Shown: positions 1 through 59,943 of the stretch, one piece after another
How positions within the stretch are numbered: the first letter of the stretch is position 1
How the letters are laid out: the number at the start of each line of letters is the position of its first letter
Source: Dethiosulfovibrio faecalis
GTDB lineage: Bacteria > Synergistota > Synergistia > Synergistales > Dethiosulfovibrionaceae
Length of the DNA stretch: 59,943 nt
Direction of reading: 5' to 3'
NCBI RefSeq assembly: GCF_021568795.1
Contig: NZ_JAKGUE010000015.1
Coordinates: 1-59,943 of the forward strand
Notes under the pieces: generated by a model
Told to the model about the DNA's origin: nothing
Seen by the model: only the letters and a program-made list of their open reading frames with translations
Database searches by the model: none
Position numbers and translations under genes: made by a program

Positions 1-56
1 ATTATGTCCCCCTCTTTCTGAGACCTATGATACAGCAGCCTGTTCTTGACCTTAAC

Positions 57-1901
57 CTAGCAACTTACTCGGTGGTCCATTTTTCCGGGTCCACTATAAC
101 CGGAAAGGCCAAACATCATATCGTCTCTGTCTTTAGGTATTAAATATTTACGACGAAAAGGAAGAGTTTTATCCAAAACGTCAAGATACAAACTATTTCC
201 ATAATAACTAGGAGCACTTGAAAATATGTTGAACTGAGACAAAAAACGTTCATAACGAACTTCCTCGTCCGATTCTCTTATGACTTTATAACTTACGGCC
301 TCGCCTAGAACAGAGGCGACCTTTCCGCCACTTTTCATAAGAACCGAATCTATCTCATCGGACCTGCCGTGAACGGAAGAAATTTCACCAATTAAATCTT
401 CCGCGATCTCCGCATCTCCGACAGTCTCGGTCATTCTCAATATGGCGGCCTGGCGAGCCCATTGAATAACCGTCTCTTTTTCCTGAAGAGCGGAGACCGT
501 TTCCTCAAAAAAAGAAGCCACTATCTGAGGAGGATGAACCCCTACTATTCCTACATACTCGACAGAAAGACCCAGATTCATCGAATCCGATATCACTTTA
601 AGCTCCTCGAGGATTTTCTGGGCTGCCTCCCTACGTCCCTTTCCTATGATGGTATCGACATCGTACTTGACGAACGTTCTAGAGGTCGTTCGTTCAGCTT
701 TCTTTCTAAAAAGCTCGATTCCATCCTCTCCCGAATTCAAAAAAGCCAAGGGCTTTACGATTCTAAACTCTACAAAGACGTCCGCTCCGACCAGGGAGAC
801 CGATGGAACCCTTTCTCCCATAACGACATCGGCGATATCGGCGGGAGGAGAGACCGGCAGATAGCTTTCCGACCTCAATCCATGTTCGTTTGTCCATAAT
901 ATAGGAACTCCTTTGACGTATATGTTACCGTCTATCGAAGTGGGACTATGAGACCCTACATGTATCCGTCTCACTCTACCGATATCGATAAGGACGGTTC
1001 GATCTATAGGCCAGGGATATTTGAGATGAATTCCTTGAGAAAGCTCCGATACAGGTCGCCCCCAACGTAAAAGGACTGCTCTATACCCCGAAGGTACTAT
1101 TTCCAAGGAGGAAAGTCCGAGAAGCAAGAGACAGACGAAGAAGGCCCCTATAGGTAAAAAACGCCATATCATTCGAAGAAACCAGCTTTTGGAGGGATCT
1201 ACTCCAAACTGATAGAGGAAGAATTCCCTTACGGTTTTTTTTAAGGAAGAAGATCTGCTCAAAAGATATAATATGCGTGATTCATGTGTCCAACGGGTAA
1301 CATTGTCCTCAACAGGACGATACCATTCGAGAACCAACGAAAAAAGCAATTCCAAGGCCACCGCCAAATTAAACGAAAGGAGAACCCGCCCAAGAAGCTT
1401 AGAGATATCGTACCTGCCAAAATGACATAGTATAACTTGAGCAACCATTAACGTTCCCACGATGAAACTTCCTCTTAGATAGCCTAAACAAGGAATCAGG
1501 GGGCTATCCTTACCTACGAGATCCTCCATATAGGATTTAGCAAACCACGAGATTACGGGGATAGCCATCACTAAAGGCAAAACTGTTCCTATAGATAAAC
1601 CATGGGTAAAACCTCGTCTCGATGCGTTGAAGACATGAGAGAGAGAACCTAAAACCAACACCGCTACGATGAGGCCCGCCACGGAGAAACGCCACTCCTC
1701 GGAGAAAAGAGATGGATCTTTTCCCGACGACTCCGAAAACAATAGAGCACCCCAAGGGACAAGAGATGCCCATAGAAAAACAAGGCCGAAAGACCCTATT
1801 TCGGAATTTCCCAAAAAGGACGTAGCTGAACCTAAAAGAACTATAACGACCTGAACGACGAACCCCTGAAAGGGGATCTTTCGAAAAAGATCAAACGTCA
1901 A
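57..1901 (-). CDS. SPFH/band-7 (prohibitin/HflK-like) domain membrane protein with large N-terminal multi-TM region
   Basis: 614-aa ORF. N-terminal half is hydrophobic with several predicted TM helices. C-terminal segment (RAVLLRWGRP...ADVFVEFRIV) resembles the SPFH core. Confidence 0.45.
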   Translation of the reverse strand: MTFDLFRKIPFQGFVVQVVIVLLGSATSFLGNSEIGSFGLVFLWASLVPWGALLFSESSGKDPSLFSEEWRFSVAGLIVAVLVLGSLSHVFNASRRGFTHGLSIGTVLPLVMAIPVISWFAKSYMEDLVGKDSPLIPCLGYLRGSFIVGTLMVAQVILCHFGRYDISKLLGRVLLSFNLAVALELLFSLVLEWYRPVEDNVTRWTHESRILYLLSRSSSLKKTVREFFLYQFGVDPSKSWFLRMIWRFLPIGAFFVCLLLLGLSSLEIVPSGYRAVLLRWGRPVSELSQGIHLKYPWPIDRTVLIDIGRVRRIHVGSHSPTSIDGNIYVKGVPILWTNEHGLRSESYLPVSPPADIADVVMGERVPSVSLVGADVFVEFRIVKPLAFLNSGEDGIELFRKKAERTTSRTFVKYDVDTIIGKGRREAAQKILEELKVISDSMNLGLSVEYVGIVGVHPPQIVASFFEETVSALQEKETVIQWARQAAILRMTETVGDAEIAEDLIGEISSVHGRSDEIDSVLMKSGGKVASVLGEAVSYKVIRESDEEVRYERFLSQFNIFSSAPSYYGNSLYLDVLDKTLPFRRKYLIPKDRDDMMFGLSGYSGPGKMDHRVSC

Positions 1902-3774
1902 GGACAGCCCCTCCTTTAAACCTCATTAACCTGGCGGAGTTGAAAACCACCGCTAAAGAAGTTCCACCATGTAAGATAGCAGCGGCTATCGGATGCAATA
2001 CTCCTACAGCCCCTAGAATCATGGACAAAGTTATAGCTATGAGAGCAAAATGCAGATTTTGTCTCATGATGGTCAGACTCTCTTTGGCAAGATCCATCAC
2101 AAGAGGAATCTTCGATATATCGTCTTTCATCAACGCTATCGATGACGAAGATATGGCGATACCGCTTCCGGCAGCTCCCATCGCAATGGAAAGATCTCCC
2201 GCGGAAAGAGCGGGACCGTCGTTAACGCCGTCTCCGACTACCGCAACGATCTCACCCTTTTCTTTTAACTCCGAAACATAATCCATCTTTTGATGCGGCA
2301 ACATCCCGGACTCCCAAAAAGACACTCCTATCGCCTCGGAGACCCTTTCGACCACCGTTTTTCTGTCTCCCGACAGAAGAATGATTTTATCGACTCCTCG
2401 GTTCCTTATGTCGAGAAGGGATGACTTTACGTCGTCCTTTACTCTATCTTCAAGATATATCTCTCCAGCAAAGACACCGTCCACGGCGACAAACAATACA
2501 CTTTGCCCAAAGTGGCTATTTTCTATGTCGGGAACATCAACGCCAGAGGATAAAATCCAAGACCGTCTCCCCACCATTACAGATCTACCATCCACTTTTC
2601 CCAAAACTCCCATTCCGTGAACTTCTTTCATCGCCTCGGTAGGAAGAAAATCCAATCCCATAAAGCTCGCTTTTTCACAGAGAGATCTCGCGATCGGATG
2701 ACTTGAATCCTTTTCCAAGGAACAAGCTAAAGAAAGAAGCCTCTTCTTATTTATGGGATCACATGAAGAGATTTCCATAACCTCTAGATGACCGGTGGTA
2801 ACGGTTCCGGTCTTGTCGAGAACTATCGTCGTAAGTCTCTCGGCTACCTCGAGATGGGATACATCCTTTATTAGAACCCCCAATCGAGCAGCCACTCCAA
2901 GTAAGGCCACAACCGCGGTAGGTCCAGCCAAAAGAATGGAGCAAGGACACGCTACGACCACCATCGAAACCACTCTATCCAAATCACCGGTGACAAAGAA
3001 AACCGCTCCGGAAAGTAGCATCACCACCGGCACATACCACCTGGCGTAACGATCTATCATTCTCATAACAGGAGTACGAGATTTTTCCGCATCGGAAATC
3101 ATTTTCTGTACCTTTCCCAAGGTCGTCTCGGACCCCACCGACGTCACTCGACAGATAACCGTTCCGGTCAAATTGACCGTCCCAGCATAGACGTCGTCGC
3201 CTCCTTTTTTCTCAGCAGGTAGGGATTCTCCCGTAATAGTCGATTCGTTAATCGAAGTCTCTCCATTCAGGACTACTCCGTCGGCAGGAACCCTCTCCCC
3301 CGGGATGATCCTGAGTTCATCTCCGACGACAAGATCTCCCGCTTCTACGTTAAGCCACACCCCATCGCGGAAAACCGTTCCCTTAGGAGGTTTCAAATCC
3401 AGGAGCTCTTTCAGACTCTCCCTCGCTCCTCTCGCAGAACGTCCTTCCAACAATGCGGAAAGCACAATTACAAAGGAAATAGTGGCGGAAGTTATAAAAC
3501 GCCCCGACACGAAAGTAGCTGTAACACCTAAAGCGGCCAGTTCGTTCATTTCCGACGATTCTTCGAAAAGCTCTCTAACGGCTCTCAAGATAAGAGGGGT
3601 TCCCATAAATACAGCGGCTCCCATCGAAAGCAGGGACGTTCTCTCTCCATAACCATATATCGAGATGGAAAAAAGCGACGCGATCAAAAGACATCCTCCA
3701 ACAAAAAAGAAGAAAAACCCCCCTAAAGACCGTTCTCCTCCTTCGACTATTTTTCTAGCAAAATCATGAGCCAT
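1891..3774 (-). CDS. P1B-type heavy-metal-translocating P-type ATPase, short 6-TM form without N-terminal HMA domain
   Basis: Motifs present: DKTGT (LDKTGTVTTG), TGES, CPC in TM4 (ACPCSILLAGP), GDGVNDGPAL hinge, and HGGTS in the last TM. The ORF-track start at 3894 is probably N-extended. Start refined to MAHDF at 3774, with a GGAGGA RBS 6 nt upstream. Confidence 0.85.
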   Translation of the reverse strand: MAHDFARKIVEGGERSLGGFFFFFVGGCLLIASLFSISIYGYGERTSLLSMGAAVFMGTPLILRAVRELFEESSEMNELAALGVTATFVSGRFITSATISFVIVLSALLEGRSARGARESLKELLDLKPPKGTVFRDGVWLNVEAGDLVVGDELRIIPGERVPADGVVLNGETSINESTITGESLPAEKKGGDDVYAGTVNLTGTVICRVTSVGSETTLGKVQKMISDAEKSRTPVMRMIDRYARWYVPVVMLLSGAVFFVTGDLDRVVSMVVVACPCSILLAGPTAVVALLGVAARLGVLIKDVSHLEVAERLTTIVLDKTGTVTTGHLEVMEISSCDPINKKRLLSLACSLEKDSSHPIARSLCEKASFMGLDFLPTEAMKEVHGMGVLGKVDGRSVMVGRRSWILSSGVDVPDIENSHFGQSVLFVAVDGVFAGEIYLEDRVKDDVKSSLLDIRNRGVDKIILLSGDRKTVVERVSEAIGVSFWESGMLPHQKMDYVSELKEKGEIVAVVGDGVNDGPALSAGDLSIAMGAAGSGIAISSSSIALMKDDISKIPLVMDLAKESLTIMRQNLHFALIAITLSMILGAVGVLHPIAAAILHGGTSLAVVFNSARLMRFKGGAVLDV

Positions 3775-3859
3775 CACATTTCCTCCTCTAAAAGCATATG
3801 GATACCAAAAAAAGTTAGTCACGTCAACATAACTTACTCTCTTCACAAAGAGAGGTCTC

Positions 3860-3888
3860 TTGATCCTACCGAAACGGTATGGTATTAT
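3860..3888 (+). promoter_or_regulatory. Putative feoA promoter with an upstream inverted repeat
   Basis: TTGATC-17 nt-TG-n-TATTAT. The inverted repeat CTCTCTT-caca-AAGAGAG at 3836-3853 abuts the -35. Confidence 0.4.
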
Positions 3889-3944
3889 CGCCAAACAAAG
3901 TACGCATAGCTCGCAGAGGGGGAAATAACGTGGTCAAGATAGCC

Positions 3945-4169
3945 ATGAGACAGATGGAGGATAACCAGACCGGGACCATCGCCAAGGTGAGGGCCGAGGG
4001 GGAGCTGGGCAGACGAATAAGGGATATGGGGCTTACTCCGGGAACGACTATTAGAATAATGGGAAGGGCTCCTCTCTACGACCCAGTGGCCATAAGGGTT
4101 GGCGACTTTACCTTGACCCTTAGAGACAGCGAGGCGGACTACATAGACGTGGAGGTGGAGGAAAGATGA
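3945..4169 (+). CDS. feoA: FeoA family ferrous iron transport protein
   Basis: Small SH3-like protein (MRQMEDNQTGTIAKV...GDFTLTLRDSEADYIDVEVEE). Stop overlaps the feoB start (ATGA). Internal start at 3945 chosen over ORF-track 3879. Confidence 0.75.
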   Translation: MRQMEDNQTGTIAKVRAEGELGRRIRDMGLTPGTTIRIMGRAPLYDPVAIRVGDFTLTLRDSEADYIDVEVEER

Positions 4170-6322
4170 CCACCGTAGCCCTGGCGGGAAATCCGAACTC
4201 GGGAAAGACGACACTCTTCAACGGTCTGACCGGAGCCAGACAACACGTCGGCAACTATCCGGGAGTGACGGTGGAACACAAAAGGGGAACCTACAATCAC
4301 GACGGTATATCGGTGGAGGTCGAGGACCTTCCGGGAATATACTCTCTCTCCGCCTACTCCGCCGAGGAGGAGGTAGCCAGGGATTTCCTTATCCGACAGA
4401 CGCCGGACGTGGTGATCGACATAGTCGACTCCTCCAATCTAGAGAGGAACCTGTACCTGTCGGTCCAGCTGAAGGAGATGGGCCTTCCGGTATGCCTGGC
4501 ATTGAACATGATGGACGTGGCCGAGTCGAGAGGTATGGAGATAGACACGGACAAGCTGTCTTCTCTAATGAGAACCCCGGTGGTCCCCATAGTCGCCAGA
4601 AAATCCGAGGGAATCCACGAGATGATGAATCGGGCCCTGGAGATAGCAGGAAAGGACCCGGAGCCTTTTAAGATCTCCTACGGCCCCGATATCGACCCGG
4701 TTCTGGACGAGATGGCCAGGGCTATAGACCAGGACCCGATATTGGACGAGGCGATAAGGCCGAGATGGTCAGCTCTGAAGTATCTCGAAGGGGACGAGAC
4801 TATAAAGATCTCCATAGCGGAGAGAGCCCCGGAGCTGGAGAAAAAACTTAACGGCATGGCCGAAACTCTGGACTCCCACTTGAGAGCCACACTGGACACT
4901 TACGCGGAGGCCTTAATAGCGGACCATCGTTACGGGTATATAAAATCGATCCTCCAGCAAGGCGTTCTGATATACAGAAAGGACAGAGAGGCCAAGAGCG
5001 TGTCCGACAGGATAGACGCCATAGTGACCCACCGTTTCGTGGGCCCCATAGTTATGCTCGCCGTCCTGGGGACCCTTTACCATATAACCTTCGCCTACAG
5101 CGAGATACCGGTGGGATGGTTCGAGAGCTTTTTCGGGTGGATAGGATCTCTGGCGAACGATTATATGTCTGAAGGACCGTTGAAATCGATGGTAATGTCG
5201 GGAGTGATAGACGGGGTCGGAGGTGTTATGGGATTCGTTCCCCTCATATTCCTGATGTTTCTCGGGATATCCTTCTTGGAGGACACCGGATATCTGGCAA
5301 GGGTGGCTTTCATGCTGGACAGGGTCTTCAGAGTTTTCGGACTACATGGCAGTTCGGTGATGCCTTTCATAATCTCAGGAGGCATCGCCGGAGGATGCGC
5401 CGTTCCAGGAGTCATGGCGGCCAGAACGATAAAGTCGCCCAAGGAACGATTGGCCACCTTACTGACCGTTCCCTTCATGAACTGCGGGGCGAAGCTGCCG
5501 GTGTTCGCCCTATTGATAGGGGTTTTCTTCCCTGAAGGGGAAACCCGAATGATGCTTCTGATAACGGCAATATCGTGGATAGGAGCCATGTTGGCCGCCC
5601 GGCTTCTCCGTTCGACGATCCTTCGAGGGGAGACCACTCCCTTTGTGATGGAGCTGCCAACCTACCGTTTCCCCACCTTTCGAGGACTTCTGATACACAC
5701 ATGGGAGAGAACATGGCAATACATAAAGAAAGCCGGCACCGTCATCTTGGGGATATCGATACTTCTATGGGCGATGATGACCTATCCCGGACTGGACGAA
5801 AAGGCTACAGTCAAGTTCGAGAACATGAGGGAAAAGGTCTCGGACGAACTGTCTCAGGAAAAGCGGACCAAGATACTGTCAGAGATAGACGGAATGGAGG
5901 CCCAGGAGGCCCTGCGGCGTTCCTACGCCGGGCGAATCGGGACCGCTTTGGAGAAAGTAACCTCTTGGGCCGGGTTCGACTGGAGGGACAACATCGCACT
6001 TGTCGGAGGTTTCGCCGCCAAAGAGGTCGTAGTGTCGACGCTTGGGACGGCTTATTCCCTAGGCGAGGTAGATCCGGAGGAAAGCGGCGGTCTGGCATCC
6101 ATAATAGAGAGGTCTCCAGACTGGTCGCCCCTCAAAGCATTGGCGCTGATAATATTCACCATGTTCTACGCCCCATGTTTCGTAACCGTGGTCTGCATCG
6201 CCAAGGAGGCCGGCTCATGGAAATGGGCGGCCTTCTCCATGACGTTCAATACCCTTTTGGCCTATCTGTTGGCGGTGGCGGTCTATCAGGGAGGGGCGTT
6301 TATACAGTCCATAGGAGGGTAG
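4166..6322 (+). CDS. feoB: Ferrous iron transporter FeoB (N-terminal G domain + polytopic membrane domain)
   Basis: G1 motif GNPNSGKTTLFN, 718 aa, typical FeoB architecture. Confidence 0.95.
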   Translation: MTTVALAGNPNSGKTTLFNGLTGARQHVGNYPGVTVEHKRGTYNHDGISVEVEDLPGIYSLSAYSAEEEVARDFLIRQTPDVVIDIVDSSNLERNLYLSVQLKEMGLPVCLALNMMDVAESRGMEIDTDKLSSLMRTPVVPIVARKSEGIHEMMNRALEIAGKDPEPFKISYGPDIDPVLDEMARAIDQDPILDEAIRPRWSALKYLEGDETIKISIAERAPELEKKLNGMAETLDSHLRATLDTYAEALIADHRYGYIKSILQQGVLIYRKDREAKSVSDRIDAIVTHRFVGPIVMLAVLGTLYHITFAYSEIPVGWFESFFGWIGSLANDYMSEGPLKSMVMSGVIDGVGGVMGFVPLIFLMFLGISFLEDTGYLARVAFMLDRVFRVFGLHGSSVMPFIISGGIAGGCAVPGVMAARTIKSPKERLATLLTVPFMNCGAKLPVFALLIGVFFPEGETRMMLLITAISWIGAMLAARLLRSTILRGETTPFVMELPTYRFPTFRGLLIHTWERTWQYIKKAGTVILGISILLWAMMTYPGLDEKATVKFENMREKVSDELSQEKRTKILSEIDGMEAQEALRRSYAGRIGTALEKVTSWAGFDWRDNIALVGGFAAKEVVVSTLGTAYSLGEVDPEESGGLASIIERSPDWSPLKALALIIFTMFYAPCFVTVVCIAKEAGSWKWAAFSMTFNTLLAYLLAVAVYQGGAFIQSIGG

Positions 6323-6325
6323 ATT

Positions 6326-6517
6326 ATGGAAAAACTCGTAGTAGCCGTTATAGTGGCCTTCGCCGGATGGATCCTCTTCAGGCGATTCAGATCGTTGATA
6401 AAGAGAGGAGGCTGCGGATGTTCCGGGTGTTCCGGCTGTGGGACGTCCTCCAGCTGCAACGGTTGCGATATCCGAATCGAGCCGGGAGAAGACGATAGAG
6501 AAAAGCCACAAGGATAG
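6326..6517 (+). CDS. FeoB-associated Cys-rich small membrane protein
   Basis: 63 aa, N-terminal TM helix, then [12 protein letters not shown]...CNGC Cys/Gly repeats immediately downstream of feoB. Confidence 0.65.
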
Positions 6518-6587
6518 GCATCGAGAGACACATGCTATACTGATAACAAGAACCAGAACTAAAAAACATCGCAAAGGAAGGTGCTTT

Positions 6588-7232
6588 ATGATGGAAAACA
6601 GGATACCCCTTATCGGCGAGGCTATGCCGGAGCTTAAGGTAGTAACTACCAGAGGTAAGAAAACCATCCCCAACGATTACGCCGGGCAGTGGTTCGTGCT
6701 CTTCAGCCACCCGGCGGACTTCACCCCGGTCTGCACTACCGAGTTCGTGGCTTTCCAGAAGAGATACGATAAGTTCAAGGAGTTGAACTGCGAACTCATC
6801 GGAATGAGCATCGACCAGGTCTTCGCTCACATCAAATGGGAACAATGGATAGAGGAGAATCTGGACGTCGAGATCCAGTTTCCCATAATCGCCGACGACG
6901 GCACGGTCGGCAAACAGCTCGGCATGATACACCCCGGCAAGGGATCCAACACCGTAAGGGCCGTATTCATAGTCGACCCGAACGGCATAATAAGGGCGAT
7001 CCTCTACTACCCGCAGGAGCTCGGCAGAAACATGGACGAGGTGCTGCGCATGGTCAAGGCCCTTCAGATAAGCGAGAAGAACGGTGTTGCCATGCCTGCG
7101 AACTGGCCGGAAAACGAGATTATCGGGGATTCCGTGATCGTTCCTCCGGCGAGCGACGTCGAAAACGCGAAAAAGAGACTGACCGAGTACGAGAATTTCG
7201 ACTGGTGGTTCTGCCACAAGAAACTCGATTAA
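6588..7232 (+). CDS. Peroxiredoxin (1-Cys Prx / Prx6 subfamily, AhpC-TSA fold)
   Basis: FTPVCTTE peroxidatic-Cys motif. Start refined to MMENR, with a GGAAGG RBS. The ORF-track N-terminal extension from 6438 overlaps the upstream gene and is probably spurious. Confidence 0.9.
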
Positions 7233-7258
7233 GATCGTCTCGAAAAAACGGAAGTCCA

Positions 7259-7290
7259 GGAGAGGATCCCTCAGGGGGTCCTCTCCTTTT
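7259..7290 (+). terminator. Rho-independent terminator after the peroxiredoxin gene
   Basis: GGAGAGGATCCC-tcag-GGGGTCCTCTCC followed by TTTT. Confidence 0.6.
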
Positions 7291-7347
7291 CACGTTGAAC
7301 CCTCGGTCTTTCACTGGTATAAATGGGGGATCAAACGTCAAAAGGAG

Positions 7348-8469
7348 ATGGCGCCATTGGACTGGAGAAAGACGATCCCGCAGGGACTGAGGGACACCAC
7401 CACCGAGCTTTACGTCAACACAGTCGAAAAGAGAAGTTTCTCCGTAGACTGCGCCCTGGGATCTAGCCCTATAGGGGCTCCCTGCGGAGTCGTGTCCGCC
7501 TTCGGAAAGGCTTTTGGAGAAGATCTTTCGTCTTACGTTCCTCCGTCGGAGAGGTTGACCGAGCCGGTCTGCCGTTTCTGGAAAGATCTGGTGTCTCAAG
7601 AAGAACTGGTTTTTGCCAACGGAACGGACACCATCCTGGTGGTGCTGGCCAAGGCTTTGGGCGCCCCGGGAGGACGAATCTTGGGCATGGCTCCACAGTT
7701 CACCGACGCCCCGGTCCATTTCCAGCTTTCCGGATGCGACTTCAAAGCGGTGAATCTGGAGGGCCCCTCCTACGAAATAGATGCAGACCGGCTACTGGAG
7801 GCACTGGACGATTCGATATCTCTGGTCTACATCGATCGTCCCCACAACCCGACGGGTCAGCTGATGTCCTTGGACGACCTGGACAGAATAGTGGCGGCCG
7901 CGGATAAAAGGGATGCCCTGGTGATAGTGGACGAGGCTTACGGAGATTTCGTCGACGAATCCACGTCCTGTCTGAACCTGAAACGGGACAACATCCTCTG
8001 TCTTCGCAGTTTTTCCAAGGGTTGGGGAATGGCAGGCATAAGGGGAGGATACGGGGTATTTCGATCTCCCCTAGCAAGGGATCTCTATCTGAGGGTTAGC
8101 CCCCCCTTCACCGTGGACGCACTGGCTTTCGCAGCGATACCTATGGCGCTGGACGAGGCTGATGAGTTTCTACCGTCCATGAGACGGGAGGTCGCCAGGC
8201 TGAAGAGGGCTACAGTGGACAGGATAATCGAGTCTCCCCGGTTCTCCGTGGCGAAGACCCATCCGTCGGTGTCCATCATGATGGTGACCTACGACTACAG
8301 GGAAGCAAATCTCTACGATATGCTGATGGAGCATGGGATAAAGACCGCTCCCGGATCGGGTTTTCTAGGGATAGGCGACAATTCTGTGAGGTTGAGGGTT
8401 CCCCCGGAGGATCAATTCGAAGATTTCAGGACGAGATGGAGAGACATGGTCTCGTCCCTTCCCAGGTGA
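7348..8469 (+). CDS. Class I/II PLP-dependent aminotransferase (HisC/CobD-like)
   Basis: RPHNPTGQ and SFSKGWGMAGIRGGYG (PLP-Lys region). The true start may be the TTG at 7357, which has better RBS spacing. Confidence 0.7.
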   Translation: MAPLDWRKTIPQGLRDTTTELYVNTVEKRSFSVDCALGSSPIGAPCGVVSAFGKAFGEDLSSYVPPSERLTEPVCRFWKDLVSQEELVFANGTDTILVVLAKALGAPGGRILGMAPQFTDAPVHFQLSGCDFKAVNLEGPSYEIDADRLLEALDDSISLVYIDRPHNPTGQLMSLDDLDRIVAAADKRDALVIVDEAYGDFVDESTSCLNLKRDNILCLRSFSKGWGMAGIRGGYGVFRSPLARDLYLRVSPPFTVDALAFAAIPMALDEADEFLPSMRREVARLKRATVDRIIESPRFSVAKTHPSVSIMMVTYDYREANLYDMLMEHGIKTAPGSGFLGIGDNSVRLRVPPEDQFEDFRTRWRDMVSSLPR

Positions 8470-8473
8470 TGCC

Positions 8474-9349
8474 ATGAGGTTAAGGGAGCGAAGCGCCGAC
8501 TTGGTGATGTTTCTGGCGGTGTTCGCAACGTCTACGGGGTCCATCTTCGCCAAGGCGGCGAACGCTCCGTCCTTGACGGTGGCAGCATACAGGGTCGGCC
8601 TGGCCTCTCTCGTTCTGGTGCCGATGGCTTTCATGCTTCGAAGAGACGAGATAAGGTCCCTGTCCTCCAGGGACTGGAAGGATACGGTTCTATCCGGGAC
8701 GGCGCTGGCGGTCCACTTCGCCTCGTGGATATCGTCCCTGAGCTTCATCTCGGTGGCCAGCTGTGTGGTTCTGGTCAACACGGCACCTCTATGGGTGGCG
8801 ATGATGGCCCCCTTCCTCACCGGTGAAAGGATCAACGGAAAGACCGCGACCGCTATAGCCGTGGCCGTGTCGGGAGCCGTTATCATAGGCTGGGGGGATT
8901 TCTCCTCCGGTTCGGAGGCGTGGAAGGGGGATCTTCTGGCCGTACTTGGAGCGATAACCATGGCCATCTATCTCCTGCTAGGGAGAAGGGTCAGGGAGAA
9001 GGTATCGCTGCTCTCCTACGTGTCGGTCTGCTACGGAACGGCAGCGATTCTTCTTTGGACAGTGGCTCTGATCGGTCCCTATCGAACCTGGGGATTCTCC
9101 TCCGGCACGTGGTGGGCATTCTGGGGGATGGCCATCATCCCCCAGTTGTTAGGTCACTCCGCCTATAACTGGGCTCTCAGGTGGGTGAGTCCTTCGGTGG
9201 TATCGGTGGTCTTGTTGGGTGAACCGGTCTGTTCGTCGGTTATGGCGTTGTTCTTGTTCGGCGAACCTCTAGGGCTCAAGACGATAATCGGTGGATGTCT
9301 CATCCTTATGGGGGTCCATATGGCCCAGAGGGCCAGAAAGGGCCTCTAG
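8474..9349 (+). CDS. EamA/DMT superfamily transporter (10 TM)
   Basis: Two duplicated EamA-like hydrophobic halves; 291 aa. Confidence 0.75.
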   Translation: MRLRERSADLVMFLAVFATSTGSIFAKAANAPSLTVAAYRVGLASLVLVPMAFMLRRDEIRSLSSRDWKDTVLSGTALAVHFASWISSLSFISVASCVVLVNTAPLWVAMMAPFLTGERINGKTATAIAVAVSGAVIIGWGDFSSGSEAWKGDLLAVLGAITMAIYLLLGRRVREKVSLLSYVSVCYGTAAILLWTVALIGPYRTWGFSSGTWWAFWGMAIIPQLLGHSAYNWALRWVSPSVVSVVLLGEPVCSSVMALFLFGEPLGLKTIIGGCLILMGVHMAQRARKGL

Positions 9350-9351
9350 CA

Positions 9352-10269
9352 TCAGGACAGGAGGTCCATGGCGGCCCTGTAACCGGCCTCCATAGCCTCC
9401 TCCGCCCGAAAAAACTCCATGAAACGAATATGACCGAGCCTCGGTGCAATCAGTAGCTCCGGAGAGTCCACCTTAAGCCTGTTCTCCGTTATGGAGCTTT
9501 CCATTATATTTATGGAGGTGACCATGACGTCTATCAAACCCGGCCCCTTTGATTTTTTACCTTTATCCTCGTCGCTCATCAGAGAGCTGATCTCGTCTAT
9601 CAGAGAGTCCACCAGGGAGGGACCGTCGCCTTTCCTGATCTTTTTTCTTCTAAGTCCACCGCCCGTCCTGTGTTCCTGTTTGCTTCCCACCACGTAACGG
9701 TTGAGATCTACGGCTATTGTGAACTCGGCCCCCAGGGACCTGACCACGTTTACCGGAACCGGATCAACCAGACCGCCGTCCACCAACAGGGCGTCTTCGG
9801 TGACGAAGGGCGTGAACACTCCCGGGACGGCTATGCTTGCCCTTACCGCGTCGATGACGTCCCCGGACGAGAGGACCACCTCGCTTCCGTCCCTCAGATC
9901 GGTGGCCACTGCGGCAAAGGGAACGGACAGATCATCGAAGGATCTGTCGCCCAAGATCCCTCTGAGCAGTTCGGTGACCTTTCTTCCGTCGACCAGACCC
10001 GAGTGGGGGAAGACCACGTCGAAATAAGACAGCAACTGCAGCAGGTCCATCTTGAGAAGCAGCTCCTCCAGATGATCCATTCCTCCGGAGGCGTAGACGG
10101 CCCCCACCATGGCTCCTATGCTGGTACCGGAGATACATCCCACAGGGATGGATTTCTCCTCCAGAGCGCGCAGAACCCCTATATGGGCACAGCCTCTGGC
10201 GGCTCCGCCTCCCAAGGCCAGCCCTATCTTAAGACCTTTCGATACGGCATCACGCAGATCTGCGGACAA
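9352..10269 (-). CDS. Patatin-like phospholipase
   Basis: Oxyanion GGGAARG and nucleophile GTSIGA (GXSXG) motifs. Overlaps the hom stop by 20 nt. Confidence 0.8.
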   Translation of the reverse strand: MSADLRDAVSKGLKIGLALGGGAARGCAHIGVLRALEEKSIPVGCISGTSIGAMVGAVYASGGMDHLEELLLKMDLLQLLSYFDVVFPHSGLVDGRKVTELLRGILGDRSFDDLSVPFAAVATDLRDGSEVVLSSGDVIDAVRASIAVPGVFTPFVTEDALLVDGGLVDPVPVNVVRSLGAEFTIAVDLNRYVVGSKQEHRTGGGLRRKKIRKGDGPSLVDSLIDEISSLMSDEDKGKKSKGPGLIDVMVTSINIMESSITENRLKVDSPELLIAPRLGHIRFMEFFRAEEAMEAGYRAAMDLLS

Positions 10270-11299
10270 CCGAACCGCCCCTTTCCCTGAATATGGCCAG
10301 CAGATCGGCCAGAAGCGCCTGGCCGGTCTCCTCTCTTCCAGCCCCGGGACCCACTATAGTGACGTCCTTGAGGTTGTCGGTCTCGTAGGTGATGGCGTTG
10401 GTGGCTCCCATGACTCCGGCCAGAGGGTGATTCAACGAAAGCTCCATAGGAGACACGGAGGCTATCACATTCCGCCCCCTACGCTCGACCTGTGCTATAA
10501 GCTTTATCCGATTTCCTCTCTCCAGGGCGGCAAGCACGTCGTCTCGAGATATCTCCGATATCCCACGCCTTTCGACCTGGTCCAAAGATATAGGTTCTCC
10601 CATTATGACCGACGCTATTATCTGGGCTTTTACCGCCGCATCCCATCCGTCGACGTCGCCGGACGGATCGGCCTCTGCATATCCCCTGTCCTGAGCCTCC
10701 GAGAGGGCATCCTCATATCCCATGCCCTCCTCCATCCTGGTCAGGATGTAGTTGGTCGTACCGTTCACTATACCCTGAACCTTAACGACATCGCAACCTG
10801 CCATGGCCTCCATCGCCAGGTTTATGGACGGAGTTCCGCTGAGAAGGGCTCCCTCGAAACGGTAGGCCACCCCGTGTCCGGCGGCAAGGTCTGTCAACTC
10901 AGGCAGAGCAACCGATACCGGCCCCTTGCTGGAGCTGACCACGTGTTTCCCCGATTCGATGGCCTTCTTTATTATTGAGAGCCCCGGCTCCCCAGTGACC
11001 AGATCGGTAGGAGTGGTATCCACCACCACCGATACCTCGTCGCCCTTGAGGATCTCGTCGAGAGTGGCGGGAAGGGCGGATACCCCGGACAGGTCTTCGA
11101 GGTTAACCATGGAATCGAGAACGGCCTCCAGGTCCAGCCCGGAGGGATCCCACAGGGTCCCCTTCGATCCGGTTACCACGGCCTTTACGACCGGGATTAT
11201 TCCGTATCTGGTGGTCAGTAGATCCCTCTTTCTGATCAATATTCTGGCGAACCCCTGGGCTACGTTTCCAAAACCGACCAAAGCTATTCCCAACTCCAT
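10250..11299 (-). CDS. hom: Homoserine dehydrogenase
   Basis: N-terminal Rossmann segment (VGFGNVAQG) and a C-terminal catalytic region (GPGAGREETGQALLADL) typical of Hom. Confidence 0.8.
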   Translation of the reverse strand: MELGIALVGFGNVAQGFARILIRKRDLLTTRYGIIPVVKAVVTGSKGTLWDPSGLDLEAVLDSMVNLEDLSGVSALPATLDEILKGDEVSVVVDTTPTDLVTGEPGLSIIKKAIESGKHVVSSSKGPVSVALPELTDLAAGHGVAYRFEGALLSGTPSINLAMEAMAGCDVVKVQGIVNGTTNYILTRMEEGMGYEDALSEAQDRGYAEADPSGDVDGWDAAVKAQIIASVIMGEPISLDQVERRGISEISRDDVLAALERGNRIKLIAQVERRGRNVIASVSPMELSLNHPLAGVMGATNAITYETDNLKDVTIVGPGAGREETGQALLADLLAIFRERGGSVVRRSA

Positions 11300-11313
11300 G
11301 CTAATCCTCCTTT

Positions 11314-12318
11314 CTACGCCAAAAGCTCGGCGATCTGAACGGCGTTCAACGCCGCACCCTTTCGTATGTTATCCGATGCGACCCAGATATCCAGACCGTT
11401 CTCCAGAGAGAGGCTCTCCCTTATCCTGCCCACATAAACCGGATCGGTCCCGGCTGCATCGGTGGCCAGAGGGTAGATAGAGGAGGACGGATCGTCCTTC
11501 AGAACTATTCCCGGGGCATCGACCAGTATCGCTCGGGCCTCGGAGGGAGAGATCTTTCTCTCGAACTGGGCCGTTATGGAAAGGGAATGGCCTCTCATCA
11601 CCGGAACCCTGGTGCAAGTACAATCGACCTTAAGTTCCGGAGCCCCCATTATTTTCCTGGATTCGTTGACCATCTTCCATTCTTCGTCGGTGTAGCCCTG
11701 ATCGTCGAAGCTTCCTACCTGGGGAACTGCGCCGAAGGCTATCCTGTGGGGGTAGACGGAGGCCCTTTCGTCCGCTGCCTCGACGTTTCCGTCGAGAACC
11801 ATCCTGCTCTCGTCCTCCAGCTCCACCAGGGCCTTCCATCCCGAGCCAGACACCGACTGCAACGTCGTAACTATCATCCTGCTTAATCCGGCCTCTTTAT
11901 GGAGCGGGTATAAGGCCATCACCCCGTGTATGGTAGAACAGTTCGGATTGGCGATTATGCCCTTGGGACGGTCCTCCACGGCCTTTTTGTTTATCTCCGG
12001 GACTACCAGGGGAACCTGGGGATCCATGCGCCAGGCGGAGCTGTTGTCCACTACGACCGCCCCCATATCGGCTGCCACAGGAGCCCATTTTCTCGAAGCG
12101 TCTCCTCCGGCGGAGAAAATGGCCACGTCTACCCCTTTGAATCCCTCGGGCGAGACAGCCTGAACTTCCCAATCCCGACCGTCAAATCTCACCTTGGTCC
12201 CGGCCGACCTAGGAGAGGCAAGAGGCCTGAAGTCATCCACCGGGAAGCCTCTGGCCTCCAGTGTGGCGGTCATCTCCTTCCCGACCAGTCCGGTCGCTCC
12301 CAAAACAGCTACGCGCAT
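11314..12318 (-). CDS. asd: Aspartate-semialdehyde dehydrogenase
   Basis: VAVLGATGLVG Rossmann motif; active-site Cys in NCSTI. Confidence 0.9.
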   Translation of the reverse strand: MRVAVLGATGLVGKEMTATLEARGFPVDDFRPLASPRSAGTKVRFDGRDWEVQAVSPEGFKGVDVAIFSAGGDASRKWAPVAADMGAVVVDNSSAWRMDPQVPLVVPEINKKAVEDRPKGIIANPNCSTIHGVMALYPLHKEAGLSRMIVTTLQSVSGSGWKALVELEDESRMVLDGNVEAADERASVYPHRIAFGAVPQVGSFDDQGYTDEEWKMVNESRKIMGAPELKVDCTCTRVPVMRGHSLSITAQFERKISPSEARAILVDAPGIVLKDDPSSSIYPLATDAAGTDPVYVGRIRESLSLENGLDIWVASDNIRKGAALNAVQIAELLA

Positions 12319-13511
12319 AGTACGAACCCTCCCTCTAAGAATCGTCCGTGAAGCGCACGGACAGTCTCCTTTCCATCGGAAGCCTTTACGACGCAGGTGA
12401 CCGACATGGCCGATGGCAAAAGCATCTCCACCTCGACACCGATCTCATCCAAAACCGACAATATCTGAGAGGAGACCTCCGGATGGTTTGCAAGCCCGGC
12501 ACCGACTATGGACACCCTGGAAAGCCCCTCCTCCCAACGCAGTCCCGAGACTTTAAGCTCGCCGCAGATCCTGAGGGTTTCCTCGAGCCTGCTCCTCCTT
12601 ATGAGGAAGATGGCCCTTCCGTCCTGAACAACCAGCTGAGCCACTATGCCTTTTTCGGATAGTCTGCGGGCGACGTTACACGGATCGCAACAACCGTCGA
12701 AAGCGACCCTGGCTGCGTCATCGTCCTGGGATACGGCCCTCACTGCGGCTTTTTCCTCTATGCAATCCCTCATGATCCAGGTCCCTTCCTTTCCCTCGTC
12801 GAAACTGGAGGCGACACACACGTTTATGCCGCTTCTTATAGCCATCTCCACGCTTCTCGCCTGGAGAACCTTGGCTCCAGCCACGGTCATCTCCAGACAT
12901 TCATCCCAGGAGAGGTTGTCCAGCTTGTAAGCTTTTTCCACGACTCTGGGATCGGCAGTGTATATTCCATCCACGTCGGTGAATATGTAACAATTTTCGG
13001 CATCCAGTGCCGCCGCGAGGGCTATGGCTGAGAGGTCCGACCCTCCCCGTCCCAGAGTTATAACGTCTCCGTCTTCGTCTATTCCCTGGAATCCCGCCAC
13101 CACGGCGACCACGTTTCGATCCATACAGGAGACGACCCTGCGAGGATCCACGGACTTGATACGACCCTCGCCATGGCGGCCGAAGGCCATAAAGCCGGCC
13201 TGCGATCCGGAGAAGGATCTGCTCTCTATGCCAAGGTTACTCAAGGCCATGCTCAACAGGGCTATGGACTGCTGTTCCCCGGTAGCCAAAAGCTGATCCA
13301 GCTCCCTTGGACAGGGCCCGTCGGGAGCGACTGAACGAGCGAGCTCGAGCAACCTGTCGGTGGTGTCTCCCATGGCCGACACGACTACCGCGACCTTGCA
13401 ACCTCTCTCCAGAAATCCAGAAATCCTCTCCGAAACGGCCCGTATCTTCTCCGCCGAGCCGACGGAACTTCCTCCGAATTTCAGTACGACCCTTTGGCCA
13501 TCCCTTTCCAT
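12309..13511 (-). CDS. lysC: Aspartate kinase
   Basis: VVLKFGGSSVGS kinase motif; C-terminal ACT-like region. Confidence 0.9.
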   Translation of the reverse strand: MERDGQRVVLKFGGSSVGSAEKIRAVSERISGFLERGCKVAVVVSAMGDTTDRLLELARSVAPDGPCPRELDQLLATGEQQSIALLSMALSNLGIESRSFSGSQAGFMAFGRHGEGRIKSVDPRRVVSCMDRNVVAVVAGFQGIDEDGDVITLGRGGSDLSAIALAAALDAENCYIFTDVDGIYTADPRVVEKAYKLDNLSWDECLEMTVAGAKVLQARSVEMAIRSGINVCVASSFDEGKEGTWIMRDCIEEKAAVRAVSQDDDAARVAFDGCCDPCNVARRLSEKGIVAQLVVQDGRAIFLIRRSRLEETLRICGELKVSGLRWEEGLSRVSIVGAGLANHPEVSSQILSVLDEIGVEVEMLLPSAMSVTCVVKASDGKETVRALHGRFLEGGFVLCA

Positions 13512-13525
13512 AACTAGTTCCCGTC

Positions 13526-14776
13526 CTAATCGTGCAGCAAAGGGGCCGCTACGAAGGCTAGTCCCCGTTCCGTCAGGGCCCTGGCAGTATGGTTGACCGC
13601 ATCGTGCTTCGAGAGATAGTCCCTCTCCAGCTTGTCCATCAGCCCCTTTTCGAGGATCTCTGCTTTAGATATGAAATAATCGGTTATCGAGGAGGGATCG
13701 GACAAATTGCCCTCTACCTCGGGATCGCCTCCTTCGTGTTTGGCCGATATGTTGGGAATCGACTCGGCCAATTCCAAAAGGTCGTCCCTTCGGCAGTAAG
13801 GCTGTCTGACTATATGTCTCCAAGGCTCGGTTATGTGATGTTCTATCCTCACTGCTTTCTCGAGCCCCAAGGCCTTTCGGATTTCGGCCACCGCCCTGAC
13901 GGTCTCGACGTCACAGGAGTTGGAGAGGTTCAATCCTACCAGAGGGGTCGAACCGTCCTCTCTGGAGAGGAGCTTGGCCATCATGAGGGTCCATAGGACG
14001 GAAGCGGGGTTGTCGTTGCCCATGAACACGGATATCTTGAACTCTACATCGACTCCCAGGCGATGAAGAAGGCATCCAAGGAGGACTGTTCCGGGGTTCA
14101 CGTTTAGCACCTGCTTCACCCCGTATTCGGTGTAGTAATGCAGAAACTCGTCTACCCATCGATAACAGTGGTCGTTCGGCTGACCTATCCCGCCGAAATA
14201 GCCCGTTATGGTATCGGGACCTCCGAGATGTACGTTGGATCCGTCGGTCCCTCTGGTGTCCAGAGACTCGACGAGGCTAGCCCCCATGATCTTCATGGAG
14301 GCGGCCACGGCCAATAGATCGCCGTCGTCTTCGACCTGCTCAGCCATGTTTCTGACCCTGATGAACCTGCCAGGCATGAGTTCCTTTCGGGATATGGCCC
14401 TTTCGGCCTCTGCTATGAGCCAGGGAAAGAACTGGAGCGCGCTTATCTCGAGCGTAACGGCACGACTGGAATCAACGGAGGCGTCTTTGTTCTCCAAGAT
14501 CGATTTACGGTACTCTCTAACCGAGACGAAGTCTCCCGCGTTTCGTCTTTCCTCTAACCATCTGACGTCTTTCAGATAGGGGGACCCCTCTTCCTCGAGA
14601 CGTTTCATCAGGCTCTCCAGCTTTCCCGCCTCTTTCGCTTTTTCGTTGATTTCCTCGGGAGTTCCGTAGGAAGACATCACTTCCATGAGCCTGGACACCA
14701 CGGGATTGGAGGGATCGGACAGATACCGCAGGGCTCCGTCGTTATCGAAACAGAGACGTTCTCTCAATGAAATCAC
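13526..14776 (-). CDS. Conserved hypothetical protein, first gene of the lysC-asd-hom operon
   Basis: 416 aa with no recognisable motif. Apparent GTG/TTG start. Separated from lysC by 14 nt. Confidence 0.5.
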   Translation of the reverse strand: MISLRERLCFDNDGALRYLSDPSNPVVSRLMEVMSSYGTPEEINEKAKEAGKLESLMKRLEEEGSPYLKDVRWLEERRNAGDFVSVREYRKSILENKDASVDSSRAVTLEISALQFFPWLIAEAERAISRKELMPGRFIRVRNMAEQVEDDGDLLAVAASMKIMGASLVESLDTRGTDGSNVHLGGPDTITGYFGGIGQPNDHCYRWVDEFLHYYTEYGVKQVLNVNPGTVLLGCLLHRLGVDVEFKISVFMGNDNPASVLWTLMMAKLLSREDGSTPLVGLNLSNSCDVETVRAVAEIRKALGLEKAVRIEHHITEPWRHIVRQPYCRRDDLLELAESIPNISAKHEGGDPEVEGNLSDPSSITDYFISKAEILEKGLMDKLERDYLSKHDAVNHTARALTERGLAFVAAPLLHD

Positions 14777-14805
14777 ACTCCTGACTTTCTCGTTGGATGA
14801 GGATA

Positions 14806-14842
14806 CAAAAAAACCGGGTCCACCTCTTTTAGGCAGACCCGG
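14806..14842 (-). terminator. Rho-independent terminator (possible attenuator) after the acidic-protein gene, in the leader of the X-lysC-asd-hom operon
   Basis: Minus strand reads ACCGGGTC-15 nt-GACCCGGT followed by TTTTTTT. Confidence 0.6.
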
Positions 14843-15051
14843 TCAGAATGAGCTTTCTGGTGCGTACGTGCAGCTACGCGCCGACTCCTCTGGAAGGGTC
14901 GCCGAACTTAGTAGTGCACATCATAGTGGTTCCAAGGACGAAAAACTTGAAGTTCACGACGAGTTACCTCCCGGGAGAAGAATTTCCGCTTAATGCAGAT
15001 GTTGACGAGGATAATACATCAGCTATCCTGTAATGTCAACCCCCATATGAG

Positions 15052-15546
15052 CTAAGCTATTACGAAGTCCTCGAAATCACGGTAGACGTCGTAGTCCTCC
15101 AGCTTCTCCACCAGTATGAGCTGATCCATCCCCTCCTCCTCGGCTACCTCGTACACCACCATCTCGTCGTCGGTGTAGTCGGCGACTAGGCAGAATCCGC
15201 CACGCTCCTTCAGATCCCTGAAGAGGGACAGCAGCTCTTCCATCTCTATCAGGCGGATGAAGAACAGGTCGTAATCGTCGTCGTCCTGCACGGAGAGCCC
15301 CTCGCCCTGAAAGTAACGGTCCATCCGTTTCCGCAATCTCTCCGTCATATCGTCGTCCACGAAGATTCCTGTAGGGCCTCCGTCGGGATCCTCCTCGAAA
15401 CTCCCCACCTTGACTCCGTCGAGATAGAGATCGCCTCTGTAGACAGGGTCGTCCTCTCCCGTCACCGATACCATGTCCCTTATCTGAACTCCATGTATCT
15501 CGGCATGTTCCAAAGACACGACCACATCACTCCTCGAATTCGTCAA
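15052..15546 (-). CDS. Highly acidic hypothetical protein
   Basis: 164 aa with many D/E runs (DDDDYDLFF, EEEGMDQLILVEKLEDYDVYRDFEDF). Confidence 0.5.
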   Translation of the reverse strand: MTNSRSDVVVSLEHAEIHGVQIRDMVSVTGEDDPVYRGDLYLDGVKVGSFEEDPDGGPTGIFVDDDMTERLRKRMDRYFQGEGLSVQDDDDYDLFFIRLIEMEELLSLFRDLKERGGFCLVADYTDDEMVVYEVAEEEGMDQLILVEKLEDYDVYRDFEDFVIA

Positions 15547-15883
15547 GATGGTGAAGCTGGTACTCGGTGGATATCTGCTGGACCACTATCCGCCCGGTTC
15601 CACCGCAATCCTGACAGGGACGGCTGTCGTCGGGACCGTATATGAAGGCCCCAAGACCGGCGCAGCTTTTACACACCCGGATCTTCATAGTCTCTCTGTC
15701 GAACGTCAGGTTTTCGTTCAACTCGTCCAGGGCGAATTCGTCTTTAAGCACCTTCATCACGACTCGGCCTGATCCGCTGCACTCGGGACATCCGAACTTC
15801 TCGCCGCTTTTCCCTATGGCGAAACCGAGTCCTTTGCATTTTTTGCACAGCTTGACCTTCATTGTCTCCGGATCGTACTTCAT
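15527..15883 (-). CDS. Stand-alone DnaJ-type zinc-finger protein (4 x CxxCxGxG)
   Basis: CKKCKGLG, CPECSGSG, CKSCAGLG and CQDCGGTG, arranged as an internal tandem duplication (MKVKLCKKC... / MKIRVCKSC...). Confidence 0.6.
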   Translation of the reverse strand: MKYDPETMKVKLCKKCKGLGFAIGKSGEKFGCPECSGSGRVVMKVLKDEFALDELNENLTFDRETMKIRVCKSCAGLGAFIYGPDDSRPCQDCGGTGRIVVQQISTEYQLHHLDEFEE

Positions 15884-15889
15884 CTTTAT

Positions 15890-17344
15890 CTACTCCTTAT
15901 CTATCGTACGGCGAAACAGAAAGAAAGTCGCCCTATCGAGACCATCGGGCTCCATGACCGCCCTTTCCCAGGGGGCTATAAGAAACCCGACGTCCTCCAT
16001 TATCTCCCAAACCGGTTCCATGCCGGAGAGCCTGGCTAGATCCCTATATATCTCCACCGTATTCGAGAGAGCTCGAAGGTCCAATGCGAGTACGTGAGGC
16101 GAGGCTTTGCCTGCCGCCTCGGCCAGAGATTTCGGAACATCCGGGCTATCGTTCAGGCTATCGGGGCGCATGAGACCCACCACAAGGCCTTCGTCTCCAT
16201 ATGCCATCACCGCAGTGACTGGCATGTCCAGGGCCAATCCCCCCTCCCATCCAGAAAGATCGAACCTCCTTACCCCGAAAGGCAGAGGAAGAGGTCTTGT
16301 TATATCCACCAGTTTTCTCCCAAGTCCGTTCGAGACCCCCTCCAGGAGAAGGTAGAATCCGGGAAAATCGCCCAGAATTCCACCGGCGGCGACTCCTATA
16401 GACAAAGAGACACGCCCGTCCAATATACCCAGCAGGTCGTCCTCGTCGAGTCCTATGGATCTGGCATCGCCCAACACCGGCCCCAACTCGTCGCGGACCT
16501 CTCCGCCTAGTTTTGACGTCATATCTCCGAACGAACCGGTCCAGGACATGAGACCTACCATCTTCCCCTCTCCATAAATAGGGACCGGAGCCATAGCCGC
16601 CAACTCGTCTCGCCTCTTTTGGGACAACAGCATGTCCGCCCAGTCGCTCCAACAGGAGAGGACCACCTTTTCGTCGTCCATGGAGAGCCCCCACTCCAGA
16701 GAGACTCGTTCGTCCGACGACACCTTCCCAGAGAGGACCATCAGATTCGTCGGGATCTGCACCCTGAGCCAATCGTCTCCCTCGGTCTTTCTGTTCGAGG
16801 CATATCTCCTCTCAGAGACCATCGTGGCCAATCTATCGGGATCTTCGGCAATCAGTACGGCCGATCCCTCTCCCCATAGAGCAAGGGACATGCTTCCGAC
16901 CTGTCCCTCCAGAGAGAAGATAGGCTTAAGGCTTTTCGGGAGGGTTACGTCGAGTGACCTCACAGCTATTCCCCTGCCCTCGGCCCAGGATATCACGGAG
17001 GAAAGGACCGATTCGGCCCTGGATGGATCGGCTATCTCGACCGCTCCGTGAAAGGAACTACGATCTATTCCCATTCCCGAGAGGGAAACTCGAAAGGCCC
17101 CTCTTCCCAAAATCCCTTCGTGCTTTTTTAAAAGAGACTCGATCCCCGATCCTCCCGTGACGACATCGAACTCGGAGAGCCAGGCGGCAGCCACGTCGGA
17201 TCTCTCTACGTGAAGCTCGACGAAGCCTCCTTTGTCGGGACACAGAAAAACACCGGGATCGAGGGCAGGTCCGGCTAAAAAGAAGAAGGCCGCTCCGACC
17301 GAAAGGGAAACGGCAAGCCCGATCCAGAGTATCGATTTCCTCAC
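15890..17344 (-). CDS. Secreted/membrane-anchored hypothetical protein
   Basis: N-terminal signal/anchor MRKSILWIGLAVSLSVGAAFFFLA; 484 aa; no catalytic motif recognised. Confidence 0.5.
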   Translation of the reverse strand: MRKSILWIGLAVSLSVGAAFFFLAGPALDPGVFLCPDKGGFVELHVERSDVAAAWLSEFDVVTGGSGIESLLKKHEGILGRGAFRVSLSGMGIDRSSFHGAVEIADPSRAESVLSSVISWAEGRGIAVRSLDVTLPKSLKPIFSLEGQVGSMSLALWGEGSAVLIAEDPDRLATMVSERRYASNRKTEGDDWLRVQIPTNLMVLSGKVSSDERVSLEWGLSMDDEKVVLSCWSDWADMLLSQKRRDELAAMAPVPIYGEGKMVGLMSWTGSFGDMTSKLGGEVRDELGPVLGDARSIGLDEDDLLGILDGRVSLSIGVAAGGILGDFPGFYLLLEGVSNGLGRKLVDITRPLPLPFGVRRFDLSGWEGGLALDMPVTAVMAYGDEGLVVGLMRPDSLNDSPDVPKSLAEAAGKASPHVLALDLRALSNTVEIYRDLARLSGMEPVWEIMEDVGFLIAPWERAVMEPDGLDRATFFLFRRTIDKE

Positions 17345-17442
17345 AAAAGCTCAACTCCTAACGTCCCGTCTCCATGTATGATAACATCTCAAGGTCCGTT
17401 CCAAGACCTATGGAACGATACCACAGAGAGAGGAGTTCTGCC

Positions 17443-18438
17443 ATGTTCATCCTAGTCGTAGGATCGACGGATATAAGCAAAATACCGGGAATCTCCGCAG
17501 CGGGGGCGAATCTAAATGTACTTCCCTACACCGCCCCGGCCGACGCCGACATGATCTGGTGGGGAAGACCAAGAGTGGTGGATTGGGTACCTCTGGACCC
17601 TCAGGGACACCCGACCCCGGCCATAATAACCAGGGCCGCCAGGATCGAGAGCGATTTTCCCGTGACGTTGGTGAAGGCCGGCACGTCGGTGGCCCCCAAG
17701 GCCCCTTATGTGGAGACCGGCGCAAGCCCGGGGTTGAACCCCGGCGAGACCACTTCACTGCCTGACGGGGACGAGCTGTTTCAAAGAGGCCGGGAACTGG
17801 CCCGTTCCCTATCCGCCGACAACGCCCCCCTGGTGATAGGCGAATCTGTGCCGGGAGGAACCACGACGGCTTCTCTGGTCCTGGAAGCCCTGGGATACAG
17901 GGGGATGGTCTCCTCCGCAGGCCCTGAAAACCCGACCGATCTCAAGCGCCGTCTGAGAGACGAGGCTTTTTCGAGGTTGGGGATAGAGCGAGGAGGATTG
18001 GCGGAGAGAGGACTTATAGCCCTGAAGGAATTAGGCGACCCTATGCAGCCCATCGTGGCAGGGTTGGTATCGGGGGCCCCTAGGGAAAAGGAGATCGTGC
18101 TGGCAGGGGGAACCCAGATGTTGGCCGTCGCGGCGGCGGCAAGACACATGGGGATATCCAGGCCTATCACTGTGGCCACCACCTGCTACGTGACAAGAGA
18201 TGAAAGCGCAGACTTCAAAGGTCTGGCCGAGGCGATAGGAGTGAATACATGGTCGGCACCTCTGGATTTCTCCGATTCGCCCTGGACGGGATTGAGCGAC
18301 TACGAAAAGGGATACGTCAAGGAAGGAGCGGGGGCTGGCGGCGCCGTTTGGTACGCCGAGAGACTCGGGATCTCCTCCTCTCAGGTGATATCCTCGACGG
18401 AAAAACTCTACGGCGCTATGGTCGAAACGAATGCATAA
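17443..18438 (+). CDS. CobT-like nicotinate-nucleotide:dimethylbenzimidazole phosphoribosyltransferase family protein (archaeal-type/UPF0284-like)
   Basis: IPGISAAGAN motif as I recall it for this family. Start chosen at MFILVVG, which has a GAGAGGAG RBS. The ORF track allows 17374. Confidence 0.45.
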   Translation: MFILVVGSTDISKIPGISAAGANLNVLPYTAPADADMIWWGRPRVVDWVPLDPQGHPTPAIITRAARIESDFPVTLVKAGTSVAPKAPYVETGASPGLNPGETTSLPDGDELFQRGRELARSLSADNAPLVIGESVPGGTTTASLVLEALGYRGMVSSAGPENPTDLKRRLRDEAFSRLGIERGGLAERGLIALKELGDPMQPIVAGLVSGAPREKEIVLAGGTQMLAVAAAARHMGISRPITVATTCYVTRDESADFKGLAEAIGVNTWSAPLDFSDSPWTGLSDYEKGYVKEGAGAGGAVWYAERLGISSSQVISSTEKLYGAMVETNA

Positions 18439-18495
18439 AAAGGATATAATGGATCTCGGAAGGCTATATTAACAAGAAGAGGAGAGAAAGACATC

Positions 18496-19881
18496 ATGAG
18501 ATACGACGCCATCATCGTCGGATCCGGTCCCGCTGGGATATTCGCGGCCCTGGAGCTGGTGAAGGCCGACAAAAAGGTCCTCATTCTGGACAAGGGGAAG
18601 CTCATAAAGGAGAGGATCTGCCCGATCATAGCCGGCAAGGCCACCTCCTGCATAAACTGCCCCAGCTGTAGCGTCGTCTCCGGCTGGGGGGGAGCCGGTT
18701 CCGCATCGGACGGCAAGCTTACCATAACCACCGGATTCGGAGGGAACCTGGAGGAATACATCGGCGAATCCGCCCTGATAGAGCTTATAGAGTCTGTAGA
18801 CTCCACCTTCGTGGAACACGGCGCCGATCCCAACTACTACGAGCCTAAGGGCGACATGGTCAAGGACACCATCAGAAGAGCCGCCAGCGTAGGCATAAAG
18901 GTGCTTCCCGCTAAGATACGCCATATCGGAACGGACGCCTCCCGAGAGGTTTTAGACAACATGTATAAAACCCTCAAGGACCGATGCGACATAATGATGA
19001 ACACCTTCGTGGAAGACATCGTCGTTGAGAACGGAGAGGCGAAGGGAGTGATCCTGAAAGACGGCACGAGGTACGAAGCCGACACAATCATAGCCACCCC
19101 CGGGCGGGACGGAGCCTCCTGGCTGGAGAAGGTAGTTCGCAGGCTGGAGCTTCCTATAGCGTCCATGCCGGTGGACATAGGGGTAAGGGTGGAGGTCCCC
19201 GACAGCGTGTGTCAGGACCTGACCGAACACTTCTACGAGGTGAAGTGCCTCTACAACACTCCGACCTTCGACGATCGCTGCCGTACATTCTGCATGAATC
19301 CGTCGGGCTACGTGGTGTCGGAGTACAACAAGGGACACGACCTCGTTACAGTGAACGGACACAGCCTTAAAAACACCAAGTCGAACAACACCAACTTCTC
19401 CATCCTGGTGACTAAAAACTTCACCCATCCGTTCCAGGATCCCATAGGCTACGCCACCCATATAGCCAGACTGGCGAATATGCTGGCTGGAGGGGGAATC
19501 TTGGTCCAGAGACTGGGCGACCTTAAGGACGGCAGAAGGTCCACCACATCCAGGATCGAGAGAGGCATGATCGAGCAGACCGGATCGGCCGAACCGGGAG
19601 ATCTGAGCCTGGTGCTCCCTCACAGGCACATGACCGACATAGTGGAATTTCTGGACGCACTGAACGTCATAATGCCGGGGGTCAACCAAAACGACACTCT
19701 CCTGTACGGAGTCGAGATAAAGCTCTACTCCCTGAGGGTACAGCTCAAGGACTCCCTGGAGGTCCCGACGGTGAAAAAACTGTTCATGGCCGGGGACGGA
19801 GCGGGGGTAAGTCGAGGAATAATACAGGCCGCCGCCAGCGGCGTAGTGGCCGCCCGATCGGCGATAAAAATCATGGGATGA
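18496..19881 (+). CDS. FAD-dependent oxidoreductase (COG2509-type uncharacterised flavoprotein)
   Basis: YDAIIVGSGPAGIFAAL dinucleotide-binding motif; CINCPSC Cys pair. Confidence 0.75.
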   Translation: MRYDAIIVGSGPAGIFAALELVKADKKVLILDKGKLIKERICPIIAGKATSCINCPSCSVVSGWGGAGSASDGKLTITTGFGGNLEEYIGESALIELIESVDSTFVEHGADPNYYEPKGDMVKDTIRRAASVGIKVLPAKIRHIGTDASREVLDNMYKTLKDRCDIMMNTFVEDIVVENGEAKGVILKDGTRYEADTIIATPGRDGASWLEKVVRRLELPIASMPVDIGVRVEVPDSVCQDLTEHFYEVKCLYNTPTFDDRCRTFCMNPSGYVVSEYNKGHDLVTVNGHSLKNTKSNNTNFSILVTKNFTHPFQDPIGYATHIARLANMLAGGGILVQRLGDLKDGRRSTTSRIERGMIEQTGSAEPGDLSLVLPHRHMTDIVEFLDALNVIMPGVNQNDTLLYGVEIKLYSLRVQLKDSLEVPTVKKLFMAGDGAGVSRGIIQAAASGVVAARSAIKIMG

Positions 19882-19884
19882 AGG

Positions 19885-19919
19885 AAAAGAGGAGGTCCTT
19901 GAAGGACCTCCTCTTTTCC
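19885..19919. terminator. Bidirectional rho-independent terminator between the convergent flavoprotein and tsaA-like genes
   Basis: AAGAGGAGGTCC-ttgaa-GGACCTCCTCTT flanked by A- and T-runs. Confidence 0.65.
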
Positions 19920-19921
19920 TC

Positions 19922-20335
19922 TTAATCGTTGGACCTGCTCGTATCCACCACCGGTTTTATGTCTATCAGTGGAGTCCCGTCCAGCATGTCGGGGCCTCTA
20001 AACCGGATCTCCAGTCCTTCTATCGAGACCACCTCCACCTCGGTCATCCCTATTCCGTTAGGCCGGTTCGGGCTCCTGGTGGCGAAGACCCCTTTCTCTC
20101 CGTCCAGCCAGTGAGCGTTGGCGGTCAGTTTCGCCCCTTCGGAACGATCGAAGAGGAAGAGGAACACCAGTCTGTCGCAAAGCTCGAGTCCTTTCATTCC
20201 CTCTCTCCACTTTTCATCGAGGACGGCCACAGCCTCCACTTCAGGCTCGAAATGTCCCTGACGGGGTATTTCCTCCTTGCTCTTATAGGGGGATCTGATC
20301 ACCCCCAAAGGCTCTATCTCGTGTTTTTTCCTCAT
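19922..20335 (-). CDS. TsaA/TrmO (YaeB, UPF0066) family SAM-binding protein
   Basis: GVIRSPYKSKEEIPRQG...RSPNRPNGIG...DGTPLIDIKP, typical of the YaeB fold. 4-nt overlap with the upstream ABC ATPase. Confidence 0.75.
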   Translation of the reverse strand: MRKKHEIEPLGVIRSPYKSKEEIPRQGHFEPEVEAVAVLDEKWREGMKGLELCDRLVFLFLFDRSEGAKLTANAHWLDGEKGVFATRSPNRPNGIGMTEVEVVSIEGLEIRFRGPDMLDGTPLIDIKPVVDTSRSND

Positions 20336-21099
20336 CTTCCGACACCTCCAGGAACGACTACTGGAACCCCCCGATGGTCCAAAATGTCAACCTCCACGTC
20401 GTACACTTCCCTTATGGTCGAGACCGACACCTCCAGTGGAGCGCAGCATCGCTCCACCGTTCCTCCTTTAAGGAAGAGACATCTGTCGGCATACCTCATA
20501 GCTCCGTTCACGTCGTGTATGGTCGTCACAGCCGCCAGGCCGTGGCCATGGACCACGTGGGCCACTATATCCATTAACTCGAGACGGTTTTTCATGTCCA
20601 GACTAGCGGTAGGCTCGTCCAGTAGAAGAACCGACGGATCCTGGACCAGAGCCCTGGCCACAGCGACCTTCTGTCTCTCCCCTCCGCTAAGCCTGTCCAG
20701 ATAACGAAGTCTGAAGGAACCCAGATCCAGAAGGGACAAGACGCTCTCAACCACGTTCAGGTCCTTATCGGTGACGGACCAGCCGATATGGGGCCTTCTG
20801 CCCAGGAGGACCGAGTCGAACACCGTCATCCTCTGAGGCTGGGTAAACTGAGGAACGTAACCCATGGATCTGGCGATGTCCTCCCTGGACATGGACGATA
20901 CCGCCACTCCGTCGATCGAGACAACTCCCTCGTGAGGCTTCAGTATGCCGTTCAGACATCGGAGCAAGGTGGTCTTGCCTACCCCGTTAGGCCCCATGAC
21001 GGCGAGCATCTCGCCGGAAGACAGGGAGAAGGATACGTCCCTGAATACCCATTCCTTACCCCATCGGAAGCCTAGATTTTCGACCTTGAGCGACATCAT
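20332..21099 (-). CDS. Iron-complex/cobalamin-type ABC transporter ATP-binding protein (FecE/BtuD-like)
   Basis: Walker A GPNGVGKTTLL, signature LSGGERQ, Walker B LLLDEP. Start refined to MMSLKVENL, with a 4-nt overlap with the permease. The ORF-track 5-prime extension is antisense to the permease. Confidence 0.85.
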   Translation of the reverse strand: MMSLKVENLGFRWGKEWVFRDVSFSLSSGEMLAVMGPNGVGKTTLLRCLNGILKPHEGVVSIDGVAVSSMSREDIARSMGYVPQFTQPQRMTVFDSVLLGRRPHIGWSVTDKDLNVVESVLSLLDLGSFRLRYLDRLSGGERQKVAVARALVQDPSVLLLDEPTASLDMKNRLELMDIVAHVVHGHGLAAVTTIHDVNGAMRYADRCLFLKGGTVERCCAPLEVSVSTIREVYDVEVDILDHRGVPVVVPGGVGR

Positions 21100-22154
21100 T
21101 TTCCTCCTCTCAACAACAGCCACAGAAAGGCGGGAGCGCCCAGAAAGGAGGTCAGCACCGCCACTGGCAATACATGGGGAGACAGGATCTGTCTGGCGGC
21201 GGTGTCCGCCAACAACAGCAGCAACGCTCCGGCGACGGCGCTGGCGGGAACCAGATAGCGATAATCGTCCCCTATCATCCTTCTTATAGCGTGGGGGCAG
21301 ACCAAGCCTACGAAACCGATAACCCCCAGATAGGACACGGTTATCGAAACGATCAAGGCGGAGATCACCAATCCCCTGAGTCTCAACCGGGATACGTCGA
21401 CTCCCAAGCCCCGGGCGGTCTCGTCTCCCGCCTCTATCGCGTTGAAGTCCCAACGTCGAAGGAAGAAATAGCCTCCAGCAGGAAGCAGGACGGCGGTCAT
21501 CACGGCCAGATCCTGCCAGTCCGCCCTGGCCAGGTCCCCGAAGGTCCAGAACACTATGGCGGCCAACTGGACGTCGTCGGCGAAATACTGGAGAAACATT
21601 GTGCCGGCGGTGAACAAAGACCCCAGGGCCACGCCGCAGAGGACCATGGTCTCAGGAGCGGCTCCCCTCGTCGCAGATATAGCCAGGATCACCGCGGTCG
21701 CGACCATACAGAAGCAGAAGGCCCCGACCGCAACGATACCGGGACCGAAAGACAGAAGCCAATAAGGAGCTCTTTCAGACAGATTCCCTATCAACATAAC
21801 CGTCAAGGCCGCACCAAAGGCTCCGGCGTGGGAAAACCCCAGGGTAAAGGGAGAGCCCAGAGGGTTTCTGAGGATGGCCTGCATGGCCACGCCCGACAGA
21901 GACAATCCCGCTCCGGCGACGACGGCTGCTATGGCCTGAGGAAGTCGAATGTTCCATAGTATCAGGGAATCCCGCCCCTCCGACAACCCCAGGAAACCCC
22001 TGATAACCTGGGGCACCGTCATTCCTGAGACCCCCACGGAAAGAGACAGCATAAAGGCCGATAGAGTCAAAGCGACTAAAACCAGAAGAAAAAGCCGTTT
22101 TTTACCGGCATATTTTTTATAGGAAAGAGAGACCTCGACTCCGTCCAGATGCAT
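21096..22154 (-). CDS. FecCD-family ABC permease
   Basis: 352 aa, about 9-10 TM, typical FecCD/BtuC profile. Confidence 0.85.
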   Translation of the reverse strand: MHLDGVEVSLSYKKYAGKKRLFLLVLVALTLSAFMLSLSVGVSGMTVPQVIRGFLGLSEGRDSLILWNIRLPQAIAAVVAGAGLSLSGVAMQAILRNPLGSPFTLGFSHAGAFGAALTVMLIGNLSERAPYWLLSFGPGIVAVGAFCFCMVATAVILAISATRGAAPETMVLCGVALGSLFTAGTMFLQYFADDVQLAAIVFWTFGDLARADWQDLAVMTAVLLPAGGYFFLRRWDFNAIEAGDETARGLGVDVSRLRLRGLVISALIVSITVSYLGVIGFVGLVCPHAIRRMIGDDYRYLVPASAVAGALLLLLADTAARQILSPHVLPVAVLTSFLGAPAFLWLLLRGGK

Positions 22155-22159
22155 GGTGA

Positions 22160-23257
22160 CTAGATCTCTCCCGGCACGAGTTTACGGAATACCTTGCCTT
22201 TAAAGCAATCGTTTAACTTGGAAAAGACGGGTTTCCCTACGAGAAAAGCGTATATCTCGTCGGCCTTATCTCCGGGATCAACGTCCTCGAATCGATCGGG
22301 AAAGAGCAGCGACCCCACGAAATAAGCGTCCGCAAGGATATTCCCGAAGTTTTGGGTGTACCAGTTATAGGGTAATACCCCGTAGATGTCGCCTTTCTCC
22401 ACGGCGGAGAGCCCTCTCCACAGAGGATCGTCGGCCAGTTCCTTCAAAGCTCCCCCTCCGACCGCCGTTATGGTGGACAGATCAACGAAGATGAATTTCG
22501 GATCCCATTTCAACAGGGCCTCCTTGGATACCACCGCATGTCTACTCTTGGCCCCCTTGCCCTCTGCCGCCACGTTCGCCACTCCGGAAAACAAGAAGGG
22601 AGGATAATTAGGCTCTGTGGACAACAGTCCGTGAGGACCTCTGAAGGCTATTCCTCCCACGTAGGCGGAACCCTCTATGGAGGCATCGGCGGTTCTCGTT
22701 TTAAGGTCTTCTATGGCGGCTTCGAAGAAACTCACCACTTCCTTCGCCCTGTCGGAGACATCGGTCACCTGCCCCATTATGGAGAGGGACTCGTACAGTC
22801 TATTCCTCTTTCCTGCCAGATTTCCGTAGTCCAGGGCGACGACGGGAATACCTGTCTTGGACTGGAGACTTTCGGCTTCGTCGCCGGTGCAGCCGGTCTT
22901 GAATATCACCTGAGGGGCGGGATCCAGAGAGAGGATCAGCTCCGGACTGTCGTTGCCTCTGAACTCGCCGAACAACGGCAGGGTCTTATACTCCGGTCTG
23001 GCGATGGCGTAGGGCCTAGCGTCGAAAGTCTCAGTTCTCCTCTCTATGCTGTCAACCGCAACGACCTTGTCCTCCAGTCGAAGATAGGTGGCCAGTCTGA
23101 GACATCCCGATCCGGAACAGATTATCCTGTCTACCTCGTCGGGGACCTCCACATCTCTACCCAATCCGTCCGTCACGGTGGCAGCGTAAGAGGTTACAGT
23201 CCAAAGCATGGAAAACAAGGCAATGAAAAAAGCTACAGTTCTTCTCAAGCGGTACAT
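22160..23257 (-). CDS. Periplasmic substrate-binding protein, class III (FecB/BtuF/FhuD-like)
   Basis: Signal peptide. The IICSGSGCLRLATYL region is typical of iron-siderophore/B12 binding proteins. Confidence 0.8.
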   Translation of the reverse strand: MYRLRRTVAFFIALFSMLWTVTSYAATVTDGLGRDVEVPDEVDRIICSGSGCLRLATYLRLEDKVVAVDSIERRTETFDARPYAIARPEYKTLPLFGEFRGNDSPELILSLDPAPQVIFKTGCTGDEAESLQSKTGIPVVALDYGNLAGKRNRLYESLSIMGQVTDVSDRAKEVVSFFEAAIEDLKTRTADASIEGSAYVGGIAFRGPHGLLSTEPNYPPFLFSGVANVAAEGKGAKSRHAVVSKEALLKWDPKFIFVDLSTITAVGGGALKELADDPLWRGLSAVEKGDIYGVLPYNWYTQNFGNILADAYFVGSLLFPDRFEDVDPGDKADEIYAFLVGKPVFSKLNDCFKGKVFRKLVPGEI

Positions 23258-23376
23258 CTCCCTTCGAAATATATATCAGCCTATAATGATAGCACGAAAC
23301 AGGGATCTTGTAGTACCAAAAAGACGAAATCGACGATAGACTTTTAGGAGAAAACACTACGACGCTAAGGGGATGG

Positions 23377-24114
23377 GTGAAATTGAAGGAGAACAGTTTC
23401 GTATTTCGAGGCGAAGAGGTGCTTATCCCGGAGATGGACGGGATCGAGTTACCTCGGGAACTTGATTACATATCGACGGGAAAAGTCGATGGCGTGGGCA
23501 CGTGGAGAGAGCTCCACGTGGATACCGACCTGAAAGGGTGGAGGGCCGTACCTAGAAGGGCCCTATGGGAGCTGATAGGAGAGATATCCTTCGCAAAGGC
23601 CAATCGTCTCTACGCCGAGATGGATTGGCGTAAAAACAGCCGGTTCTGCGGCAGATGCGGTACTCCCATGGAAGACGGAGAGGACAACGGCCGGGTCTGT
23701 CCTAAATGTGGTTACAGGATATACCCTATAATCTCCCCTGCCGTGATAGTGGCGGTAGAGAGGGGAAATCGTATCCTCCTGGCCCACAACTCGGTCTTTC
23801 CCTCCGGCAGGTACAGCGTCCTGGCGGGCTTCGTGGACCTGGGAGAAAGCCTGGAGGAGACCTTGAGGAGGGAGATCAGGGAGGAGGTCGGAATAGAGAT
23901 ATCGAACATAAGCTATTTCGACAGCCAGTCGTGGCCGTTTCCCCGGTCTCTCATGGTGGCCTTTCAGGCCCGATGGGCCTACGGCGAAATAGAGGTCGAC
24001 GGTAAAGAGATAGACAGGGCTGACTGGTTCGCTCCCGAGGATCTTCCCGAGATCCCCGGAAGCGTCAGCGTATCACGAAGATTGATAGACGATTTTATCA
24101 GGAGAAACTCCTGA
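23377..24114 (+). CDS. nudC: NADH pyrophosphatase-like NUDIX hydrolase with zinc ribbon
   Basis: CGRCG...CPKCG zinc ribbon. Nudix box GFVDLGESLEETLRREIREEVG. Confidence 0.8.
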   Translation: MKLKENSFVFRGEEVLIPEMDGIELPRELDYISTGKVDGVGTWRELHVDTDLKGWRAVPRRALWELIGEISFAKANRLYAEMDWRKNSRFCGRCGTPMEDGEDNGRVCPKCGYRIYPIISPAVIVAVERGNRILLAHNSVFPSGRYSVLAGFVDLGESLEETLRREIREEVGIEISNISYFDSQSWPFPRSLMVAFQARWAYGEIEVDGKEIDRADWFAPEDLPEIPGSVSVSRRLIDDFIRRNS

Positions 24115-24115
24115 T

Positions 24116-25309
24116 CTATTTCTCGAGAGCCATGATCTGGTCCATATCCTTGTCTCCCCGGCCGGACAGGTTGACCAGGAGGATCTCGTCGGAACCCATC
24201 CGGGGTAGCCTCTTTATCGCATATGCCAGGGCGTGGGAGCTTTCGAGAGCCGGTATTATCCCCTCGGTTCGACAGAGAAGATGAAAGGCATCGAGGGCCT
24301 CCTCATCTGTAACGGCCACATAGGTAGCCCTGCCGCTGTCCTTGAGGTAGGAGTGCTCCGGGCCCACTCCGGGGTAGTCCAATCCGGCGGAGATAGAATA
24401 CACCGGAGCGGGATCTCCGTTTTCGTCGGTGAGGACGTAACTCTTGAAACCGTGTATCATGCCAGGAGATCCTACGACGAGGGTGGCTGCATGCTCTCCC
24501 GTCTCCAGCCCCTTACCGGCTGGCTCCACCCCTGTTATAGCCACAGAGGCGTCGTCGAGAAAACCGGAGAAAAGACCGATGGCGTTGCTGCCACCTCCGA
24601 CGCAGGCCACTATCTCGTCGGGTAGACGGCCCTCTCTGTCCAGTATCTGCTGTCGGGCCTCTTTGCCTATGATGCTCTGAAAATGACGGACCATGGAAGG
24701 ATAGGGAGCGGGCCCCACCGCCGACCCGAGAAGGTAGAAAGCCTCGGGATCCTCGACGTAGGCGTTAAGGGCGGCGTCAACTGCGTCCTTCAGGACTCCC
24801 TGTCCCTGGGTCACCGACACCACCTTAGCCCCTAGCAGCTTCATCCTGCTGACGTTGGGAGCCTGGCGTGCTACGTCCACGGCTCCCATATAGACCACGC
24901 ATTCCATCCCCATCAGGGCCGCCACAGTGGCGGAGGCGGTTCCATGCATACCCGCACCGGTCTCGGCTATGAGACGGGTCTTTCCCATCCTTTTGGCCAA
25001 CAGGGCCTGTCCTATGGCGTTGTTTATCTTGTGGGCTCCGGTATGGTTCAGGTCCTCCCTTTTCAGAAATAGACGGCCCCCTCCAAGTTTATCTTCGAGG
25101 TTAAGACACTCGGTAATCGCGGAGGGACGCCCTACGTACTCCCTCATGAGACGCATATATTCCCTCTCGAACTCCGGGTCCGACGCGGCATCCAGGAAGG
25201 CCTCGGAAAGCTCCTCCAAGGGCCTCTCCAACGACTCCGGGACGAATCTACCTCCAAAAGCTCCATAGTATCCTTTTTTAGCGGCGTTATCGACGGTCGT
25301 TACGGTCAT
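24116..25309 (-). CDS. trpB: Tryptophan synthase beta chain (TrpB1-type), solitary
   Basis: [20 protein letters not shown] (PLP-Lys), GGGSNAIG; 397 aa. Strong GGAGGAG RBS. No trpA or other trp genes adjacent. Confidence 0.95.
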
Positions 25310-25344
25310 TTAAATCTCCTCCATATCTCTAAAATTTGGACCCG

Positions 25345-25386
25345 AATAAAGAAAGGGCCGCTCCCCCTACCAGAGGGGCGCGGCCC
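25345..25386 (-). terminator. Second strong hairpin + U-run in the trpB leader (possible additional terminator or pause site)
   Basis: Minus strand reads GGGCCGCGCCCCT-ctggt-AGGGGGAGCGGCCC followed by TTTCTTTATT. Confidence 0.5.
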
Positions 25387-25390
25387 TTAA

Positions 25391-25423
25391 AGAAAAAGCC
25401 GCGGCAGCGTCTGCCACCGCGGC
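25391..25423 (-). terminator. Attenuator terminator (segments 3:4) of the trpB leader
   Basis: Minus strand reads GCCGCGGTGGCAG-acg-CTGCCGCGGC followed by TTTTTCTTT. Its 5-prime arm CGCGGTGG can alternatively pair with CCACCGCG just after the leader-peptide stop. Confidence 0.6.
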
Positions 25424-25451
25424 TGAAAGCACAGCCTAAGACGCGGTGGAC

Positions 25452-25508
25452 CTAGGTCCACCACCACCAGCAAAGCATCGAATTGTCAGTCATGGGTTTA
25501 AAGTACAT
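25452..25508 (-). CDS. Putative trp leader peptide MYFKPMTDNSMLCWWWWT (four tandem Trp codons)
   Basis: Read directly from the sequence: ATG TAC TTT AAA CCC ATG ACT GAC AAT TCG ATG CTT TGC TGG TGG TGG TGG ACC TAG on the minus strand. An in-frame internal ATG would give MLCWWWWT. Too short to appear in the ORF track. Confidence 0.55.
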   Translation of the reverse strand: MYFKPMTDNSMLCWWWWT

Positions 25509-25541
25509 AGCCTTCCACGGCCTCTCGATGAATTTCGGAAT

Positions 25542-25570
25542 ATAATACACCTCTTCAAGCCTCCGGTCAA
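25542..25570 (-). promoter_or_regulatory. Near-consensus sigma-70 promoter for the trp leader-trpB transcript
   Basis: Minus strand TTGACC-17 nt-TATTAT, located between the MFS stop and the leader peptide. Confidence 0.5.
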
Positions 25571-25580
25571 CGACAGGAGG

Positions 25581-26879
25581 TCAAATCAGCCCCTTTTTTC
25601 TGTATATCGGCTCGGCCAGACTCCATAGGAGGTCGCCCCTCTTGAGCAAAACCACCCCTATCAGGAGACAGACCGCCCCTCCCATGGCCAACGTGGCCCT
25701 GGCTCCGATGAAAGAGGCCACCGTCCCTGCCACGAGGCTTCCGATAGGGGCGGTTCCCGTCAGGGAAACCACGTAGAGGGACATCACCCTGCTCCTCTTG
25801 TCCTCTTCCACCAAGGTCTGTATCAACGTGTTGCCCGCCACCAAAACCGACACCATGCCGAACCCCACTGCGATTATAAGCAATATCGACATAGGAGCCC
25901 AGAGAGAGAGGGAGAAAGCGGCCAAGGAGATGCCGAAGAAAGAAAGAGAGATGGCCATAACCCTCATGAGGCCCACCGGGGTCTTCCTGACGGCCAGCCT
26001 TATCGATCCGGCCAGGGCTCCGAGCCCGGACGCACCGGTCAACAGACCAAGCAGTGTGGGACCGCCGTGCAGGATCTCCTTGGCGAATATCGGCAAAAGG
26101 ACCAGATAGGGCAAACCGGCAAAGCTCAGTAGAGCCAGAGATATCAGGACGTCCCTTATGGGAAGAAAGGAACGGACGTAACTGATGCCGGAGACAAATC
26201 CCTCCCAAAAGGGCTCCCGCTCCCGAGAAACCTCCTGAGGACGCAGCCGGAGAGCCATCAAAGCCGCCAAGGTGGCCAGATAACAGGCGCTGTTTATACC
26301 GAAACATATCCCCTCGCCGAAGGCGGCTATGCAAAACCCCGCTACCGATGGGCCTATCAGTCGGGCGACGTTGAACAGAGAGGAGTTGAGCGCCACAGCG
26401 TTTCCCAGATCCTCAGGCCGATCCACGAGCTGAATGACGAAGGTCTGACGGGCCGGGAGCTCGAAAGCGTTCACCACGCCCAATAAAACCCCTAGTGCCA
26501 AAACGTGTATATAATTGACTGTTCCGGTAAGGGTCAATCCGGCAAGCACTCCGGCGTGAACCATGCATAGAGTCTGGCAGATCACCATCAGACGCCTCAG
26601 GTCCCAGCGTTCCATCAAGACCCCCGCAAAGGTTGAAAGGAATAACAACGGAATCTGACTGGCGAAATCCACGGCTCCTAACAGAAAAGCCGAGTCGGTC
26701 AGACGATATACCAGCCACCCCATAGCGACCCTTTGAATCCAAAAACCAGTCAGAGAAACGCCCTGCCCTGTGAAAAAAAGCCTGTAATTCCTCGATCCAA
26801 GGGCGGAAAACGCCCCTATCTTCACAAAAGACATCAAGATTCCCCCAATCTCGATTATCAAACCAGAACATGATAACAT
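25581..26879 (-). CDS. MFS transporter
   Basis: 432 aa, 12 predicted TM helices, MFS-like loop motifs. Confidence 0.8.
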   Translation of the reverse strand: MLSCSGLIIEIGGILMSFVKIGAFSALGSRNYRLFFTGQGVSLTGFWIQRVAMGWLVYRLTDSAFLLGAVDFASQIPLLFLSTFAGVLMERWDLRRLMVICQTLCMVHAGVLAGLTLTGTVNYIHVLALGVLLGVVNAFELPARQTFVIQLVDRPEDLGNAVALNSSLFNVARLIGPSVAGFCIAAFGEGICFGINSACYLATLAALMALRLRPQEVSREREPFWEGFVSGISYVRSFLPIRDVLISLALLSFAGLPYLVLLPIFAKEILHGGPTLLGLLTGASGLGALAGSIRLAVRKTPVGLMRVMAISLSFFGISLAAFSLSLWAPMSILLIIAVGFGMVSVLVAGNTLIQTLVEEDKRSRVMSLYVVSLTGTAPIGSLVAGTVASFIGARATLAMGGAVCLLIGVVLLKRGDLLWSLAEPIYRKKGLI

Positions 26880-27012
26880 AAAAATGGATACATATATTCG
26901 ACGAAAGGCGAAACTACCCTTAACAGGACAAAAAAGCAGATGATCCCCTGCATGACCTCTCCCCTTCCTGATGATAGGATTTTCCCAGATTCTCAGGTTG
27001 GGAAGTGATTGT

Positions 27013-28176
27013 ATGGCCGGATATTATCTAATGCCACCGGTAAACCTCATGGGAAGAGGGAGCCTACAGAAGACCGGCTCCTGGATGGAGAAGCTGGGCG
27101 GCAGAAAAGCTCTTATAGTCGCGTCGATCGGGGAATACGGAGAGCTCCAGGGCTCCATGGTCCTGGAGGTTCTGAGGACCCATGGCCTGGAAGGCGACGT
27201 CTTCCCCGGTGCTGGGCCGAACCCCACGGACGTGATGGTGGAAGAGGCGGTAGGCAGATATTTCGGACAAAAATGCGACTGTCTAATAGCAGTCGGAGGT
27301 GGAAGCGCCATGGACTGCACAAAGGCAGCATCGGTCTCCATCGGCAGGATAGACGAAAAATCCAAAAAAGGGGAAGGCCGGAAAAACAGACCGCCTTTCA
27401 TCGCCATCAACACCACCGCCGGGACCGGCAGCGAGGCCACCAGTTTCGCGGTCATAACGGACAGCGAAAACCACCGTAAGATAACCGTACAGGACTGGAC
27501 CCTCATGCCGGACGTATCGATCAACGATCCGGATCTGATGCTGTCCATGCCCCCGGGCCTTACAGCCGCCACAGGGATGGACGCCCTCTCCCATGCAGTA
27601 GAGGCCTACGTTTCCACGGAAGCGTCGCTTTTTTCCGACGGCATAGCCCTTCAGGCCATAAGGACAATCTTCCGCTGGCTTCCCATGGCGGTACGCTACG
27701 GAGACAGCATCGAGGCGAGAGAGGCCATGTGCAACGCCGCTTTCATGGCAGGAGTGGCCTTCAACAACGCCGGTCTGGGCTACGTCCACGCCCTTTCCCA
27801 TCCTATAAGCGCCATGTACGGAGCTCCTCACGGACTGGTAAACGCCATATTGCTCCCGGTGGTGGAAAGATACAACCTACCGGCAGCCGCCACAAAGATG
27901 GCCACAATGGGATCGGTGATAGACGAAGCCACCTACGACAGATACGGTATAGACCACTCCGGTTTCCGGACCGCCGAAAAAGCGGAAAAGGTAGTTGAGG
28001 CCATGGCCGATCTGGCGAAGGAGATAGGCATAGCCGGAGGACTGTCCTCCCTGGGGGTCACCGAAAATTCCATAGACGATCTGGCCTTAGCCGCCTCGAA
28101 GGAGGCCATAGGGATCAACAACCCCCGCAAGGGGGTCCTACAGGAGATAAGGGACCTCTACATTCAGGCCCTTTAA
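27013..28176 (+). CDS. Iron-containing (group III) alcohol dehydrogenase
   Basis: GGGSAMDCTKAASV and conserved His-rich metal site. Start refined to MAGYYLMPPVN. Confidence 0.85.
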   Translation: MAGYYLMPPVNLMGRGSLQKTGSWMEKLGGRKALIVASIGEYGELQGSMVLEVLRTHGLEGDVFPGAGPNPTDVMVEEAVGRYFGQKCDCLIAVGGGSAMDCTKAASVSIGRIDEKSKKGEGRKNRPPFIAINTTAGTGSEATSFAVITDSENHRKITVQDWTLMPDVSINDPDLMLSMPPGLTAATGMDALSHAVEAYVSTEASLFSDGIALQAIRTIFRWLPMAVRYGDSIEAREAMCNAAFMAGVAFNNAGLGYVHALSHPISAMYGAPHGLVNAILLPVVERYNLPAAATKMATMGSVIDEATYDRYGIDHSGFRTAEKAEKVVEAMADLAKEIGIAGGLSSLGVTENSIDDLALAASKEAIGINNPRKGVLQEIRDLYIQAL

Positions 28177-28191
28177 GAAATCACATACCCC

Positions 28192-28229
28192 AAAGAAGGC
28201 GCCGCCTCTCGAGAGGCGGCGCCTTCTTT
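28192..28229. terminator. Palindromic terminator-like hairpin after the ADH gene
   Basis: AAAGAAGGCGCCGCCTC-tcgag-GAGGCGGCGCCTTCTTT, a perfect 17-bp inverted repeat. Confidence 0.55.
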
Positions 28230-28289
28230 GGTAGAATGGAGTCTCCATCGGCACATGCCGACGAGAAGAAGGATAACGGAGGAGATCTC

Positions 28290-28655
28290 ATGCTGCTAAG
28301 AAAGGAATTCACCTTCGACGCCGCCCACAGGCTCGAGAGGTACAGAGGAAAATGCGAGGCCCTTCACGGTCACACCTACAGATTGGCCGTCACCTTGGAC
28401 GGGCGCAGAGACGACGATGATATGGTTTTCGACTTCACCGAGCTGAAACGGGTCGTGTCGGAAAAGGTCCTGACCAAGCTGGATCACTCCTACCTAAACG
28501 ACGTGATGGATCAGCCTACGGCGGAGAACATAGCCCTATGGATATGGAGCAAACTGGACGAATCGGTAAAAAAACCAAACTGCGAGCTACACTCCGTACA
28601 GGTCTGGGAGACCGCGACGAGCTCCGTGATAGTGTTCCGAGAGGACGTGGAGTAA
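28290..28655 (+). CDS. 6-pyruvoyl-tetrahydropterin synthase family protein (QueD/PTPS; Cys+Glu active-site variant consistent with PTPS-III)
   Basis: CEALHGHTYRL zinc-binding HGH motif preceded by Cys-Glu. 122 aa from MLLRK, with a GGAGGAG RBS. Confidence 0.8.
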   Translation: MLLRKEFTFDAAHRLERYRGKCEALHGHTYRLAVTLDGRRDDDDMVFDFTELKRVVSEKVLTKLDHSYLNDVMDQPTAENIALWIWSKLDESVKKPNCELHSVQVWETATSSVIVFREDVE

Positions 28656-28657
28656 CC

Positions 28658-29878
28658 ATGACGGCCTGGTTTCACCGTTTCAAATCTACGACGGAACTGA
28701 AGAAAACTCTGGAGGAAATAGGCTGCGACCCAGGAGCTCTGCCCTATTTCGACGACCGGAGGGATCTGACGGCCCTCAGGATATCCGACGTAGACACCAG
28801 AGCGGCCAACGCCCTCAAACAGGAGATGCTCTCCCGCGGTGGAGATGTGGCGGTCCATCGTCACGCCATAGACAGAGGAGTCGAACGCTGCGACTGTCTC
28901 CTGTTCGGAACGGACAAACAGATAAACCATCTCGCGGAAAAGCTGGCCGTCATGCCCTATTGGGGACTGGACCAGGTCCGAAGAGAGATACTGAAGGCCA
29001 TGGCGGGGAAGAGGAAGAAAAGGCATCTTCTGACCCTGCCGGGAGACAGAGTACTACAGCTGGGAGACAGGACCAAGCTCATGGCCATAGTTAACCTCAC
29101 GGACGACTCCTTTTTCTCCAGCAGCCGAGCCGGTTCGACCTCGGAGTGCCTGAAAAGGGTGTCGACCATGATCGAGGACGGGGCGGAAATGCTGGACCTG
29201 GGAGCCGAGTCCACCAGACCGGGTTCGCTTCCTGCGGAGACCGAAACGGAGATAGGTCGACTGGTACCGGCTGTGGAATCCATAAGGAAGGAGTTTCCTC
29301 ACATTCCCATATCGATAGATACCACCAAGTCGGAGGTAGCCCGAGCCTGCGTCGAAGCCGGAGCGGACATACTGAACGACATATCGGGACTGGGATTCGA
29401 TCCGAAGCTGGCATCGGTGGCGGCGACCTCAGGAACTCCGCTGGTGATAATGCACATGAAAGGGGTCCCCAGAACGATGCAGAGAGAACCCCATTACGGA
29501 TGTCTCCAGAAGGAGATATGCGATTATTTTCAGGAGCGGACGGATCTGGCTACTAAAGCCGGAGTTCCCGAGGGGCAGATAATCCTGGACCCCGGAATAG
29601 GCTTCGGAAAGACGGCATCCCACAACTTAACCCTTCTCTCCCACGACGAGTTCTTCCGGTCGCGGGGATATCCGATTCTCATAGGCCATTCCCGAAAAAG
29701 CGTATTCGGAGCGGTCCTCAAGGGGGCTCCCCCGGAGGAGCGAATGGAAGCCACACTGGCAGGGACGGCTCTATGCGCCTGGCAGGGAGTGGATATCGTC
29801 AGGGTACACGACGTCAAGGCCAACCGTCGTGTACTGGACACGATAGAGGCGATGAAAGACCCGGATAGGCTAGATTGA
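28658..29878 (+). CDS. folP: Dihydropteroate synthase with ~125-aa N-terminal extension
   Basis: Pterin-binding domain: IVNLTDDSFF, ILDLGAESTRPG, SIDT, NDISG, GFGK. Start at MTAWF, 3 nt after the queD stop. Confidence 0.85.
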   Translation: MTAWFHRFKSTTELKKTLEEIGCDPGALPYFDDRRDLTALRISDVDTRAANALKQEMLSRGGDVAVHRHAIDRGVERCDCLLFGTDKQINHLAEKLAVMPYWGLDQVRREILKAMAGKRKKRHLLTLPGDRVLQLGDRTKLMAIVNLTDDSFFSSSRAGSTSECLKRVSTMIEDGAEMLDLGAESTRPGSLPAETETEIGRLVPAVESIRKEFPHIPISIDTTKSEVARACVEAGADILNDISGLGFDPKLASVAATSGTPLVIMHMKGVPRTMQREPHYGCLQKEICDYFQERTDLATKAGVPEGQIILDPGIGFGKTASHNLTLLSHDEFFRSRGYPILIGHSRKSVFGAVLKGAPPEERMEATLAGTALCAWQGVDIVRVHDVKANRRVLDTIEAMKDPDRLD

Positions 29879-31336
29879 TCAGATCTCTCCGAACAACCAG
29901 CCCTCCAAGGTGATCGGCCTGCCGGGACGAAGCCCCTCCATCTCCCTTCGCAGATCGCCGAGGAGGGCCGCTCTCTCCGCGAAAGCGTTGTGTCTGTGGA
30001 TGCTCTCGAAGTTCTCCTGTCTGGCGAGGACGAAAACCCCGTCGGGAAGGTCGGGAGAGACCTCCACCACGTTTCGCAGCATCTCCCTCACGACGTCCTC
30101 GACAAATCGGGGATTACTGTGAGCCTTGTTGACCACGAAAAACTCGTCCGGTCTTTTGAGAAGCTCGTATATCTCGGAACTCATGGACGCCTCGGCCAGG
30201 TGAACCAGGTTCTCCGCCCTTATGGTCCCCGCACCGCCGATCATCAGTGTGGCCCTCCCCCTCTGGTTGTGGGACGCCAGGGGCAACACGTCTACGATAC
30301 GCTCCGCCTCTTCCTCACCGTACCCCTGGGATATCAACAACCCTTTGGAATGGGCTCGGACCATCTCCTGGGCGCAGGGACATACGGTCAGACCGTCTAC
30401 CTCCACCCCTGATATCGTTCGACATACATTTCCATCGCAGGCGGATATACCTATGAAATTGTAGATCTCCTGGGTCGTCTTGCCCGATATGGGTGCGTGC
30501 TTTTTCAGGGGGAAATGGGCCTTTATCCGGACCTCCGACCTAAGAGCCTCCTGCCGCTCCATCACAGACGAGGCCAGACGCTCCGCCATGGTCTCTATGT
30601 CGGGAGCGACGGAACCGGCTGCGTCCTCCGCCGCCTGTTCCAATATCTCGCTGAAACGAGACATATGGACGCCGGCTCTTGCACCGTCGAGATCAACGAA
30701 CAGGTCCATGGTCGCATAGAAGAGGGAGACCTTGCCCTCCGTCTCGAGACGTATTATCCTCTCCAGGTCGGTCACACCGACCCGTCCCAAAAAAAGGGGA
30801 ACCTCGGGAACGCCTTTCTGCACATCCCTATCGAGGGAAAATCGAAGGGATCTCTCCACCTTGGCTACCCCTTTGGCGTCCACCAGATCCCGCAGAACGG
30901 AGACGGTCTTCCCTAGGACGGGATGGACCAGCCCGGGGGCTATCTCGGCGAGAGGCACCAGCACGAAGGCCCTCTCCTGCATCCTGGGATGGGGAACGGT
31001 CAGTTTGTCATCTTCCAGGACCAGGTCGTCGTACATTATCAGGTCGACGTCTATAGGTCTCGGTCCGTTCCTGAAGTTGACGGTCCTACCCATCCGCTGT
31101 TCGATCCATTTTGCCAGATGAAGGACCTCCATCGGAGACAGGTCCGTGAGAACCTCGCAGGCACCGTTGAGAAAGAGGGGTTGATCCTCGTATCCGACCG
31201 GCTCCGTCTCGTAGAACGACGAGACCGCCACGACCTCCACCTTACCCTGAAGATATTGAAGCGCCTGTAGAATATTGCCCTGACGGTCGCCCAGGTTGGC
31301 TCCAAGGGCCAGAAAAACCCTGTGTTTGCGATTCAT
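29879..31336 (-). CDS. Bifunctional fusion: N-terminal HPPK (FolK) + C-terminal type-2 GTP cyclohydrolase I (FolE2/MptA, DUF198)
   Basis: N-terminal LALGANLGD, ETEPVG, RPIDVDL, HPRMQERAFVLVPL (HPPK). C-terminal GVHMSRF...CPCAQEM region (FolE2-like). 485 aa. Confidence 0.7.
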   Translation of the reverse strand: MNRKHRVFLALGANLGDRQGNILQALQYLQGKVEVVAVSSFYETEPVGYEDQPLFLNGACEVLTDLSPMEVLHLAKWIEQRMGRTVNFRNGPRPIDVDLIMYDDLVLEDDKLTVPHPRMQERAFVLVPLAEIAPGLVHPVLGKTVSVLRDLVDAKGVAKVERSLRFSLDRDVQKGVPEVPLFLGRVGVTDLERIIRLETEGKVSLFYATMDLFVDLDGARAGVHMSRFSEILEQAAEDAAGSVAPDIETMAERLASSVMERQEALRSEVRIKAHFPLKKHAPISGKTTQEIYNFIGISACDGNVCRTISGVEVDGLTVCPCAQEMVRAHSKGLLISQGYGEEEAERIVDVLPLASHNQRGRATLMIGGAGTIRAENLVHLAEASMSSEIYELLKRPDEFFVVNKAHSNPRFVEDVVREMLRNVVEVSPDLPDGVFVLARQENFESIHRHNAFAERAALLGDLRREMEGLRPGRPITLEGWLFGEI

Positions 31337-31406
31337 CGTTGGACCTCCTAGTCGTAATCGCTGATACTCTCATTGGAGATAATTGTAACAGAAGGGAGAG
31401 GGACTC

Positions 31407-32525
31407 ATGGCCATCGTATCGTTCAGAAATTGCAGTTCCTACGAAGAGGTAAAGGGCGCAGTAACCCAAGCGATAGACGACCTGGGGGGAATGGAGCGAT
31501 TCGTCTCCCCAGGCGATTCGGTGCTTATAAAGCCGAATATGCTGGGAGCCTACTCGCCGGACAGGGCCGTAACCACCCATCCGACCATGGTACGAGCCGT
31601 GACGGAAATGACTCTTGACTGCGGAGGCAAGCCGACCATAGCCGACAGCCCCGGCATAGAGAAGTTCTCCAAGGTAGCGGAGAAAACCGGCATAGCCCAG
31701 GTGGGCAGGATATTGGGAGTCCCCGTCGTGCCTCTCGGCGAATCCCGGCCTGTTCCGGGCAAAAGAGACGATCGTTTCAGAGGACTGGAGCTCTCCGCCC
31801 TGGCCTTGGAATCGGACAAAATAATAAATCTTCCTAAGCTGAAGACCCACTGTCAGATGACCTTGACCATGGGGGTTAAAAATCTGTTCGGGACGGTGGT
31901 GGCTCAGAGGAAGGCGGCCTGGCACTACAGGGTCGGACTGGACAGAGAAGACTTCGCCCGACTGCTTTTGGAGATATGGGCGACATTGCGCCCCGGCTTG
32001 ACCGTAATGGACGGGGTGGTCGGCATGGAGGGCAGAGGTCCGTCCAACGGATCGCCGAGACGGTTCGGCACGGTGGTGGCCTCGGACGATGCTCTGGCCA
32101 TGGATCTGACAACGGCGGGGCTGATGTCCTTGGATCGATCGGTTTTCCCTCTGAGGAAAGCGGCCGAGACGGCTGGGATGGTCCCGAAAGACATACGGAT
32201 AAAGGGAGATCCCATCACGGAGTGGACCTTCGAAAAGATTCAACTTCCTCCCCCCGATTCGTTGAGACTTCTGCCCTCCTGGATGGACCGTTTCGGAAGA
32301 GAGCTCCTGGCGGCCAAGCCGGAGCAGGATCGAGAACGTTGCCTCCTATGCGGTAGATGCGTCGAGATATGCCCTGCCGACGCCATAACCATGAGAGAAC
32401 GCCGTCTGGTCTTCGACTACGGGAAGTGCATAAGATGCTACTGCTGCCATGAGATGTGCCCCGCCGACGCCATAAGACTAAGACAGAATATCCTCCTGAG
32501 AGGTCTGGAAGTCCTGGGACGTTAG
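31407..32525 (+). CDS. DUF362 domain protein fused to a C-terminal 2x[4Fe-4S] ferredoxin domain
   Basis: C-terminal CLLCGRCVEICPADAI and CIRCYCCHEMCPADAI. The N-terminal ~300 aa have a DUF362-like profile (SPGDSVLIKPN). Confidence 0.6.
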   Translation: MAIVSFRNCSSYEEVKGAVTQAIDDLGGMERFVSPGDSVLIKPNMLGAYSPDRAVTTHPTMVRAVTEMTLDCGGKPTIADSPGIEKFSKVAEKTGIAQVGRILGVPVVPLGESRPVPGKRDDRFRGLELSALALESDKIINLPKLKTHCQMTLTMGVKNLFGTVVAQRKAAWHYRVGLDREDFARLLLEIWATLRPGLTVMDGVVGMEGRGPSNGSPRRFGTVVASDDALAMDLTTAGLMSLDRSVFPLRKAAETAGMVPKDIRIKGDPITEWTFEKIQLPPPDSLRLLPSWMDRFGRELLAAKPEQDRERCLLCGRCVEICPADAITMRERRLVFDYGKCIRCYCCHEMCPADAIRLRQNILLRGLEVLGR

Positions 32526-32559
32526 AACTATTTGCGCCAGAACGGCATAATCCTGTAAT

Positions 32560-33648
32560 ATGAGTCTAAATAGAGAGCCTATCGCCCAAGGAGGCACTGA
32601 GATGCCCCAATCCTCGGAAAGTTTTCACGAGACAAAGGAAAAGATAAAAAAATCCGTCGAGGAGATGCGCCGGTCTCAACTCAACGCTACCCTTGAAAAG
32701 CTGGCGAATCGATCTCCTAGGGTACCGGAGATATCGACAGTAGAGATCTGGCCCGAGGGAGATCAGGAAATCGACAGAAAATACGTGGTCGTTAAATGCG
32801 CCTACAGGACGAGGACCTCCGGAGGAGCCACCGGGCTGGTCGTTTTCCTCGCCGACGAAACCCTGGGAGAACCGGAGCTTCTGTGTCTCTGGACAGGCTA
32901 CGGAGGCGGACTGGGAGAGGCGGATATAGACGCTTCATGGCAGGCCCTCACCATCCTCATGGAGAGAATAGAGGCCCCTCAGGACAAGATGCTTCACGAA
33001 AAAACCGTAGAGGCGTTGAAAAAACGGCTATCCCCTCCTACCGTCAACCGTCTGGCAACCGACGACGACGAGGACAGGCGGAGGCAGATCAGGGAGGACC
33101 TCCAGCACGAACTGGAACGAGAGCTGGCGTTGAGTCTTGAGATGAAACTCGGCATAGAGAAGACCACAGGGGAGGACCTCGGCAAATTCAGAGAGAGCAG
33201 AGAGGAAAAGAGAGAGAAAAAAGAGGAAGAATCCAGAACACGCTCCACCGAGATAGACCATCTGACACTGTTGTGCGGCGTAGTGATGGACCCGGTCAGA
33301 GGGGAACCGGTCTCGGCTCTTAGACCAGGCGACACCATATACGTCAGCATAAAGGACAGCTCCGCCATAGCTCACGCCCTAAGACAGGTGATGACGAAGG
33401 GAAACATCGACAAGATTCCTGTCACGCTTCTATCTACGGAGACGACCGACACCGGTAACGTCGAGCTCATGGTCGAGCTGTCGGACGGAATATACGGCAA
33501 AGCCTTGGCGGGAGAAAGCTATAAAATATCTGTACTAAGGGAGGACAGCTCACCAAGGATAATCGGGTTGTCGTTTTATCAGATGCTGTTCGCTCTGACG
33601 ATGGCGGGCCTGCTGATGATAATGGCGGTACACCTGCTTATCGACTGA
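32560..33648 (+). CDS. Hypothetical tail-anchored protein with charged coiled-coil linker
   Basis: 362 aa; E/K/R-rich middle (EEKREKKEEESR); single C-terminal TM helix (LFALTMAGLLMIMAVHLL). Confidence 0.45.
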   Translation: MSLNREPIAQGGTEMPQSSESFHETKEKIKKSVEEMRRSQLNATLEKLANRSPRVPEISTVEIWPEGDQEIDRKYVVVKCAYRTRTSGGATGLVVFLADETLGEPELLCLWTGYGGGLGEADIDASWQALTILMERIEAPQDKMLHEKTVEALKKRLSPPTVNRLATDDDEDRRRQIREDLQHELERELALSLEMKLGIEKTTGEDLGKFRESREEKREKKEEESRTRSTEIDHLTLLCGVVMDPVRGEPVSALRPGDTIYVSIKDSSAIAHALRQVMTKGNIDKIPVTLLSTETTDTGNVELMVELSDGIYGKALAGESYKISVLREDSSPRIIGLSFYQMLFALTMAGLLMIMAVHLLID

Positions 33649-33655
33649 CATCAGG

Positions 33656-34522
33656 ATGGGAGACAGGGAGAAGAAGATGGAGAGAAAAAAGCTGAAAGCG
33701 GACGAAAAAGCGTTTCACATGGTCATCGACAGGATTATCGCTCACAGAATACGCCCGGGGGACAAAATCTACGAACCGGACCTGGCGGAAGGGCTTCAAC
33801 TCAGCAGAACCCCTGTAAGGCACGCCCTCAGCCGTCTCGTGGCCGAGGGCGTCCTTGAGAAAACCAGGGGGAAAAGAGGCTACACCTTGCCGATACTGAC
33901 CCAACAGGACATGGAGGACGTCTTCGACGTCAGATCCTGTCTGGAGGGCAAGGCGGCCAGTCTTGCGGCCCAAAGGAGGACCTCCGGGGACCTCTCGTAC
34001 CTCAGGGAGCTCAACGAAAGAGAGCGATCCCTCTACCATCTGGGACAGAGAAAGGAAGAGTACGCAGAGGTAAACGAACTCTTCCACTCGAAGATAGTCG
34101 AGATATCCAAAAACGAATATATAGCCCGCTACTTCCGCCAGGCATACTGGCGTTCCTCGCTGTACACCTTCCACTTCGGGCTCTTCTACAACACCGACAT
34201 GATGGCTCCGGAGCAATCCTTTTGCGATAAAGGACATCGCACATATAGAGAGCACAGAAAGATAATAGACGCGGTAGACTCCGGCGACTCCTCTCTTGCA
34301 AGAGAGCTTATGGAGGACCACATCCACAACACCATCAGGAGAAGAGGCCTACAGGTATCCCCCACTAGGGGAAGACCATCCTGCCTGACAAATTGGACTC
34401 GGTCAGTCGTTCCAGATCCCCCTCCACCAATATCGAGGGATCGACCATGCGACCACCGACCGATACACCGAAATGAAGATGAGGACCGGTCACCCTTCCG
34501 GATCGACCGGTCTTACCTATAA
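33656..34522 (+). CDS. GntR-family transcriptional regulator (FadR/FCD subfamily), with unusual Pro-rich C-terminal tail
   Basis: N-terminal wHTH (DLAEGLQLSRTPVRHALSRLVAEGVLE) and an FCD-like helical domain. The last ~50 aa run antisense into the M23 gene. Confidence 0.65.
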   Translation: MGDREKKMERKKLKADEKAFHMVIDRIIAHRIRPGDKIYEPDLAEGLQLSRTPVRHALSRLVAEGVLEKTRGKRGYTLPILTQQDMEDVFDVRSCLEGKAASLAAQRRTSGDLSYLRELNERERSLYHLGQRKEEYAEVNELFHSKIVEISKNEYIARYFRQAYWRSSLYTFHFGLFYNTDMMAPEQSFCDKGHRTYREHRKIIDAVDSGDSSLARELMEDHIHNTIRRRGLQVSPTRGRPSCLTNWTRSVVPDPPPPISRDRPCDHRPIHRNEDEDRSPFRIDRSYL

Positions 34523-35312
34523 CCTCGCCTGCTCGAACGAACTGCCCCTCCCTCACATCGATCTCGTACAGATGAAAATACATCGACACGACCGACCCCC
34601 CATGATCGACGTAGATCGACTTGCCTGCGTAATAGTGATCTCCGGTAAGGACGACCCGTCCAGGCGACGCGCACTTTATAGGAGTTCCCACCGAAGCGCG
34701 ATAATCCACCCCTCCGTGACGACTCCTCGGGATGCCGTTGTAGATCCGTCTTTTTCCATATACGCTGGTGACGATTCCCGTAACGGGACGAACCATCGGC
34801 AAGGACCAGTACAGCTGGGGAGAATAGGCTCTCAATACCTTTCTGACGGCCTTTCTCTCTCCGGCGATTCTGTCGCGCTCCGAACCAGGGGGATTCACCA
34901 TGGCGGCGGGAACCGAAAGCCTCTCGGCAGGGTACGATTTTGAAATAACGTCTATCTTCCACCGAGACATGTAGTTGATCCCTTTCGACCTCACCCATAT
35001 CTTGATCACCTCACCCTCGGCAGGAGACCTGGCGGCATCTGTCCCCAAAAGGGCGACACCCTTCGAAACGCCCCCATCCGCAGCGGACAAAGACAGGGGA
35101 TAGTTCCTACCCCTCCAGGACAATGTACATTTATCCACGTCCCCACTGACAGTCAGAGAAACCACGAAAGGCTCTCCCAAAGAGACCTTATCGGGAGCGT
35201 CGAAAGACACCTCCAACGCCGAAGCGCTGGATATCGCCCATAAAGAGAGCAAAACGACCAGAGAAAACTTCAGCCCCGTCCTAATCCATCCGAACCCATT
35301 TGAAAGCGACAC
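34365..35312 (-). CDS. M23 family metallopeptidase (LytM-like), secreted
   Basis: Signal peptide. HxxxD (HGGVDY) and HLHFGV motifs. Confidence 0.8.
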   Translation of the reverse strand: MSLSNGFGWIRTGLKFSLVVLLSLWAISSASALEVSFDAPDKVSLGEPFVVSLTVSGDVDKCTLSWRGRNYPLSLSAADGGVSKGVALLGTDAARSPAEGEVIKIWVRSKGINYMSRWKIDVISKSYPAERLSVPAAMVNPPGSERDRIAGERKAVRKVLRAYSPQLYWSLPMVRPVTGIVTSVYGKRRIYNGIPRSRHGGVDYRASVGTPIKCASPGRVVLTGDHYYAGKSIYVDHGGSVVSMYFHLYEIDVREGQFVRAGEVIGKTGRSGRVTGPHLHFGVSVGGRMVDPSILVEGDLERLTESNLSGRMVFP

Positions 35313-35414
35313 TAAACCAACTCCTTCCTAGAATCAGTCCATTATACCGGCAGCGCCGAGACGGAGAGGATCGCATAATTGAAAAACTAGACTGCATATA
35401 GGGAATATTGGTAT

Positions 35415-35428
35415 AATGATTTTGGGGT
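35415..35428 (+). promoter_or_regulatory. Extended -10 promoter element upstream of the chemoreceptor gene
   Basis: TGGTATAAT, 30 nt upstream of a GGAGGGG RBS. Weak -35. Confidence 0.3.
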
Positions 35429-35458
35429 AGAAACACATAGACGATTGGAGGGGATCAC

Positions 35459-37501
35459 ATGTCCATCAAGGGGAAATTCGTATCTATGGTAGCGGCCGTA
35501 CTGGTCATAATAGTCGCAATGACAGGGATCACCTACTTCAGGAGCCAGAGTATCCTGAAGAACCAGGTAATCAAGACCGGTGAGGAGACCGTTAAGACAG
35601 CGGTGCTCACCGTGGAGGAGAACTTCGGAAAACTGTTAGCCATACTCAAAAACGCCTCTGTGGCCATACAGAGGGCCTGGGATGAAGAGGGTCTACAGGA
35701 GGCGGAGACCCTGGAGGACCTCATGGCCTCGCTGCTGGCTCAAAACGGAGAATTCGGAGTTCAGGACATTTATTTCGGCCTGGAGAAAAACGGCAAGCTG
35801 CCTATCGGATCGAGGGCCAAGATGGCGGAGGATTACGACGCCAGAAAGAGAGCCTGGTATGCCGACGCCATGAAGAAGGGCTCTGCCATGATAATCACCG
35901 AGCCCTATATCGACCTGATAACCAACAAGGCGGTCATATCGGCGGCCATGACGGTCGAGAACGGCGACGGCGATATCATCGGAGTGGTAGGGGTGGATAT
36001 CAGCATGAACGCCCTGGTCGATTTCGTCGGAAAGCTGAAGCTGCTGGGAGAGGGACATGGACTTCTTCTCAGCAAGGCGGGCATGATAATAGCCGGACCG
36101 GTTGAAAAGGACATAATGAAGGTCAACCTCTCCGAAAGCGACGAAAAAGACGAATCGGTCAAGGCGATGGGCAAGGAGATGGTCTCCGGGAAATCGGGCT
36201 CCTCCATAATAAACTGGGAGGGAGAGAGGTTCGAGGCCTTCTACGGCAACACCGCCCAGGGACTCTCCCTGGCAATTCTCTACCCTGTGAAGGCCATAGA
36301 CGCCCTGGTAAGGGGAACCACCTCCATACAGATAGCCGTAGCGATAGTGGCCCTCCTGGCTGTCGGACTGGCCGTGCTGGTCACATTCAGAAGCATAGTC
36401 CTTCCTCTCAGGAAGGTCGCTAACATGGCGGGCGAGGTCAAGGACGGCGATCTCACTGTAGACCCCAGATCCATAAATTACAGAGCCAAAGACCCTCTCG
36501 GCGCCATGATAGACGCACTTTCCGTAATGGTGGAAGGCCTTAGGGAGACAATGCTGGGTATAGTCGAGGAAAGCAAAAAGATAGCTGACAGCTCCACCGG
36601 ACTGGCCGCACTCAGCGAGGAGAGCAACGCCTCCATGGAGGAGGTCCGTCACTCCGTCGAGGAGGTATCGACACTGGCGGAGAACAACGCCGCCGCACTG
36701 GAGGAGACCAACGCCGGAGTCGAGGAAGTATCGTCCAGCGCCTCTATGGCGGCGGAATCTGCCACTAAGGGAACGGAGGCGACGGAAAGGGCCTCCCAGA
36801 CCTCCAGCAAGGCCGTTTCCATAGTGGCGGATATAATAGGCAACGTCAAAGAGGTAGGAGCCAAGGCGGGAAAAAGCGTAGAGGCAATGACCGCCCTCAG
36901 CACCTCGGTTCAGGAGATAACCGGTTTCATAGCGACGATCAACTCCATAGCGGACCAGACGAACCTTCTGGCCCTCAACGCAGCTATAGAAGCGGCCCGA
37001 GCGGGAGACGCCGGACGAGGCTTCGCGGTCGTGGCGGAAGAGGTAAGAAAGCTGGCGGAGGAATCGGGCAACGCCGCCGGAAAGATAGGAAACCTCATAG
37101 AGGAGCTCCAGTCTCAGACCAGAGACTCGGTAGCGATAACCCAACAGGCCGGGGATCTCATGAAACAGACGGTGGTACAGGCCGACGAGGCAAAAAAAGG
37201 ACTGGACGAGACCTTGCAACAGATCTCCGTGGTCAACGACTCTATGCAGAACATAGCGGCGACCTCGGAGGAACAGGCAGCTTCGGCCAACGAGATGGCC
37301 AACGCCGTCGACCAGGCTTCGAGATCCACCGTCGACATGGCCCAAAAGGTGGGAACCATCAAAAAAGCCGCGGAGGAAACCGCTTTGGTCTCGAGCAACG
37401 TGGCCAAAGAAGCGGAGGCCATGTCCTCATTGGTGGACAACATAGAGAGGCGGTTGAGCAAGTTCAAGACGGAGAGTTCCAAAGAACTGGCTCCAAAATA
37501 G
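35459..37501 (+). CDS. Methyl-accepting chemotaxis protein with periplasmic dCache_1 sensor
   Basis: TM1, a ~250-aa periplasmic domain, TM2, HAMP, and an MCP signalling domain with the highly conserved hairpin tip ([31 protein letters not shown]). Confidence 0.9.
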
Positions 37502-37517
37502 CATCGAAGAGAAGGAA

Positions 37518-37560
37518 AAGAGGCGGGGTGCCGGACAGAGGCACCCCGCCTCTTTTTTCT
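37518..37560 (+). terminator. Rho-independent terminator after the MCP gene
   Basis: AAGAGGCGGGGTGCC-ggacaga-GGCACCCCGCCTCTT followed by TTTTCTTT. Confidence 0.7.
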
Positions 37561-37728
37561 TTATGTCATAGAAATAGATTAAAGACCAGCCAGAACAGAA
37601 CTCAACATATTCTGATACATATCGCCCATCATACAGCTCAGCGATGACCTAAAAGCAGGCACAAGGCTCCAGGTGTCGCAAAAAAAAATATAAATCCATG
37701 CATCAATCTCGCTTTATTGTATGCACAG

Positions 37729-37757
37729 TTGCATTTTGAACTAATATTGCGTATAAT
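37729..37757 (+). promoter_or_regulatory. Consensus-like sigma-70 promoter for the AGCS-glutaminase operon
   Basis: TTGCAT-17 nt-TATAAT in an AT-rich intergenic region. Confidence 0.55.
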
Positions 37758-37815
37758 GCCCTGGCGTTTCGAGAAATATCTACTTTATTATTATCCATAA
37801 TTGGGAGATATATAG

Positions 37816-39207
37816 GTGATTCAACAGTTAGTAAGCACGGCAAACGGCATTCTGTGGGGCAAACTGATGGTCTGGCTGCTTCTCGGCACGGGGATCTTCT
37901 ACTCCTTGAGACTAGGGCTACCTCAGGTCAGACATTTCGGCCATATGTTCTCGGTCATATTCAAAGGCAGAAAGTCGGCCGAAGGAGGAATTACCCCTTT
38001 CCAGGCCCTATGTACCGGTCTGGCAGCCCAGGTAGGCACAGGCAACCTCGCAGGGGTCGCCACCGCCATAGTCTCGGGAGGCCCGGGAGCGATATTCTGG
38101 ATGTGGATAACGGCGTTGGTCGGGATGGCCACCATCTTCGGCGAGGCCACATTGGCCCAGGTTTTCCGGGTTAAGAGCAGCGACGGGACCTACAGGGGAG
38201 GACCGGCTTATTATCTGGAGAAGGGACTAGGACAACGATGGATGGGGGTTCTTTTCGCCTTCTCCATAATCGTGGCTATGGCCTTCATCTTCAATGCGGT
38301 TCAATGCAACTCCATAGCAGCAGGCCTTAGAGGAGCATTCCAGCTCAACGAACTATACGTAGCCATAACGGTGATAATACTGACCGCTCTTGTCATCTTC
38401 GGAGGACTCAGAAGGATAGCCCAGGTGGCGGAGGTTATCGTCCCTCTCATGGCCGGTCTCTATATACTGGGGTCGCTATACGTGGTGCTCACCCACATTT
38501 CAGAGATCCCCGCCGTGTTCTCCCTCATCTTCAAGAGCGCCTTCGGCCCTAAACAGGTCGCGGGAGGAGTACTGGGACACACCGTGGCCATGGCATTCCG
38601 TTACGGAGTCGCCAGAGGGCTTTTCTCCAACGAGGCGGGCATGGGGTCCACTCCAAACGCTCACGCTACAGCCGACGTCCGACATCCGGCCAGACAGGGG
38701 TTCACCGCCATGATGGGAGTCTTCGTGGACACTATCCTGATATGCACCGCAACAGCTGCCATAATACTCCTCTCCGGGACGGTCGATAGCGGCAAGACCG
38801 GAGTCGAGCTCACACAGCTGGCGGTGGATGCGACTCTCGGCTCCTGGGGCCCCACCTTCATCGCGATAGCCCTGATGTTCTTCGCCTGGACCTCGATATT
38901 GGGCAACTATTATTACGGAGAGAGCAACCTGATGTACATCTTCCCCAACTGCGGTAAATCAGGGTTGACGGTATATAGACTCATGGTCTTGGGAATGCTC
39001 CTTTTCGGCGCGACCAGTTCGGTTCCCTTCGTGTGGGAACTGGCGGATTTCTTCAATGCGATAATGGCGCTGCTAAACCTCGTCGGCATACTGCTGCTGT
39101 CGGGAGTGGTGATAAAATTCATGAAAGACTACGAAAACCAGATCAAGGCGGGAATAGACGATCCCGTGATAGACAAGGAGAAGTTCTCCTCATACTACAA
39201 CAGATAG
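37816..39207 (+). CDS. Alanine/glycine(amino acid):cation symporter (AGCS family)
   Basis: 463 aa, ~11 TM, GTGNLAGVATAI motif typical of sodium:alanine symporters. GTG start. Confidence 0.85.
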   Translation: MIQQLVSTANGILWGKLMVWLLLGTGIFYSLRLGLPQVRHFGHMFSVIFKGRKSAEGGITPFQALCTGLAAQVGTGNLAGVATAIVSGGPGAIFWMWITALVGMATIFGEATLAQVFRVKSSDGTYRGGPAYYLEKGLGQRWMGVLFAFSIIVAMAFIFNAVQCNSIAAGLRGAFQLNELYVAITVIILTALVIFGGLRRIAQVAEVIVPLMAGLYILGSLYVVLTHISEIPAVFSLIFKSAFGPKQVAGGVLGHTVAMAFRYGVARGLFSNEAGMGSTPNAHATADVRHPARQGFTAMMGVFVDTILICTATAAIILLSGTVDSGKTGVELTQLAVDATLGSWGPTFIAIALMFFAWTSILGNYYYGESNLMYIFPNCGKSGLTVYRLMVLGMLLFGATSSVPFVWELADFFNAIMALLNLVGILLLSGVVIKFMKDYENQIKAGIDDPVIDKEKFSSYYNR

Positions 39208-39211
39208 GACG

Positions 39212-40138
39212 ATGATTCCCATGAAGGATATCCTCGAAGAGATCTCCAGAAGGAGTCGGCTCAAGGCGACGGAGGGGACGGTTGCATCCTATATACCGGA
39301 GCTGGCGAAGGCCGATCCGGAGGCTTTCGGCCTGGCCGTGACGGAATGCGACGGAAGCCAGTATCTGTCGGGAAACTGGGACTACACCTTTACCCTACAG
39401 TCCATATCCAAGATAGTAACTCTGGCCCTGGCATTGGAGGAACGAGGACCGGAGAGGGTCTTCTCCTCCGTCGGGAGCAGTCCCACTGCGGACCCCTTCA
39501 ATTCCATAATGAGACTGGAGATGGACGCTCCCCACAGACCGAACAACCCTCTGATAAACTCCGGCGCCATAGTGGTGGTGTCCCTTCTTCCCGAGGAAGG
39601 CAGAGAGAGAAAGGTCGACGCCATCATGGATCTCTGTCGAAAATTGATGGCCAACGACTCGATAGACATCGACGACAGGGTCTACCGATCGGAGAAGAAC
39701 ACCAGCGACAGAAACAGATCGCTCGCCTATTTTCTGAGAAGCGTAGGCAGCTTGAACGGAGATGTCGAGGATATCCTGGACGTGTATTTCAGACAGTGCA
39801 GCATAAAGACCTGCGCCAAAGATCTATCTATCATGGGAGCGACCTTCGCATGCGACGGTCTAAACCCCATATCGGGAAAGCAGATAATCTCTCCCGCCAC
39901 GGCCAGAACGGTTAGGGCAATAATGACGACCTGCGGAATGTACGACGGCTCGGGAGAGTTCGCCGTGAAGGTGGGCATCCCCGCCAAAAGCGGCGTAGGA
40001 GGAGGAATCCTAGGCACGGTTCCCGGGAGGATGGGCATCGGCGTGGTGAGCCCCCCTCTGGACGAGAAGGGAAACTCCGTAGCCGGCCTCGCTGCGATGA
40101 AGGAGATATCGGAAAAACTAAGATGTCGGGTGCTATGA
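39212..40138 (+). CDS. glsA: Glutaminase A
   Basis: Beta-lactamase-fold glutaminase. Active-site Ser-x-x-Lys in LQSISKIVTL. 308 aa. Confidence 0.85.
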   Translation: MIPMKDILEEISRRSRLKATEGTVASYIPELAKADPEAFGLAVTECDGSQYLSGNWDYTFTLQSISKIVTLALALEERGPERVFSSVGSSPTADPFNSIMRLEMDAPHRPNNPLINSGAIVVVSLLPEEGRERKVDAIMDLCRKLMANDSIDIDDRVYRSEKNTSDRNRSLAYFLRSVGSLNGDVEDILDVYFRQCSIKTCAKDLSIMGATFACDGLNPISGKQIISPATARTVRAIMTTCGMYDGSGEFAVKVGIPAKSGVGGGILGTVPGRMGIGVVSPPLDEKGNSVAGLAAMKEISEKLRCRVL

Positions 40139-40147
40139 CAAAATGAT

Positions 40148-40183
40148 GAAAGCCCGGAGCCCATCGATGGGCTCCGGGCTTTC
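40148..40183. terminator. Bidirectional terminator between the convergent glsA and citX genes
   Basis: AAAGCCCGGAGCCC-atcgat-GGGCTCCGGGCTTT. Confidence 0.65.
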
Positions 40184-40691
40184 ACTCTCTCCATCCCGAC
40201 TTTTCCAGGATCCCTTCGATCTCTTCCAACAGCTCCGATAGGCCGTGTCTCCTACAATAGGAGCACTCCTTGGCCGGACGATCGCATATGAGACACCTTC
40301 TGGGAGGGAAGCCAAGCTCGCTCCTCCCCAGGGGAGCTCCGTTCTCGTCCAGAACGTCCAGATCTACGATCCTGCCCAAACCGTGGCTCTCTTCGATCGC
40401 CAGAGCCCTTTTTTTAAGTTCCTTGCCGGAAAGATCGACCACCCAGTGGACGGAAGGCCCGTCGGCACCGTCCAGGTCGCTTCGCCGAGATAGAACGGAA
40501 CCCAAGGTCTTCTCTACCTCATCGGAGATGACTTTAAGAGCCCAAAAGACCCCTGGAGCGCTTTTATCCGGACCGGGAACCGTCATGGAGAGAGACAACA
40601 CCGGCTTCCCATAAGTTCGGGACAGCTTTTTTCTCAGGTTCCACCGGGCCTCCCTGGCCGCCAGTATAAGATCCATGGATTCGTTACCCAA
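40182..40691 (-). CDS. citX: Apo-citrate lyase phosphoribosyl-dephospho-CoA transferase (holo-ACP synthase)
   Basis: HGLGRIVDLDVL...LGFPPRRCLICDRPAKEC matches the CitX signature HPLGRLWDIDVL...LPPRRCLLCE. 169 aa. Confidence 0.75.
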   Translation of the reverse strand: MGNESMDLILAAREARWNLRKKLSRTYGKPVLSLSMTVPGPDKSAPGVFWALKVISDEVEKTLGSVLSRRSDLDGADGPSVHWVVDLSGKELKKRALAIEESHGLGRIVDLDVLDENGAPLGRSELGFPPRRCLICDRPAKECSYCRRHGLSELLEEIEGILEKSGWRE

Positions 40692-40692
40692 C

Positions 40693-42096
40693 TCAGGACA
40701 CCTCCGATATCCGGTCGATTAAACTGCCGTCACGATACTCCACTATTCCCACCGTTCGTCCCTTAGGCCTAGAGGATCGGGGAACACCGGTTATGGAGAG
40801 GGCGATCTCCCTGAGCTCCCGAATCGACATGACCGGAAGCCCCGCTCGGTCGAGAGCTTCCCTCAGTTCCGGCCGCCTCGGGTTCACAGCAATACCTCTC
40901 TCCGTTACCAGAAGGTCCACCGTATCACCGGGAGTGCTCACAGTGGTAACCCTGTCGACGACTATCGGCAATCTTGACCTCACCAAAGGGGCCACGACCA
41001 CCGCCAACTTCGCTCCGGCGGCGGTATCGCTGTGTCCTCCGGACCCTCCGATTATCCGTCCGGAAGAGTCGGTATGGACGTTTACGTTGAAATCCAGGTC
41101 TATCTCGGTCGCCCCCAGTATCACCACGTCCAGATCGTCCACCAGAGGTCCCTTGGTCCCGGGGCTGGCGTATAGAGAGGCGGAAACCTCCACGTGTCTC
41201 TCGTCCTCGGCTATCGACTTTACCGCCTCCAGGTCGAAGCACTGGACGTCGTAAAGCCGTTTGACCAGACCTTCCCGAAGGAACCTCACCATATGGGATG
41301 TTATTCCTCCCATTCCAAAGCTCCCGACGACTCCTAGGTCCCTCATCATATCCCTCAGATAGGAGGCGGCAGCCAAGGAAGCACCTCCAGCTCCGGTCTG
41401 AAAGGAAACGCCGTCGGCCAACAGCCCCGACGCCTTTATCGCCATGGCGGCATATCTGGCCATCACCAACGCGACTGGATCTCTGGGCATCCTGGTGGTA
41501 CCAGAGACTATCCCGGCGGGATCGCCGATGGAGTCCACCGTCACCACCGCATCGACGAGGCTCTGATCTATCGACGCCGGAGCCACACGGTCCACCGGAT
41601 TGTCCGTTACGGCCAAGACCCTCTTGGCGCAGCGAGCGTCGGCCATGGCGTAACCGAGAGAGCCGCAGGCGGAAGGCCCCTTCGTCCCGGTGAGGTTTCC
41701 TCTTCCGTCGGCGGAAGGAGCAGCCACAACGGCTATATCTATCGGCAACTCGCCCGACTCTATCGACCTGGGTCTTCCTCCATGGGTCCTGAAGATCACC
41801 GGCTCTGCGATGCCCCCTCGAGAGACGAAATCGGCCACGGGACCGCTCATGTAGTTGACCTCGAGACGGGACACCGTCCCCTTGCGGATATGTTCCACCA
41901 ACGGCGCGTGTACCGGAAAGATAGAGCTGGCCGCGACGGTCAATCCCGATACTCCCAGCGAGAAAGCCGCATCCAACGTCCCGTTCAGCACCGCATCGCC
42001 GTTTCTGAGATGATGATGAAAGGACAGTGTCATGCCGTCGGCCAATCCCATAACCTTAAGGGCCTCTTTCAGGCTCCCGATCATCTTATCTCTCAA
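40693..42096 (-). CDS. citF: Citrate lyase alpha subunit (citrate CoA-transferase)
   Basis: DGMTLSFHHHLRNGD, HAPLVEHIRKG, ACGSLGYA, SGGHSDTAA, collinear with E. coli CitF. Confidence 0.9.
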   Translation of the reverse strand: MRDKMIGSLKEALKVMGLADGMTLSFHHHLRNGDAVLNGTLDAAFSLGVSGLTVAASSIFPVHAPLVEHIRKGTVSRLEVNYMSGPVADFVSRGGIAEPVIFRTHGGRPRSIESGELPIDIAVVAAPSADGRGNLTGTKGPSACGSLGYAMADARCAKRVLAVTDNPVDRVAPASIDQSLVDAVVTVDSIGDPAGIVSGTTRMPRDPVALVMARYAAMAIKASGLLADGVSFQTGAGGASLAAASYLRDMMRDLGVVGSFGMGGITSHMVRFLREGLVKRLYDVQCFDLEAVKSIAEDERHVEVSASLYASPGTKGPLVDDLDVVILGATEIDLDFNVNVHTDSSGRIIGGSGGHSDTAAGAKLAVVVAPLVRSRLPIVVDRVTTVSTPGDTVDLLVTERGIAVNPRRPELREALDRAGLPVMSIRELREIALSITGVPRSSRPKGRTVGIVEYRDGSLIDRISEVS

Positions 42097-42099
42097 GGA

Positions 42100-42960
42100 C
42101 TACGCCTCCCCTCTCATGGCCAAGGTCTTTCTAGCCCTTGCCGCCACAGGGGCGTCCACCATCTTGCCTCCGACCGAGACGGCTCCCTTTCCTGCCCTCT
42201 CTCCCTCCTCAAGAGCCCGAACGACCGCCCTGGCCCACTCCATTTCCCCGTCGGTGGGGGTGAAGGCCCGGTTTACCGCCTCCACGTGTCTGGGAGATAT
42301 CAAAGCCTTGCCGTCGAATCCGATGGACCGAGCGAAAAGAACGTCCTTCACCAACCCTTCCATATCGTCGGTATCGGTGAAGGGTGTATCGATGGCGTCG
42401 ATCCCCGCAGCCTTGGCAGCCATCACCATACGTCCCCTGGCGTAGGAGATCTCCTCTCCGTCAACGGTTCTGGGAACGCCTAGGGCCGCGGTGAGGTCCT
42501 CCGCACCCAGCAACATCCCCGACACCCTACGAGCCGTCGCTATATCTCCCGAGTTCTCAACCCCTGTGGGAGTCTCAACCAACGCGATAACGTCCAGGGC
42601 CCCTTCCTCCCTGCCGACCCTTTTCTCCGCGTCGGAGAGAGCTCGATCGAGCTCCTCCATCTCGGCGCGACTCTGGGCCTTGGGAAGCATGATCGAGTCC
42701 GCTCCTCCGGCTACCACCGCCTCCAGATCCTCCAACCATATGGGACGGTCCATGGAGTTTATCCTGACGATCCTCTCGCACCCCTTCATGGGAAGCACCG
42801 CAAGAGCGTTTCTGACGAGTATCCTAGCACCGTCCTTCTGATCCTGGGCGACGGCGTCCTCAAGATCGAAGATTACTCCGTCGGCCCCGAAGACCCCGGC
42901 GTTGGCTACCATTCCCGGATTGTTGCCAGGCACGAACAGTAGGCTCCGTCTTCTTTTCAT
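42100..42960 (-). CDS. citE: Citrate lyase beta subunit (citryl-CoA lyase)
   Basis: RSLLFVPGNN...DLEDAV and GFDGKALISPRH, HpcH/HpaI aldolase fold. Confidence 0.9.
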   Translation of the reverse strand: MKRRRSLLFVPGNNPGMVANAGVFGADGVIFDLEDAVAQDQKDGARILVRNALAVLPMKGCERIVRINSMDRPIWLEDLEAVVAGGADSIMLPKAQSRAEMEELDRALSDAEKRVGREEGALDVIALVETPTGVENSGDIATARRVSGMLLGAEDLTAALGVPRTVDGEEISYARGRMVMAAKAAGIDAIDTPFTDTDDMEGLVKDVLFARSIGFDGKALISPRHVEAVNRAFTPTDGEMEWARAVVRALEEGERAGKGAVSVGGKMVDAPVAARARKTLAMRGEA

Positions 42961-43265
42961 CTGACACCCTCGCAGCCACGCAACAGTGCTGTTTCCACCC
43001 GAGCCCTTAATGTACAGTCTAGAGCCCCTCTGTCCTTTACTGACAGGGTACAGCTATCCACGGAAAGATTCTTCAAAACCTCCATGACCGATCTTTCTAT
43101 AGCGTCCCCGAACTGAGCCTTTACCACGCTCTCTATCTCGACTGAAAGCTCGTTCGAGGGCTCTACCGTCACCATTGCGTCGTTGGATTCCATTGAACCG
43201 GCGACGGCCATCCTCAGGATCTTCACAGAGAACACCTCCAAAACGAAAATGGCGCCGGAAGCCAT
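42957..43265 (-). CDS. citD: Citrate lyase acyl carrier protein (gamma subunit)
   Basis: AVAGSMESNDAMV prosthetic-group Ser motif (compare AVAGTLESGDVMI). The true start is probably downstream, near MAVAG at about 43211. Confidence 0.8.
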   Translation of the reverse strand: MASGAIFVLEVFSVKILRMAVAGSMESNDAMVTVEPSNELSVEIESVVKAQFGDAIERSVMEVLKNLSVDSCTLSVKDRGALDCTLRARVETALLRGCEGVR

Positions 43266-43293
43266 AAAGCCTCCGACGCCGTAAAAGCCGGAA

Positions 43294-44574
43294 CTATCCC
43301 AGCACGGGAAGCAACAGGCTTACCAATATAAGGATCAGAGCACCTCCGAGACGGGAGGATATCTGAGCGAAGGGCATAAGCTCCATCCTCTTGGCCGCGG
43401 ACAGAACCGCGACGTCCCCGGTTCCCCCCATGTTGGCCATACAGAGACCGGCGGTTATGGCCGACTCGACGAAGTTGAAGCCCACTGCCATCCCGGCAAA
43501 TCCCGCCCCGACGACAGCTCCGAATACCACGACCGCCACCAAAACTATGTACTGAACAGACACGGCGTTTATGACCGCTCCGAGGTCGGTATAGGCAACC
43601 CCTATACCCACGAGAAGCGCGGCTGTAAAGTTCTTGGCCACGAACTTGTACCACATATTACAGCTCTTCTGGACCGACTCGGGAACGAGGTTGAATATCT
43701 TGCACATGGCTACCGCTATTATCATGAGGGCGTAGGAGTGGATCATAGGCACCACTTTGTTCAAAAGAAGCCCCAGGATGAAGAAAACACAGGAGACCAT
43801 CACGCCTACCCCCATCATCTCTATGCTCGGGGTTATCTCCTCTTCTTTCTCCACCTTGAAGTCCTTCATGAGATGTCCGTTGCCGGTCAGGGAAGGACGG
43901 GCCTTGCCCAGTTTGTCCAAGAGTCCGGCCGCCACGATGGACATAACGTTACCCAGCGCCAATGCCGGTATCAGTATGGACAGTATATCCTTGGTATCCA
44001 TCTTGGTTATGGTGCTGAATATCTGGGACATCGGCACCGCACCGGCTCCCATGCCGCCTCCCATTATGGGCATGGCTATATGCATTATACCCTGCTGCCA
44101 TCCGTAGCCTATCATGCCTGCCACCACGGCTGCCAGACCACAGGAAACCAGCACCGCCGCCAACAAAGGAGCGGCGTATCTAGCTCCTGCCTTTATAAGC
44201 AGATCCGAGCTTATACCGAGTATGCTTCCGCATATCAGTGCCGCTATGTAGAAGTTGAGGAACCCTCCACCCTTCATAAAGTCGGTGATTATCTTGACGG
44301 TGGAATCGGGCATGACTCCGAAATATACCAGGGCTGCCGTTCCGAATATACAGACCAGAGGAGCCCCTCCGAGATATTCGTTGACCACGGGGGTTTTGTC
44401 CCCGATCTTGTCCATGATGGCGCCCATGGTCATCATGGCAGCCAGGGCTCCTATCATTCCCTTGGGCAGTTTTCCTATATACATCGCCAGGATCACGAGC
44501 CCCAGGCACACCGCGAAAAGAACGGGGGAAAGCCCCCAGATGGTAAAACTCTTTCTATCCGTCTGCACGGTCAT
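43294..44574 (-). CDS. 2-hydroxycarboxylate transporter family (CitS/CitP/MleP-like citrate/malate carrier)
   Basis: 426 aa, ~11-13 TM, two-repeat 2-HCT profile. Confidence 0.7.
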   Translation of the reverse strand: MTVQTDRKSFTIWGLSPVLFAVCLGLVILAMYIGKLPKGMIGALAAMMTMGAIMDKIGDKTPVVNEYLGGAPLVCIFGTAALVYFGVMPDSTVKIITDFMKGGGFLNFYIAALICGSILGISSDLLIKAGARYAAPLLAAVLVSCGLAAVVAGMIGYGWQQGIMHIAMPIMGGGMGAGAVPMSQIFSTITKMDTKDILSILIPALALGNVMSIVAAGLLDKLGKARPSLTGNGHLMKDFKVEKEEEITPSIEMMGVGVMVSCVFFILGLLLNKVVPMIHSYALMIIAVAMCKIFNLVPESVQKSCNMWYKFVAKNFTAALLVGIGVAYTDLGAVINAVSVQYIVLVAVVVFGAVVGAGFAGMAVGFNFVESAITAGLCMANMGGTGDVAVLSAAKRMELMPFAQISSRLGGALILILVSLLLPVLG

Positions 44575-44602
44575 ATAGATCGTCTCCTCTGCTGTCGTTG
44601 TA

Positions 44603-45841
44603 TTACGCTCTGGCTATCCCGGCCTTTCTAGCCGCCTCCGACACCGCTTTGGCGACCGTCGGGACGACCCTCTCGTCCAAGGCCTCGGGAATTATCCTCT
44701 CGGAGGAAAGTTCATCGTCCGAAACCAGTCCGGCCAGTGCGTAGGCCGCGGCCAACTTCATCGACTCGTCGATATCGCTGGCCCTCACGTCCAAGGCCCC
44801 TTTGAATATGCCGGGAAAGCCGAGACAATTGTTGATCTGGTTCGGGAAATCGCTGCGCCCTGTGGCGACGACTGCGGCTCCTGCCTTCACGGCCTCGTCG
44901 GGGTATATCTCCGGGGTCGGGTTGGCCATGGCGAATATTATGGCATTGGAAGCCATCGAACGGACCATGTCGGCCGTGACCAATCCGGGACCGGATATGC
45001 CAAGGAAAACGTCCGCTCCCACGATGACGTCCGCCAGGGTCCCCGATTCCTTGCCCCTGTTGGTCTCCTCGGCCATCTCCTTCTTGATCCAGTTCATGTT
45101 GGTCTCTCTTCCCTCGTAGATGGCTCCGGCTCTGTCGCACAATATGACGTTACCGGCCCCTACGCTCTGAAGGAGCTTGCATATGGCTATACCGGCGGCA
45201 CCGGCACCGTTCATCACTATCTTGACATCCTCTATGGACTTACCGACCAATTTAAGTGAGTTGAGCAAACCGGCCAGGACTATTACCGCCGTTCCGTGCT
45301 GGTCGTCGTGAAAAACCGGTATATCCAGTCTTTCCTTAAGCTTTCTCTCGATCTCGAAGCATCGGGGGGCGGCGATGTCCTCCAGGTTGATGCCGCCGAA
45401 TCCGCTGGCTATCATGGCAGTGGTCTCAACTATCACGTCCACGTCCTTGCTGCCGACGCAGATCGGGAAGGCATCGACCCCGGCGAAACGCTTGAAGAGA
45501 ACCGCCTTGCCCTCCATCACGGGAAGTCCGGCGGCTGGACCTATATCGCCCAACCCCAGGACGGCGCTTCCGTCGGTTACGACTGCCACCATGTTTCCCT
45601 TGGTCGTGTAGGTATACACGTCCTCGGGATTTTCCTTGATCTTACGACAAGGCTCGGCGACGCCGGGCGTGTATACCACCGCCAGATCGTGCATATCTTT
45701 CACGGGAATTCGACTCTCCACGCTGAGTTTACCCTTGGCCTCGGCGTGGGCCTTCAACGCCTCCATATAGATACCCGAATCGCTCACAGAGATCTCTCCT
45801 TTCAGATCTAAACCGGTCTGTCGACAGGTTCTTACCGTCAT
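44603..45841 (-). CDS. Malic enzyme family protein (short form; CitM-like oxaloacetate decarboxylase / NAD-malic enzyme)
   Basis: VYTPGVAEPC, Rossmann GAGAAG. The true start is probably at MEALKAHAE (about 45766). Confidence 0.85.
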   Translation of the reverse strand: MTVRTCRQTGLDLKGEISVSDSGIYMEALKAHAEAKGKLSVESRIPVKDMHDLAVVYTPGVAEPCRKIKENPEDVYTYTTKGNMVAVVTDGSAVLGLGDIGPAAGLPVMEGKAVLFKRFAGVDAFPICVGSKDVDVIVETTAMIASGFGGINLEDIAAPRCFEIERKLKERLDIPVFHDDQHGTAVIVLAGLLNSLKLVGKSIEDVKIVMNGAGAAGIAICKLLQSVGAGNVILCDRAGAIYEGRETNMNWIKKEMAEETNRGKESGTLADVIVGADVFLGISGPGLVTADMVRSMASNAIIFAMANPTPEIYPDEAVKAGAAVVATGRSDFPNQINNCLGFPGIFKGALDVRASDIDESMKLAAAYALAGLVSDDELSSERIIPEALDERVVPTVAKAVSEAARKAGIARA

Positions 45842-45925
45842 GACAGCTACACTGTACCGGGATAAAGCCCGAACATCAACGTATTAGAACACAAAAAAGA
45901 CTTTTGGTCATTTCGGTCACGAAGA

Positions 45926-45962
45926 GACAAAAAAGCAGGCGAACCTAAACAGGTCCGCCTGC
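45926..45962 (-). terminator. Rho-independent terminator after the flagellin-like gene
   Basis: Minus strand GCAGGCGGACC-tgttta-GGTTCGCCTGC followed by TTTTTTGT. Confidence 0.5.
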
Positions 45963-45980
45963 CCCATAGATACCGCCACT

Positions 45981-47126
45981 CTATATAGACACCCTGGAGG
46001 AACTTCTGCCTTGATCAAACAACTCCTGAAGTAGTGCAGAATCATCCATGTCGAAGATCAGATCCCGAAAATAGGTATCCTCCACCCCGAGGTCGGAATA
46101 TATATCGTCCTTGAATAAAGAATCCACCTCGGAGAACATCTGACCGAGAGGGCTGGTCACGTCGATCATACGAAGATCGGAAAAGTCCGCTCCTAGGGAA
46201 AAGGCCATGGTCCCCAGGGGACCGTCCACCTTGTTCTGAAGGTCCAGCAAGTCCCTGTTCACCGATAGGTCCTTTCTCGCTCCACCTGAGTCGGAGGATT
46301 TCATTTTCTCCACGAATTCCTCGAACTTTGCGGACATGTCCCATATCTTCTTGAGATCGTCGTCTATCCTGTCCGTTATCTCGCCCGATCTCTCCGGATC
46401 GATCAGCATCATGTCGTCCTGGGCAAACATCGGCTCGGACGCCACTTCCGAAAGGCTCTTCCCAGATTCTCCGGCCTCCGCCAAGGCGGAGATGAGTTTG
46501 TCCGTGTGACTCTCCAAAACATTGCCCTTGCCCGTGGCGACAAGCGTAACATAATGTACCGTATCACCGTTTATCATTGGGGCACCTTCCTCTGGATCAA
46601 GTTTTCTGGCACCAAAGATCCGCAAGCCATCAAGACCTAGATTACCTAGATTGACTTTATTTAAAGACTGATCAGAGGAGAGATCCAAGAAGCAACCGTA
46701 AAATCCATATTCGTCGGATCCTTCAACTCCCTCACCTACTATGCTTTTCGCTCCGTCAGTAGGGAGGGTGGACTCGTAGGTCTTTCCGGCCAACTTCAAG
46801 GCCACAGAATGGATTTCCCTATGCAAATCTGACTGAAACTCAGCCATTCTGGACTGAAGCAACAGCCTCTCGTCCTCCGAAAGCGACTCCTCCCCTTTTT
46901 CGGAGATCAGCTTCATTCCCTGCATAACCTTGCCTATTCTCTCGAATCCATCCCTTATGGTGGACACCGCCTGACTTTCCTCCAAGGAAAGCTCCTCCGT
47001 GGACGAGGTCTTCAGAACACTTCCGCTCTCCAGCTTTCGACCTCCCACCCGGAGTCCTGCCGCTTGATATCCTAGGCTCTTTCCCCATATACCGGAAAGA
47101 TTATGATCGTTTCCGTATATCCTCAT
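45981..47126 (-). CDS. Hypothetical protein with weak flagellin/FlgL-like N-terminal helical pattern
   Basis: 381 aa. N-terminal MRIYGNDHNL...AAGLRV and EDERLLLQSRMAEFQSDL loosely resemble flagellin D0/D1 helices. The C-terminus does not match. No catalytic motifs. Confidence 0.3.
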   Translation of the reverse strand: MRIYGNDHNLSGIWGKSLGYQAAGLRVGGRKLESGSVLKTSSTEELSLEESQAVSTIRDGFERIGKVMQGMKLISEKGEESLSEDERLLLQSRMAEFQSDLHREIHSVALKLAGKTYESTLPTDGAKSIVGEGVEGSDEYGFYGCFLDLSSDQSLNKVNLGNLGLDGLRIFGARKLDPEEGAPMINGDTVHYVTLVATGKGNVLESHTDKLISALAEAGESGKSLSEVASEPMFAQDDMMLIDPERSGEITDRIDDDLKKIWDMSAKFEEFVEKMKSSDSGGARKDLSVNRDLLDLQNKVDGPLGTMAFSLGADFSDLRMIDVTSPLGQMFSEVDSLFKDDIYSDLGVEDTYFRDLIFDMDDSALLQELFDQGRSSSRVSI

Positions 47127-47490
47127 AGTTCTCTACCTTTTTACTAACATCAACAACACAAGTCCCGATAGAAGCATAGAGAAATTCCTGGACACGAACA
47201 TCTCCTCCTTGAAAATCATCAGATATTCGTGGCACCCTCCATTATTTTTATCGACGTTATCATTTAAAACCATTAGTTTTTAGATAATAACCAAGACAAC
47301 AAACACAAACTGCGGACTATTCCATCCAGTCTCATATTACGCAAAACATGCTGCGGACCTAAAGTCTGGATATCTCGATGTCGTTATCTCTATCGTACGG
47401 TGAGTCAGACATGGCCTGAAGACTGTCGTCCATACCAATTCATGATATATACTCTTACTAAACTAAACGCCGGGATTCCTCGGTTAAGGA

Positions 47491-49479
47491 GTGATAGGTG
47501 TGAGAGTCTTTCTTTATTCTATTCTTTGCTCCGTCCTTTTTACCACGGCATTATGCCCCACCGCCGACTCCGAGGTCAGATCCGGCCAGTACGACGTCAT
47601 AGTTGTCGGTGCGGGATCGGGAGGCACCGCCGCGGCGATCCAGGCCGCCAGATGCGGAGCTTCGGTCGCCCTGGTGGACGAGACCGGCTGGATCGGCGGA
47701 CAGATCACCGCCGCGGCGGTCTCCACAATGGACGACGTGGGACACAACAGATCGGGATTATATCTGGAGTTTATAAGAAGGATCAGAGAAAGCTACGGAG
47801 CGACGGGAACCGACGTCAACATATGCTACTGGGGAAACGACACCATAGCGACGGAGCCCAAGGTGGCAGAAGAGATACTCCTCGATATGCTGAGAGGATC
47901 GGCTCCAGGCAAGGTCGAACTCTTCCTCCACAGGACGCCGGAGGCGGTCCTGACGGAGGGGAATAGGGTCACAGGGGTTATCCTGAAAGACGGCGATTCG
48001 GGAACGATAATGCTCAAAGGGAAGGTCACGATAGATGCAACGGAATGCGGCGATCTGCTTCCAATGACCCCGGCTAGATACAGGGCGGGAAACTCCCTGT
48101 CCACCAACCTGGATATGGACGGGGAGATACAGGACATAACCTGGGTCGCAGTTATAAAGAGCGAGGACTCGGTACCGGAGGAACTGAAGGTAAAGAGACC
48201 GGACGGATACGACAGAGACGTGGGAAGGTTCAGAAGAGTGGTGACCACCGACGGGGCCACCTGGCCGGGACAGGCCCCCTTCGACGTCGCCAGCCACAAA
48301 GCCTACAGGGCCCTTCCTGACAGGGGCAATCCACACAGAATAGAGGGAGGGGAATCGGAGACCTGGCCCTACATAACCAGGACCTGCGTCAACTGGGCCA
48401 ACGACGTTCCCGCCAACGGCCCCGATCACGTGGGACTGACCGTCCGCTACCTGGAGGACAAAGACTACAGACGGCTGGTAAACGGAGAGGCCATCGGCAG
48501 GACGTTGAGGTTCATACACTACGTCCAGACCGAACTGGGCCTGTCCAACTGGACGGTGGACCGGTCTCAGGGATACGGAGAAAGGGGAGATCGTATAAGG
48601 GACAGGGCCCTCTATCTGGACGAGAGCAACGACGCCGTTCTGAGCCACTTTCCACCAATTCCCTACGTCAGGGAGAGTCGAAGGATCGTCGGAATCGAGA
48701 CCATGACGGCCAAGACCGTCGCCAGAGACAGACGACTCGGCCGGGCGGTGGAGAACAGGACGAACTCGATCGCCCTTGGAGAATATCCTCTGGACATCCA
48801 TGGATCCAGGGTCCCAGGAAGCCTGGAATCGGATCTAGGAGAGTCTATGGCCGACTATCCAGGCGAGTGGAGATCCGACGAGGGAGTCTTCCAGGTGCCC
48901 TACGGAGCCCTTATCCCGGAGACGGTGGACGGCCTCTTAGCCGCGGAGAAGAACATATCGGTGTCCAGGCTGGTCAACGGGGCGACGAGACTGCAGCCCA
49001 TAACGATACTGACGGGCCAGGCGGCGGGAGCCATAGCAGCCCTCAGTTCCCTCTCCCACCGAGATCCAAGGGACCTGCCGGTCATATCGGTCCAAGACGT
49101 CCTTTTGAGGGGCAAGAGCGCCCTGTCGCTGTATTCCTTTTTCGACGTCCAGCCGGACCATCCCCATTGGAGGGGCGTCCAGGGAGCGACCCTATACGGA
49201 TACCTTCATCCAATGACGCCGGTGATCTTCGGGACGTCCCTGCCTGTCGAGGAAAGACACATGTCCTACATGATATCCAGAGCCTTCTACGTGAGGGACC
49301 TTGAGGGAGGAGAGCTTTTCGTCTCCAGATCGGACTTCGTGGAAAGACTGAAAAAGACGGCCCCCCGATGGGAACCGTCCTCTATGGAATGGGAAGGACC
49401 ACCGGAAGAGCTGATATCCCGAGGAGAAGCCGTCACAGCCGTCTGGGACGCCCTGGTTCAATCGGTTCCGCTCAGATAG
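47491..49479 (+). CDS. Secreted FAD-dependent oxidoreductase (PF12831-like)
   Basis: Signal peptide, then YDVIVVGAGSGGTAAAIQAARCGASVALVDETGWIGGQ. 662 aa. GTG start. Confidence 0.65.
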   Translation: MIGVRVFLYSILCSVLFTTALCPTADSEVRSGQYDVIVVGAGSGGTAAAIQAARCGASVALVDETGWIGGQITAAAVSTMDDVGHNRSGLYLEFIRRIRESYGATGTDVNICYWGNDTIATEPKVAEEILLDMLRGSAPGKVELFLHRTPEAVLTEGNRVTGVILKDGDSGTIMLKGKVTIDATECGDLLPMTPARYRAGNSLSTNLDMDGEIQDITWVAVIKSEDSVPEELKVKRPDGYDRDVGRFRRVVTTDGATWPGQAPFDVASHKAYRALPDRGNPHRIEGGESETWPYITRTCVNWANDVPANGPDHVGLTVRYLEDKDYRRLVNGEAIGRTLRFIHYVQTELGLSNWTVDRSQGYGERGDRIRDRALYLDESNDAVLSHFPPIPYVRESRRIVGIETMTAKTVARDRRLGRAVENRTNSIALGEYPLDIHGSRVPGSLESDLGESMADYPGEWRSDEGVFQVPYGALIPETVDGLLAAEKNISVSRLVNGATRLQPITILTGQAAGAIAALSSLSHRDPRDLPVISVQDVLLRGKSALSLYSFFDVQPDHPHWRGVQGATLYGYLHPMTPVIFGTSLPVEERHMSYMISRAFYVRDLEGGELFVSRSDFVERLKKTAPRWEPSSMEWEGPPEELISRGEAVTAVWDALVQSVPLR

Positions 49480-50639
49480 GAGTCCATGGTCTCGACAACC
49501 TTCTTGGAGAAACGCACCGCCTCAACGACGGTCTTCGCTCCGGTCACTACGTCGCCGGAGGCGAAGACCCCCTCTCTGGAGGTACGACCGGAATCGTCGG
49601 CGACGAGAAAATCCTCTCTGGTCTCTATGCCGTCCCTGCTGGATCCTATGAGAGACCGGGGCCCCTGGCTGACCGCCACTATCACCGACTCGCAGGGGAA
49701 GAAGTCCTCCTCGCCGTCTCTAGCGAAACGAACTCCCTTGGATGTTATCGCGACGGGCGTGCTCTCCAGGATGAAATCGACCCCGTCGATCTGGGCGTAT
49801 TCCACCTCGATCTTGCGGGCCGGCATCTCCTCCCAGCCCTTTCGGTACATCACGGTGACATGGGAGACTCCCTTGCGGACGGCGGTCCTTGCGACATCCA
49901 TGGCGGTGTTGCCGGCCCCTATCACGCACAGGGCTCGACCCAGACGATAGACATCCGGGTTCTTCAGATAATCTATGGCGAAATGACAGTTACCCAAGGA
50001 TTCCCCCGGTATTCCCAGCCCCTTGGGCCTCCACACGCCGGTCCCTACGAACACGGCGGAGAAACCGTCCCTAAACAGATCGTCCAGACTCAGGGTCGTA
50101 CCGATGGTGGTATTGGGCCTTATTACGACTCCGAGCTTCCTTAGGTTGGCCTCCAGACCGTCGATCAGGTCCTTGGGAAGGCGGAACTCGGGAATTCCGT
50201 AACGCATCACTCCCCCGATCTGGTCCTTTCCCTCGTAGATGGTTATGGAATACCCCCTCAAAGCCAGAAGAAAGGCTATGGTTATCCCGGCGGGACCGGA
50301 GCCGACTATGGCGACGGACTTGCCCTTCTTCGGCAGGGGCTCCAGATCCATGACGTTCATGTAGAACGACGATATGTAGTGTTCTATGTCGCTTATCCTT
50401 ATGGGAGCTCCTTTGCGTCCGAGCACGCAGTGCCCCTCGCACTGACGCTCCTGAGGGCACACTATGGAACACACCACCGAGAGGGGGTTGTTCTGGAACA
50501 GGGTCCTTCCGGCGGAAACTATCTGGCCGTCCACCAACATCCTTATCATGTCCGGTATGGCGGTGTTCACCGGACAGCCCTTGACGCAGGCTCCGCACCT
50601 TATACAGCGACGAGCCTCCTCCAGTATGTGCATCTCCAT
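49458..50639 (-). CDS. NAD(P)H-dependent oxidoreductase, glutamate synthase small-subunit (GltD)/NfnB/SudA-like, with N-terminal Fe-S Cys cluster
   Basis: CIRCGACVKGC...CPQERQCEGHC, followed by FAD/NAD Rossmann motifs VAIVGSGPAGI and CVIGAGNTAMD. Confidence 0.75.
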   Translation of the reverse strand: MEMHILEEARRCIRCGACVKGCPVNTAIPDMIRMLVDGQIVSAGRTLFQNNPLSVVCSIVCPQERQCEGHCVLGRKGAPIRISDIEHYISSFYMNVMDLEPLPKKGKSVAIVGSGPAGITIAFLLALRGYSITIYEGKDQIGGVMRYGIPEFRLPKDLIDGLEANLRKLGVVIRPNTTIGTTLSLDDLFRDGFSAVFVGTGVWRPKGLGIPGESLGNCHFAIDYLKNPDVYRLGRALCVIGAGNTAMDVARTAVRKGVSHVTVMYRKGWEEMPARKIEVEYAQIDGVDFILESTPVAITSKGVRFARDGEEDFFPCESVIVAVSQGPRSLIGSSRDGIETREDFLVADDSGRTSREGVFASGDVVTGAKTVVEAVRFSKKVVETMDSYLSGTD

Positions 50640-50762
50640 GGCTTTCTCTCCTTATTTATACGATATACACCGAAAGGATTTCAGCATCATACCTCAGGTC
50701 CGTCGAATTGCCAATCTTACTTTAACATAAAGATAGCTATCACATACACAAAGATCCGACCG

Positions 50763-51521
50763 TCACTGAATCCACCTCTTTTTTATGGACCTGAGACTCA
50801 CGATGAAAAGCAGCGAAGCGAACCCGACCAGTGCCAGCCAATCCACCGGAACAGGTATGAGCCCTTCGCCCTCCAGTATCCACCTCATCAGGTCGACCCC
50901 ATAGGTAAGGGGCAACATGTAGGAGAGGGGACGGAGGAACACCGGCAGGCTGGAGACGGGAAAGAAGAGCCCGCAGAGAAACAGCATGGGAAAGCGGAAG
51001 AAGTTCGAGAGGGTCTGGGCCTCGAATACCTCTTTAACCGAAACGGCTATGAAAAGCCCCATGAAGGTGCAGACGACGGAAAGCACCGAACCGGCCGCCA
51101 GGATGGAGGGCACCGACGCCCCGGAAAGATCGTAGAAAAACGACGCCATCCAGAAGGGTATCATGCAGTTCAACAACCCGAAGGCTATGGCTCCGGAGGT
51201 CTTGGCCGCCATAAGCATCTCCAGAGGGAGAGGAGCCAGAAGAAGTCGATCGAAGGACCGTCCCTTCCTCTCGAAGGTCACGGTTACCGCCAACATGGAC
51301 GTCGTACCGAACAGGACGGACAGGGACATTATCCCCGGGAGGAGAGCCCTAACGTCCTCCATTGAACCTCCCGATCGGATCAGAAACATGGCGGTCCAGG
51401 CAAGGGGAAAGAGGATCCCCCAGCTGATGTTCGGGGGCTTGAGGTAATAGGCCCTGACGTCTTTGACGAGAATATTCCAGTAGGCTATCCACCATGAGGG
51501 TCTTATACCGGCTCTCATCAT
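50763..51521 (-). CDS. ABC-2 type transporter permease
   Basis: 252 aa, 6 TM, ABC-2 profile. 4-nt overlap with the ATPase. Confidence 0.7.
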   Translation of the reverse strand: MMRAGIRPSWWIAYWNILVKDVRAYYLKPPNISWGILFPLAWTAMFLIRSGGSMEDVRALLPGIMSLSVLFGTTSMLAVTVTFERKGRSFDRLLLAPLPLEMLMAAKTSGAIAFGLLNCMIPFWMASFFYDLSGASVPSILAAGSVLSVVCTFMGLFIAVSVKEVFEAQTLSNFFRFPMLFLCGLFFPVSSLPVFLRPLSYMLPLTYGVDLMRWILEGEGLIPVPVDWLALVGFASLLFIVSLRSIKKRWIQ

Positions 51522-52468
51522 CGTTCATCCTCCATCTCCGCCACCTGTAAAAAGACATCCTCCAGGGTAGACGCGATCCTCCGGGCCTCCAGAACCTCGA
51601 AGCCTCCGTCCTCCAGCGTTCTGACCATCGCCCCCACCGACAAGTAAACCTCGGACCTGGCCGTAACGGCACCCCGTCCGGACGGCTCGAACGAGACGGC
51701 CGGGAATGCCGATCGGAGGATGGATTCGGCCGAGGCGTCCCCTTCCCCGTCGAATCGTAGAAGTATGGCCTCTCCCTTTCGGTCTTTTTTGAGCAAACCC
51801 TCCATGGTGTCGGTGAGGACGATTCTACCGGAACGGATGAAAGCCACCCTATCGCAGAGCCTCTCTGCCTCCTCCAGATAGTGGGTCGTCAGAAACACGG
51901 TGGTTCCGTTCTCGTTCAGAGCCCTTATCATCGAACGAATGGTCCTGGCGCTGACGACGTCTATGCCGGTGGTCGGCTCGTCCAGAAAGAGCACCGAAGG
52001 CCTGTGGATCACCCCGGCGGCTATGGTCAGCCTGCGTCCCATTCCCTTCGAGTACCCTCCGAAACGTCTTTTCGCCGCATCTGCAAGGCCGACTGTATCG
52101 AGAAGCTCTTTAGCCCTGGCAATCCTCTCTTTTTTTCTCATTCCGTAGAGGGCTCCGCAAAAACAGAGGTTCTCGAAGCCGGTGAGCTCCGGATAAAGGG
52201 AGCTTTCGTCCGGGACCACCCCTATTAGGTGCTGGACCGGTTTTCTGTCCGACGTACAGTCCAGGCCTCCTAGCTCTATACTGCCTCCGTCCGGACGGGC
52301 CAGGCCGGTAAGCATGTTTATGGTCGTGGTCTTTCCCGCTCCGTTCGGCCCCAGAAAACCGAAGATCTCCCCCTTCTCCACCTCGAAGGAAACTCCCTTC
52401 ACGGCTTCCACCGATCCGAAGGACTTCGAAAGCCCTTTTACCTTTATTTCCGGATTTATCAAGAACAA
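51518..52468 (-). CDS. ABC transporter ATP-binding protein (ABC-2/DrrA-like exporter ATPase)
   Basis: Walker A GPNGAGKTTT, signature YSKGMGRRL, Walker B LFLDEPTTGID, and a C-terminal accessory domain. Confidence 0.85.
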   Translation of the reverse strand: MFLINPEIKVKGLSKSFGSVEAVKGVSFEVEKGEIFGFLGPNGAGKTTTINMLTGLARPDGGSIELGGLDCTSDRKPVQHLIGVVPDESSLYPELTGFENLCFCGALYGMRKKERIARAKELLDTVGLADAAKRRFGGYSKGMGRRLTIAAGVIHRPSVLFLDEPTTGIDVVSARTIRSMIRALNENGTTVFLTTHYLEEAERLCDRVAFIRSGRIVLTDTMEGLLKKDRKGEAILLRFDGEGDASAESILRSAFPAVSFEPSGRGAVTARSEVYLSVGAMVRTLEDGGFEVLEARRIASTLEDVFLQVAEMEDER

Positions 52469-53151
52469 TCCCCTCCTTTAGCGTCCAAAAGCCTGTAAAG
52501 ATTGACCGGACGACCTACGTCCCTATGAAGAGGCTCTACCGCAGCCCTGTTTATGGACACGAGATACTCGAGGTATCTCCTCGCTGTTACCCTGGAGACG
52601 CCGGCCCTAACTGCGACCTCGTCGGCCGAGAGGGCCCCATCCTCCCCCATGAGTATTGACCTTACCCGGTCCAGCTGAACCGACCCCAACCCCTTGGGAA
52701 GACATCTGTCCCTCTTCTCCCGAGATCCTCTCCTCATTATCCTGTCTATGGCTCCCTGGTCAAGGTCTCCCTTTTGTGCCCAATATAAAAGGTAGCCCTC
52801 CATAGCCTCTTTGAATCTCTCGTAGGTAAAGGGCTTCACTATATAGTCGAAGGCTCCGAAGCGCATAACGTCCCTGACGGTATCGGTCTCGTGAGCGGCG
52901 GAGACCACTATGACGTCCACGTTTCGACGTCTTCGACGGATTTCGTGCAGTGTCTCCAGACCGTCCAGCTCGGGCATGTAGATGTCCAGGATGACCAGAT
53001 CTACGCTTCTCTGTTCCAGAACCTTCAGGCCGTCCATCCCGTTCGCCCCGAGTCCTACGAGCTCGAAACCTGGTATGGATAGGACGAAACGTTTGTGAAT
53101 ATCCATTACCATCGGGTCGTCCTCGACTATGAGAACCCTTATATCGCTCAC
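52459..53151 (-). CDS. CitB/DcuR-family response regulator (REC + C-terminal HTH), no cognate kinase in window
   Basis: LIVEDDPMV...DLVILDIYMPELDG receiver domain. DYIVKPF and a C-terminal HTH typical of the CitB/DcuR/MalR family. Confidence 0.8.
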   Translation of the reverse strand: MSDIRVLIVEDDPMVMDIHKRFVLSIPGFELVGLGANGMDGLKVLEQRSVDLVILDIYMPELDGLETLHEIRRRRRNVDVIVVSAAHETDTVRDVMRFGAFDYIVKPFTYERFKEAMEGYLLYWAQKGDLDQGAIDRIMRRGSREKRDRCLPKGLGSVQLDRVRSILMGEDGALSADEVAVRAGVSRVTARRYLEYLVSINRAAVEPLHRDVGRPVNLYRLLDAKGGDCS

Positions 53152-53154
53152 GAT

Positions 53155-53508
53155 CTACTCCCTCCGTTCAAAAACACGGCCGTAACCTATATGGCATGAT
53201 CGACTAGAATCAAAGGGATCTTCCGTTATTGTAGATGTATTTAACAAAGGCTCGACAATCTCGCGCCACTTCTCCAAAGTAACTCGATTAATACCATAAT
53301 GGACGAAATACCCCCTTTTGTCGGCTATTACTACGTCCGCATTCCGTAGTATTCGAAGATGCTGAGACACCGCCGCCGCCGAGATCCCCAACTCACGGGC
53401 AATACTGTTTACACACAGAGAACGCTTCTTGAGCAACTTGACGATACGCACTCTTGTCTCAACAGATAAAACCTTGAAAATTCGGGCCATGTCTTCAGGT
53501 CGTTCCAT
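53155..53508 (-). CDS. ArsR/SmtB-family metalloregulatory transcription factor
   Basis: FKVLSVETRVRIVKLL...CVNSIARELGISAAAVSQHLRIL winged HTH. Start refined to MERPEDM, with a GGGGAGG RBS. Confidence 0.75.
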   Translation of the reverse strand: MERPEDMARIFKVLSVETRVRIVKLLKKRSLCVNSIARELGISAAAVSQHLRILRNADVVIADKRGYFVHYGINRVTLEKWREIVEPLLNTSTITEDPFDSSRSCHIGYGRVFERRE

Positions 53509-53555
53509 AAAAACCTCCCCAATTAAGTTATTGCGCATACACTATATATACCCAC

Positions 53556-53596
53556 AAAAAAATCGTCAAGAAGGAACCTCCTTGACGATTTTTTAA
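53556..53596 (-). terminator. Rho-independent terminator ending the 7-gene transporter/GTPase cassette, upstream of arsR
   Basis: ATCGTCAAGAAGG-aac-CTCCTTGACGAT flanked by A6 and T6 runs. Confidence 0.6.
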
Positions 53597-53612
53597 GACC
53601 CAATTTCACGGA

Positions 53613-54665
53613 CTATAGGGAGAAATCGGGAAGAACTTCGAGAGATTCTCCGTTTCGTAGGACTTCCCTACATCGATTCAAAAATCCATCGAGTTTCTCG
53701 AGGGTTTTCATATGTTCATTCTCTTCCTTGGAAGTCTGGAGAATTTTATCGATCCCGCCATTTCTTATACTTATCCTCTGAGATCCCATAAGAGCTAACA
53801 AGGGATCATGAGTAGCGACCAGAACGATCTTATCCCTCCTCACCAGCAGATCCATCGCTCTCTTCCTGTTTATCCCGGCGTTCTCTATCTCGTCTATCAG
53901 GACTATAGGAGACGAACTCAAAAAGGCTGTGTCGGCAATCATAAGAGCCCTAGATTGACCCCCGCTAAGAGCAGTCACCGGAATATCGGGAGAGAAGGAC
54001 TCACCGGCCAAAACATTGGCCTGTTCTATCACAGTACGGACCCTTTCCCTTCTATCCGGGACCATCCTGCTCTCGGCGTGCATGGACACGAACTCTCGAA
54101 CACTCAGATCCATCACGAAATTCATGTTCTGGGAGAGCTGTGCAACCAACTTATGCTCTAGGGAAAAACGCCATTTTCTCAGAGGCTTCTCATCGTCTAT
54201 CAGTATCCGTCTCCCCGTAGGGGTATCGCCCTGGGCCATCCACTCTATATCGGCCAAAAGACGGCTCTTCCCGGAGCCGGTGGGACCAACTATACAGACG
54301 ATTTCACCGGCTTTCATCTCCAACCTTACGTCTTCGGGGACACCGTTTTTATCCTTGCCCCCTAAAACCGTAACCTTTTTAACGGATAAATTTTGTCCTT
54401 TTTTGACGTCCTCCATCCGTTCTATGAACGTTACCAGACGATCTATCAACCCTTCTCTATCGAATCCTATATCCTCGAGAAAAACAGGACTCATCTCGGA
54501 AAAATATTCCTCAACTCTGACACAGGGATCCGCAGGAGGAAGGCCGTTGGCGTCAAAAAAGTCTCTTACGTAGGGATGTTCCTCGAAAAGAAGATCCATT
54601 CTAACATTGCGAAGACAGTAACCCACCGCGATATCCGTTGTTCTCACATCCCTCACTCCAGACAT
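53613..54665 (-). CDS. Atypical ABC-type ATPase with ~110-aa N-terminal extension of unknown function
   Basis: Walker A GPTGSGKS, signature LSGGQSRAL, Walker B VLIDEIENAG, H-loop ATHD. No membrane domain. 350 aa. Confidence 0.6.
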   Translation of the reverse strand: MSGVRDVRTTDIAVGYCLRNVRMDLLFEEHPYVRDFFDANGLPPADPCVRVEEYFSEMSPVFLEDIGFDREGLIDRLVTFIERMEDVKKGQNLSVKKVTVLGGKDKNGVPEDVRLEMKAGEIVCIVGPTGSGKSRLLADIEWMAQGDTPTGRRILIDDEKPLRKWRFSLEHKLVAQLSQNMNFVMDLSVREFVSMHAESRMVPDRRERVRTVIEQANVLAGESFSPDIPVTALSGGQSRALMIADTAFLSSSPIVLIDEIENAGINRKRAMDLLVRRDKIVLVATHDPLLALMGSQRISIRNGGIDKILQTSKEENEHMKTLEKLDGFLNRCREVLRNGESLEVLPDFSL

Positions 54666-55339
54666 ATCTTTCTCACACTGCCCATTTGATGCTCTTTACC
54701 TATCCTCGTCTCGCCAAGACAATAGGAACATAGAGCTGAGGGCATGGCGAAGCGAAGACTCCTGCCTGAGATCGACTCTATCTCCTCCCCCTCCATCAAC
54801 AGAGATACTAGTTCGCAGGCTCCTTGACCGGAGATACCTCCTACATGGAGAACACTACCCCCCGGGTTGGCCTGTCTCACTTTCAGAGCAAAGATTTCCC
54901 TTTCAGCCTGGGACACGATATCCCCCTTCGTGATGACGACGATATCCGCAAGCTTGAGCATGGGACCTATCTTCTTCGGGGTGTTGACCCCCATCAGATT
55001 ATCTATAACACAGACGGCAGTGACTCCTTGTATGTGAGGAGAGCATCTGTTACATAGTCCGGCACTCTCCAGGAACAGCACGTCGAAGGATCTCTCCATT
55101 CCCCAAGAAAGACACTCCTCCACGTTGCTCACGAAAAAATGGTCGGGACAAAGGCTTCCAGAAAGCCCGGTCCTGGCATCCACCCCGTTCCTTTCGTAGA
55201 GTTTTCTGTCTCCAGTGCTAAGACAGTCGAACTTAACAGCCCCTACGGACAGCCCATCTGATTTCATCTCCCAAGCCGCCTTCAGCACCACGGAGGTCTT
55301 TCCCGAAGAAGGAGGACCCGATACGGTTATAACCTTCAA
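54653..55339 (-). CDS. G3E-family P-loop GTPase (UreG/HypB-like metallochaperone) with CxxCxPH motif and Cys-containing C-terminal tail
   Basis: SGPPSSGKTS (G1), LFLESAGLCNRCSPH (ExxG + Cys/His metal motif; compare UreG ETGGCPH and HypB ENVGNLVCP), ITKGD (NKxD-like), and C-terminal CSYCLGE. Confidence 0.55.
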   Translation of the reverse strand: MKVITVSGPPSSGKTSVVLKAAWEMKSDGLSVGAVKFDCLSTGDRKLYERNGVDARTGLSGSLCPDHFFVSNVEECLSWGMERSFDVLFLESAGLCNRCSPHIQGVTAVCVIDNLMGVNTPKKIGPMLKLADIVVITKGDIVSQAEREIFALKVRQANPGGSVLHVGGISGQGACELVSLLMEGEEIESISGRSLRFAMPSALCSYCLGETRIGKEHQMGSVRKICLE

Positions 55340-55376
55340 AATAGCTTCATCCTTTCAAATCGACCCATTGCAGGAC

Positions 55377-56324
55377 CTACCAGACAACTCTCTCTAGAAG
55401 AGTGCCGGCGGTGATTCTGAGAAGCTCCTCGGCGGTCGCCCTTCCCGGATCGACCTTGAAAGGCAGGACTATGACCCTATCTCTTCTCACTGCCTTCAAT
55501 CCGGCCCACCGAGGATCGTTCGCCCATTTCTCCGCAACTCCTCTGCCCTTTTCTGGATCTACGAAAGAAGAAACTATAAATACCACGTCCGGGTCGGACA
55601 CAACGACGGTCTCTACGTCAAAGGGGATAAAACTCTCCCTATTCGATCCAGGGAGTCCATCGGGAACGATGTTCTCGATCCCTAGAGCACGCAGGATAGA
55701 GCCATAAACGGTAGCATTCTGAGCTACTGCCAATCTGTCGCCGTCTTTGACCATGACGGCGCTTCGAACATCCGTTTCCTCTCTTATCCTATCTCTGAGG
55801 GTCTTGGCGATACGCTCGGTTCTATCTGCATATTCCCTGGCTTTTCCCTCTCTGTGAAGCAGTCTGCCAAGAAATAGGACGGAATCCAGCATGGGATTCT
55901 CTCCCATCTTCGCAGGATCTACCAGGAACACGGGAACCCCATCCCGTCGAAGCACTTTGGCTACGTCTCCGTGAAAACGGACATGTCCGATAACTAAAGA
56001 GGGATTCAACCCGTATATCGACTCTATGTCTACATCGGGCTGCCTTCCAACCGATGGCAAAGCCATGCCCTTTTCTCTGATACGATATTCCTCAACCTTG
56101 CCTACGGGGGTTATGCCTATGGCGAAAAGTCCTTCCATAAGCAGAGGGTTCAGGGCTAAAACTTTATCTTTATTCTCGGACACGACAACCTCGTGCCCAA
56201 GATGGTCAACCTCGATCCAGAAGGCGTAAACCCGAGAAGACTGGGCAAAAAAGGACATAGAAAGCAAAATGATAAAAGCGAGCCTCCTCAACCCCTTATC
56301 AAAAAAAACCAAGAGAGAAGTCAT
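55377..56324 (-). CDS. Periplasmic class III substrate-binding protein (BtuF/FhuD/FecB-like)
   Basis: Signal peptide (LAFIILLSMSFFAQSSRVYA), 315 aa, typical two-lobe iron-complex/corrinoid SBP profile. Confidence 0.75.
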   Translation of the reverse strand: MTSLLVFFDKGLRRLAFIILLSMSFFAQSSRVYAFWIEVDHLGHEVVVSENKDKVLALNPLLMEGLFAIGITPVGKVEEYRIREKGMALPSVGRQPDVDIESIYGLNPSLVIGHVRFHGDVAKVLRRDGVPVFLVDPAKMGENPMLDSVLFLGRLLHREGKAREYADRTERIAKTLRDRIREETDVRSAVMVKDGDRLAVAQNATVYGSILRALGIENIVPDGLPGSNRESFIPFDVETVVVSDPDVVFIVSSFVDPEKGRGVAEKWANDPRWAGLKAVRRDRVIVLPFKVDPGRATAEELLRITAGTLLERVVW

Positions 56325-56968
56325 GACAAGCCGCCTCTTTTTCCATCTCCATTTTTATGGATCTCGACCCACTTACCGCTGTCGCCCTCTTCACCCTCTG
56401 ATATCATACGGAAGGAATCCACCCCGGCTTTTTCCAATAGGGCATCCTCTATCATGCGAGAAAAATCCTTGAAACAGGGACGAGTTTCCCCGGATCTTAT
56501 CAATCTATCCCGATTCGCCGCAACTATACGACGCCTCATAGAATCCGGAACATATCTGCCCAGTCCCCCTCCAATTACGGCGACTCCACCAGGCTTCAGT
56601 ATACGGTAGACTTCCGACAGCCCTTTCTCCGGCTCCTCCCAAAACCATATGGAACCCCGACTCATAACAAAATCGGCAAAACCGTCCTCAAAAGGAAGAG
56701 CTTTCACATCGGCCCGGACAAAAAGGGCCTCGTTGTCCGTCTCCGAAACCATGAATCGTTCCTTGGCCGACTGGAGCGCCTCCTCGTTCAGATCGACAAA
56801 ACAGACCGTCATATTCGTGATTTTTGCCAACTCCGTCCCCAGAAAACCAGGACCGGTTCCTATATCCACCGCTATCCCCCTGTTTAAACCGTAATCGTCG
56901 GCAAACTGTTGAACCAAAAAAGGGTAAATCGGCTCCAAAATAGAGTAGAAAACCGAAGGCCTATGCAT
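56321..56968 (-). CDS. Class I SAM-dependent methyltransferase
   Basis: Motif I VDIGTGPGFLG, post-I acidic residue (FVDLNEE), LKPGGVAVIGG. 215 aa. 4-nt overlaps on both sides. Confidence 0.7.
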   Translation of the reverse strand: MHRPSVFYSILEPIYPFLVQQFADDYGLNRGIAVDIGTGPGFLGTELAKITNMTVCFVDLNEEALQSAKERFMVSETDNEALFVRADVKALPFEDGFADFVMSRGSIWFWEEPEKGLSEVYRILKPGGVAVIGGGLGRYVPDSMRRRIVAANRDRLIRSGETRPCFKDFSRMIEDALLEKAGVDSFRMISEGEEGDSGKWVEIHKNGDGKRGGLS

Positions 56969-57881
56969 GAACGGGATCCCCTTCCAGATCTCGTAACCCC
57001 GACAGAAAATCCTCCCAACCCTCCCAGGTACTCTTCCAACGAGGCACGGGAAATCTACAGTTCTCAGAGATATCGACGACAGGCCATAGTCCCTGCTCCC
57101 CTAGATAGCGCTGAAAATCCTCGTCCATCAGCAAACGAAGAACCTCCTCCGAGAGGTCCGACGAAGCGTAACGACTCCAGGCCAAGACCTGAGGCAGAGG
57201 AACCGCTCCCTCGGAGACGGGAAGAATCTCCACCCTCCTCTGTTTCGCCATAGCAGAGAAGGAGACGTTGGATATCCCCATTTGGAACTCTCCCCTGGCA
57301 ACGGCCTGGATAATCTCAACGGGGGATCCACCAAACGAAAGCCCTTCGAGAAATAGAGGGAATTCGTCGGGCCAGGTCTTTTTCAGATAGGCCAGAACGA
57401 TCTTTGTTATGGGGGTATTCCCGTCCGGGAACAGGACCCCTTTTCTACGTCTAACCAGATCGTACCATGAACCGCTCAAAGCCTCGGGGCGAACCATACC
57501 CACGTTGTATATCGGTACCATTGGGACGACGAATACGGGATGAAGCCTCCTCGACGGATCCTCAAAGGAAGCCGATCCCGGATGAAGCGAGGGATTCCCC
57601 GTCCAAGACGGCCGAGGCAAAAGGAGATCCTCCCACTCATCGTTCAAAACCGAGAAATAGCTCCCGTGAGATAACATGACATCGGGAAGCTCCCCGTTTG
57701 AAATGCTTTCCAGCAACCAGTTTCTGGAGTGATCGAATCCAGGATTTTTGAAGGCAACGACCTGCCCCGTTCTGCTCTCGAAATCCATGAGCCGCTCCTT
57801 GAGATAGTCGACAATGTATCGTCTGGTGTTGATCGCTGTATGTATAAGAAAATCGGCCATCGATATCACCTTCCTTTTCAA
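56961..57881 (-). CDS. Solute-binding-protein-like (type 2 periplasmic-binding fold) protein lacking a signal peptide
   Basis: 306 aa. Pattern resembles ABC extracellular solute-binding proteins, but there is no hydrophobic N-terminal leader. Confidence 0.4.
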   Translation of the reverse strand: MKRKVISMADFLIHTAINTRRYIVDYLKERLMDFESRTGQVVAFKNPGFDHSRNWLLESISNGELPDVMLSHGSYFSVLNDEWEDLLLPRPSWTGNPSLHPGSASFEDPSRRLHPVFVVPMVPIYNVGMVRPEALSGSWYDLVRRRKGVLFPDGNTPITKIVLAYLKKTWPDEFPLFLEGLSFGGSPVEIIQAVARGEFQMGISNVSFSAMAKQRRVEILPVSEGAVPLPQVLAWSRYASSDLSEEVLRLLMDEDFQRYLGEQGLWPVVDISENCRFPVPRWKSTWEGWEDFLSGLRDLEGDPVHA

Positions 57882-57906
57882 TTTTCACTTTAGCCTCACC
57901 GCTTCA

Positions 57907-58911
57907 TCATTTTCTAAAGAGAAGGAGAATGAAGAAAGGCGCTCCCAGAACAGCTGTAACTACACCGACCGAAAGCTCCACGGGTTGAAAAATGGTCCTT
58001 GCCAAGGTATCCGAAAGGACCAGTAATATACCGCCGAGAAGAGCGCTAAGCACGAGAGAGTATCTACAATCGTTGCCTACCATAAGTCTGGCCAAATGAG
58101 GAGCCATCAATCCCACGAACCCTATTGTTCCCACCACGCTGACGGCACTTCCGGCAAGAATAGAGGCAACCGCCATGATGACTACCCTATAGAATTGGAC
58201 CCTTAGCCCAAGACTGCCGCCTATTTCATCGCCCAGGGAAAAGAGATTGACCTTTGGGGCCAGGGAAATTCCAAGAATAATTCCGATAAGACTGTAGGGA
58301 TATAGAAGATGAAAATAACCCCATCCCCTACCGGATAAGCTACCCAAGAGCCAACCGTAGGTCACATCGAGCTGATCGTTGTTCAAAAACATCAACCCTG
58401 AGGTCAGAGCGCCTAAAAGAGAGGAGACCGCCACGCCAGCCAATATGATCCTGACCGTGTCACCTTTACGGACCACCAGGGATAATCCATAGACCAAAGA
58501 CGCAGCGAAAAGGGCACCCAAAAAAGCTCCAGGAGGAATCCATTCTATCTTCCCGGGAAAGAGGACCATAACAGTCACGGCCATGAGACCCGCTCCGGCG
58601 TTAACTCCTATGATATGGGGAGAGGTCAAGGGATTCCGCAACACTCCCTGCAAGAGAGCACCGGCGACAGCGAGGTTCATTCCCGCAAGGAGAGCCGTTA
58701 AGATCCGAGGGAGGCGGATGTTATGGACGATCCTGTTGGCCAGAGGATTGGAACTCGCTCCGGAAAGAGCCCTCCAGATCTCCCCCAAATCAAAAGATAG
58801 GGTTCCTGCCGCCACCCCGATCAGACATACCATAAAGACCACCGCCAAACATAGGCATATAACCGCCAATTTATCCGTTCCTCTTCCAGAGACATCGATA
58901 CGAAACATCAA
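57907..58911 (-). CDS. FecCD-family ABC permease (BtuC-like)
   Basis: 334 aa, ~9 TM, FecCD profile. 4-nt overlap with the ATPase. Confidence 0.85.
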   Translation of the reverse strand: MMFRIDVSGRGTDKLAVICLCLAVVFMVCLIGVAAGTLSFDLGEIWRALSGASSNPLANRIVHNIRLPRILTALLAGMNLAVAGALLQGVLRNPLTSPHIIGVNAGAGLMAVTVMVLFPGKIEWIPPGAFLGALFAASLVYGLSLVVRKGDTVRIILAGVAVSSLLGALTSGLMFLNNDQLDVTYGWLLGSLSGRGWGYFHLLYPYSLIGIILGISLAPKVNLFSLGDEIGGSLGLRVQFYRVVIMAVASILAGSAVSVVGTIGFVGLMAPHLARLMVGNDCRYSLVLSALLGGILLVLSDTLARTIFQPVELSVGVVTAVLGAPFFILLLFRK

Positions 58912-59777
58912 TACGACTGGGAGACGGGACTATTCTCGACCCCGGGACAACATTCAGAAATACGCCCAGGGCAACGTAGATCACCAAACGGCACCACAAC
59001 CGGCCTACGACATTTCTTGAACCTACACACGTGGGTACCTACGCCGAAAACCTCACGAATCGATCGTTCGTTGATGACCTGCTCCAAGCGTCCCGCACTG
59101 TGAATCCTCCCATCTTTGAGAAGGTAGATAAAATCGGATATCTCAAGAGCATGATTGATATCGTGAAAAACCGAGACCACCGTCTTTCCGAAACTATCCC
59201 TCAGATCCCTCAGCACAGCCAACAACTCCCACTGGAACTTCAGATCCATGTAGGTCACAGGCTCGTCCAAAAGAACTATGGAAGTATCCTGGGCCAAGAT
59301 CATGGCTATCCAAGCCCTCTGCCTCTCTCCTCCGGAAAGCTCTTCCACCGATCTGTCGGCTATCTCCATAAGACTCATATATTCCAAAGCCCAAGACATC
59401 TTCTGGCGATCTTCCTCGGAGAAAAACCATCCTGATCTGTGATAGGGGCTCCTTCCCATTCCCACCAATTCGTATACAGACATGGACGGCACCTTGTCCT
59501 GAGCCTGAGGCAAAAACGCAATCAACCGTGACAACTCCCGAGAAGAATATTCCTCTAAAGCCCTTCCCATAATGCGGACACCTCTGTTCGAGACAGGGAG
59601 GAGACCACATAGACAACGAAGGAGGGTCGATTTGCCCGATCCATTGGGACCGATGAGAGAAATTATCCGTCCCCTAGAAGCGGAAAAGGAAATATTCCTG
59701 AGGATGGGCTCTCCTCCGTAATCGAAATCAAGGCCTTTTACTTCCAACACGTAGATCATCTCCTTCCAAAACATCAT
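58908..59777 (-). CDS. Iron-complex/cobalamin-type ABC ATP-binding protein (FecE/BtuD-like)
   Basis: Walker A GPNGSGKSTLL, signature LSGGERQRA, Walker B VLLDEP. Confidence 0.85.
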   Translation of the reverse strand: MMFWKEMIYVLEVKGLDFDYGGEPILRNISFSASRGRIISLIGPNGSGKSTLLRCLCGLLPVSNRGVRIMGRALEEYSSRELSRLIAFLPQAQDKVPSMSVYELVGMGRSPYHRSGWFFSEEDRQKMSWALEYMSLMEIADRSVEELSGGERQRAWIAMILAQDTSIVLLDEPVTYMDLKFQWELLAVLRDLRDSFGKTVVSVFHDINHALEISDFIYLLKDGRIHSAGRLEQVINERSIREVFGVGTHVCRFKKCRRPVVVPFGDLRCPGRISECCPGVENSPVSQSY

Positions 59778-59943
59778 CCAGCACAGACCATGTTTAAGAA
59801 CACTACACTAGTTAGAAGAGCAAAACAACATGAAGAGTACCAAGAATAAGAGAATAAGTCAACTTATCGAAAAAACTACGACGAAAACAAAAAACAAGGC
59901 GCCCCTAGCTGCGTTTTTATGCCGGATCGGGGGCGGAAACATA

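Follow-up and report, generated by a model that had tools for sequence, protein, structure and literature searches.

A probable Trp leader-peptide attenuator with two serial terminator-like hairpins upstream of a solitary trpB gene in Dethiosulfovibrio faecalis and other Synergistota

Background

The gene for the beta chain of tryptophan synthase (trpB) on the minus strand of the Dethiosulfovibrio faecalis DNA analyzed here (a single stretch of 59,943 nt, hereafter the window) is preceded by a short ORF rich in tryptophan codons and by a series of GC-rich hairpins. This raises the question of whether transcription of trpB is controlled by a ribosome that senses the supply of charged tRNA-Trp while translating the short ORF, and by what arrangement of RNA helices such control would be exerted. 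An initial annotation of the region had proposed a classical leader-peptide attenuator of the textbook kind.

Results and discussion

The trpB gene, its promoter and the leader ORF

The product of trpB reaches 583 bits with the TIGR00263 model, whose cut-off is 392, but no more than 170 bits with TIGR01415, the TrpB2-type model, and is therefore assigned to the TrpB1 type; this also places the gene in the pathway of the amino acid that would be sensed. Given that an MFS_3 transporter gene on the same strand ends at 25581, upstream of the leader, and that a convergent NUDIX gene lies downstream, trpB stands alone at its locus, and it was likewise solitary in every Synergistota locus fetched. 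Its initial description as a solitary trpB1 is thus correct as to type and position, with the lone status being established for the locus only. The strong ribosome-binding site ascribed to it is present as GGAGGAG (Table 1).

The near-consensus promoter proposed for the leader is also found as described, and constitutes the sole promoter-like site on the minus strand between 24000 and 27000. Both its -35 and -10 boxes are kept in four relatives from the Dethiosulfovibrio group (L161, L001, L163 and L164). The ORF that follows it has further in-frame ATGs at 25493 and 25478, and carries four consecutive codons for the putative regulating amino acid near its 3' end (25469-25458), which marks its product MYFKPMTDNSMLCWWWWT* as a putative leader peptide. 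The run of UGG codons is indeed highly non-random, with (TGG)4 occurring once in the window, both strands counted, against an expectation of 0.019 from the TGG frequency. The Shine-Dalgarno sequence of the leader ORF is not ideal, consisting of GGAAGG 2 nt and GAGAGG 12 nt 5' of the ATG.

Table 1. Features of the trpB leader and gene in window coordinates, in order of transcription
Feature	Position	Strand	Details
Sigma-70-type promoter	25542..25570	-	TTGACC 25570-25565, 17-nt spacer, TATTAT 25547-25542; 10/12 consensus matches
Leader ORF, MYFKPMTDNSMLCWWWWT*	ATG 25508 to UAG 25454-25452	-	18 codons; C-terminal CWWWWT-UAG
Hairpin 1:2	25443..25464	-	-17.3 kcal/mol, z = -3.3
Segment 1, GUGGUGGAC	25464-25456	-	Trp codons 2-4 plus ACC
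Loop CUAG of hairpin 1:2	25455-25452	-	holds leader stop codon
Segment 2, GUCCACCGC	25451-25443	-	3' arm of hairpin 1:2
Antiterminator 2:3, CCACCGCG/CGCGGUGG	25414..25449	-	-19.9 kcal/mol
Terminator 1 (3:4)	25389..25424	-	AGCCGCGGUGGC-AGAC-GCUGCCGCGGCU 25424-25397, 12 bp, then UUUUCUUU 25396-25389
Proposed 4:5 pairing	25379..25403	-	CGCGGCUUUU 25403-25394 with AAGGGCCGCG 25388-25379; -14.9 kcal/mol
Terminator-like hairpin 2 (5:6)	25344..25388	-	AAGGGCCGC-G-CCCCU-CUGGUA-GGGGG-A-GCGGCCCUU 25388-25353, then U-run UCUUUAUU; -29 kcal/mol, z = -3.25 (-27.6 kcal/mol when compared with 4:5)
trpB Shine-Dalgarno, GGAGGAG	25316..25322	-	6 nt 5' of ATG 25309
trpB (tryptophan synthase beta chain, TrpB1 type)	24116..25309	-	397 aa, monocistronic

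Alternative hairpins of the leader RNA

As originally noted, the Trp codons and the stop lie in a perfect palindrome of 18 nt, GGTGGACCTAGGTCCACC, which folds as a 9-bp hairpin (1:2) around the loop CUAG. Segment 2 can alternatively pair with the 5' arm of a downstream GC-rich hairpin, through CCACCGC(G) at 25449-25442 and the complementary (C)GCGGUGG at 25421-25414, and the resulting 2:3 duplex stacks on a small internal hairpin, GGCUG/CAGCC. That downstream hairpin, with its 12-bp stem and U-run, is an intrinsic terminator situated between the leader ORF and trpB, in agreement with the 3:4 terminator of the initial annotation. All the pairings of the textbook 1:2, 2:3 and 3:4 arrangement thus form in structure prediction; what departs from it is that a second terminator-like hairpin (5:6) sits between terminator 1 and the trpB ribosome-binding site, giving two such hairpins in tandem and not one. 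This second hairpin falls beyond the coordinates of the initial annotation, which made no mention of it.

At equilibrium the terminator 3:4 of the window (-23.4 kcal/mol) is more stable than the antiterminator 2:3, and hairpin 5:6 is more stable than the proposed 4:5 pairing between the 3' arm and tail of terminator 1 and the 5' arm of terminator 2 (Table 1). With the alternative pairings outweighed in both cases, the switch must be kinetic. The terminator of the E. coli trp attenuator is likewise more stable than its alternative pairing.

Conservation of the leader and its geometry across Synergistota

Using a protein search together with contig look-ups, we assembled 13 distinct Synergistota trpB leaders (from Dethiosulfovibrio, Aminobacterium, Thermovirga, Aminirod and several MAGs). 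A TrpB scan of JGI metagenome contigs brought in no close Synergistota relatives, its best match being 72% identical and belonging to the same MAG as the leader L002 discussed below. All 13 leaders contain an ORF of 17-26 codons with a W-run; its N-terminal residues drift, and the frame, length and W-run are kept. In 12 of them the W-run lies 0-2 codons from the stop, usually with F before it and R or P behind it. Hairpin 1:2, terminator 1 and terminator 2 are common to the whole set, and the GC-rich hairpin and U-run at the place of terminator 2 are as conserved as terminator 1. The genes next to trpB differ between the genera, those upstream including CheW, Rrf2, aconitase, an HD-domain protein and others.

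The spacing of these elements is nearly invariant. The first Trp codon precedes the first nucleotide of segment 2 by 19-20 nt in 13/13 leaders, and in 12/13 the stop codon lies in or at the 1:2 loop, 4-5 nt before segment 2. The stop is UAG at the identical loop position in 11 leaders and UAA within the loop in L170; the exception is L171, whose leader ORF continues across segment 2 and stops at a UAG at the end of that segment. A ribosome covers about 12-15 nt 3' of its P site. With this geometry, a ribosome stalled on the Trp codons would leave segment 2 free, and one at the stop codon would mask it.

Covariation of the alternative helices

Plain MAFFT alignments of the leaders were structurally inconsistent, making RNAalifold consensus structures computed on them meaningless, and they were replaced by alignment-free duplex tests, anchor-based pair tables and a covariance-model-fitted alignment. 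In the alignment-free permutation test, duplex energies within lineages were compared with those across lineages for 8 lineages, which are not phylogenetically independent. The 1:2, 3:4 and 5:6 helices each gave p = 1e-4, and the alternative helices 2:3 and 4:5 gave p = 0.013 and p = 0.017, respectively; the pairings 2:5, 1:4 and 2:6, used as negative controls, gave p = 0.6-0.8. The antiterminator, built from one strand of the terminator and one strand of the hairpin over the regulatory codons, forms in 13/13 leaders (-17 to -26 kcal/mol). This sharing is reflected in three-way covariation of segments 2, 3 and 4, for example G-C-G versus A-U-A with G.U intermediates, and the segments shared through 4:5 also covary as G-C-G versus A-U-A.

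In the model-fitted alignment, 80.4% of the cells pair, as against 67% in shuffles, and the covariation score is 0.386 versus 0.186; neither value was reached in any of 500 shuffles. Double-sided changes were seen in 12 of 21 pairs across 17 leaders (5/9 in 1:2 and 7/12 in 3:4), a column-wise count confined to 1:2 and 3:4, since for 2:3 the position of segment 2 shifts by one column from lineage to lineage. The comparison of trpB upstream regions that had been suggested as a check therefore shows conserved tandem Trp codons and stems, with compensatory changes, across the 13 leaders.

The proposed attenuation mechanism

The conserved elements, the covariation and the fixed ribosome-footprint geometry in 13 leaders with differing flanking genes bear out the initial reading, and on these grounds we consider it highly probable that trpB is controlled by a ribosome-mediated leader-peptide transcription attenuator sensing charged tRNA-Trp. 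Transcription would start from the TTGACC/TATTAT promoter, and a ribosome would translate the 18-codon leader. With ample Trp, this ribosome is expected to reach the UAG in the 1:2 loop and to cover segment 2, which begins 4-5 nt past the stop, so that segment 3 would pair with segment 4 and RNA polymerase would stop at terminator 1 in a Trp-dependent manner; polymerases escaping it would meet terminator 2. When Trp-tRNA is scarce, the ribosome would stall in the UGG run, with segment 2 still 19-20 nt ahead, melting segment 1 and freeing segment 2 to form the 2:3 antiterminator, whereupon terminator 1 could not form. The freed segment 4 and its U-tail may then capture the 5' arm of terminator 2 (segment 5), in which case a single stall would disarm both terminators and allow trpB to be transcribed.

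The second terminator and the 4:5 pairing

In every lineage there is complementarity between the two facing terminator arms, 3' in terminator 1 and 5' in terminator 2, which suggests a relay of six segments with 1:2, 3:4 and 5:6 as the off state and 2:3 and 4:5 as the on state. Each internal segment can pair with either neighbour, and all five helices of the chain form in 13/13 leaders (4:5 with -11 to -18 kcal/mol), although the 4:5 signal is partly generic. In its full form the proposal is that a single stall flips five mutually exclusive helices, disarms two serial intrinsic terminators and controls a stand-alone indole-to-tryptophan salvage enzyme in all 13 leaders. We put this forward tentatively, judging its chances to be somewhat short of even. 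If true, it would provide a very tight off state with full inducibility.

A simpler reading, which we think rather unlikely but by no means negligible, is that the attenuator comprises four segments only, and that hairpin 2 is free of control by 4:5, being a constitutive partial terminator that reduces basal expression, a stem protecting the 5' side of the read-through mRNA, or the point at which a stable leader RNA ends. The energetics speak for it, in that 5:6 is far more stable than 4:5, and in the window as well as in several other lineages the 4:5 pairing leaves the top of the terminator 2 stem (the upper 5 bp in the window) unblocked and free to nucleate. Complementarity between terminator arms is also considerable on generic grounds, the cross-lineage mean for 4:5 being -13.3 as against -16.3 for own pairs, and most Desulfovibrionaceae trpB leaders, like L002, manage with one terminator. 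However, the lineage-specific part of the 4:5 complementarity exceeds the controls, and in each lineage the own pairing outperforms 81-100% of a set of 68 unrelated terminator arms. Moreover, terminator 2 and its U-run are kept in 13/13 Synergistota leaders, and an efficient terminator acting constitutively at this place would block the sole visible promoter. Two individual leaders also argue against the simpler reading: in L169, where an insertion puts terminator 2 about 40 nt further away, AAAGAAAAAG(U)GGGCU still mirrors AGCCCCUUUUUCUUU with the internal C-G pair included, and L170 combines a poor U-tail of terminator 1 (UUAAUAUUG) with the strongest 4:5 helix, a perfect 10-bp duplex.

Other explanations for the Trp-rich ORF and hairpins

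The conserved C-terminus of the leader peptide (F-W-W-W-R/P-x-stop) could alternatively point to a TnaC-like nascent-chain arrest that senses free tryptophan, instead of or beside stalling at hungry codons. The usual flanking residues and the closeness of the W-run to the stop in 12 of the 13 leaders, together with the use of UAG in 12/13, would fit such a peptide, but RNA pairing in 1:2 also accounts for the conserved UUCUGGUGGUGG and UAG. Further, TnaC-type systems have a Rho-dependent spacer and a catabolic operon; here two terminator-like, intrinsic hairpins take the place of that spacer after the ORF, and trpB is biosynthetic, making induction by the amino acid that it produces illogical. 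Arrest at the stop would in any case still mask segment 2 and lead to termination, and nothing in the leaders requires it. We therefore regard this explanation as very improbable.

Two further readings have practically no weight. A different Trp-sensing RNA, namely a T-box riboswitch whose specifier is UGG or a leader bound by a TRAP-type protein, has in its favour a superficial resemblance of GGUGGACC...CCACCGCG to the T-box motif GGUGGNACCGCG, but the roughly 80 nt from the W-run to terminator 1 are too short for a T-box, RF00230 had no match at gathering in the window or 16 related loci, nor up to E = 10 in the leader, and the longest chain of (G/U)AG triplets is 2, where a TRAP leader has 9-11 of them spaced 2-3 nt apart. 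A chance ORF combined with ordinary terminators of the upstream MFS transporter gene would agree with the position of the leader just downstream of the MFS stop (25581) and with the lack of a terminator between that gene and the promoter, but it is effectively refuted by the comparative data, given the rarity of (TGG)4 noted above, the covariation and fixed geometry, and the association of W-run ORF and hairpins with trpB in genera with quite different upstream genes.

Searches with Rfam at gathering over the whole window and the 16 related loci detected no relevant family. The Trp leader family RF00513 had no match at gathering in these sequences, nor up to E = 10 in 25200-25700, and the sub-threshold matches in the leader (SR6 antitoxin, BcKCsr2, mmgR and others) reflect only the two generic terminator hairpins.

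Elsewhere in the window, a YYY-containing ORF (37756-37800) upstream of a Na:alanine symporter gene was judged to be due to chance: it lies in an AT-rich region, its start codon (ATG) and the -10 box overlap, and it is not followed by a terminator.

Comparison with known attenuators

The Synergistota leaders resemble the E. coli and other enterobacterial trpL leaders (RF00513) in the tandem UGG codons towards the end of a short ORF, the stop codon near segment 2, the mutually exclusive 1:2, 2:3 and 3:4 helices, the intrinsic terminator and the kinetic nature of the switch, with a terminator more stable than the antiterminator. They differ in that the window leader has no detectable sequence or structure homology to RF00513, in the number of UGG codons (three or four versus two), in the regulated unit (a lone trpB versus trpEDCBA) and in the addition of a second conserved terminator-like hairpin after the first. 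The his leader of Salmonella and E. coli folds as an alternating chain of helices, A:B, C:D and E:F versus B:C and D:E. It is alike in that more than four segments form mutually exclusive helices, through which the effect of a ribosome stalled at the 5' end is passed on to the final hairpin. However, only the last hairpin is a terminator there, whereas in the Synergistota leaders both 3:4 and 5:6 are terminator-like and the relay is a proposal; the amino acid sensed is also a different one.

Among Actinobacteria, trp attenuators are described for Corynebacterium and Streptomyces, including those of the C. diphtheriae trpB1EDGC and trpB2A operons (PMC1262725). At the level of prediction, to which this comparison is confined, these share leaders with double or triple UGG codons, GC-rich terminators with poly-U, conserved complementary 'triples' of antiterminator and terminator, and a location directly before operons that begin with trpB; unlike the Synergistota cases, the operons hold further trp genes, no tandem terminator is reported and the lineage is unrelated. 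In Sinorhizobium meliloti, trpL (rnTrpL/peTrpL) is likewise a Trp leader attenuator on a single trp gene and not on a whole operon, and its terminated leader is a discrete small RNA, which would be a further likeness, but its target is trpE(G) and not trpB, and trans-acting roles of the RNA and peptide are documented for S. meliloti (PMC6614838, PMC7298713).

A covariance model trained on leaders from Synergistota alone recovered, at 21-37 bits, Trp leaders outside its training set before solitary trpB genes in Desulfovibrionaceae (the Desulfovibrionaceae-type leaders being from Mailhella, Desulfovibrio and Desulfonatronovibrionaceae MAGs) and in the MAG L002. These share the W-run (e.g. MNTNASRTLSCMWWWPC*), the 1:2 hairpin, a terminator with a CCGCGG core and the solitary trpB, but mostly have a single terminator, and their TrpB proteins are only about 63% identical to that of the window. 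As this is barely closer than the TrpB of many other phyla, horizontal transfer from Desulfovibrionaceae is unsupported. The likeness of segment 3 between the two groups may be partly forced by the UGG codons and need not reflect common descent.

Conclusion

The initial statement that ribosome-mediated trp attenuation is known only from Proteobacteria and a few Actinobacteria was somewhat overstated with respect to leader-peptide attenuators at large; they have reportedly been predicted, in 2004 by Vitreschak et al., in some Bacteroidetes and Thermotogales. His leader-peptide attenuators are also predicted in Firmicutes (PMC2965389, PMC9413887). On Trp leaders of Synergistota or Desulfovibrio, and on the trpB leaders studied here, the literature search came up empty, which is weak evidence as most subscription journals lay outside it; the delta-proteobacterial study of Rodionov et al. 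2004 has no tryptophan section. With the present results, classical leader-peptide attenuation would reach into Synergistota and probably also into Desulfovibrionaceae, two groups for which no described case was found. The covariance model constructed for these leaders distinguishes true sites clearly from background and amounts to a ready-made RNA family. The conserved tandem terminator offers a natural test case of a helix chain controlling two terminators with one sensor, and such a leader could serve as a compact part for synthetic tight-off switches.

A candidate FF.YYY leader was observed before a gene for a PaaK-like aryl-acetate-CoA ligase, 1.8 kb from the trpB leader of Aminobacterium. 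Given this candidate, the control of trpB in Synergistota may be one instance of a broader reliance of the phylum on leader-peptide attenuation in aromatic amino-acid salvage. A lone TrpB1 gene wired to the supply of Trp-tRNA is most simply understood as encoding an indole-salvage enzyme, whose likely role would be to make Trp from indole and serine when Trp is short. Such salvage would be relevant to the exchange of indole and tryptophan in anaerobic digesters and gut communities, the habitats of these organisms.

The trpB leader and its genomic setting

The minus-strand promoter and the leader ORF with four Trp codons described in the initial annotation are all present upstream of trpB (see table). 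The promoter, TTGACC-17-TATTAT, was the sole promoter-like site on the minus strand in a scan of positions 24000-27000, and it leaves the leader ORF with a 5' UTR of about 27 nt. The (TGG)4 run occurs a single time in the window on both strands, against 0.019 occurrences expected from the TGG frequency. As had been claimed, GGTGGACCTAGGTCCACC is a perfect palindrome, which folds into the 9-bp hairpin 1:2 (-17.3 kcal/mol, z = -3.3) with the leader stop codon within its CUAG loop. The alternative structures held up as well: segment 2 (CCACCGC) pairs with segment 3 (GCGGUGG) at -19.9 kcal/mol to give the antiterminator, and the 3:4 hairpin was recovered as a terminator by both consensus scan and folding. 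A second terminator-like hairpin, 5:6, which was absent from the initial annotation, lies between terminator 1 and the trpB RBS.

Features of the trpB leader and related loci
Feature	Position	Strand	Basis
Promoter	TTGACC 25570-25565, 17-nt spacer, TATTAT 25547-25542	minus	promoter scan
Leader ORF, product MYFKPMTDNSMLCWWWWT	ATG 25508 to UAG 25454-25452	minus	sequence
Four UGG codons	25469-25458	minus	sequence
Terminator 1 (3:4), 12 bp, then UUUUCUUU	25424-25397	minus	consensus scan and folding
Terminator 2 (5:6), strong GC-rich hairpin then U-run	25388-25344	minus	folding, -29 kcal/mol, z = -3.25
PTPS (folate/pterin cluster)	28236-28655
446-aa protein with Pterin_bind (DHPS) domain (folate/pterin cluster)	28538-29878
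HPPK and GTP cyclohydrolase FolE2 fusion, 485 aa (folate/pterin cluster)	29879-31336	minus
Non-Synergistota leaders (L003-L006, L008, L009, L011-L014, L034, L051; L002/L081)	~120-220 nt upstream of trpB

Two complementary hexamers on the minus strand, CAUCGA (25530-25525) and UCGAUG (25481-25476), flank the leader ribosome-binding region and start codon and pair in the minimum-free-energy fold. They are the same in four loci of the Dethiosulfovibrio group (L001, L161, L163 and L164), with both sides invariant and no covariation there; they may constitute a helix that causes pausing or occludes the start site, or the conservation of UCGAUG may be simply a matter of its codons (N-S-M-L).

The downstream gene encodes a TrpB of the TrpB1 type (583 bits against TIGR00263, only 170 bits against a TrpB2-type model) and, in agreement with the initial annotation, it stands alone, between an MFS_3 transporter gene that ends at 25581 and a NUDIX gene converging on its 3' end. 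A folate/pterin gene cluster (28236-31336) lies near this locus and is also found in the syntenic contigs L161 and L163. In Dethiosulfovibrio salsuginis (L164) the Peripla_BP_2/FecCD/ABC transporter operon adjoining trpB is preceded by a TwoAYGGAY RNA (RF01731; 5967-6120, plus strand) with 58.3 bits, above the gathering score of 43; no Rfam match at gathering was found in the equivalent spacer of the window (~23258-23376).

Conservation and covariation in Synergistota

DNA around trpB was compared in 13 distinct relatives. The window TrpB is 96% identical to that on syntenic JGI metagenome contigs, 86% to that of D. salsuginis and 71-77% to those of Aminobacterium, Thermovirga, Aminirod, Aminithiophilus and several Synergistales and Thermovirgaceae MAGs. 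These identities make a Dethiosulfovibrio-like member of Synergistota the most likely source of the window. In 13/13 trpB is a solitary gene, and outside the Dethiosulfovibrio group it has unrelated neighbours, among them chemotaxis genes, Rrf2, aconitase and an AMP-ligase; the conserved unit is trpB plus its upstream region. Each of the 13 upstream regions bears an ORF of 17-26 codons with a Trp run near its end (...FWWWWT, FWWWRI, VWWWWP, FFWWWRP, FWWWPL, FWWWRS, FWWWR, LLWWRTWQGPSR and FWWWPF, each followed by the stop), in which the N-terminal residues vary while frame, length and W-run are retained. Folding gave three like hairpins in every leader: 1:2, terminator 1 and terminator 2.

The geometry hardly varies. 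In all 13 leaders 19-20 nt separate the first Trp codon from the downstream segment-2 nucleotide at which 2:3 pairing begins, and in 12 of them the stop codon sits in or at the loop of 1:2, 4-5 nt ahead of segment 2. Because a ribosome usually covers some 12-15 nt on the 3' side of its P site, stalling on Trp codons 1-3 would, at this spacing, melt segment 1 and keep segment 2 available for pairing, and a ribosome at the leader stop codon would mask segment 2. Eleven leaders have UAG at one identical position and L170 has UAA, in the loop; the sole exception is L171, whose ORF runs on across segment 2 and stops at a UAG where that segment ends, a read-through predicted to give the same outcome as in the other leaders. 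This predominance of UAG (12/13, with a single UAA) may reflect RNA structure alone or an RF1 preference.

Covariation supports the attenuator pairings. In an alignment-free test over 8 lineages, duplex energies of segments with their own partners were compared with those for partners from other lineages, yielding p = 1e-4 for each of 1:2, 3:4 and 5:6 and p = 0.013 for 2:3, with control pairs of unrelated segments at p = 0.6-0.8. A three-way comparison that took the invariant GC[CU]GCG core in segment 3 as its anchor revealed a compensatory triple across segments 2-3-4, G-C-G in Dethiosulfovibrio versus A-U-A in Aminirod, Aminobacterium and Thermovirga, with A-U.G and G.U.G intermediates and double changes at three more positions. 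A covariance model trained on the module from W-run to terminator 1 of the Synergistota leaders picked out a single site in the window, at 25390-25472 (85 bits), and recovered all the Synergistota leaders. In the model-fitted alignment of 17 leaders, which is biased towards the structure of the model as the alignment-free tests are not, 80.4% of cells were paired against 67% in shuffles (0/500 reached this), the covariation score was 0.386 against 0.186 (0/500), double-sided changes occurred at 12/21 pairs, and slid controls lowered the pairing to 36-61%.

Taken together, conservation in 13 leaders, geometry and covariation indicate that the stand-alone trpB is very probably controlled by a Trp leader-peptide attenuator, which recurs in all the Synergistota leaders examined. 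The initial annotation had proposed this interpretation and a comparison of trpB upstream regions, in which the Trp runs, hairpins and compensatory stem changes did appear; terminator 2 extends it.

A second terminator and a possible relay

The predicted tandem-terminator architecture is conserved, with a GC-rich hairpin and U-run between terminator 1 and the RBS in 13/13 leaders. An unregulated efficient terminator at this site would block the only visible promoter. Segment 4, which comprises the 3' arm of terminator 1 and its U-tail, is complementary to segment 5 (the 5' arm of terminator 2) in every leader, forming 4:5 hairpins of -11 to -18 kcal/mol, and the complementarity tracks lineage-specific sequences: CGCGGCUU with AAGGGCCGCG in Dethiosulfovibrio, AGCCCCUUAA with UUAAGGGGCU in Thermovirga and AGCCCCUUUUUCUUU with AAAGAAAAAG(U)GGGCU in Aminobacterium. 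In the last of these terminator 2 is about 40 nt further off, and a G within the A-tract still matches a C within the U-tail. A triple that is G-C-G or A-U-A was also seen at position +1 of segment 5. The terminator 1 U-tail of Thermovirga is poor, yet its 4:5 pairing is the most perfect, which fits a design handing the signal on to terminator 2.

Statistical support for 4:5 is moderate. The own-versus-cross-lineage test gave p = 0.017, comparable to 2:3, for lineages that are phylogenetically non-independent, and each leader's own 4:5 pairing outdid those with 81-100% of 68 unrelated 5' arms drawn from terminators in these loci (median rank in the top 10%), although such complementarity is partly generic to GC-rich terminator arms. 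The off state would comprise 1:2/3:4/5:6 and the on state 2:3/4:5; this relay through 4:5 onto terminator 2 is plausible but unproven. The main live alternative, which concerns terminator 2 alone, is that it is not under 4:5 control: 5:6 is far more stable than 4:5, and in several lineages 4:5 leaves the top of terminator 2 uncovered.

For the attenuator as a whole, a TnaC-like arrest peptide is not needed. Such arrest is hard to square with a biosynthetic target and the presence of intrinsic terminators; the conserved F-WWW-R/P-stop context leaves room for a contribution of the peptide. Features of a T-box mechanism were not found in the window leader or related loci, nor those of a TRAP mechanism in the leader, and the comparative data exclude a chance ORF followed by terminators of the upstream gene.

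Leaders beyond Synergistota trpB

W-run leaders also precede trpB in Desulfovibrionaceae (Mailhella, Desulfovibrio and Desulfonatronovibrionaceae MAGs) and in one MAG labelled Alphaproteobacteria; there too the gene is solitary, and its flanking genes are unrelated (HypD/HypE, UvrB, Usp). Their peptides (for example MNTNASRTLSCMWWWPC and ...NWWWRS, each followed by the stop) are accompanied by a 1:2 hairpin and a CCGCGG-core terminator in each case, mostly a single one, with two in tandem in L013 of the Desulfovibrionaceae. The Synergistota-trained model, whose training set held none of them, detects these leaders at 21-37 bits.

In several Synergistota and most Desulfovibrionaceae leaders the ATG lies a short distance, about 6-12 nt, past a good -10 hexamer (TTGACA-17-...; L165 and L169 from the former, L003, L013, L014, L034 and L051 from the latter), which suggests leaderless or nearly leaderless transcripts as the templates for translation of these peptides.

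A weak match to the trpB-leader model (25.8 bits, E ~0.002) was seen in Aminobacterium (L169, 2022-2170, plus strand), 1.8 kb upstream of its trpB leader. Within it a short ORF, MFLDVIASSNCFFEYYYASEGPHWRASA, ends on a UAG inside a hairpin loop; next comes a strong terminator (AGGGCCGGG...CCCGGCCC and U7; fold -58.5 kcal/mol, z = -3.4), and the region directly precedes an AMP-binding/AMP-binding_C_2 gene (2204-3451) for a PaaK-like aryl-acetate-CoA ligase. We regard this region as a candidate attenuator, with a Phe/Tyr leader peptide, of a gene for aromatic salvage. A short ORF in the window, MPWRFEKYLLYYYP (37756-37800, plus strand), stops 16 nt short of a Na:alanine symporter family gene; it was judged a chance ORF of an AT-rich promoter region, because its ATG overlaps a TATAAT box and neither a terminator nor alternative hairpins were found downstream.

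Relationship to known attenuators

By its predicted function the element is a classical trp-type attenuator. Its closest published parallels include the enterobacterial trpL attenuator, trpL of S. meliloti, which controls a single gene, trpE(G) (PMC6614838), and the actinobacterial trp attenuators, of which those predicted in C. diphtheriae precede trpB1EDGC and trpB2A and show conserved complementary triples (PMC1262725). Naville and Gautheret (2010) gave Proteobacteria and Actinobacteria as the only groups in which leader peptides were then known and added Firmicutes (PMC2965389), and later work predicted His leaders in several Firmicutes (PMC9413887). No Rfam family, Trp_leader (RF00513) included, was found to cover the window leader or its relatives, and our literature search, of incomplete coverage, returned no description of Synergistota Trp leaders or of these trpB leaders; an earlier one is possible. 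The his leader offers a parallel for a chain of helices. The attenuator embodies no new principle but makes up a clean new RNA family, and its architecture has a twist that can be tested. Attenuation of a lone trpB would imply a function in indole salvage under Trp limitation.

What the first reader, a model, noticed from the sequence alone, without database searches (positions are those of the whole stretch)
53613..59777. Seven-gene cassette: BtuCD/FecCDE-like importer + UreG/HypB-like G3E GTPase (CxxCxPH) + N-extended soluble ABC ATPase + SAM methyltransferase + signal-less SBP-like protein, next to ArsR
On the minus strand, tightly packed with 4-nt overlaps, the order is:
- FecE-like ATPase
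- FecCD permease
- SBP-fold protein without a signal peptide
- class I SAM methyltransferase
- secreted class III SBP
- G3E GTPase whose ExxG motif is followed by LCNRCSPH, a Cys/His motif reminiscent of the Ni-binding CPH of UreG and the CH motif of HypB
- a 350-aa protein with a complete ABC ATPase domain, a 110-aa unknown N-terminal domain and no membrane partner

A strong terminator follows, then an ArsR/SmtB metallosensor. I do not recognise the combination of a corrinoid/siderophore-type importer with a nickel-chaperone-like GTPase, a second soluble ABC-type ATPase, a methyltransferase and a cytoplasmic SBP-like protein as a described system. It could be an uptake-plus-insertion (or uptake-plus-modification) pathway for a metal or metallo-cofactor such as Ni, Co or a corrinoid.
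Basis: partly seen in the sequence, partly recalled or inferred. Interest (0 to 1): 0.65.

Follow-up and report, generated by a model that had tools for sequence, protein, structure and literature searches.

The report
Metal importer with undescribed chaperone trio
A seven-gene operon in the anaerobe Dethiosulfovibrio joins a siderophore-type metal importer to a trio of cytoplasmic proteins (a binding protein, a nickel-chaperone-like GTPase and a membrane-less ABC ATPase); the trio is conserved across anaerobic bacteria and methanogens, I found no description of it, and it probably receives an imported metal and passes it on to enzymes.

Summary
All seven minus-strand genes, their overlaps, the terminator and the downstream ArsR gene are present as described.

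The GTPase is not an ordinary HypB or UreG. It scores far below both family cut-offs, and no hydrogenase or urease genes were seen nearby. It does keep the HypB/UreG-type Cys/His metal motifs, which are invariant across the family.

The neighbourhood is strongly conserved, but the conserved unit is a trio, not the seven genes:
- a signal-less SBP_bac_6 protein
- this GTPase
- the N-extended ABC ATPase

The GTPase–ATPase pair is adjacent in 79 of 80 species-level loci from about ten phyla. The binding protein is present in 78. Natural GTPase–ATPase fusion proteins exist. The unknown N-terminal domain of the ATPase is DUF1858-like.

The window carries an importer-linked subtype: FecCDE-type importer, trio, methyltransferase and ArsR. 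This subtype recurs, rearranged, in Synergistota, Bacillota, Geobacter relatives, Bacteroidota and Methanospirillum. Elsewhere the trio sits beside ModABC, ZnuA-type, FeoB or NitT-type importers, beside Mo/W genes, or beside Hcp and FprA.

No cobalamin riboswitch was found, which argues against corrinoid uptake.

Best reading: a two-nucleotide cytoplasmic metal hand-off module downstream of import. The metal is unresolved (Ni or Fe(II) versus Mo/W). No description was found in the literature searched.

The parts
58908..59777 (-). ABC importer ATPase (FecE/FhuC/BtuD class)
   Evidence: ABC_tran 107 bits. FecE model 244.5 bits, below its 375-bit equivalog cut-off, so it belongs to the class but is not FecE itself. 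Overlaps the permease gene by 4 nt.
57907..58911 (-). FecCD-family (type II) ABC importer permease
   Evidence: Pfam FecCD 318.9 bits over the full length. Nearest solved chains are FhuB (228.6 bits) and HmuU (175 bits).
56961..57881 (-). Cytoplasmic SBP-like protein (cSBP), short subtype without a DUF1858 domain. The database copy starts at the Met at 57860 (299 aa).
   Evidence: SBP_bac_6 31.4 bits and SBP_bac_11 21 bits. No hydrophobic N-terminus. Belongs to the neighbour family found in 78 of 80 loci. Its subfamily has conserved H7, T8 and H65. A low-confidence AF2 model (pLDDT 61.7) is closest to ferric-binding proteins.
56321..56968 (-). Class I SAM methyltransferase of unknown substrate
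   Evidence: Methyltransf_11 70.9 bits. Below every NCBIfam cut-off. Nearest solved structure is the uncharacterised 3dlc, 105.8 bits. The same family lies beside the trio in 12 of 80 loci.
55377..56324 (-). Secreted class III substrate-binding protein of the importer
   Evidence: Peripla_BP_2 88 bits. Signal-peptide-like N-terminus. Nearest solved chains are the siderophore binders YfiY and HtsA.
54653..55339 (-). G3E P-loop GTPase of a distinct clade. Carries Walker A G8PPSSGKT, C64-P-D-H67, E91SAG then C96xxC99xPH102, T137KGD, and C204xxC207.
   Evidence: cobW domain 41 bits. HypB 36.8 against 121.2 and UreG 28.3 against 204.2 bits. The Cys/His positions are invariant or at least 90% conserved in 63 sequences. 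In the alignment to UreG, CPDH lies on the CPH nickel motif. AF2 model pLDDT 82.9; Foldseek top matches are HypB 2hf8 and UreG 4hi0 and 5xkt.
53613..54665 (-). Soluble ABC ATPase (ABCx) with a DUF1858-like N-terminal domain (about residues 12-83) and a complete nucleotide-binding domain (about residues 100-320). Overlaps the GTPase gene by 13 nt.
   Evidence: ABC_tran 60.5 bits on residues 111-259. Walker A, LSGGQ, Walker B DE and the H-loop are conserved. N-domain against the DUF1858 of long cSBPs: hhalign probability 96.8%, E 3e-10. No hydrophobic segment. Adjacent to the GTPase in 79 of 80 loci. Fused to it in P0250 and P0251.
53556..53594 (-). Intrinsic terminator closing the seven-gene operon
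   Evidence: 17-bp stem followed by a T-run; -20.9 kcal/mol; z = -5.14; none of 200 shuffles folded as well.
53155..53538 (-). ArsR/SmtB-family regulator, a separate transcription unit. The likely true start is the Met at about 53508, behind GGGGAGG. Candidate sensor residues are Cys in helix alpha-3 (LCV) and a C-terminal Cys-His.
   Evidence: NF033788 75.7 bits against a cut-off of 55; HTH_5 59.5 bits. Promoter-like TTGACG-17-TATAGT at 53569-53541. ArsR genes also flank the cassette in L003-L005 and L087.
59854..59867 (-). Perfect 6-2-6 palindrome ATAAGT-TG-ACTTAT overlapping a TTGACT -35-like hexamer upstream of the first gene. Candidate operator; coordinates are approximate.
   Evidence: Sequence read; palindrome scan. 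Function not tested.

Best explanation
The seven genes form one operon that couples import of a chelated transition metal to a nucleotide-driven hand-off of that metal in the cytoplasm.

**Shown**
- FecE, FecCD and the secreted class III SBP make up a complete type II ABC importer of the siderophore/heme/metal-chelate class.
- The signal-less SBP-like protein (cSBP), a distinct HypB/UreG-like G3E GTPase and a membrane-less ABC ATPase with a DUF1858-like N-domain (ABCx) form a trio. The trio is conserved across anaerobic bacteria and methanogens.
- The GTPase and ABCx are translationally coupled here. In some organisms they are fused into one polypeptide.

**Inferred mechanism**
1. The importer delivers the metal complex.
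2. The cSBP captures it in the cytoplasm. The cSBP is FbpA-like, has His (or Cys in the long form) at the two N-lobe ligand positions, and is the most variable of the three proteins. It is therefore the likely specificity element.
3. The ABCx dimer uses ATP to dock on and open the cSBP.
4. The metal is passed to the invariant Cys/His site of the GTPase dimer: CPDH plus CxxCxPH, the HypB/UreG arrangement.
5. GTP hydrolysis releases the metal to client apo-proteins.
6. The methyltransferase modifies the emptied ligand or a co-imported compound.
7. The ArsR-type repressor sets expression.

For this cassette the most likely cargo is a thiophilic divalent cation, Ni(II) or Fe(II). The data do not identify the metal.
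For: **Gene content and operon structure:**

**The trio is conserved**
- The GTPase and ABCx are adjacent in 79 of 80 loci. The one exception is cut by a contig end.
- The cSBP family is present in 78 of 80 loci.
- The loci span Synergistota, Bacillota, Desulfuromonadales, Deferribacterales, Bacteroidota, Thermotogaceae, Spirochaetes, Fusobacteriota, Mycoplasmatota and Methanomicrobia.

**The proteins are coupled**
- Fusion proteins P0250 (613 aa) and P0251 (509 aa) exist.
- The DUF1858-like domain occurs on both ABCx and the long cSBP.

**The GTPase looks like a metallochaperone**
- The Cys/His motifs are invariant.
- CPDH aligns with the UreG CPH nickel motif.
- The fold is closest to HypB and UreG.
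- In HypB, the Ni site is built from a G3-loop Cys plus the CH motif (review).
- In 15 loci an 80-aa protein follows ABCx. It starts MH[E/D/Q]GC and has a zinc ribbon, so it resembles HypA.

**Link to import**
- 33 of 80 loci have an ABC importer within 8 kb, of FecCD, ModABC, NitT/TauT or ZnuA type.
- Further examples: Fusobacterium with ZnuA-type genes and Thermotogaceae with a FeoB-like gene.
- Importer-linked cassettes like the window's are found in L001-L005, L084, L086 (with a TonB-dependent receptor and TonB), L087 (with ArsR), L030, L040, L063/L074 and Methanospirillum L082.

**The cSBP varies most and resembles iron binders**
- Median pairwise identity is 30% for the cSBP, 54% for ABCx and 65% for the GTPase.
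- The cSBP model is closest to ferric-binding proteins.

**Precedent:** SufC is a soluble ABC ATPase that works in metallocluster assembly.
Against: - No biochemical or genetic data exist for any member, and no client enzyme is identified.
- The cSBP model is low-confidence (pLDDT 61.7). The FbpA likeness and the His-for-ligand mapping are therefore tentative.
- ArsR/SmtB repressors normally switch genes on when their effector is abundant. That logic suits detoxification better than nutrient uptake.
- The importer types beside the trio carry chemically different cargo (molybdate, divalent cations, chelates). This sits awkwardly with a single invariant Cys/His site for the cargo.
- 24 of 80 loci show none of the recurrent neighbour classes I scored (importers, Mo/W, nif, NO-stress genes, methyltransferase, the 80-aa protein).
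- The role of the methyltransferase is a guess.
Confidence: 0.5

Rival explanations
1. The trio is a molybdenum/tungsten trafficking system. The cSBP binds molybdate, tungstate or a thio-form in the cytoplasm. The GTPase-ATPase engine passes it to cofactor synthesis (Moco, Wco or FeMo-co), by analogy with the nucleotide-dependent Mo delivery by the SIMIBI protein NifH. The window's FecCD-type importer would then bring in a Mo/W species. The precedent is the H. influenzae MolBC-A type II molybdate/tungstate importer (my own knowledge, not verified here).
For: - 26 of 80 loci carry Mo/W genes within 7-8 kb. Seven carry nifV or nifH.
- The families were confirmed: ModA, ModD, HTH_17+PBP_like regulator; ModE, Mop/TOBE, aldehyde:ferredoxin oxidoreductase (AOR), MobA-like, FdhD, MOSC, homocitrate synthase, NifH.
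- The arrangements are intimate and varied. In L023 and L053 a Mop gene follows ABCx directly. In L078 the HTH_17+PBP_like regulator directly precedes the trio on the same strand. In L040 it is divergent from a methyltransferase-trio-FecCD cassette.
- A Moco riboswitch precedes AOR upstream of the trio in L064.
- The cSBP gives weak SBP_bac_11 (ModA-family) hits.
Against: - Every characterised G3E GTPase handles a cation or a corrinoid, not an oxyanion.
- The window has no Mo/W gene near the cassette.
- The secreted SBP and permease are nearest to siderophore and heme systems, and MolA is not among the hits.
- Many of the 26 loci come from two lineages, Pelosinus and Desulfuromonadales.
- Fusobacterium and Thermotogaceae link the trio to ZnuA-type and FeoB-like genes instead.
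Confidence: 0.22
2. The cassette is a dedicated nickel (or cobalt) system. A NiuBDE-like FecCD-type importer for a Ni-chelate feeds a HypB/UreG-like Ni insertase that serves a non-hydrogenase, non-urease client. The NiuBDE precedent in H. pylori is from my own knowledge and was not verified here.
For: - The GTPase keeps both elements of the HypB Ni site, and its CPDH lies on the UreG CPH motif.
- A HypA-like small protein with an N-terminal MH[E/D/Q] motif and a zinc ribbon follows the trio in 15 loci.
- An ArsR/SmtB metalloregulator is attached to the cassette in five genomes.
Against: - No Ni enzyme, Nik/Cbi transporter or hyp/ure gene is among the recurrent neighbours. Singleton neighbours were not fully annotated.
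- The HypA match is weak (E about 1e-3) and covers only the zinc ribbon.
- Mo/W, Fe and NO-stress contexts dominate.
Confidence: 0.15
3. The system handles iron or iron-sulfur centres. The cSBP is a cytoplasmic Fe-binding protein. The Cys-rich GTPase dimer and a SufC-like ABC ATPase build, carry or repair Fe or Fe-S centres, for example after NO damage. The importer supplies a ferric chelate.
For: - The cSBP belongs to Pfam SBP_bac_6. One source names a homologue 'ABC-type Fe3+ transport system substrate-binding protein'.
- The best structural matches are FbpA, SfuA, FutA and HitA.
- Hcp, FprA, YgbA_NO or Crp-family genes lie beside the trio in 20 of 80 loci.
- A FeoB-like gene and a Nitro_FeMo-Co protein lie directly upstream in L049 and L010.
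- The importer is siderophore/heme-like, with a TonB-dependent receptor and TonB in L086.
- SufC is a precedent.
- The GTPase has eight conserved Cys.
- DUF1858 is reported near hcp and resembles the N-domain of the iron-centre repair proteins ScdA/RIC (my own knowledge, not tested).
Against: - No Fur-type regulator or Fur box was recognised.
- ArsR-family iron sensors are not known.
- The cSBP model is low-confidence.
- The FbpA Tyr-Tyr ligands are not evident.
Confidence: 0.15
4. The cassette takes up corrinoids (vitamin B12-type cofactors) and loads or remodels them. It would be a BtuFCD-like importer plus a MeaB/CobW-like GTPase and a methyltransferase acting on the corrinoid.
For: - The importer is in the BtuCD/FecCD class.
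- The G3E family includes MeaB and CobW.
- The methyltransferase hits the corrinoid-protein-associated CpaM model weakly, 27-39 bits against a cut-off of 180.
- A tetrapyrrole methylase follows the trio in Leptotrichia L068.
Against: - No cobalamin riboswitch was found in the window or in 18 related loci, including seven importer-linked cassettes.
- The BtuF, BtuC and BtuD models score far below their cut-offs, and siderophore and heme proteins score higher.
- MeaB scores 16.9 against 240.75 bits.
- The GTPase has a HypB/UreG-type Cys/His site.
Confidence: 0.05
5. The cassette detoxifies by import, on the model of the mer operon. An ArsR-derepressed operon takes up a toxic thiophilic metal or metalloid. 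Cys-rich proteins hand it on, and the SAM methyltransferase methylates it for volatilisation or export.
For: - ArsR-family regulation works by derepression when the effector is present (established knowledge).
- The methyltransferase is most similar, at low scores, to ArsM-type and UbiE-type enzymes.
- The ArsR proteins of L003 have Cys-rich C-terminal tails.
Against: - Most trios have neither a methyltransferase nor an ArsR (68 of 80 loci lack the methyltransferase).
- The methyltransferase has only two Cys and is below all ArsM cut-offs.
- The high conservation of the trio across anaerobes suggests a housekeeping role.
Confidence: 0.05
6. The genes are a chance juxtaposition: an ordinary siderophore importer that happens to lie next to unrelated genes.
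For: Each protein alone belongs to a common superfamily.
Against: - The genes overlap.
- The same gene set recurs in shuffled order across phyla.
- The GTPase and ATPase are adjacent in 79 of 80 loci and are sometimes fused.
Confidence: 0.02

Closest known systems
HypB (with HypA/SlyD) and UreG (with UreDEF): G3E GTPase nickel insertases
   Same: - Same G3E fold and motifs: Walker A, ExxG, (N/T)KxD.
- Cys/His ligands at the CH/CPH position and in the G3 loop.
- Best structural matches are 2hf8, 4hi0 and 5xkt.
- A HypA-like small protein follows the trio in 15 loci.
   Different: - About 19-20% identity in the structural alignments to HypB and UreG, and far below both family cut-offs.
- An extra CxxC after ExxG and a C-terminal CxxC.
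- No hyp, ure or hydrogenase genes were seen nearby.
- Obligately paired, and sometimes fused, with an ABC ATPase and a cytoplasmic SBP. HypB and UreG have no such partners.
COG0523 GTPases (CobW, ZigA/ZagA, YeiR, Nha3), often encoded beside ZnuABC
   Same: G3E metallochaperones encoded beside metal importers. In Fusobacterium the trio sits next to a ZnuA-type importer.
   Different: - No CxCC motif and no CobW_C domain.
- Different partner proteins.
Type II ABC importers (FecBCDE, FhuBCD, HmuTUV, BtuCDF; NiuBDE and MolBC-A from my own knowledge)
   Same: FecCD permease, FecE-class ATPase and a secreted class III SBP.
   Different: - Below every equivalog cut-off, so the substrate is unknown.
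- The operon carries four extra cytoplasmic proteins that these systems lack.
SufBC2D iron-sulfur scaffold (SufC is a soluble ABC ATPase)
   Same: A membrane-less ABC ATPase working with soluble partners in metal-centre handling.
   Different: - No SufB or SufD homologue.
- The partners here are a G3E GTPase and an SBP-fold protein.
- The ATPase has a DUF1858-like N-domain.
Ferric-binding proteins (FbpA, SfuA, FutA, HitA)
   Same: Same Pfam family region (SBP_bac_6) and closest fold for the cSBP.
   Different: - The cSBP is cytoplasmic (no signal peptide) and has no cognate permease.
- It has no detectable sequence similarity to solved structures.
- The putative ligand positions carry His or Cys instead of His/Glu/Tyr/Tyr. 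This mapping was done by eye.

Membership tests
HypB (TIGR00073) | Whole-protein score at or above the curated cut-off (121.2 bits) | tested here: not met
   36.8 bits.
HypB (TIGR00073) | G3E motifs, plus a CH-type motif and a G3-loop Cys forming the Ni site at the dimer interface | tested here: met
   G8PPSSGKT, E91xxG, T137KGD, C64/H67 and C96/C99 are invariant or nearly so. The definition of the site is from the review. Metal binding itself was not tested.
HypB (TIGR00073) | Encoded with hyp or [NiFe]-hydrogenase genes | tested here: not met
   None in the window around the cassette. None among the neighbour families that recur in the 80 loci. Singleton neighbours were not all annotated.
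UreG (TIGR00101) | Score at or above cut-off (204.2 bits) and a CPH motif | tested here: not met
   28.3 bits. The motif is CPDH, aligned on the CPH of 5xkt. No ure genes nearby.
COG0523 / CobW | CxCC motif and a C-terminal CobW_C domain | tested here: not met
   No CxCC in the sequence. Only the N-terminal cobW domain is hit, on residues 3-163.
MeaB/ArgK (TIGR00750) | Score at or above cut-off (240.75 bits) | tested here: not met
   16.9 bits, P-loop region only.
Type II ABC importer (FecCD class) | FecCD permease, a cognate ATPase and a secreted class III SBP in one operon | tested here: met
   FecCD 318.9 bits, ABC_tran 107 bits and Peripla_BP_2 88 bits, with a signal-peptide-like N-terminus.
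Fe(III)-dicitrate, hydroxamate, heme or B12 importers (specific equivalogs) | Score at or above the equivalog cut-off for FecE/FecCD, FhuB/C/D, heme proteins or BtuC/D/F | tested here: not met
   All are below cut-off. Examples: FecE 244 against 375, FecD 228 against 406, BtuF 22.6 against 234.
Cobalamin uptake operon | Cobalamin riboswitch in the leader (usual in bacterial btu operons; my own knowledge) | tested here: not met
   No Rfam hit in the window. Only 166 nt upstream of the first gene are available there. None in 18 related loci.
Canonical ABC transporter ATPase (for the 350-aa protein) | A cognate membrane permease encoded with it | tested here: not met
   The importer has its own ATPase. 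In 47 of 80 loci no ABC importer lies within 8 kb. The protein has no hydrophobic segment. It is fused to the GTPase in P0250 and P0251.
DUF1858 (PF08984) for the N-domain of the 350-aa ATPase | Match to the family profile | tested here: inconclusive
   No direct Pfam hit, even at E = 1. Profile-profile comparison with the DUF1858 domain of long cSBPs gives probability 96.8%, E 3e-10.
SufBCD-type soluble ABC system | SufB/SufD partners | tested here: not met
   None found among the neighbours.
ArsR/SmtB metalloregulators | Score at or above the NF033788 cut-off (55 bits) | tested here: met
   75.7 bits. The effector and the sensor-site type remain undetermined: below cut-off for TsoR, CmtR and BigR.
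Anti-phage defence systems (PADLOC) | Full-length match to a defence protein model | tested here: not met
   Only partial generic ABC and methyltransferase matches. None for the GTPase or the cSBP.

The most novel reading that the evidence does not exclude
The cSBP-GTPase-ABCx trio is a previously unrecognised fifth branch of G3E metallochaperone systems. It would also be the first in which a G3E GTPase works as a two-nucleotide engine with a soluble ABC ATPase (fused to it in some organisms) and a cytoplasmic substrate-binding protein. The trio would act as a general post-import metal-distribution hub of anaerobic bacteria and methanogens. Exchangeable cSBP variants would match it to different importers (FecCD, ModABC, ZnuA-type, FeoB, NitT).
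Probability: 0.35. Interest if true: 0.85.

Novelty: new variant of a known kind. Interest (0 to 1): 0.7.

Why it matters
How cells route a metal from the importer to the correct enzyme is only partly understood. Reviews list just four G3E GTPase subfamilies.

This module would add a fifth, with an architecture not seen before: GTPase, ABC ATPase and a cytoplasmic binding protein.

It is widespread in strict anaerobes. Carriers include human oral and gut genera (Fusobacterium, Peptostreptococcus, Leptotrichia), metal reducers (Geobacter, Desulfuromonas), acetogens and methanogens. Their metabolism depends on Ni, Fe-S, Mo and W enzymes, and sulfide makes metals scarce in their habitats.

Identifying the cargo and the clients could explain how these organisms supply nitrogenase, tungsten and molybdenum enzymes or NO-stress proteins with metal. 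Genetically tractable carriers exist, so the question is testable.

Tried and rejected
- **MolBC-A-like molybdate importer.** The secreted SBP and the permease hit siderophore and heme systems. MolA was not among the hits, and HI1471 ranked only fourth for the permease. Not supported.
- **Riboswitch control.** The whole window and 18 related loci were scanned against Rfam. The only relevant hit is one Moco riboswitch, in front of an aldehyde:ferredoxin oxidoreductase (AOR) gene in L064.
- **Structure of the window's cSBP.** Only seven homologues were retrievable by the word-indexed search. AF2 gave pLDDT 61.7, so the pocket could not be inspected. The Foldseek result is only indicative. A profile search of solved structures found nothing.
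- **Literature.** Searches on DUF1858, G3E with ABC, cytoplasmic SBP with G3E, TunR, ModD with GTPase, Hcp with CobW, and G3E subfamilies found no description of the system.
- **Plasmid carriage.** The single hit is a Fusobacterium chromosome filed as a plasmid.
- **Defence system.** PADLOC gave only generic partial matches.
- **TonB-dependent receptor subtype in L086.** The call was uninformative: weak heme-type hits only.
- **Upstream context of this contig.** The look-up returned only a 2.3-kb copy.
- **Model coordinates.** They are not exposed by the tools, so I could not measure whether the Cys/His motifs cluster in the GTPase model.

Full report
**1. Observation**

The region 53613-59777 holds seven minus-strand ORFs exactly as described. 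The junctions are overlaps of 4, 8, 4 and 13 nt, or gaps of 25 and 37 nt.

Profile searches give the following:
- a FecE-class ATPase: ABC_tran 107 bits; FecE model 244 bits against a cut-off of 375
- a FecCD permease: 319 bits
- an SBP_bac_6 protein: 31 bits, with no NCBIfam hit
- a class I SAM methyltransferase: Methyltransf_11 71 bits, below every specific cut-off
- a Peripla_BP_2 class III binding protein: 88 bits
- a protein with a cobW/HypB/UreG nucleotide-binding domain: 41 bits
- a 350-aa protein whose residues 111-259 are an ABC ATPase domain and whose first 110 residues hit nothing

Only the class III binding protein has a signal-peptide-like N-terminus.

The operon ends in a strong intrinsic terminator (-20.9 kcal/mol, z = -5.1). 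An ArsR/SmtB regulator with its own promoter-like site follows.

The window has no Rfam match at all. It comes from Dethiosulfovibrio sp. F2B / D. faecalis, in the Synergistota. The cassette region has a lower G+C (about 0.51) than most of the window (0.53-0.59).

**2. The GTPase is neither HypB nor UreG, but it keeps their metal site**

It scores 36.8 bits on HypB (cut-off 121.2), 28.3 on UreG (204.2) and 16.9 on MeaB (240.75). It has no CxCC motif and no CobW_C domain, so it is not a COG0523 protein.

In 63 homologues the following are invariant or at least 90% conserved:
- Walker A
- C39
- C64-P-D-H67
- E91-S-A-G-L-C96-x-R-C99-x-P-H102
- T137-K-G-D
- C204-S-Y-C207

In the alignment to Klebsiella UreG, CPDH falls on the CPH nickel motif. 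The AF2 model (pLDDT 82.9) is closest to M. jannaschii HypB, H. pylori UreG and K. pneumoniae UreG, at about 19-20% identity. The HypB nickel site is built from a G3-loop Cys and the CH motif (review). Both elements are present here.

A profile search of 1.84 billion cluster representatives returned 95 representatives at E <= 1e-30 and 337 at E <= 1e-10. The family is therefore compact and distinct. Two recent reviews list only UreG, HypB, MeaB and COG0523 as G3E subfamilies.

**3. The conserved unit is a trio**

A scan of one genome per species returned 299 relatives. I examined the best 80 loci, which are 61-82% identical to the window's GTPase. They come from:
- Synergistota
- Bacillota, including Negativicutes, Tissierellia and Peptostreptococcus
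- Desulfuromonadales (Geobacter and relatives)
- Deferribacterales
- Bacteroidota
- Thermotogaceae
- Spirochaetes
- Leptotrichia and Fusobacterium
- Mycoplasmatota

Methanospirillum and other Methanomicrobiales also carry the system.

The N-extended ATPase (ABCx) is adjacent to the GTPase in 79 of 80 loci. The exception is cut by a contig end.

A third family lies beside the pair in 78 of 80 loci. It is a signal-less protein of about 410 aa, made of an N-terminal DUF1858 domain (62 bits) and an SBP_bac_6 domain (272 bits). The window's signal-less SBP is a short member of this family (299-306 aa) that lacks DUF1858. The same short subtype occurs in other Synergistota, in Bacillota (L003-L005, L032, L075) and in Methanospirillum.

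The unknown N-terminal domain of ABCx is itself DUF1858-like (hhalign probability 96.8%, E 3e-10).

Natural GTPase-ABCx fusion proteins exist: P0250 (613 aa) and P0251 (509 aa).

Median pairwise identity is 65% for the GTPase, 54% for ABCx and 30% for the binding protein. The picture is a conserved engine with a variable binding component.

**4. What accompanies the trio**

The window's importer-linked arrangement recurs in shuffled gene order:

| Locus | Organism | Arrangement |
|---|---|---|
| L001, L002, L084 | Synergistota | Same gene set as the window; L001 and L084 also carry a second class III SBP |
| L003-L005 | Bacillota | ArsR first |
| L087 | Clostridium aceticum | FecE, class III SBP, FecCD, cSBP, GTPase, ABCx, ArsR |
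| L086 | A Geobacter relative | GTPase, ABCx, methyltransferase, class III SBP, TonB-dependent receptor, TonB, FecCD, FecE, cSBP |
| L030, L040, L063, L074 | Various | Further shuffled versions |
| L082 | Methanospirillum | Class III SBP, GTPase, ABCx, cSBP, plus a second paralogous trio inside a NitT/TauT importer operon |

Counts over the 80 loci, within 7-8 kb of the GTPase:

| Neighbour class | Loci |
|---|---|
| Any ABC importer | 33 |
| ModABC | 16 |
| FecCD type | 11-12 |
| NitT/TauT type | 5 |
| ZnuA type | 2 |
| Mo/W genes (ModA/B/D/E, HTH_17+PBP_like regulator, Mop, aldehyde:ferredoxin oxidoreductase (AOR), MobA-like, FdhD, MOSC; confirmed) | 26 |
| nifV or nifH | 7 |
| Hcp, FprA, YgbA_NO or Crp-family genes | 20 |
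| The methyltransferase family | 12 |
| 80-aa protein directly after ABCx | 15 |

The 80-aa protein starts MH[E/D/Q]GC and has a zinc ribbon and a TPCHAFD motif. It resembles HypA.

Further single cases:
- Fusobacterium vincentii: the trio is followed by DUF6162, two ZnuA genes, an ABC ATPase gene and two further ORFs that I read as the permeases (not profile-searched).
- A Thermotogaceae MAG: a FeoB-like gene lies directly upstream.
- L010: a Nitro_FeMo-Co protein lies directly upstream.
- Leptotrichia L068: a tetrapyrrole methylase lies downstream.

No riboswitch precedes the trio or the cassettes in the 18 loci scanned. The only relevant hit is a Moco riboswitch before AOR in L064.

**5. 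Interpretation**

These points are shown:
- The operon encodes a complete type II ABC importer of the siderophore/heme/chelate class. The nearest solved proteins are YfiY, HtsA, FhuB and HmuU.
- It also encodes a tightly coupled cytoplasmic trio that is conserved across anaerobes.

The rest is inferred. Every characterised G3E GTPase is a metallochaperone or a cofactor-loading factor. This one keeps a HypB/UreG-type Cys/His site. The trio sits beside metal importers of several families. I therefore propose a post-import hand-off module:
1. The cSBP captures the incoming species.
2. The ABCx dimer, driven by ATP, docks on it and opens it.
3. The metal moves to the Cys/His site of the GTPase dimer.
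4. GTP hydrolysis releases the metal to clients.

SufC is the precedent for a soluble ABC ATPase in metal-centre assembly.

The low-confidence cSBP model is closest to ferric-binding proteins. The short subfamily conserves His at the ends of the first two beta-strands. By eye these correspond to the N-lobe ligand positions of FbpA. The long form has an invariant P-C-P at the first of these positions. This mapping is tentative.

**6. Which metal**

The data do not decide.
- **Ni or Co.** The GTPase site and the HypA-like partner point this way. H. pylori NiuBDE would be a precedent for FecCD-type nickel uptake (my own knowledge).
- **Fe or Fe-S.** The FbpA-like cSBP, the siderophore-type importer with TonB, FeoB, Nitro_FeMo-Co, Hcp, FprA and the eight conserved Cys point this way.
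- **Mo/W.** The most frequent neighbourhood points this way, including Mop and an HTH_17+PBP_like regulator inside the same operon (L023, L053, L078).
- **Corrinoid.** This is unlikely: there is no cobalamin riboswitch and the Btu models score poorly.

ArsR regulation works by derepression when the effector is present, which is odd for nutrient uptake. This leaves two possibilities open: an import-for-detoxification reading, and a sensor of sulfide or persulfide that switches on scavenging when sulfide makes metals scarce. The second is speculation.

**7. Comparison and novelty**

The system works like the HypAB, UreDEFG and COG0523 metallochaperone systems and like SufBCD. It is a member of none of them, because defining features were tested and not met (see the membership table). 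I found no curated model or paper for it. The methyltransferase's nearest solved relative is the uncharacterised structure 3dlc. PADLOC gives only generic partial hits.

I rate it a new variant of a known kind (nucleotide-dependent metallochaperone systems) with an unprecedented architecture.

**8. Verdict**

The functional core is the trio, however, and the cargo is unresolved.

Interest is 0.7. A distinct and very widespread G3E clade coupled to an ABC ATPase and a cytoplasmic SBP would surprise specialists, and it is directly testable in cultured carriers.

Noticed in passing
window 40182-47126 and 52459-53151: A citrate-fermentation cluster lies next to the cassette on the ArsR side of it: CitX, CitF, a CitE-like lyase, a 2-hydroxycarboxylate transporter and malic enzyme. 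The DcuR/DpiA-like response regulator right after ArsR probably belongs to it rather than to the metal cassette.
   Followed up: partly
window 50763-52468: An ABC-2 type exporter pair (ATPase and ABC2_membrane permease) lies between the response regulator and a glutamate-synthase-like Fe-S flavoprotein.
   Followed up: no
window 52001-58000: The cassette region has G+C of about 0.51, against 0.53-0.59 over most of the window. The GTPase is also unusually conserved between phyla (61-82% identity). Together these suggest horizontal acquisition.
   Followed up: no
L014, L019, L020, L025, L027, L037, L047, L048, L050, L054, L061, L066, L072, L079, L080 (about 1.7 kb after the GTPase start): An 80-aa protein lies directly after the ATPase gene. 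It has an N-terminal MH[E/D/Q]GC motif, a CxxC...CPxC zinc ribbon and a conserved TPCHAFD motif. It looks like a miniature HypA-like metallochaperone and is absent from the window.
   Followed up: partly
P0250 (613 aa), P0251 (509 aa), P0277 (271 aa): Natural fusions of the GTPase with the ABC ATPase. In addition, a distant GTPase paralogue has a C-terminal NCGKCGYKTC...CP extension. By eye this resembles the RnfB/CoFeSP-type Fe-S cluster-binding domain; it was not profile-tested.
   Followed up: partly
L082 10001-12758 and 14316-19268: Methanospirillum stamsii has two trios 1.6 kb apart. One follows a class III SBP gene. The other lies inside a NitT/TauT importer operon and has a short ATPase (252 aa) without the N-domain.
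   Followed up: no
L003 about 2900-3300; L004 2778-3060; L005 4202-4485: Three copies of a GGTTAGC-N4-GCTAACC-like palindrome lie between arsR and the first importer gene. AGATAAG...CTTATCT repeats flank the arsR promoter. The window has ATAAGT-TG-ACTTAT upstream of fecE. All are possible operators.
   Followed up: partly
L064 4953-5075: A Moco/Wco riboswitch (56 bits) lies in front of an aldehyde:ferredoxin oxidoreductase gene. Downstream of that gene, in the same orientation, come a 234-aa protein, a 145-aa protein and the trio.
   Followed up: no
L088 (NZ_CP084075.1): A 2.1-Mb Fusobacterium vincentii replicon is filed in the plasmid collection as 'plasmid pSB055A'. The collection lists a single annotated feature for the whole record. 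It is evidently the chromosome.
   Followed up: no
L048 and L061, about 5291-7171: MobA-like, FdhD and MOSC genes lie just upstream of a trio, 80-aa protein and Hcp operon. This links Moco maturation genes with hybrid-cluster-protein genes.
   Followed up: no
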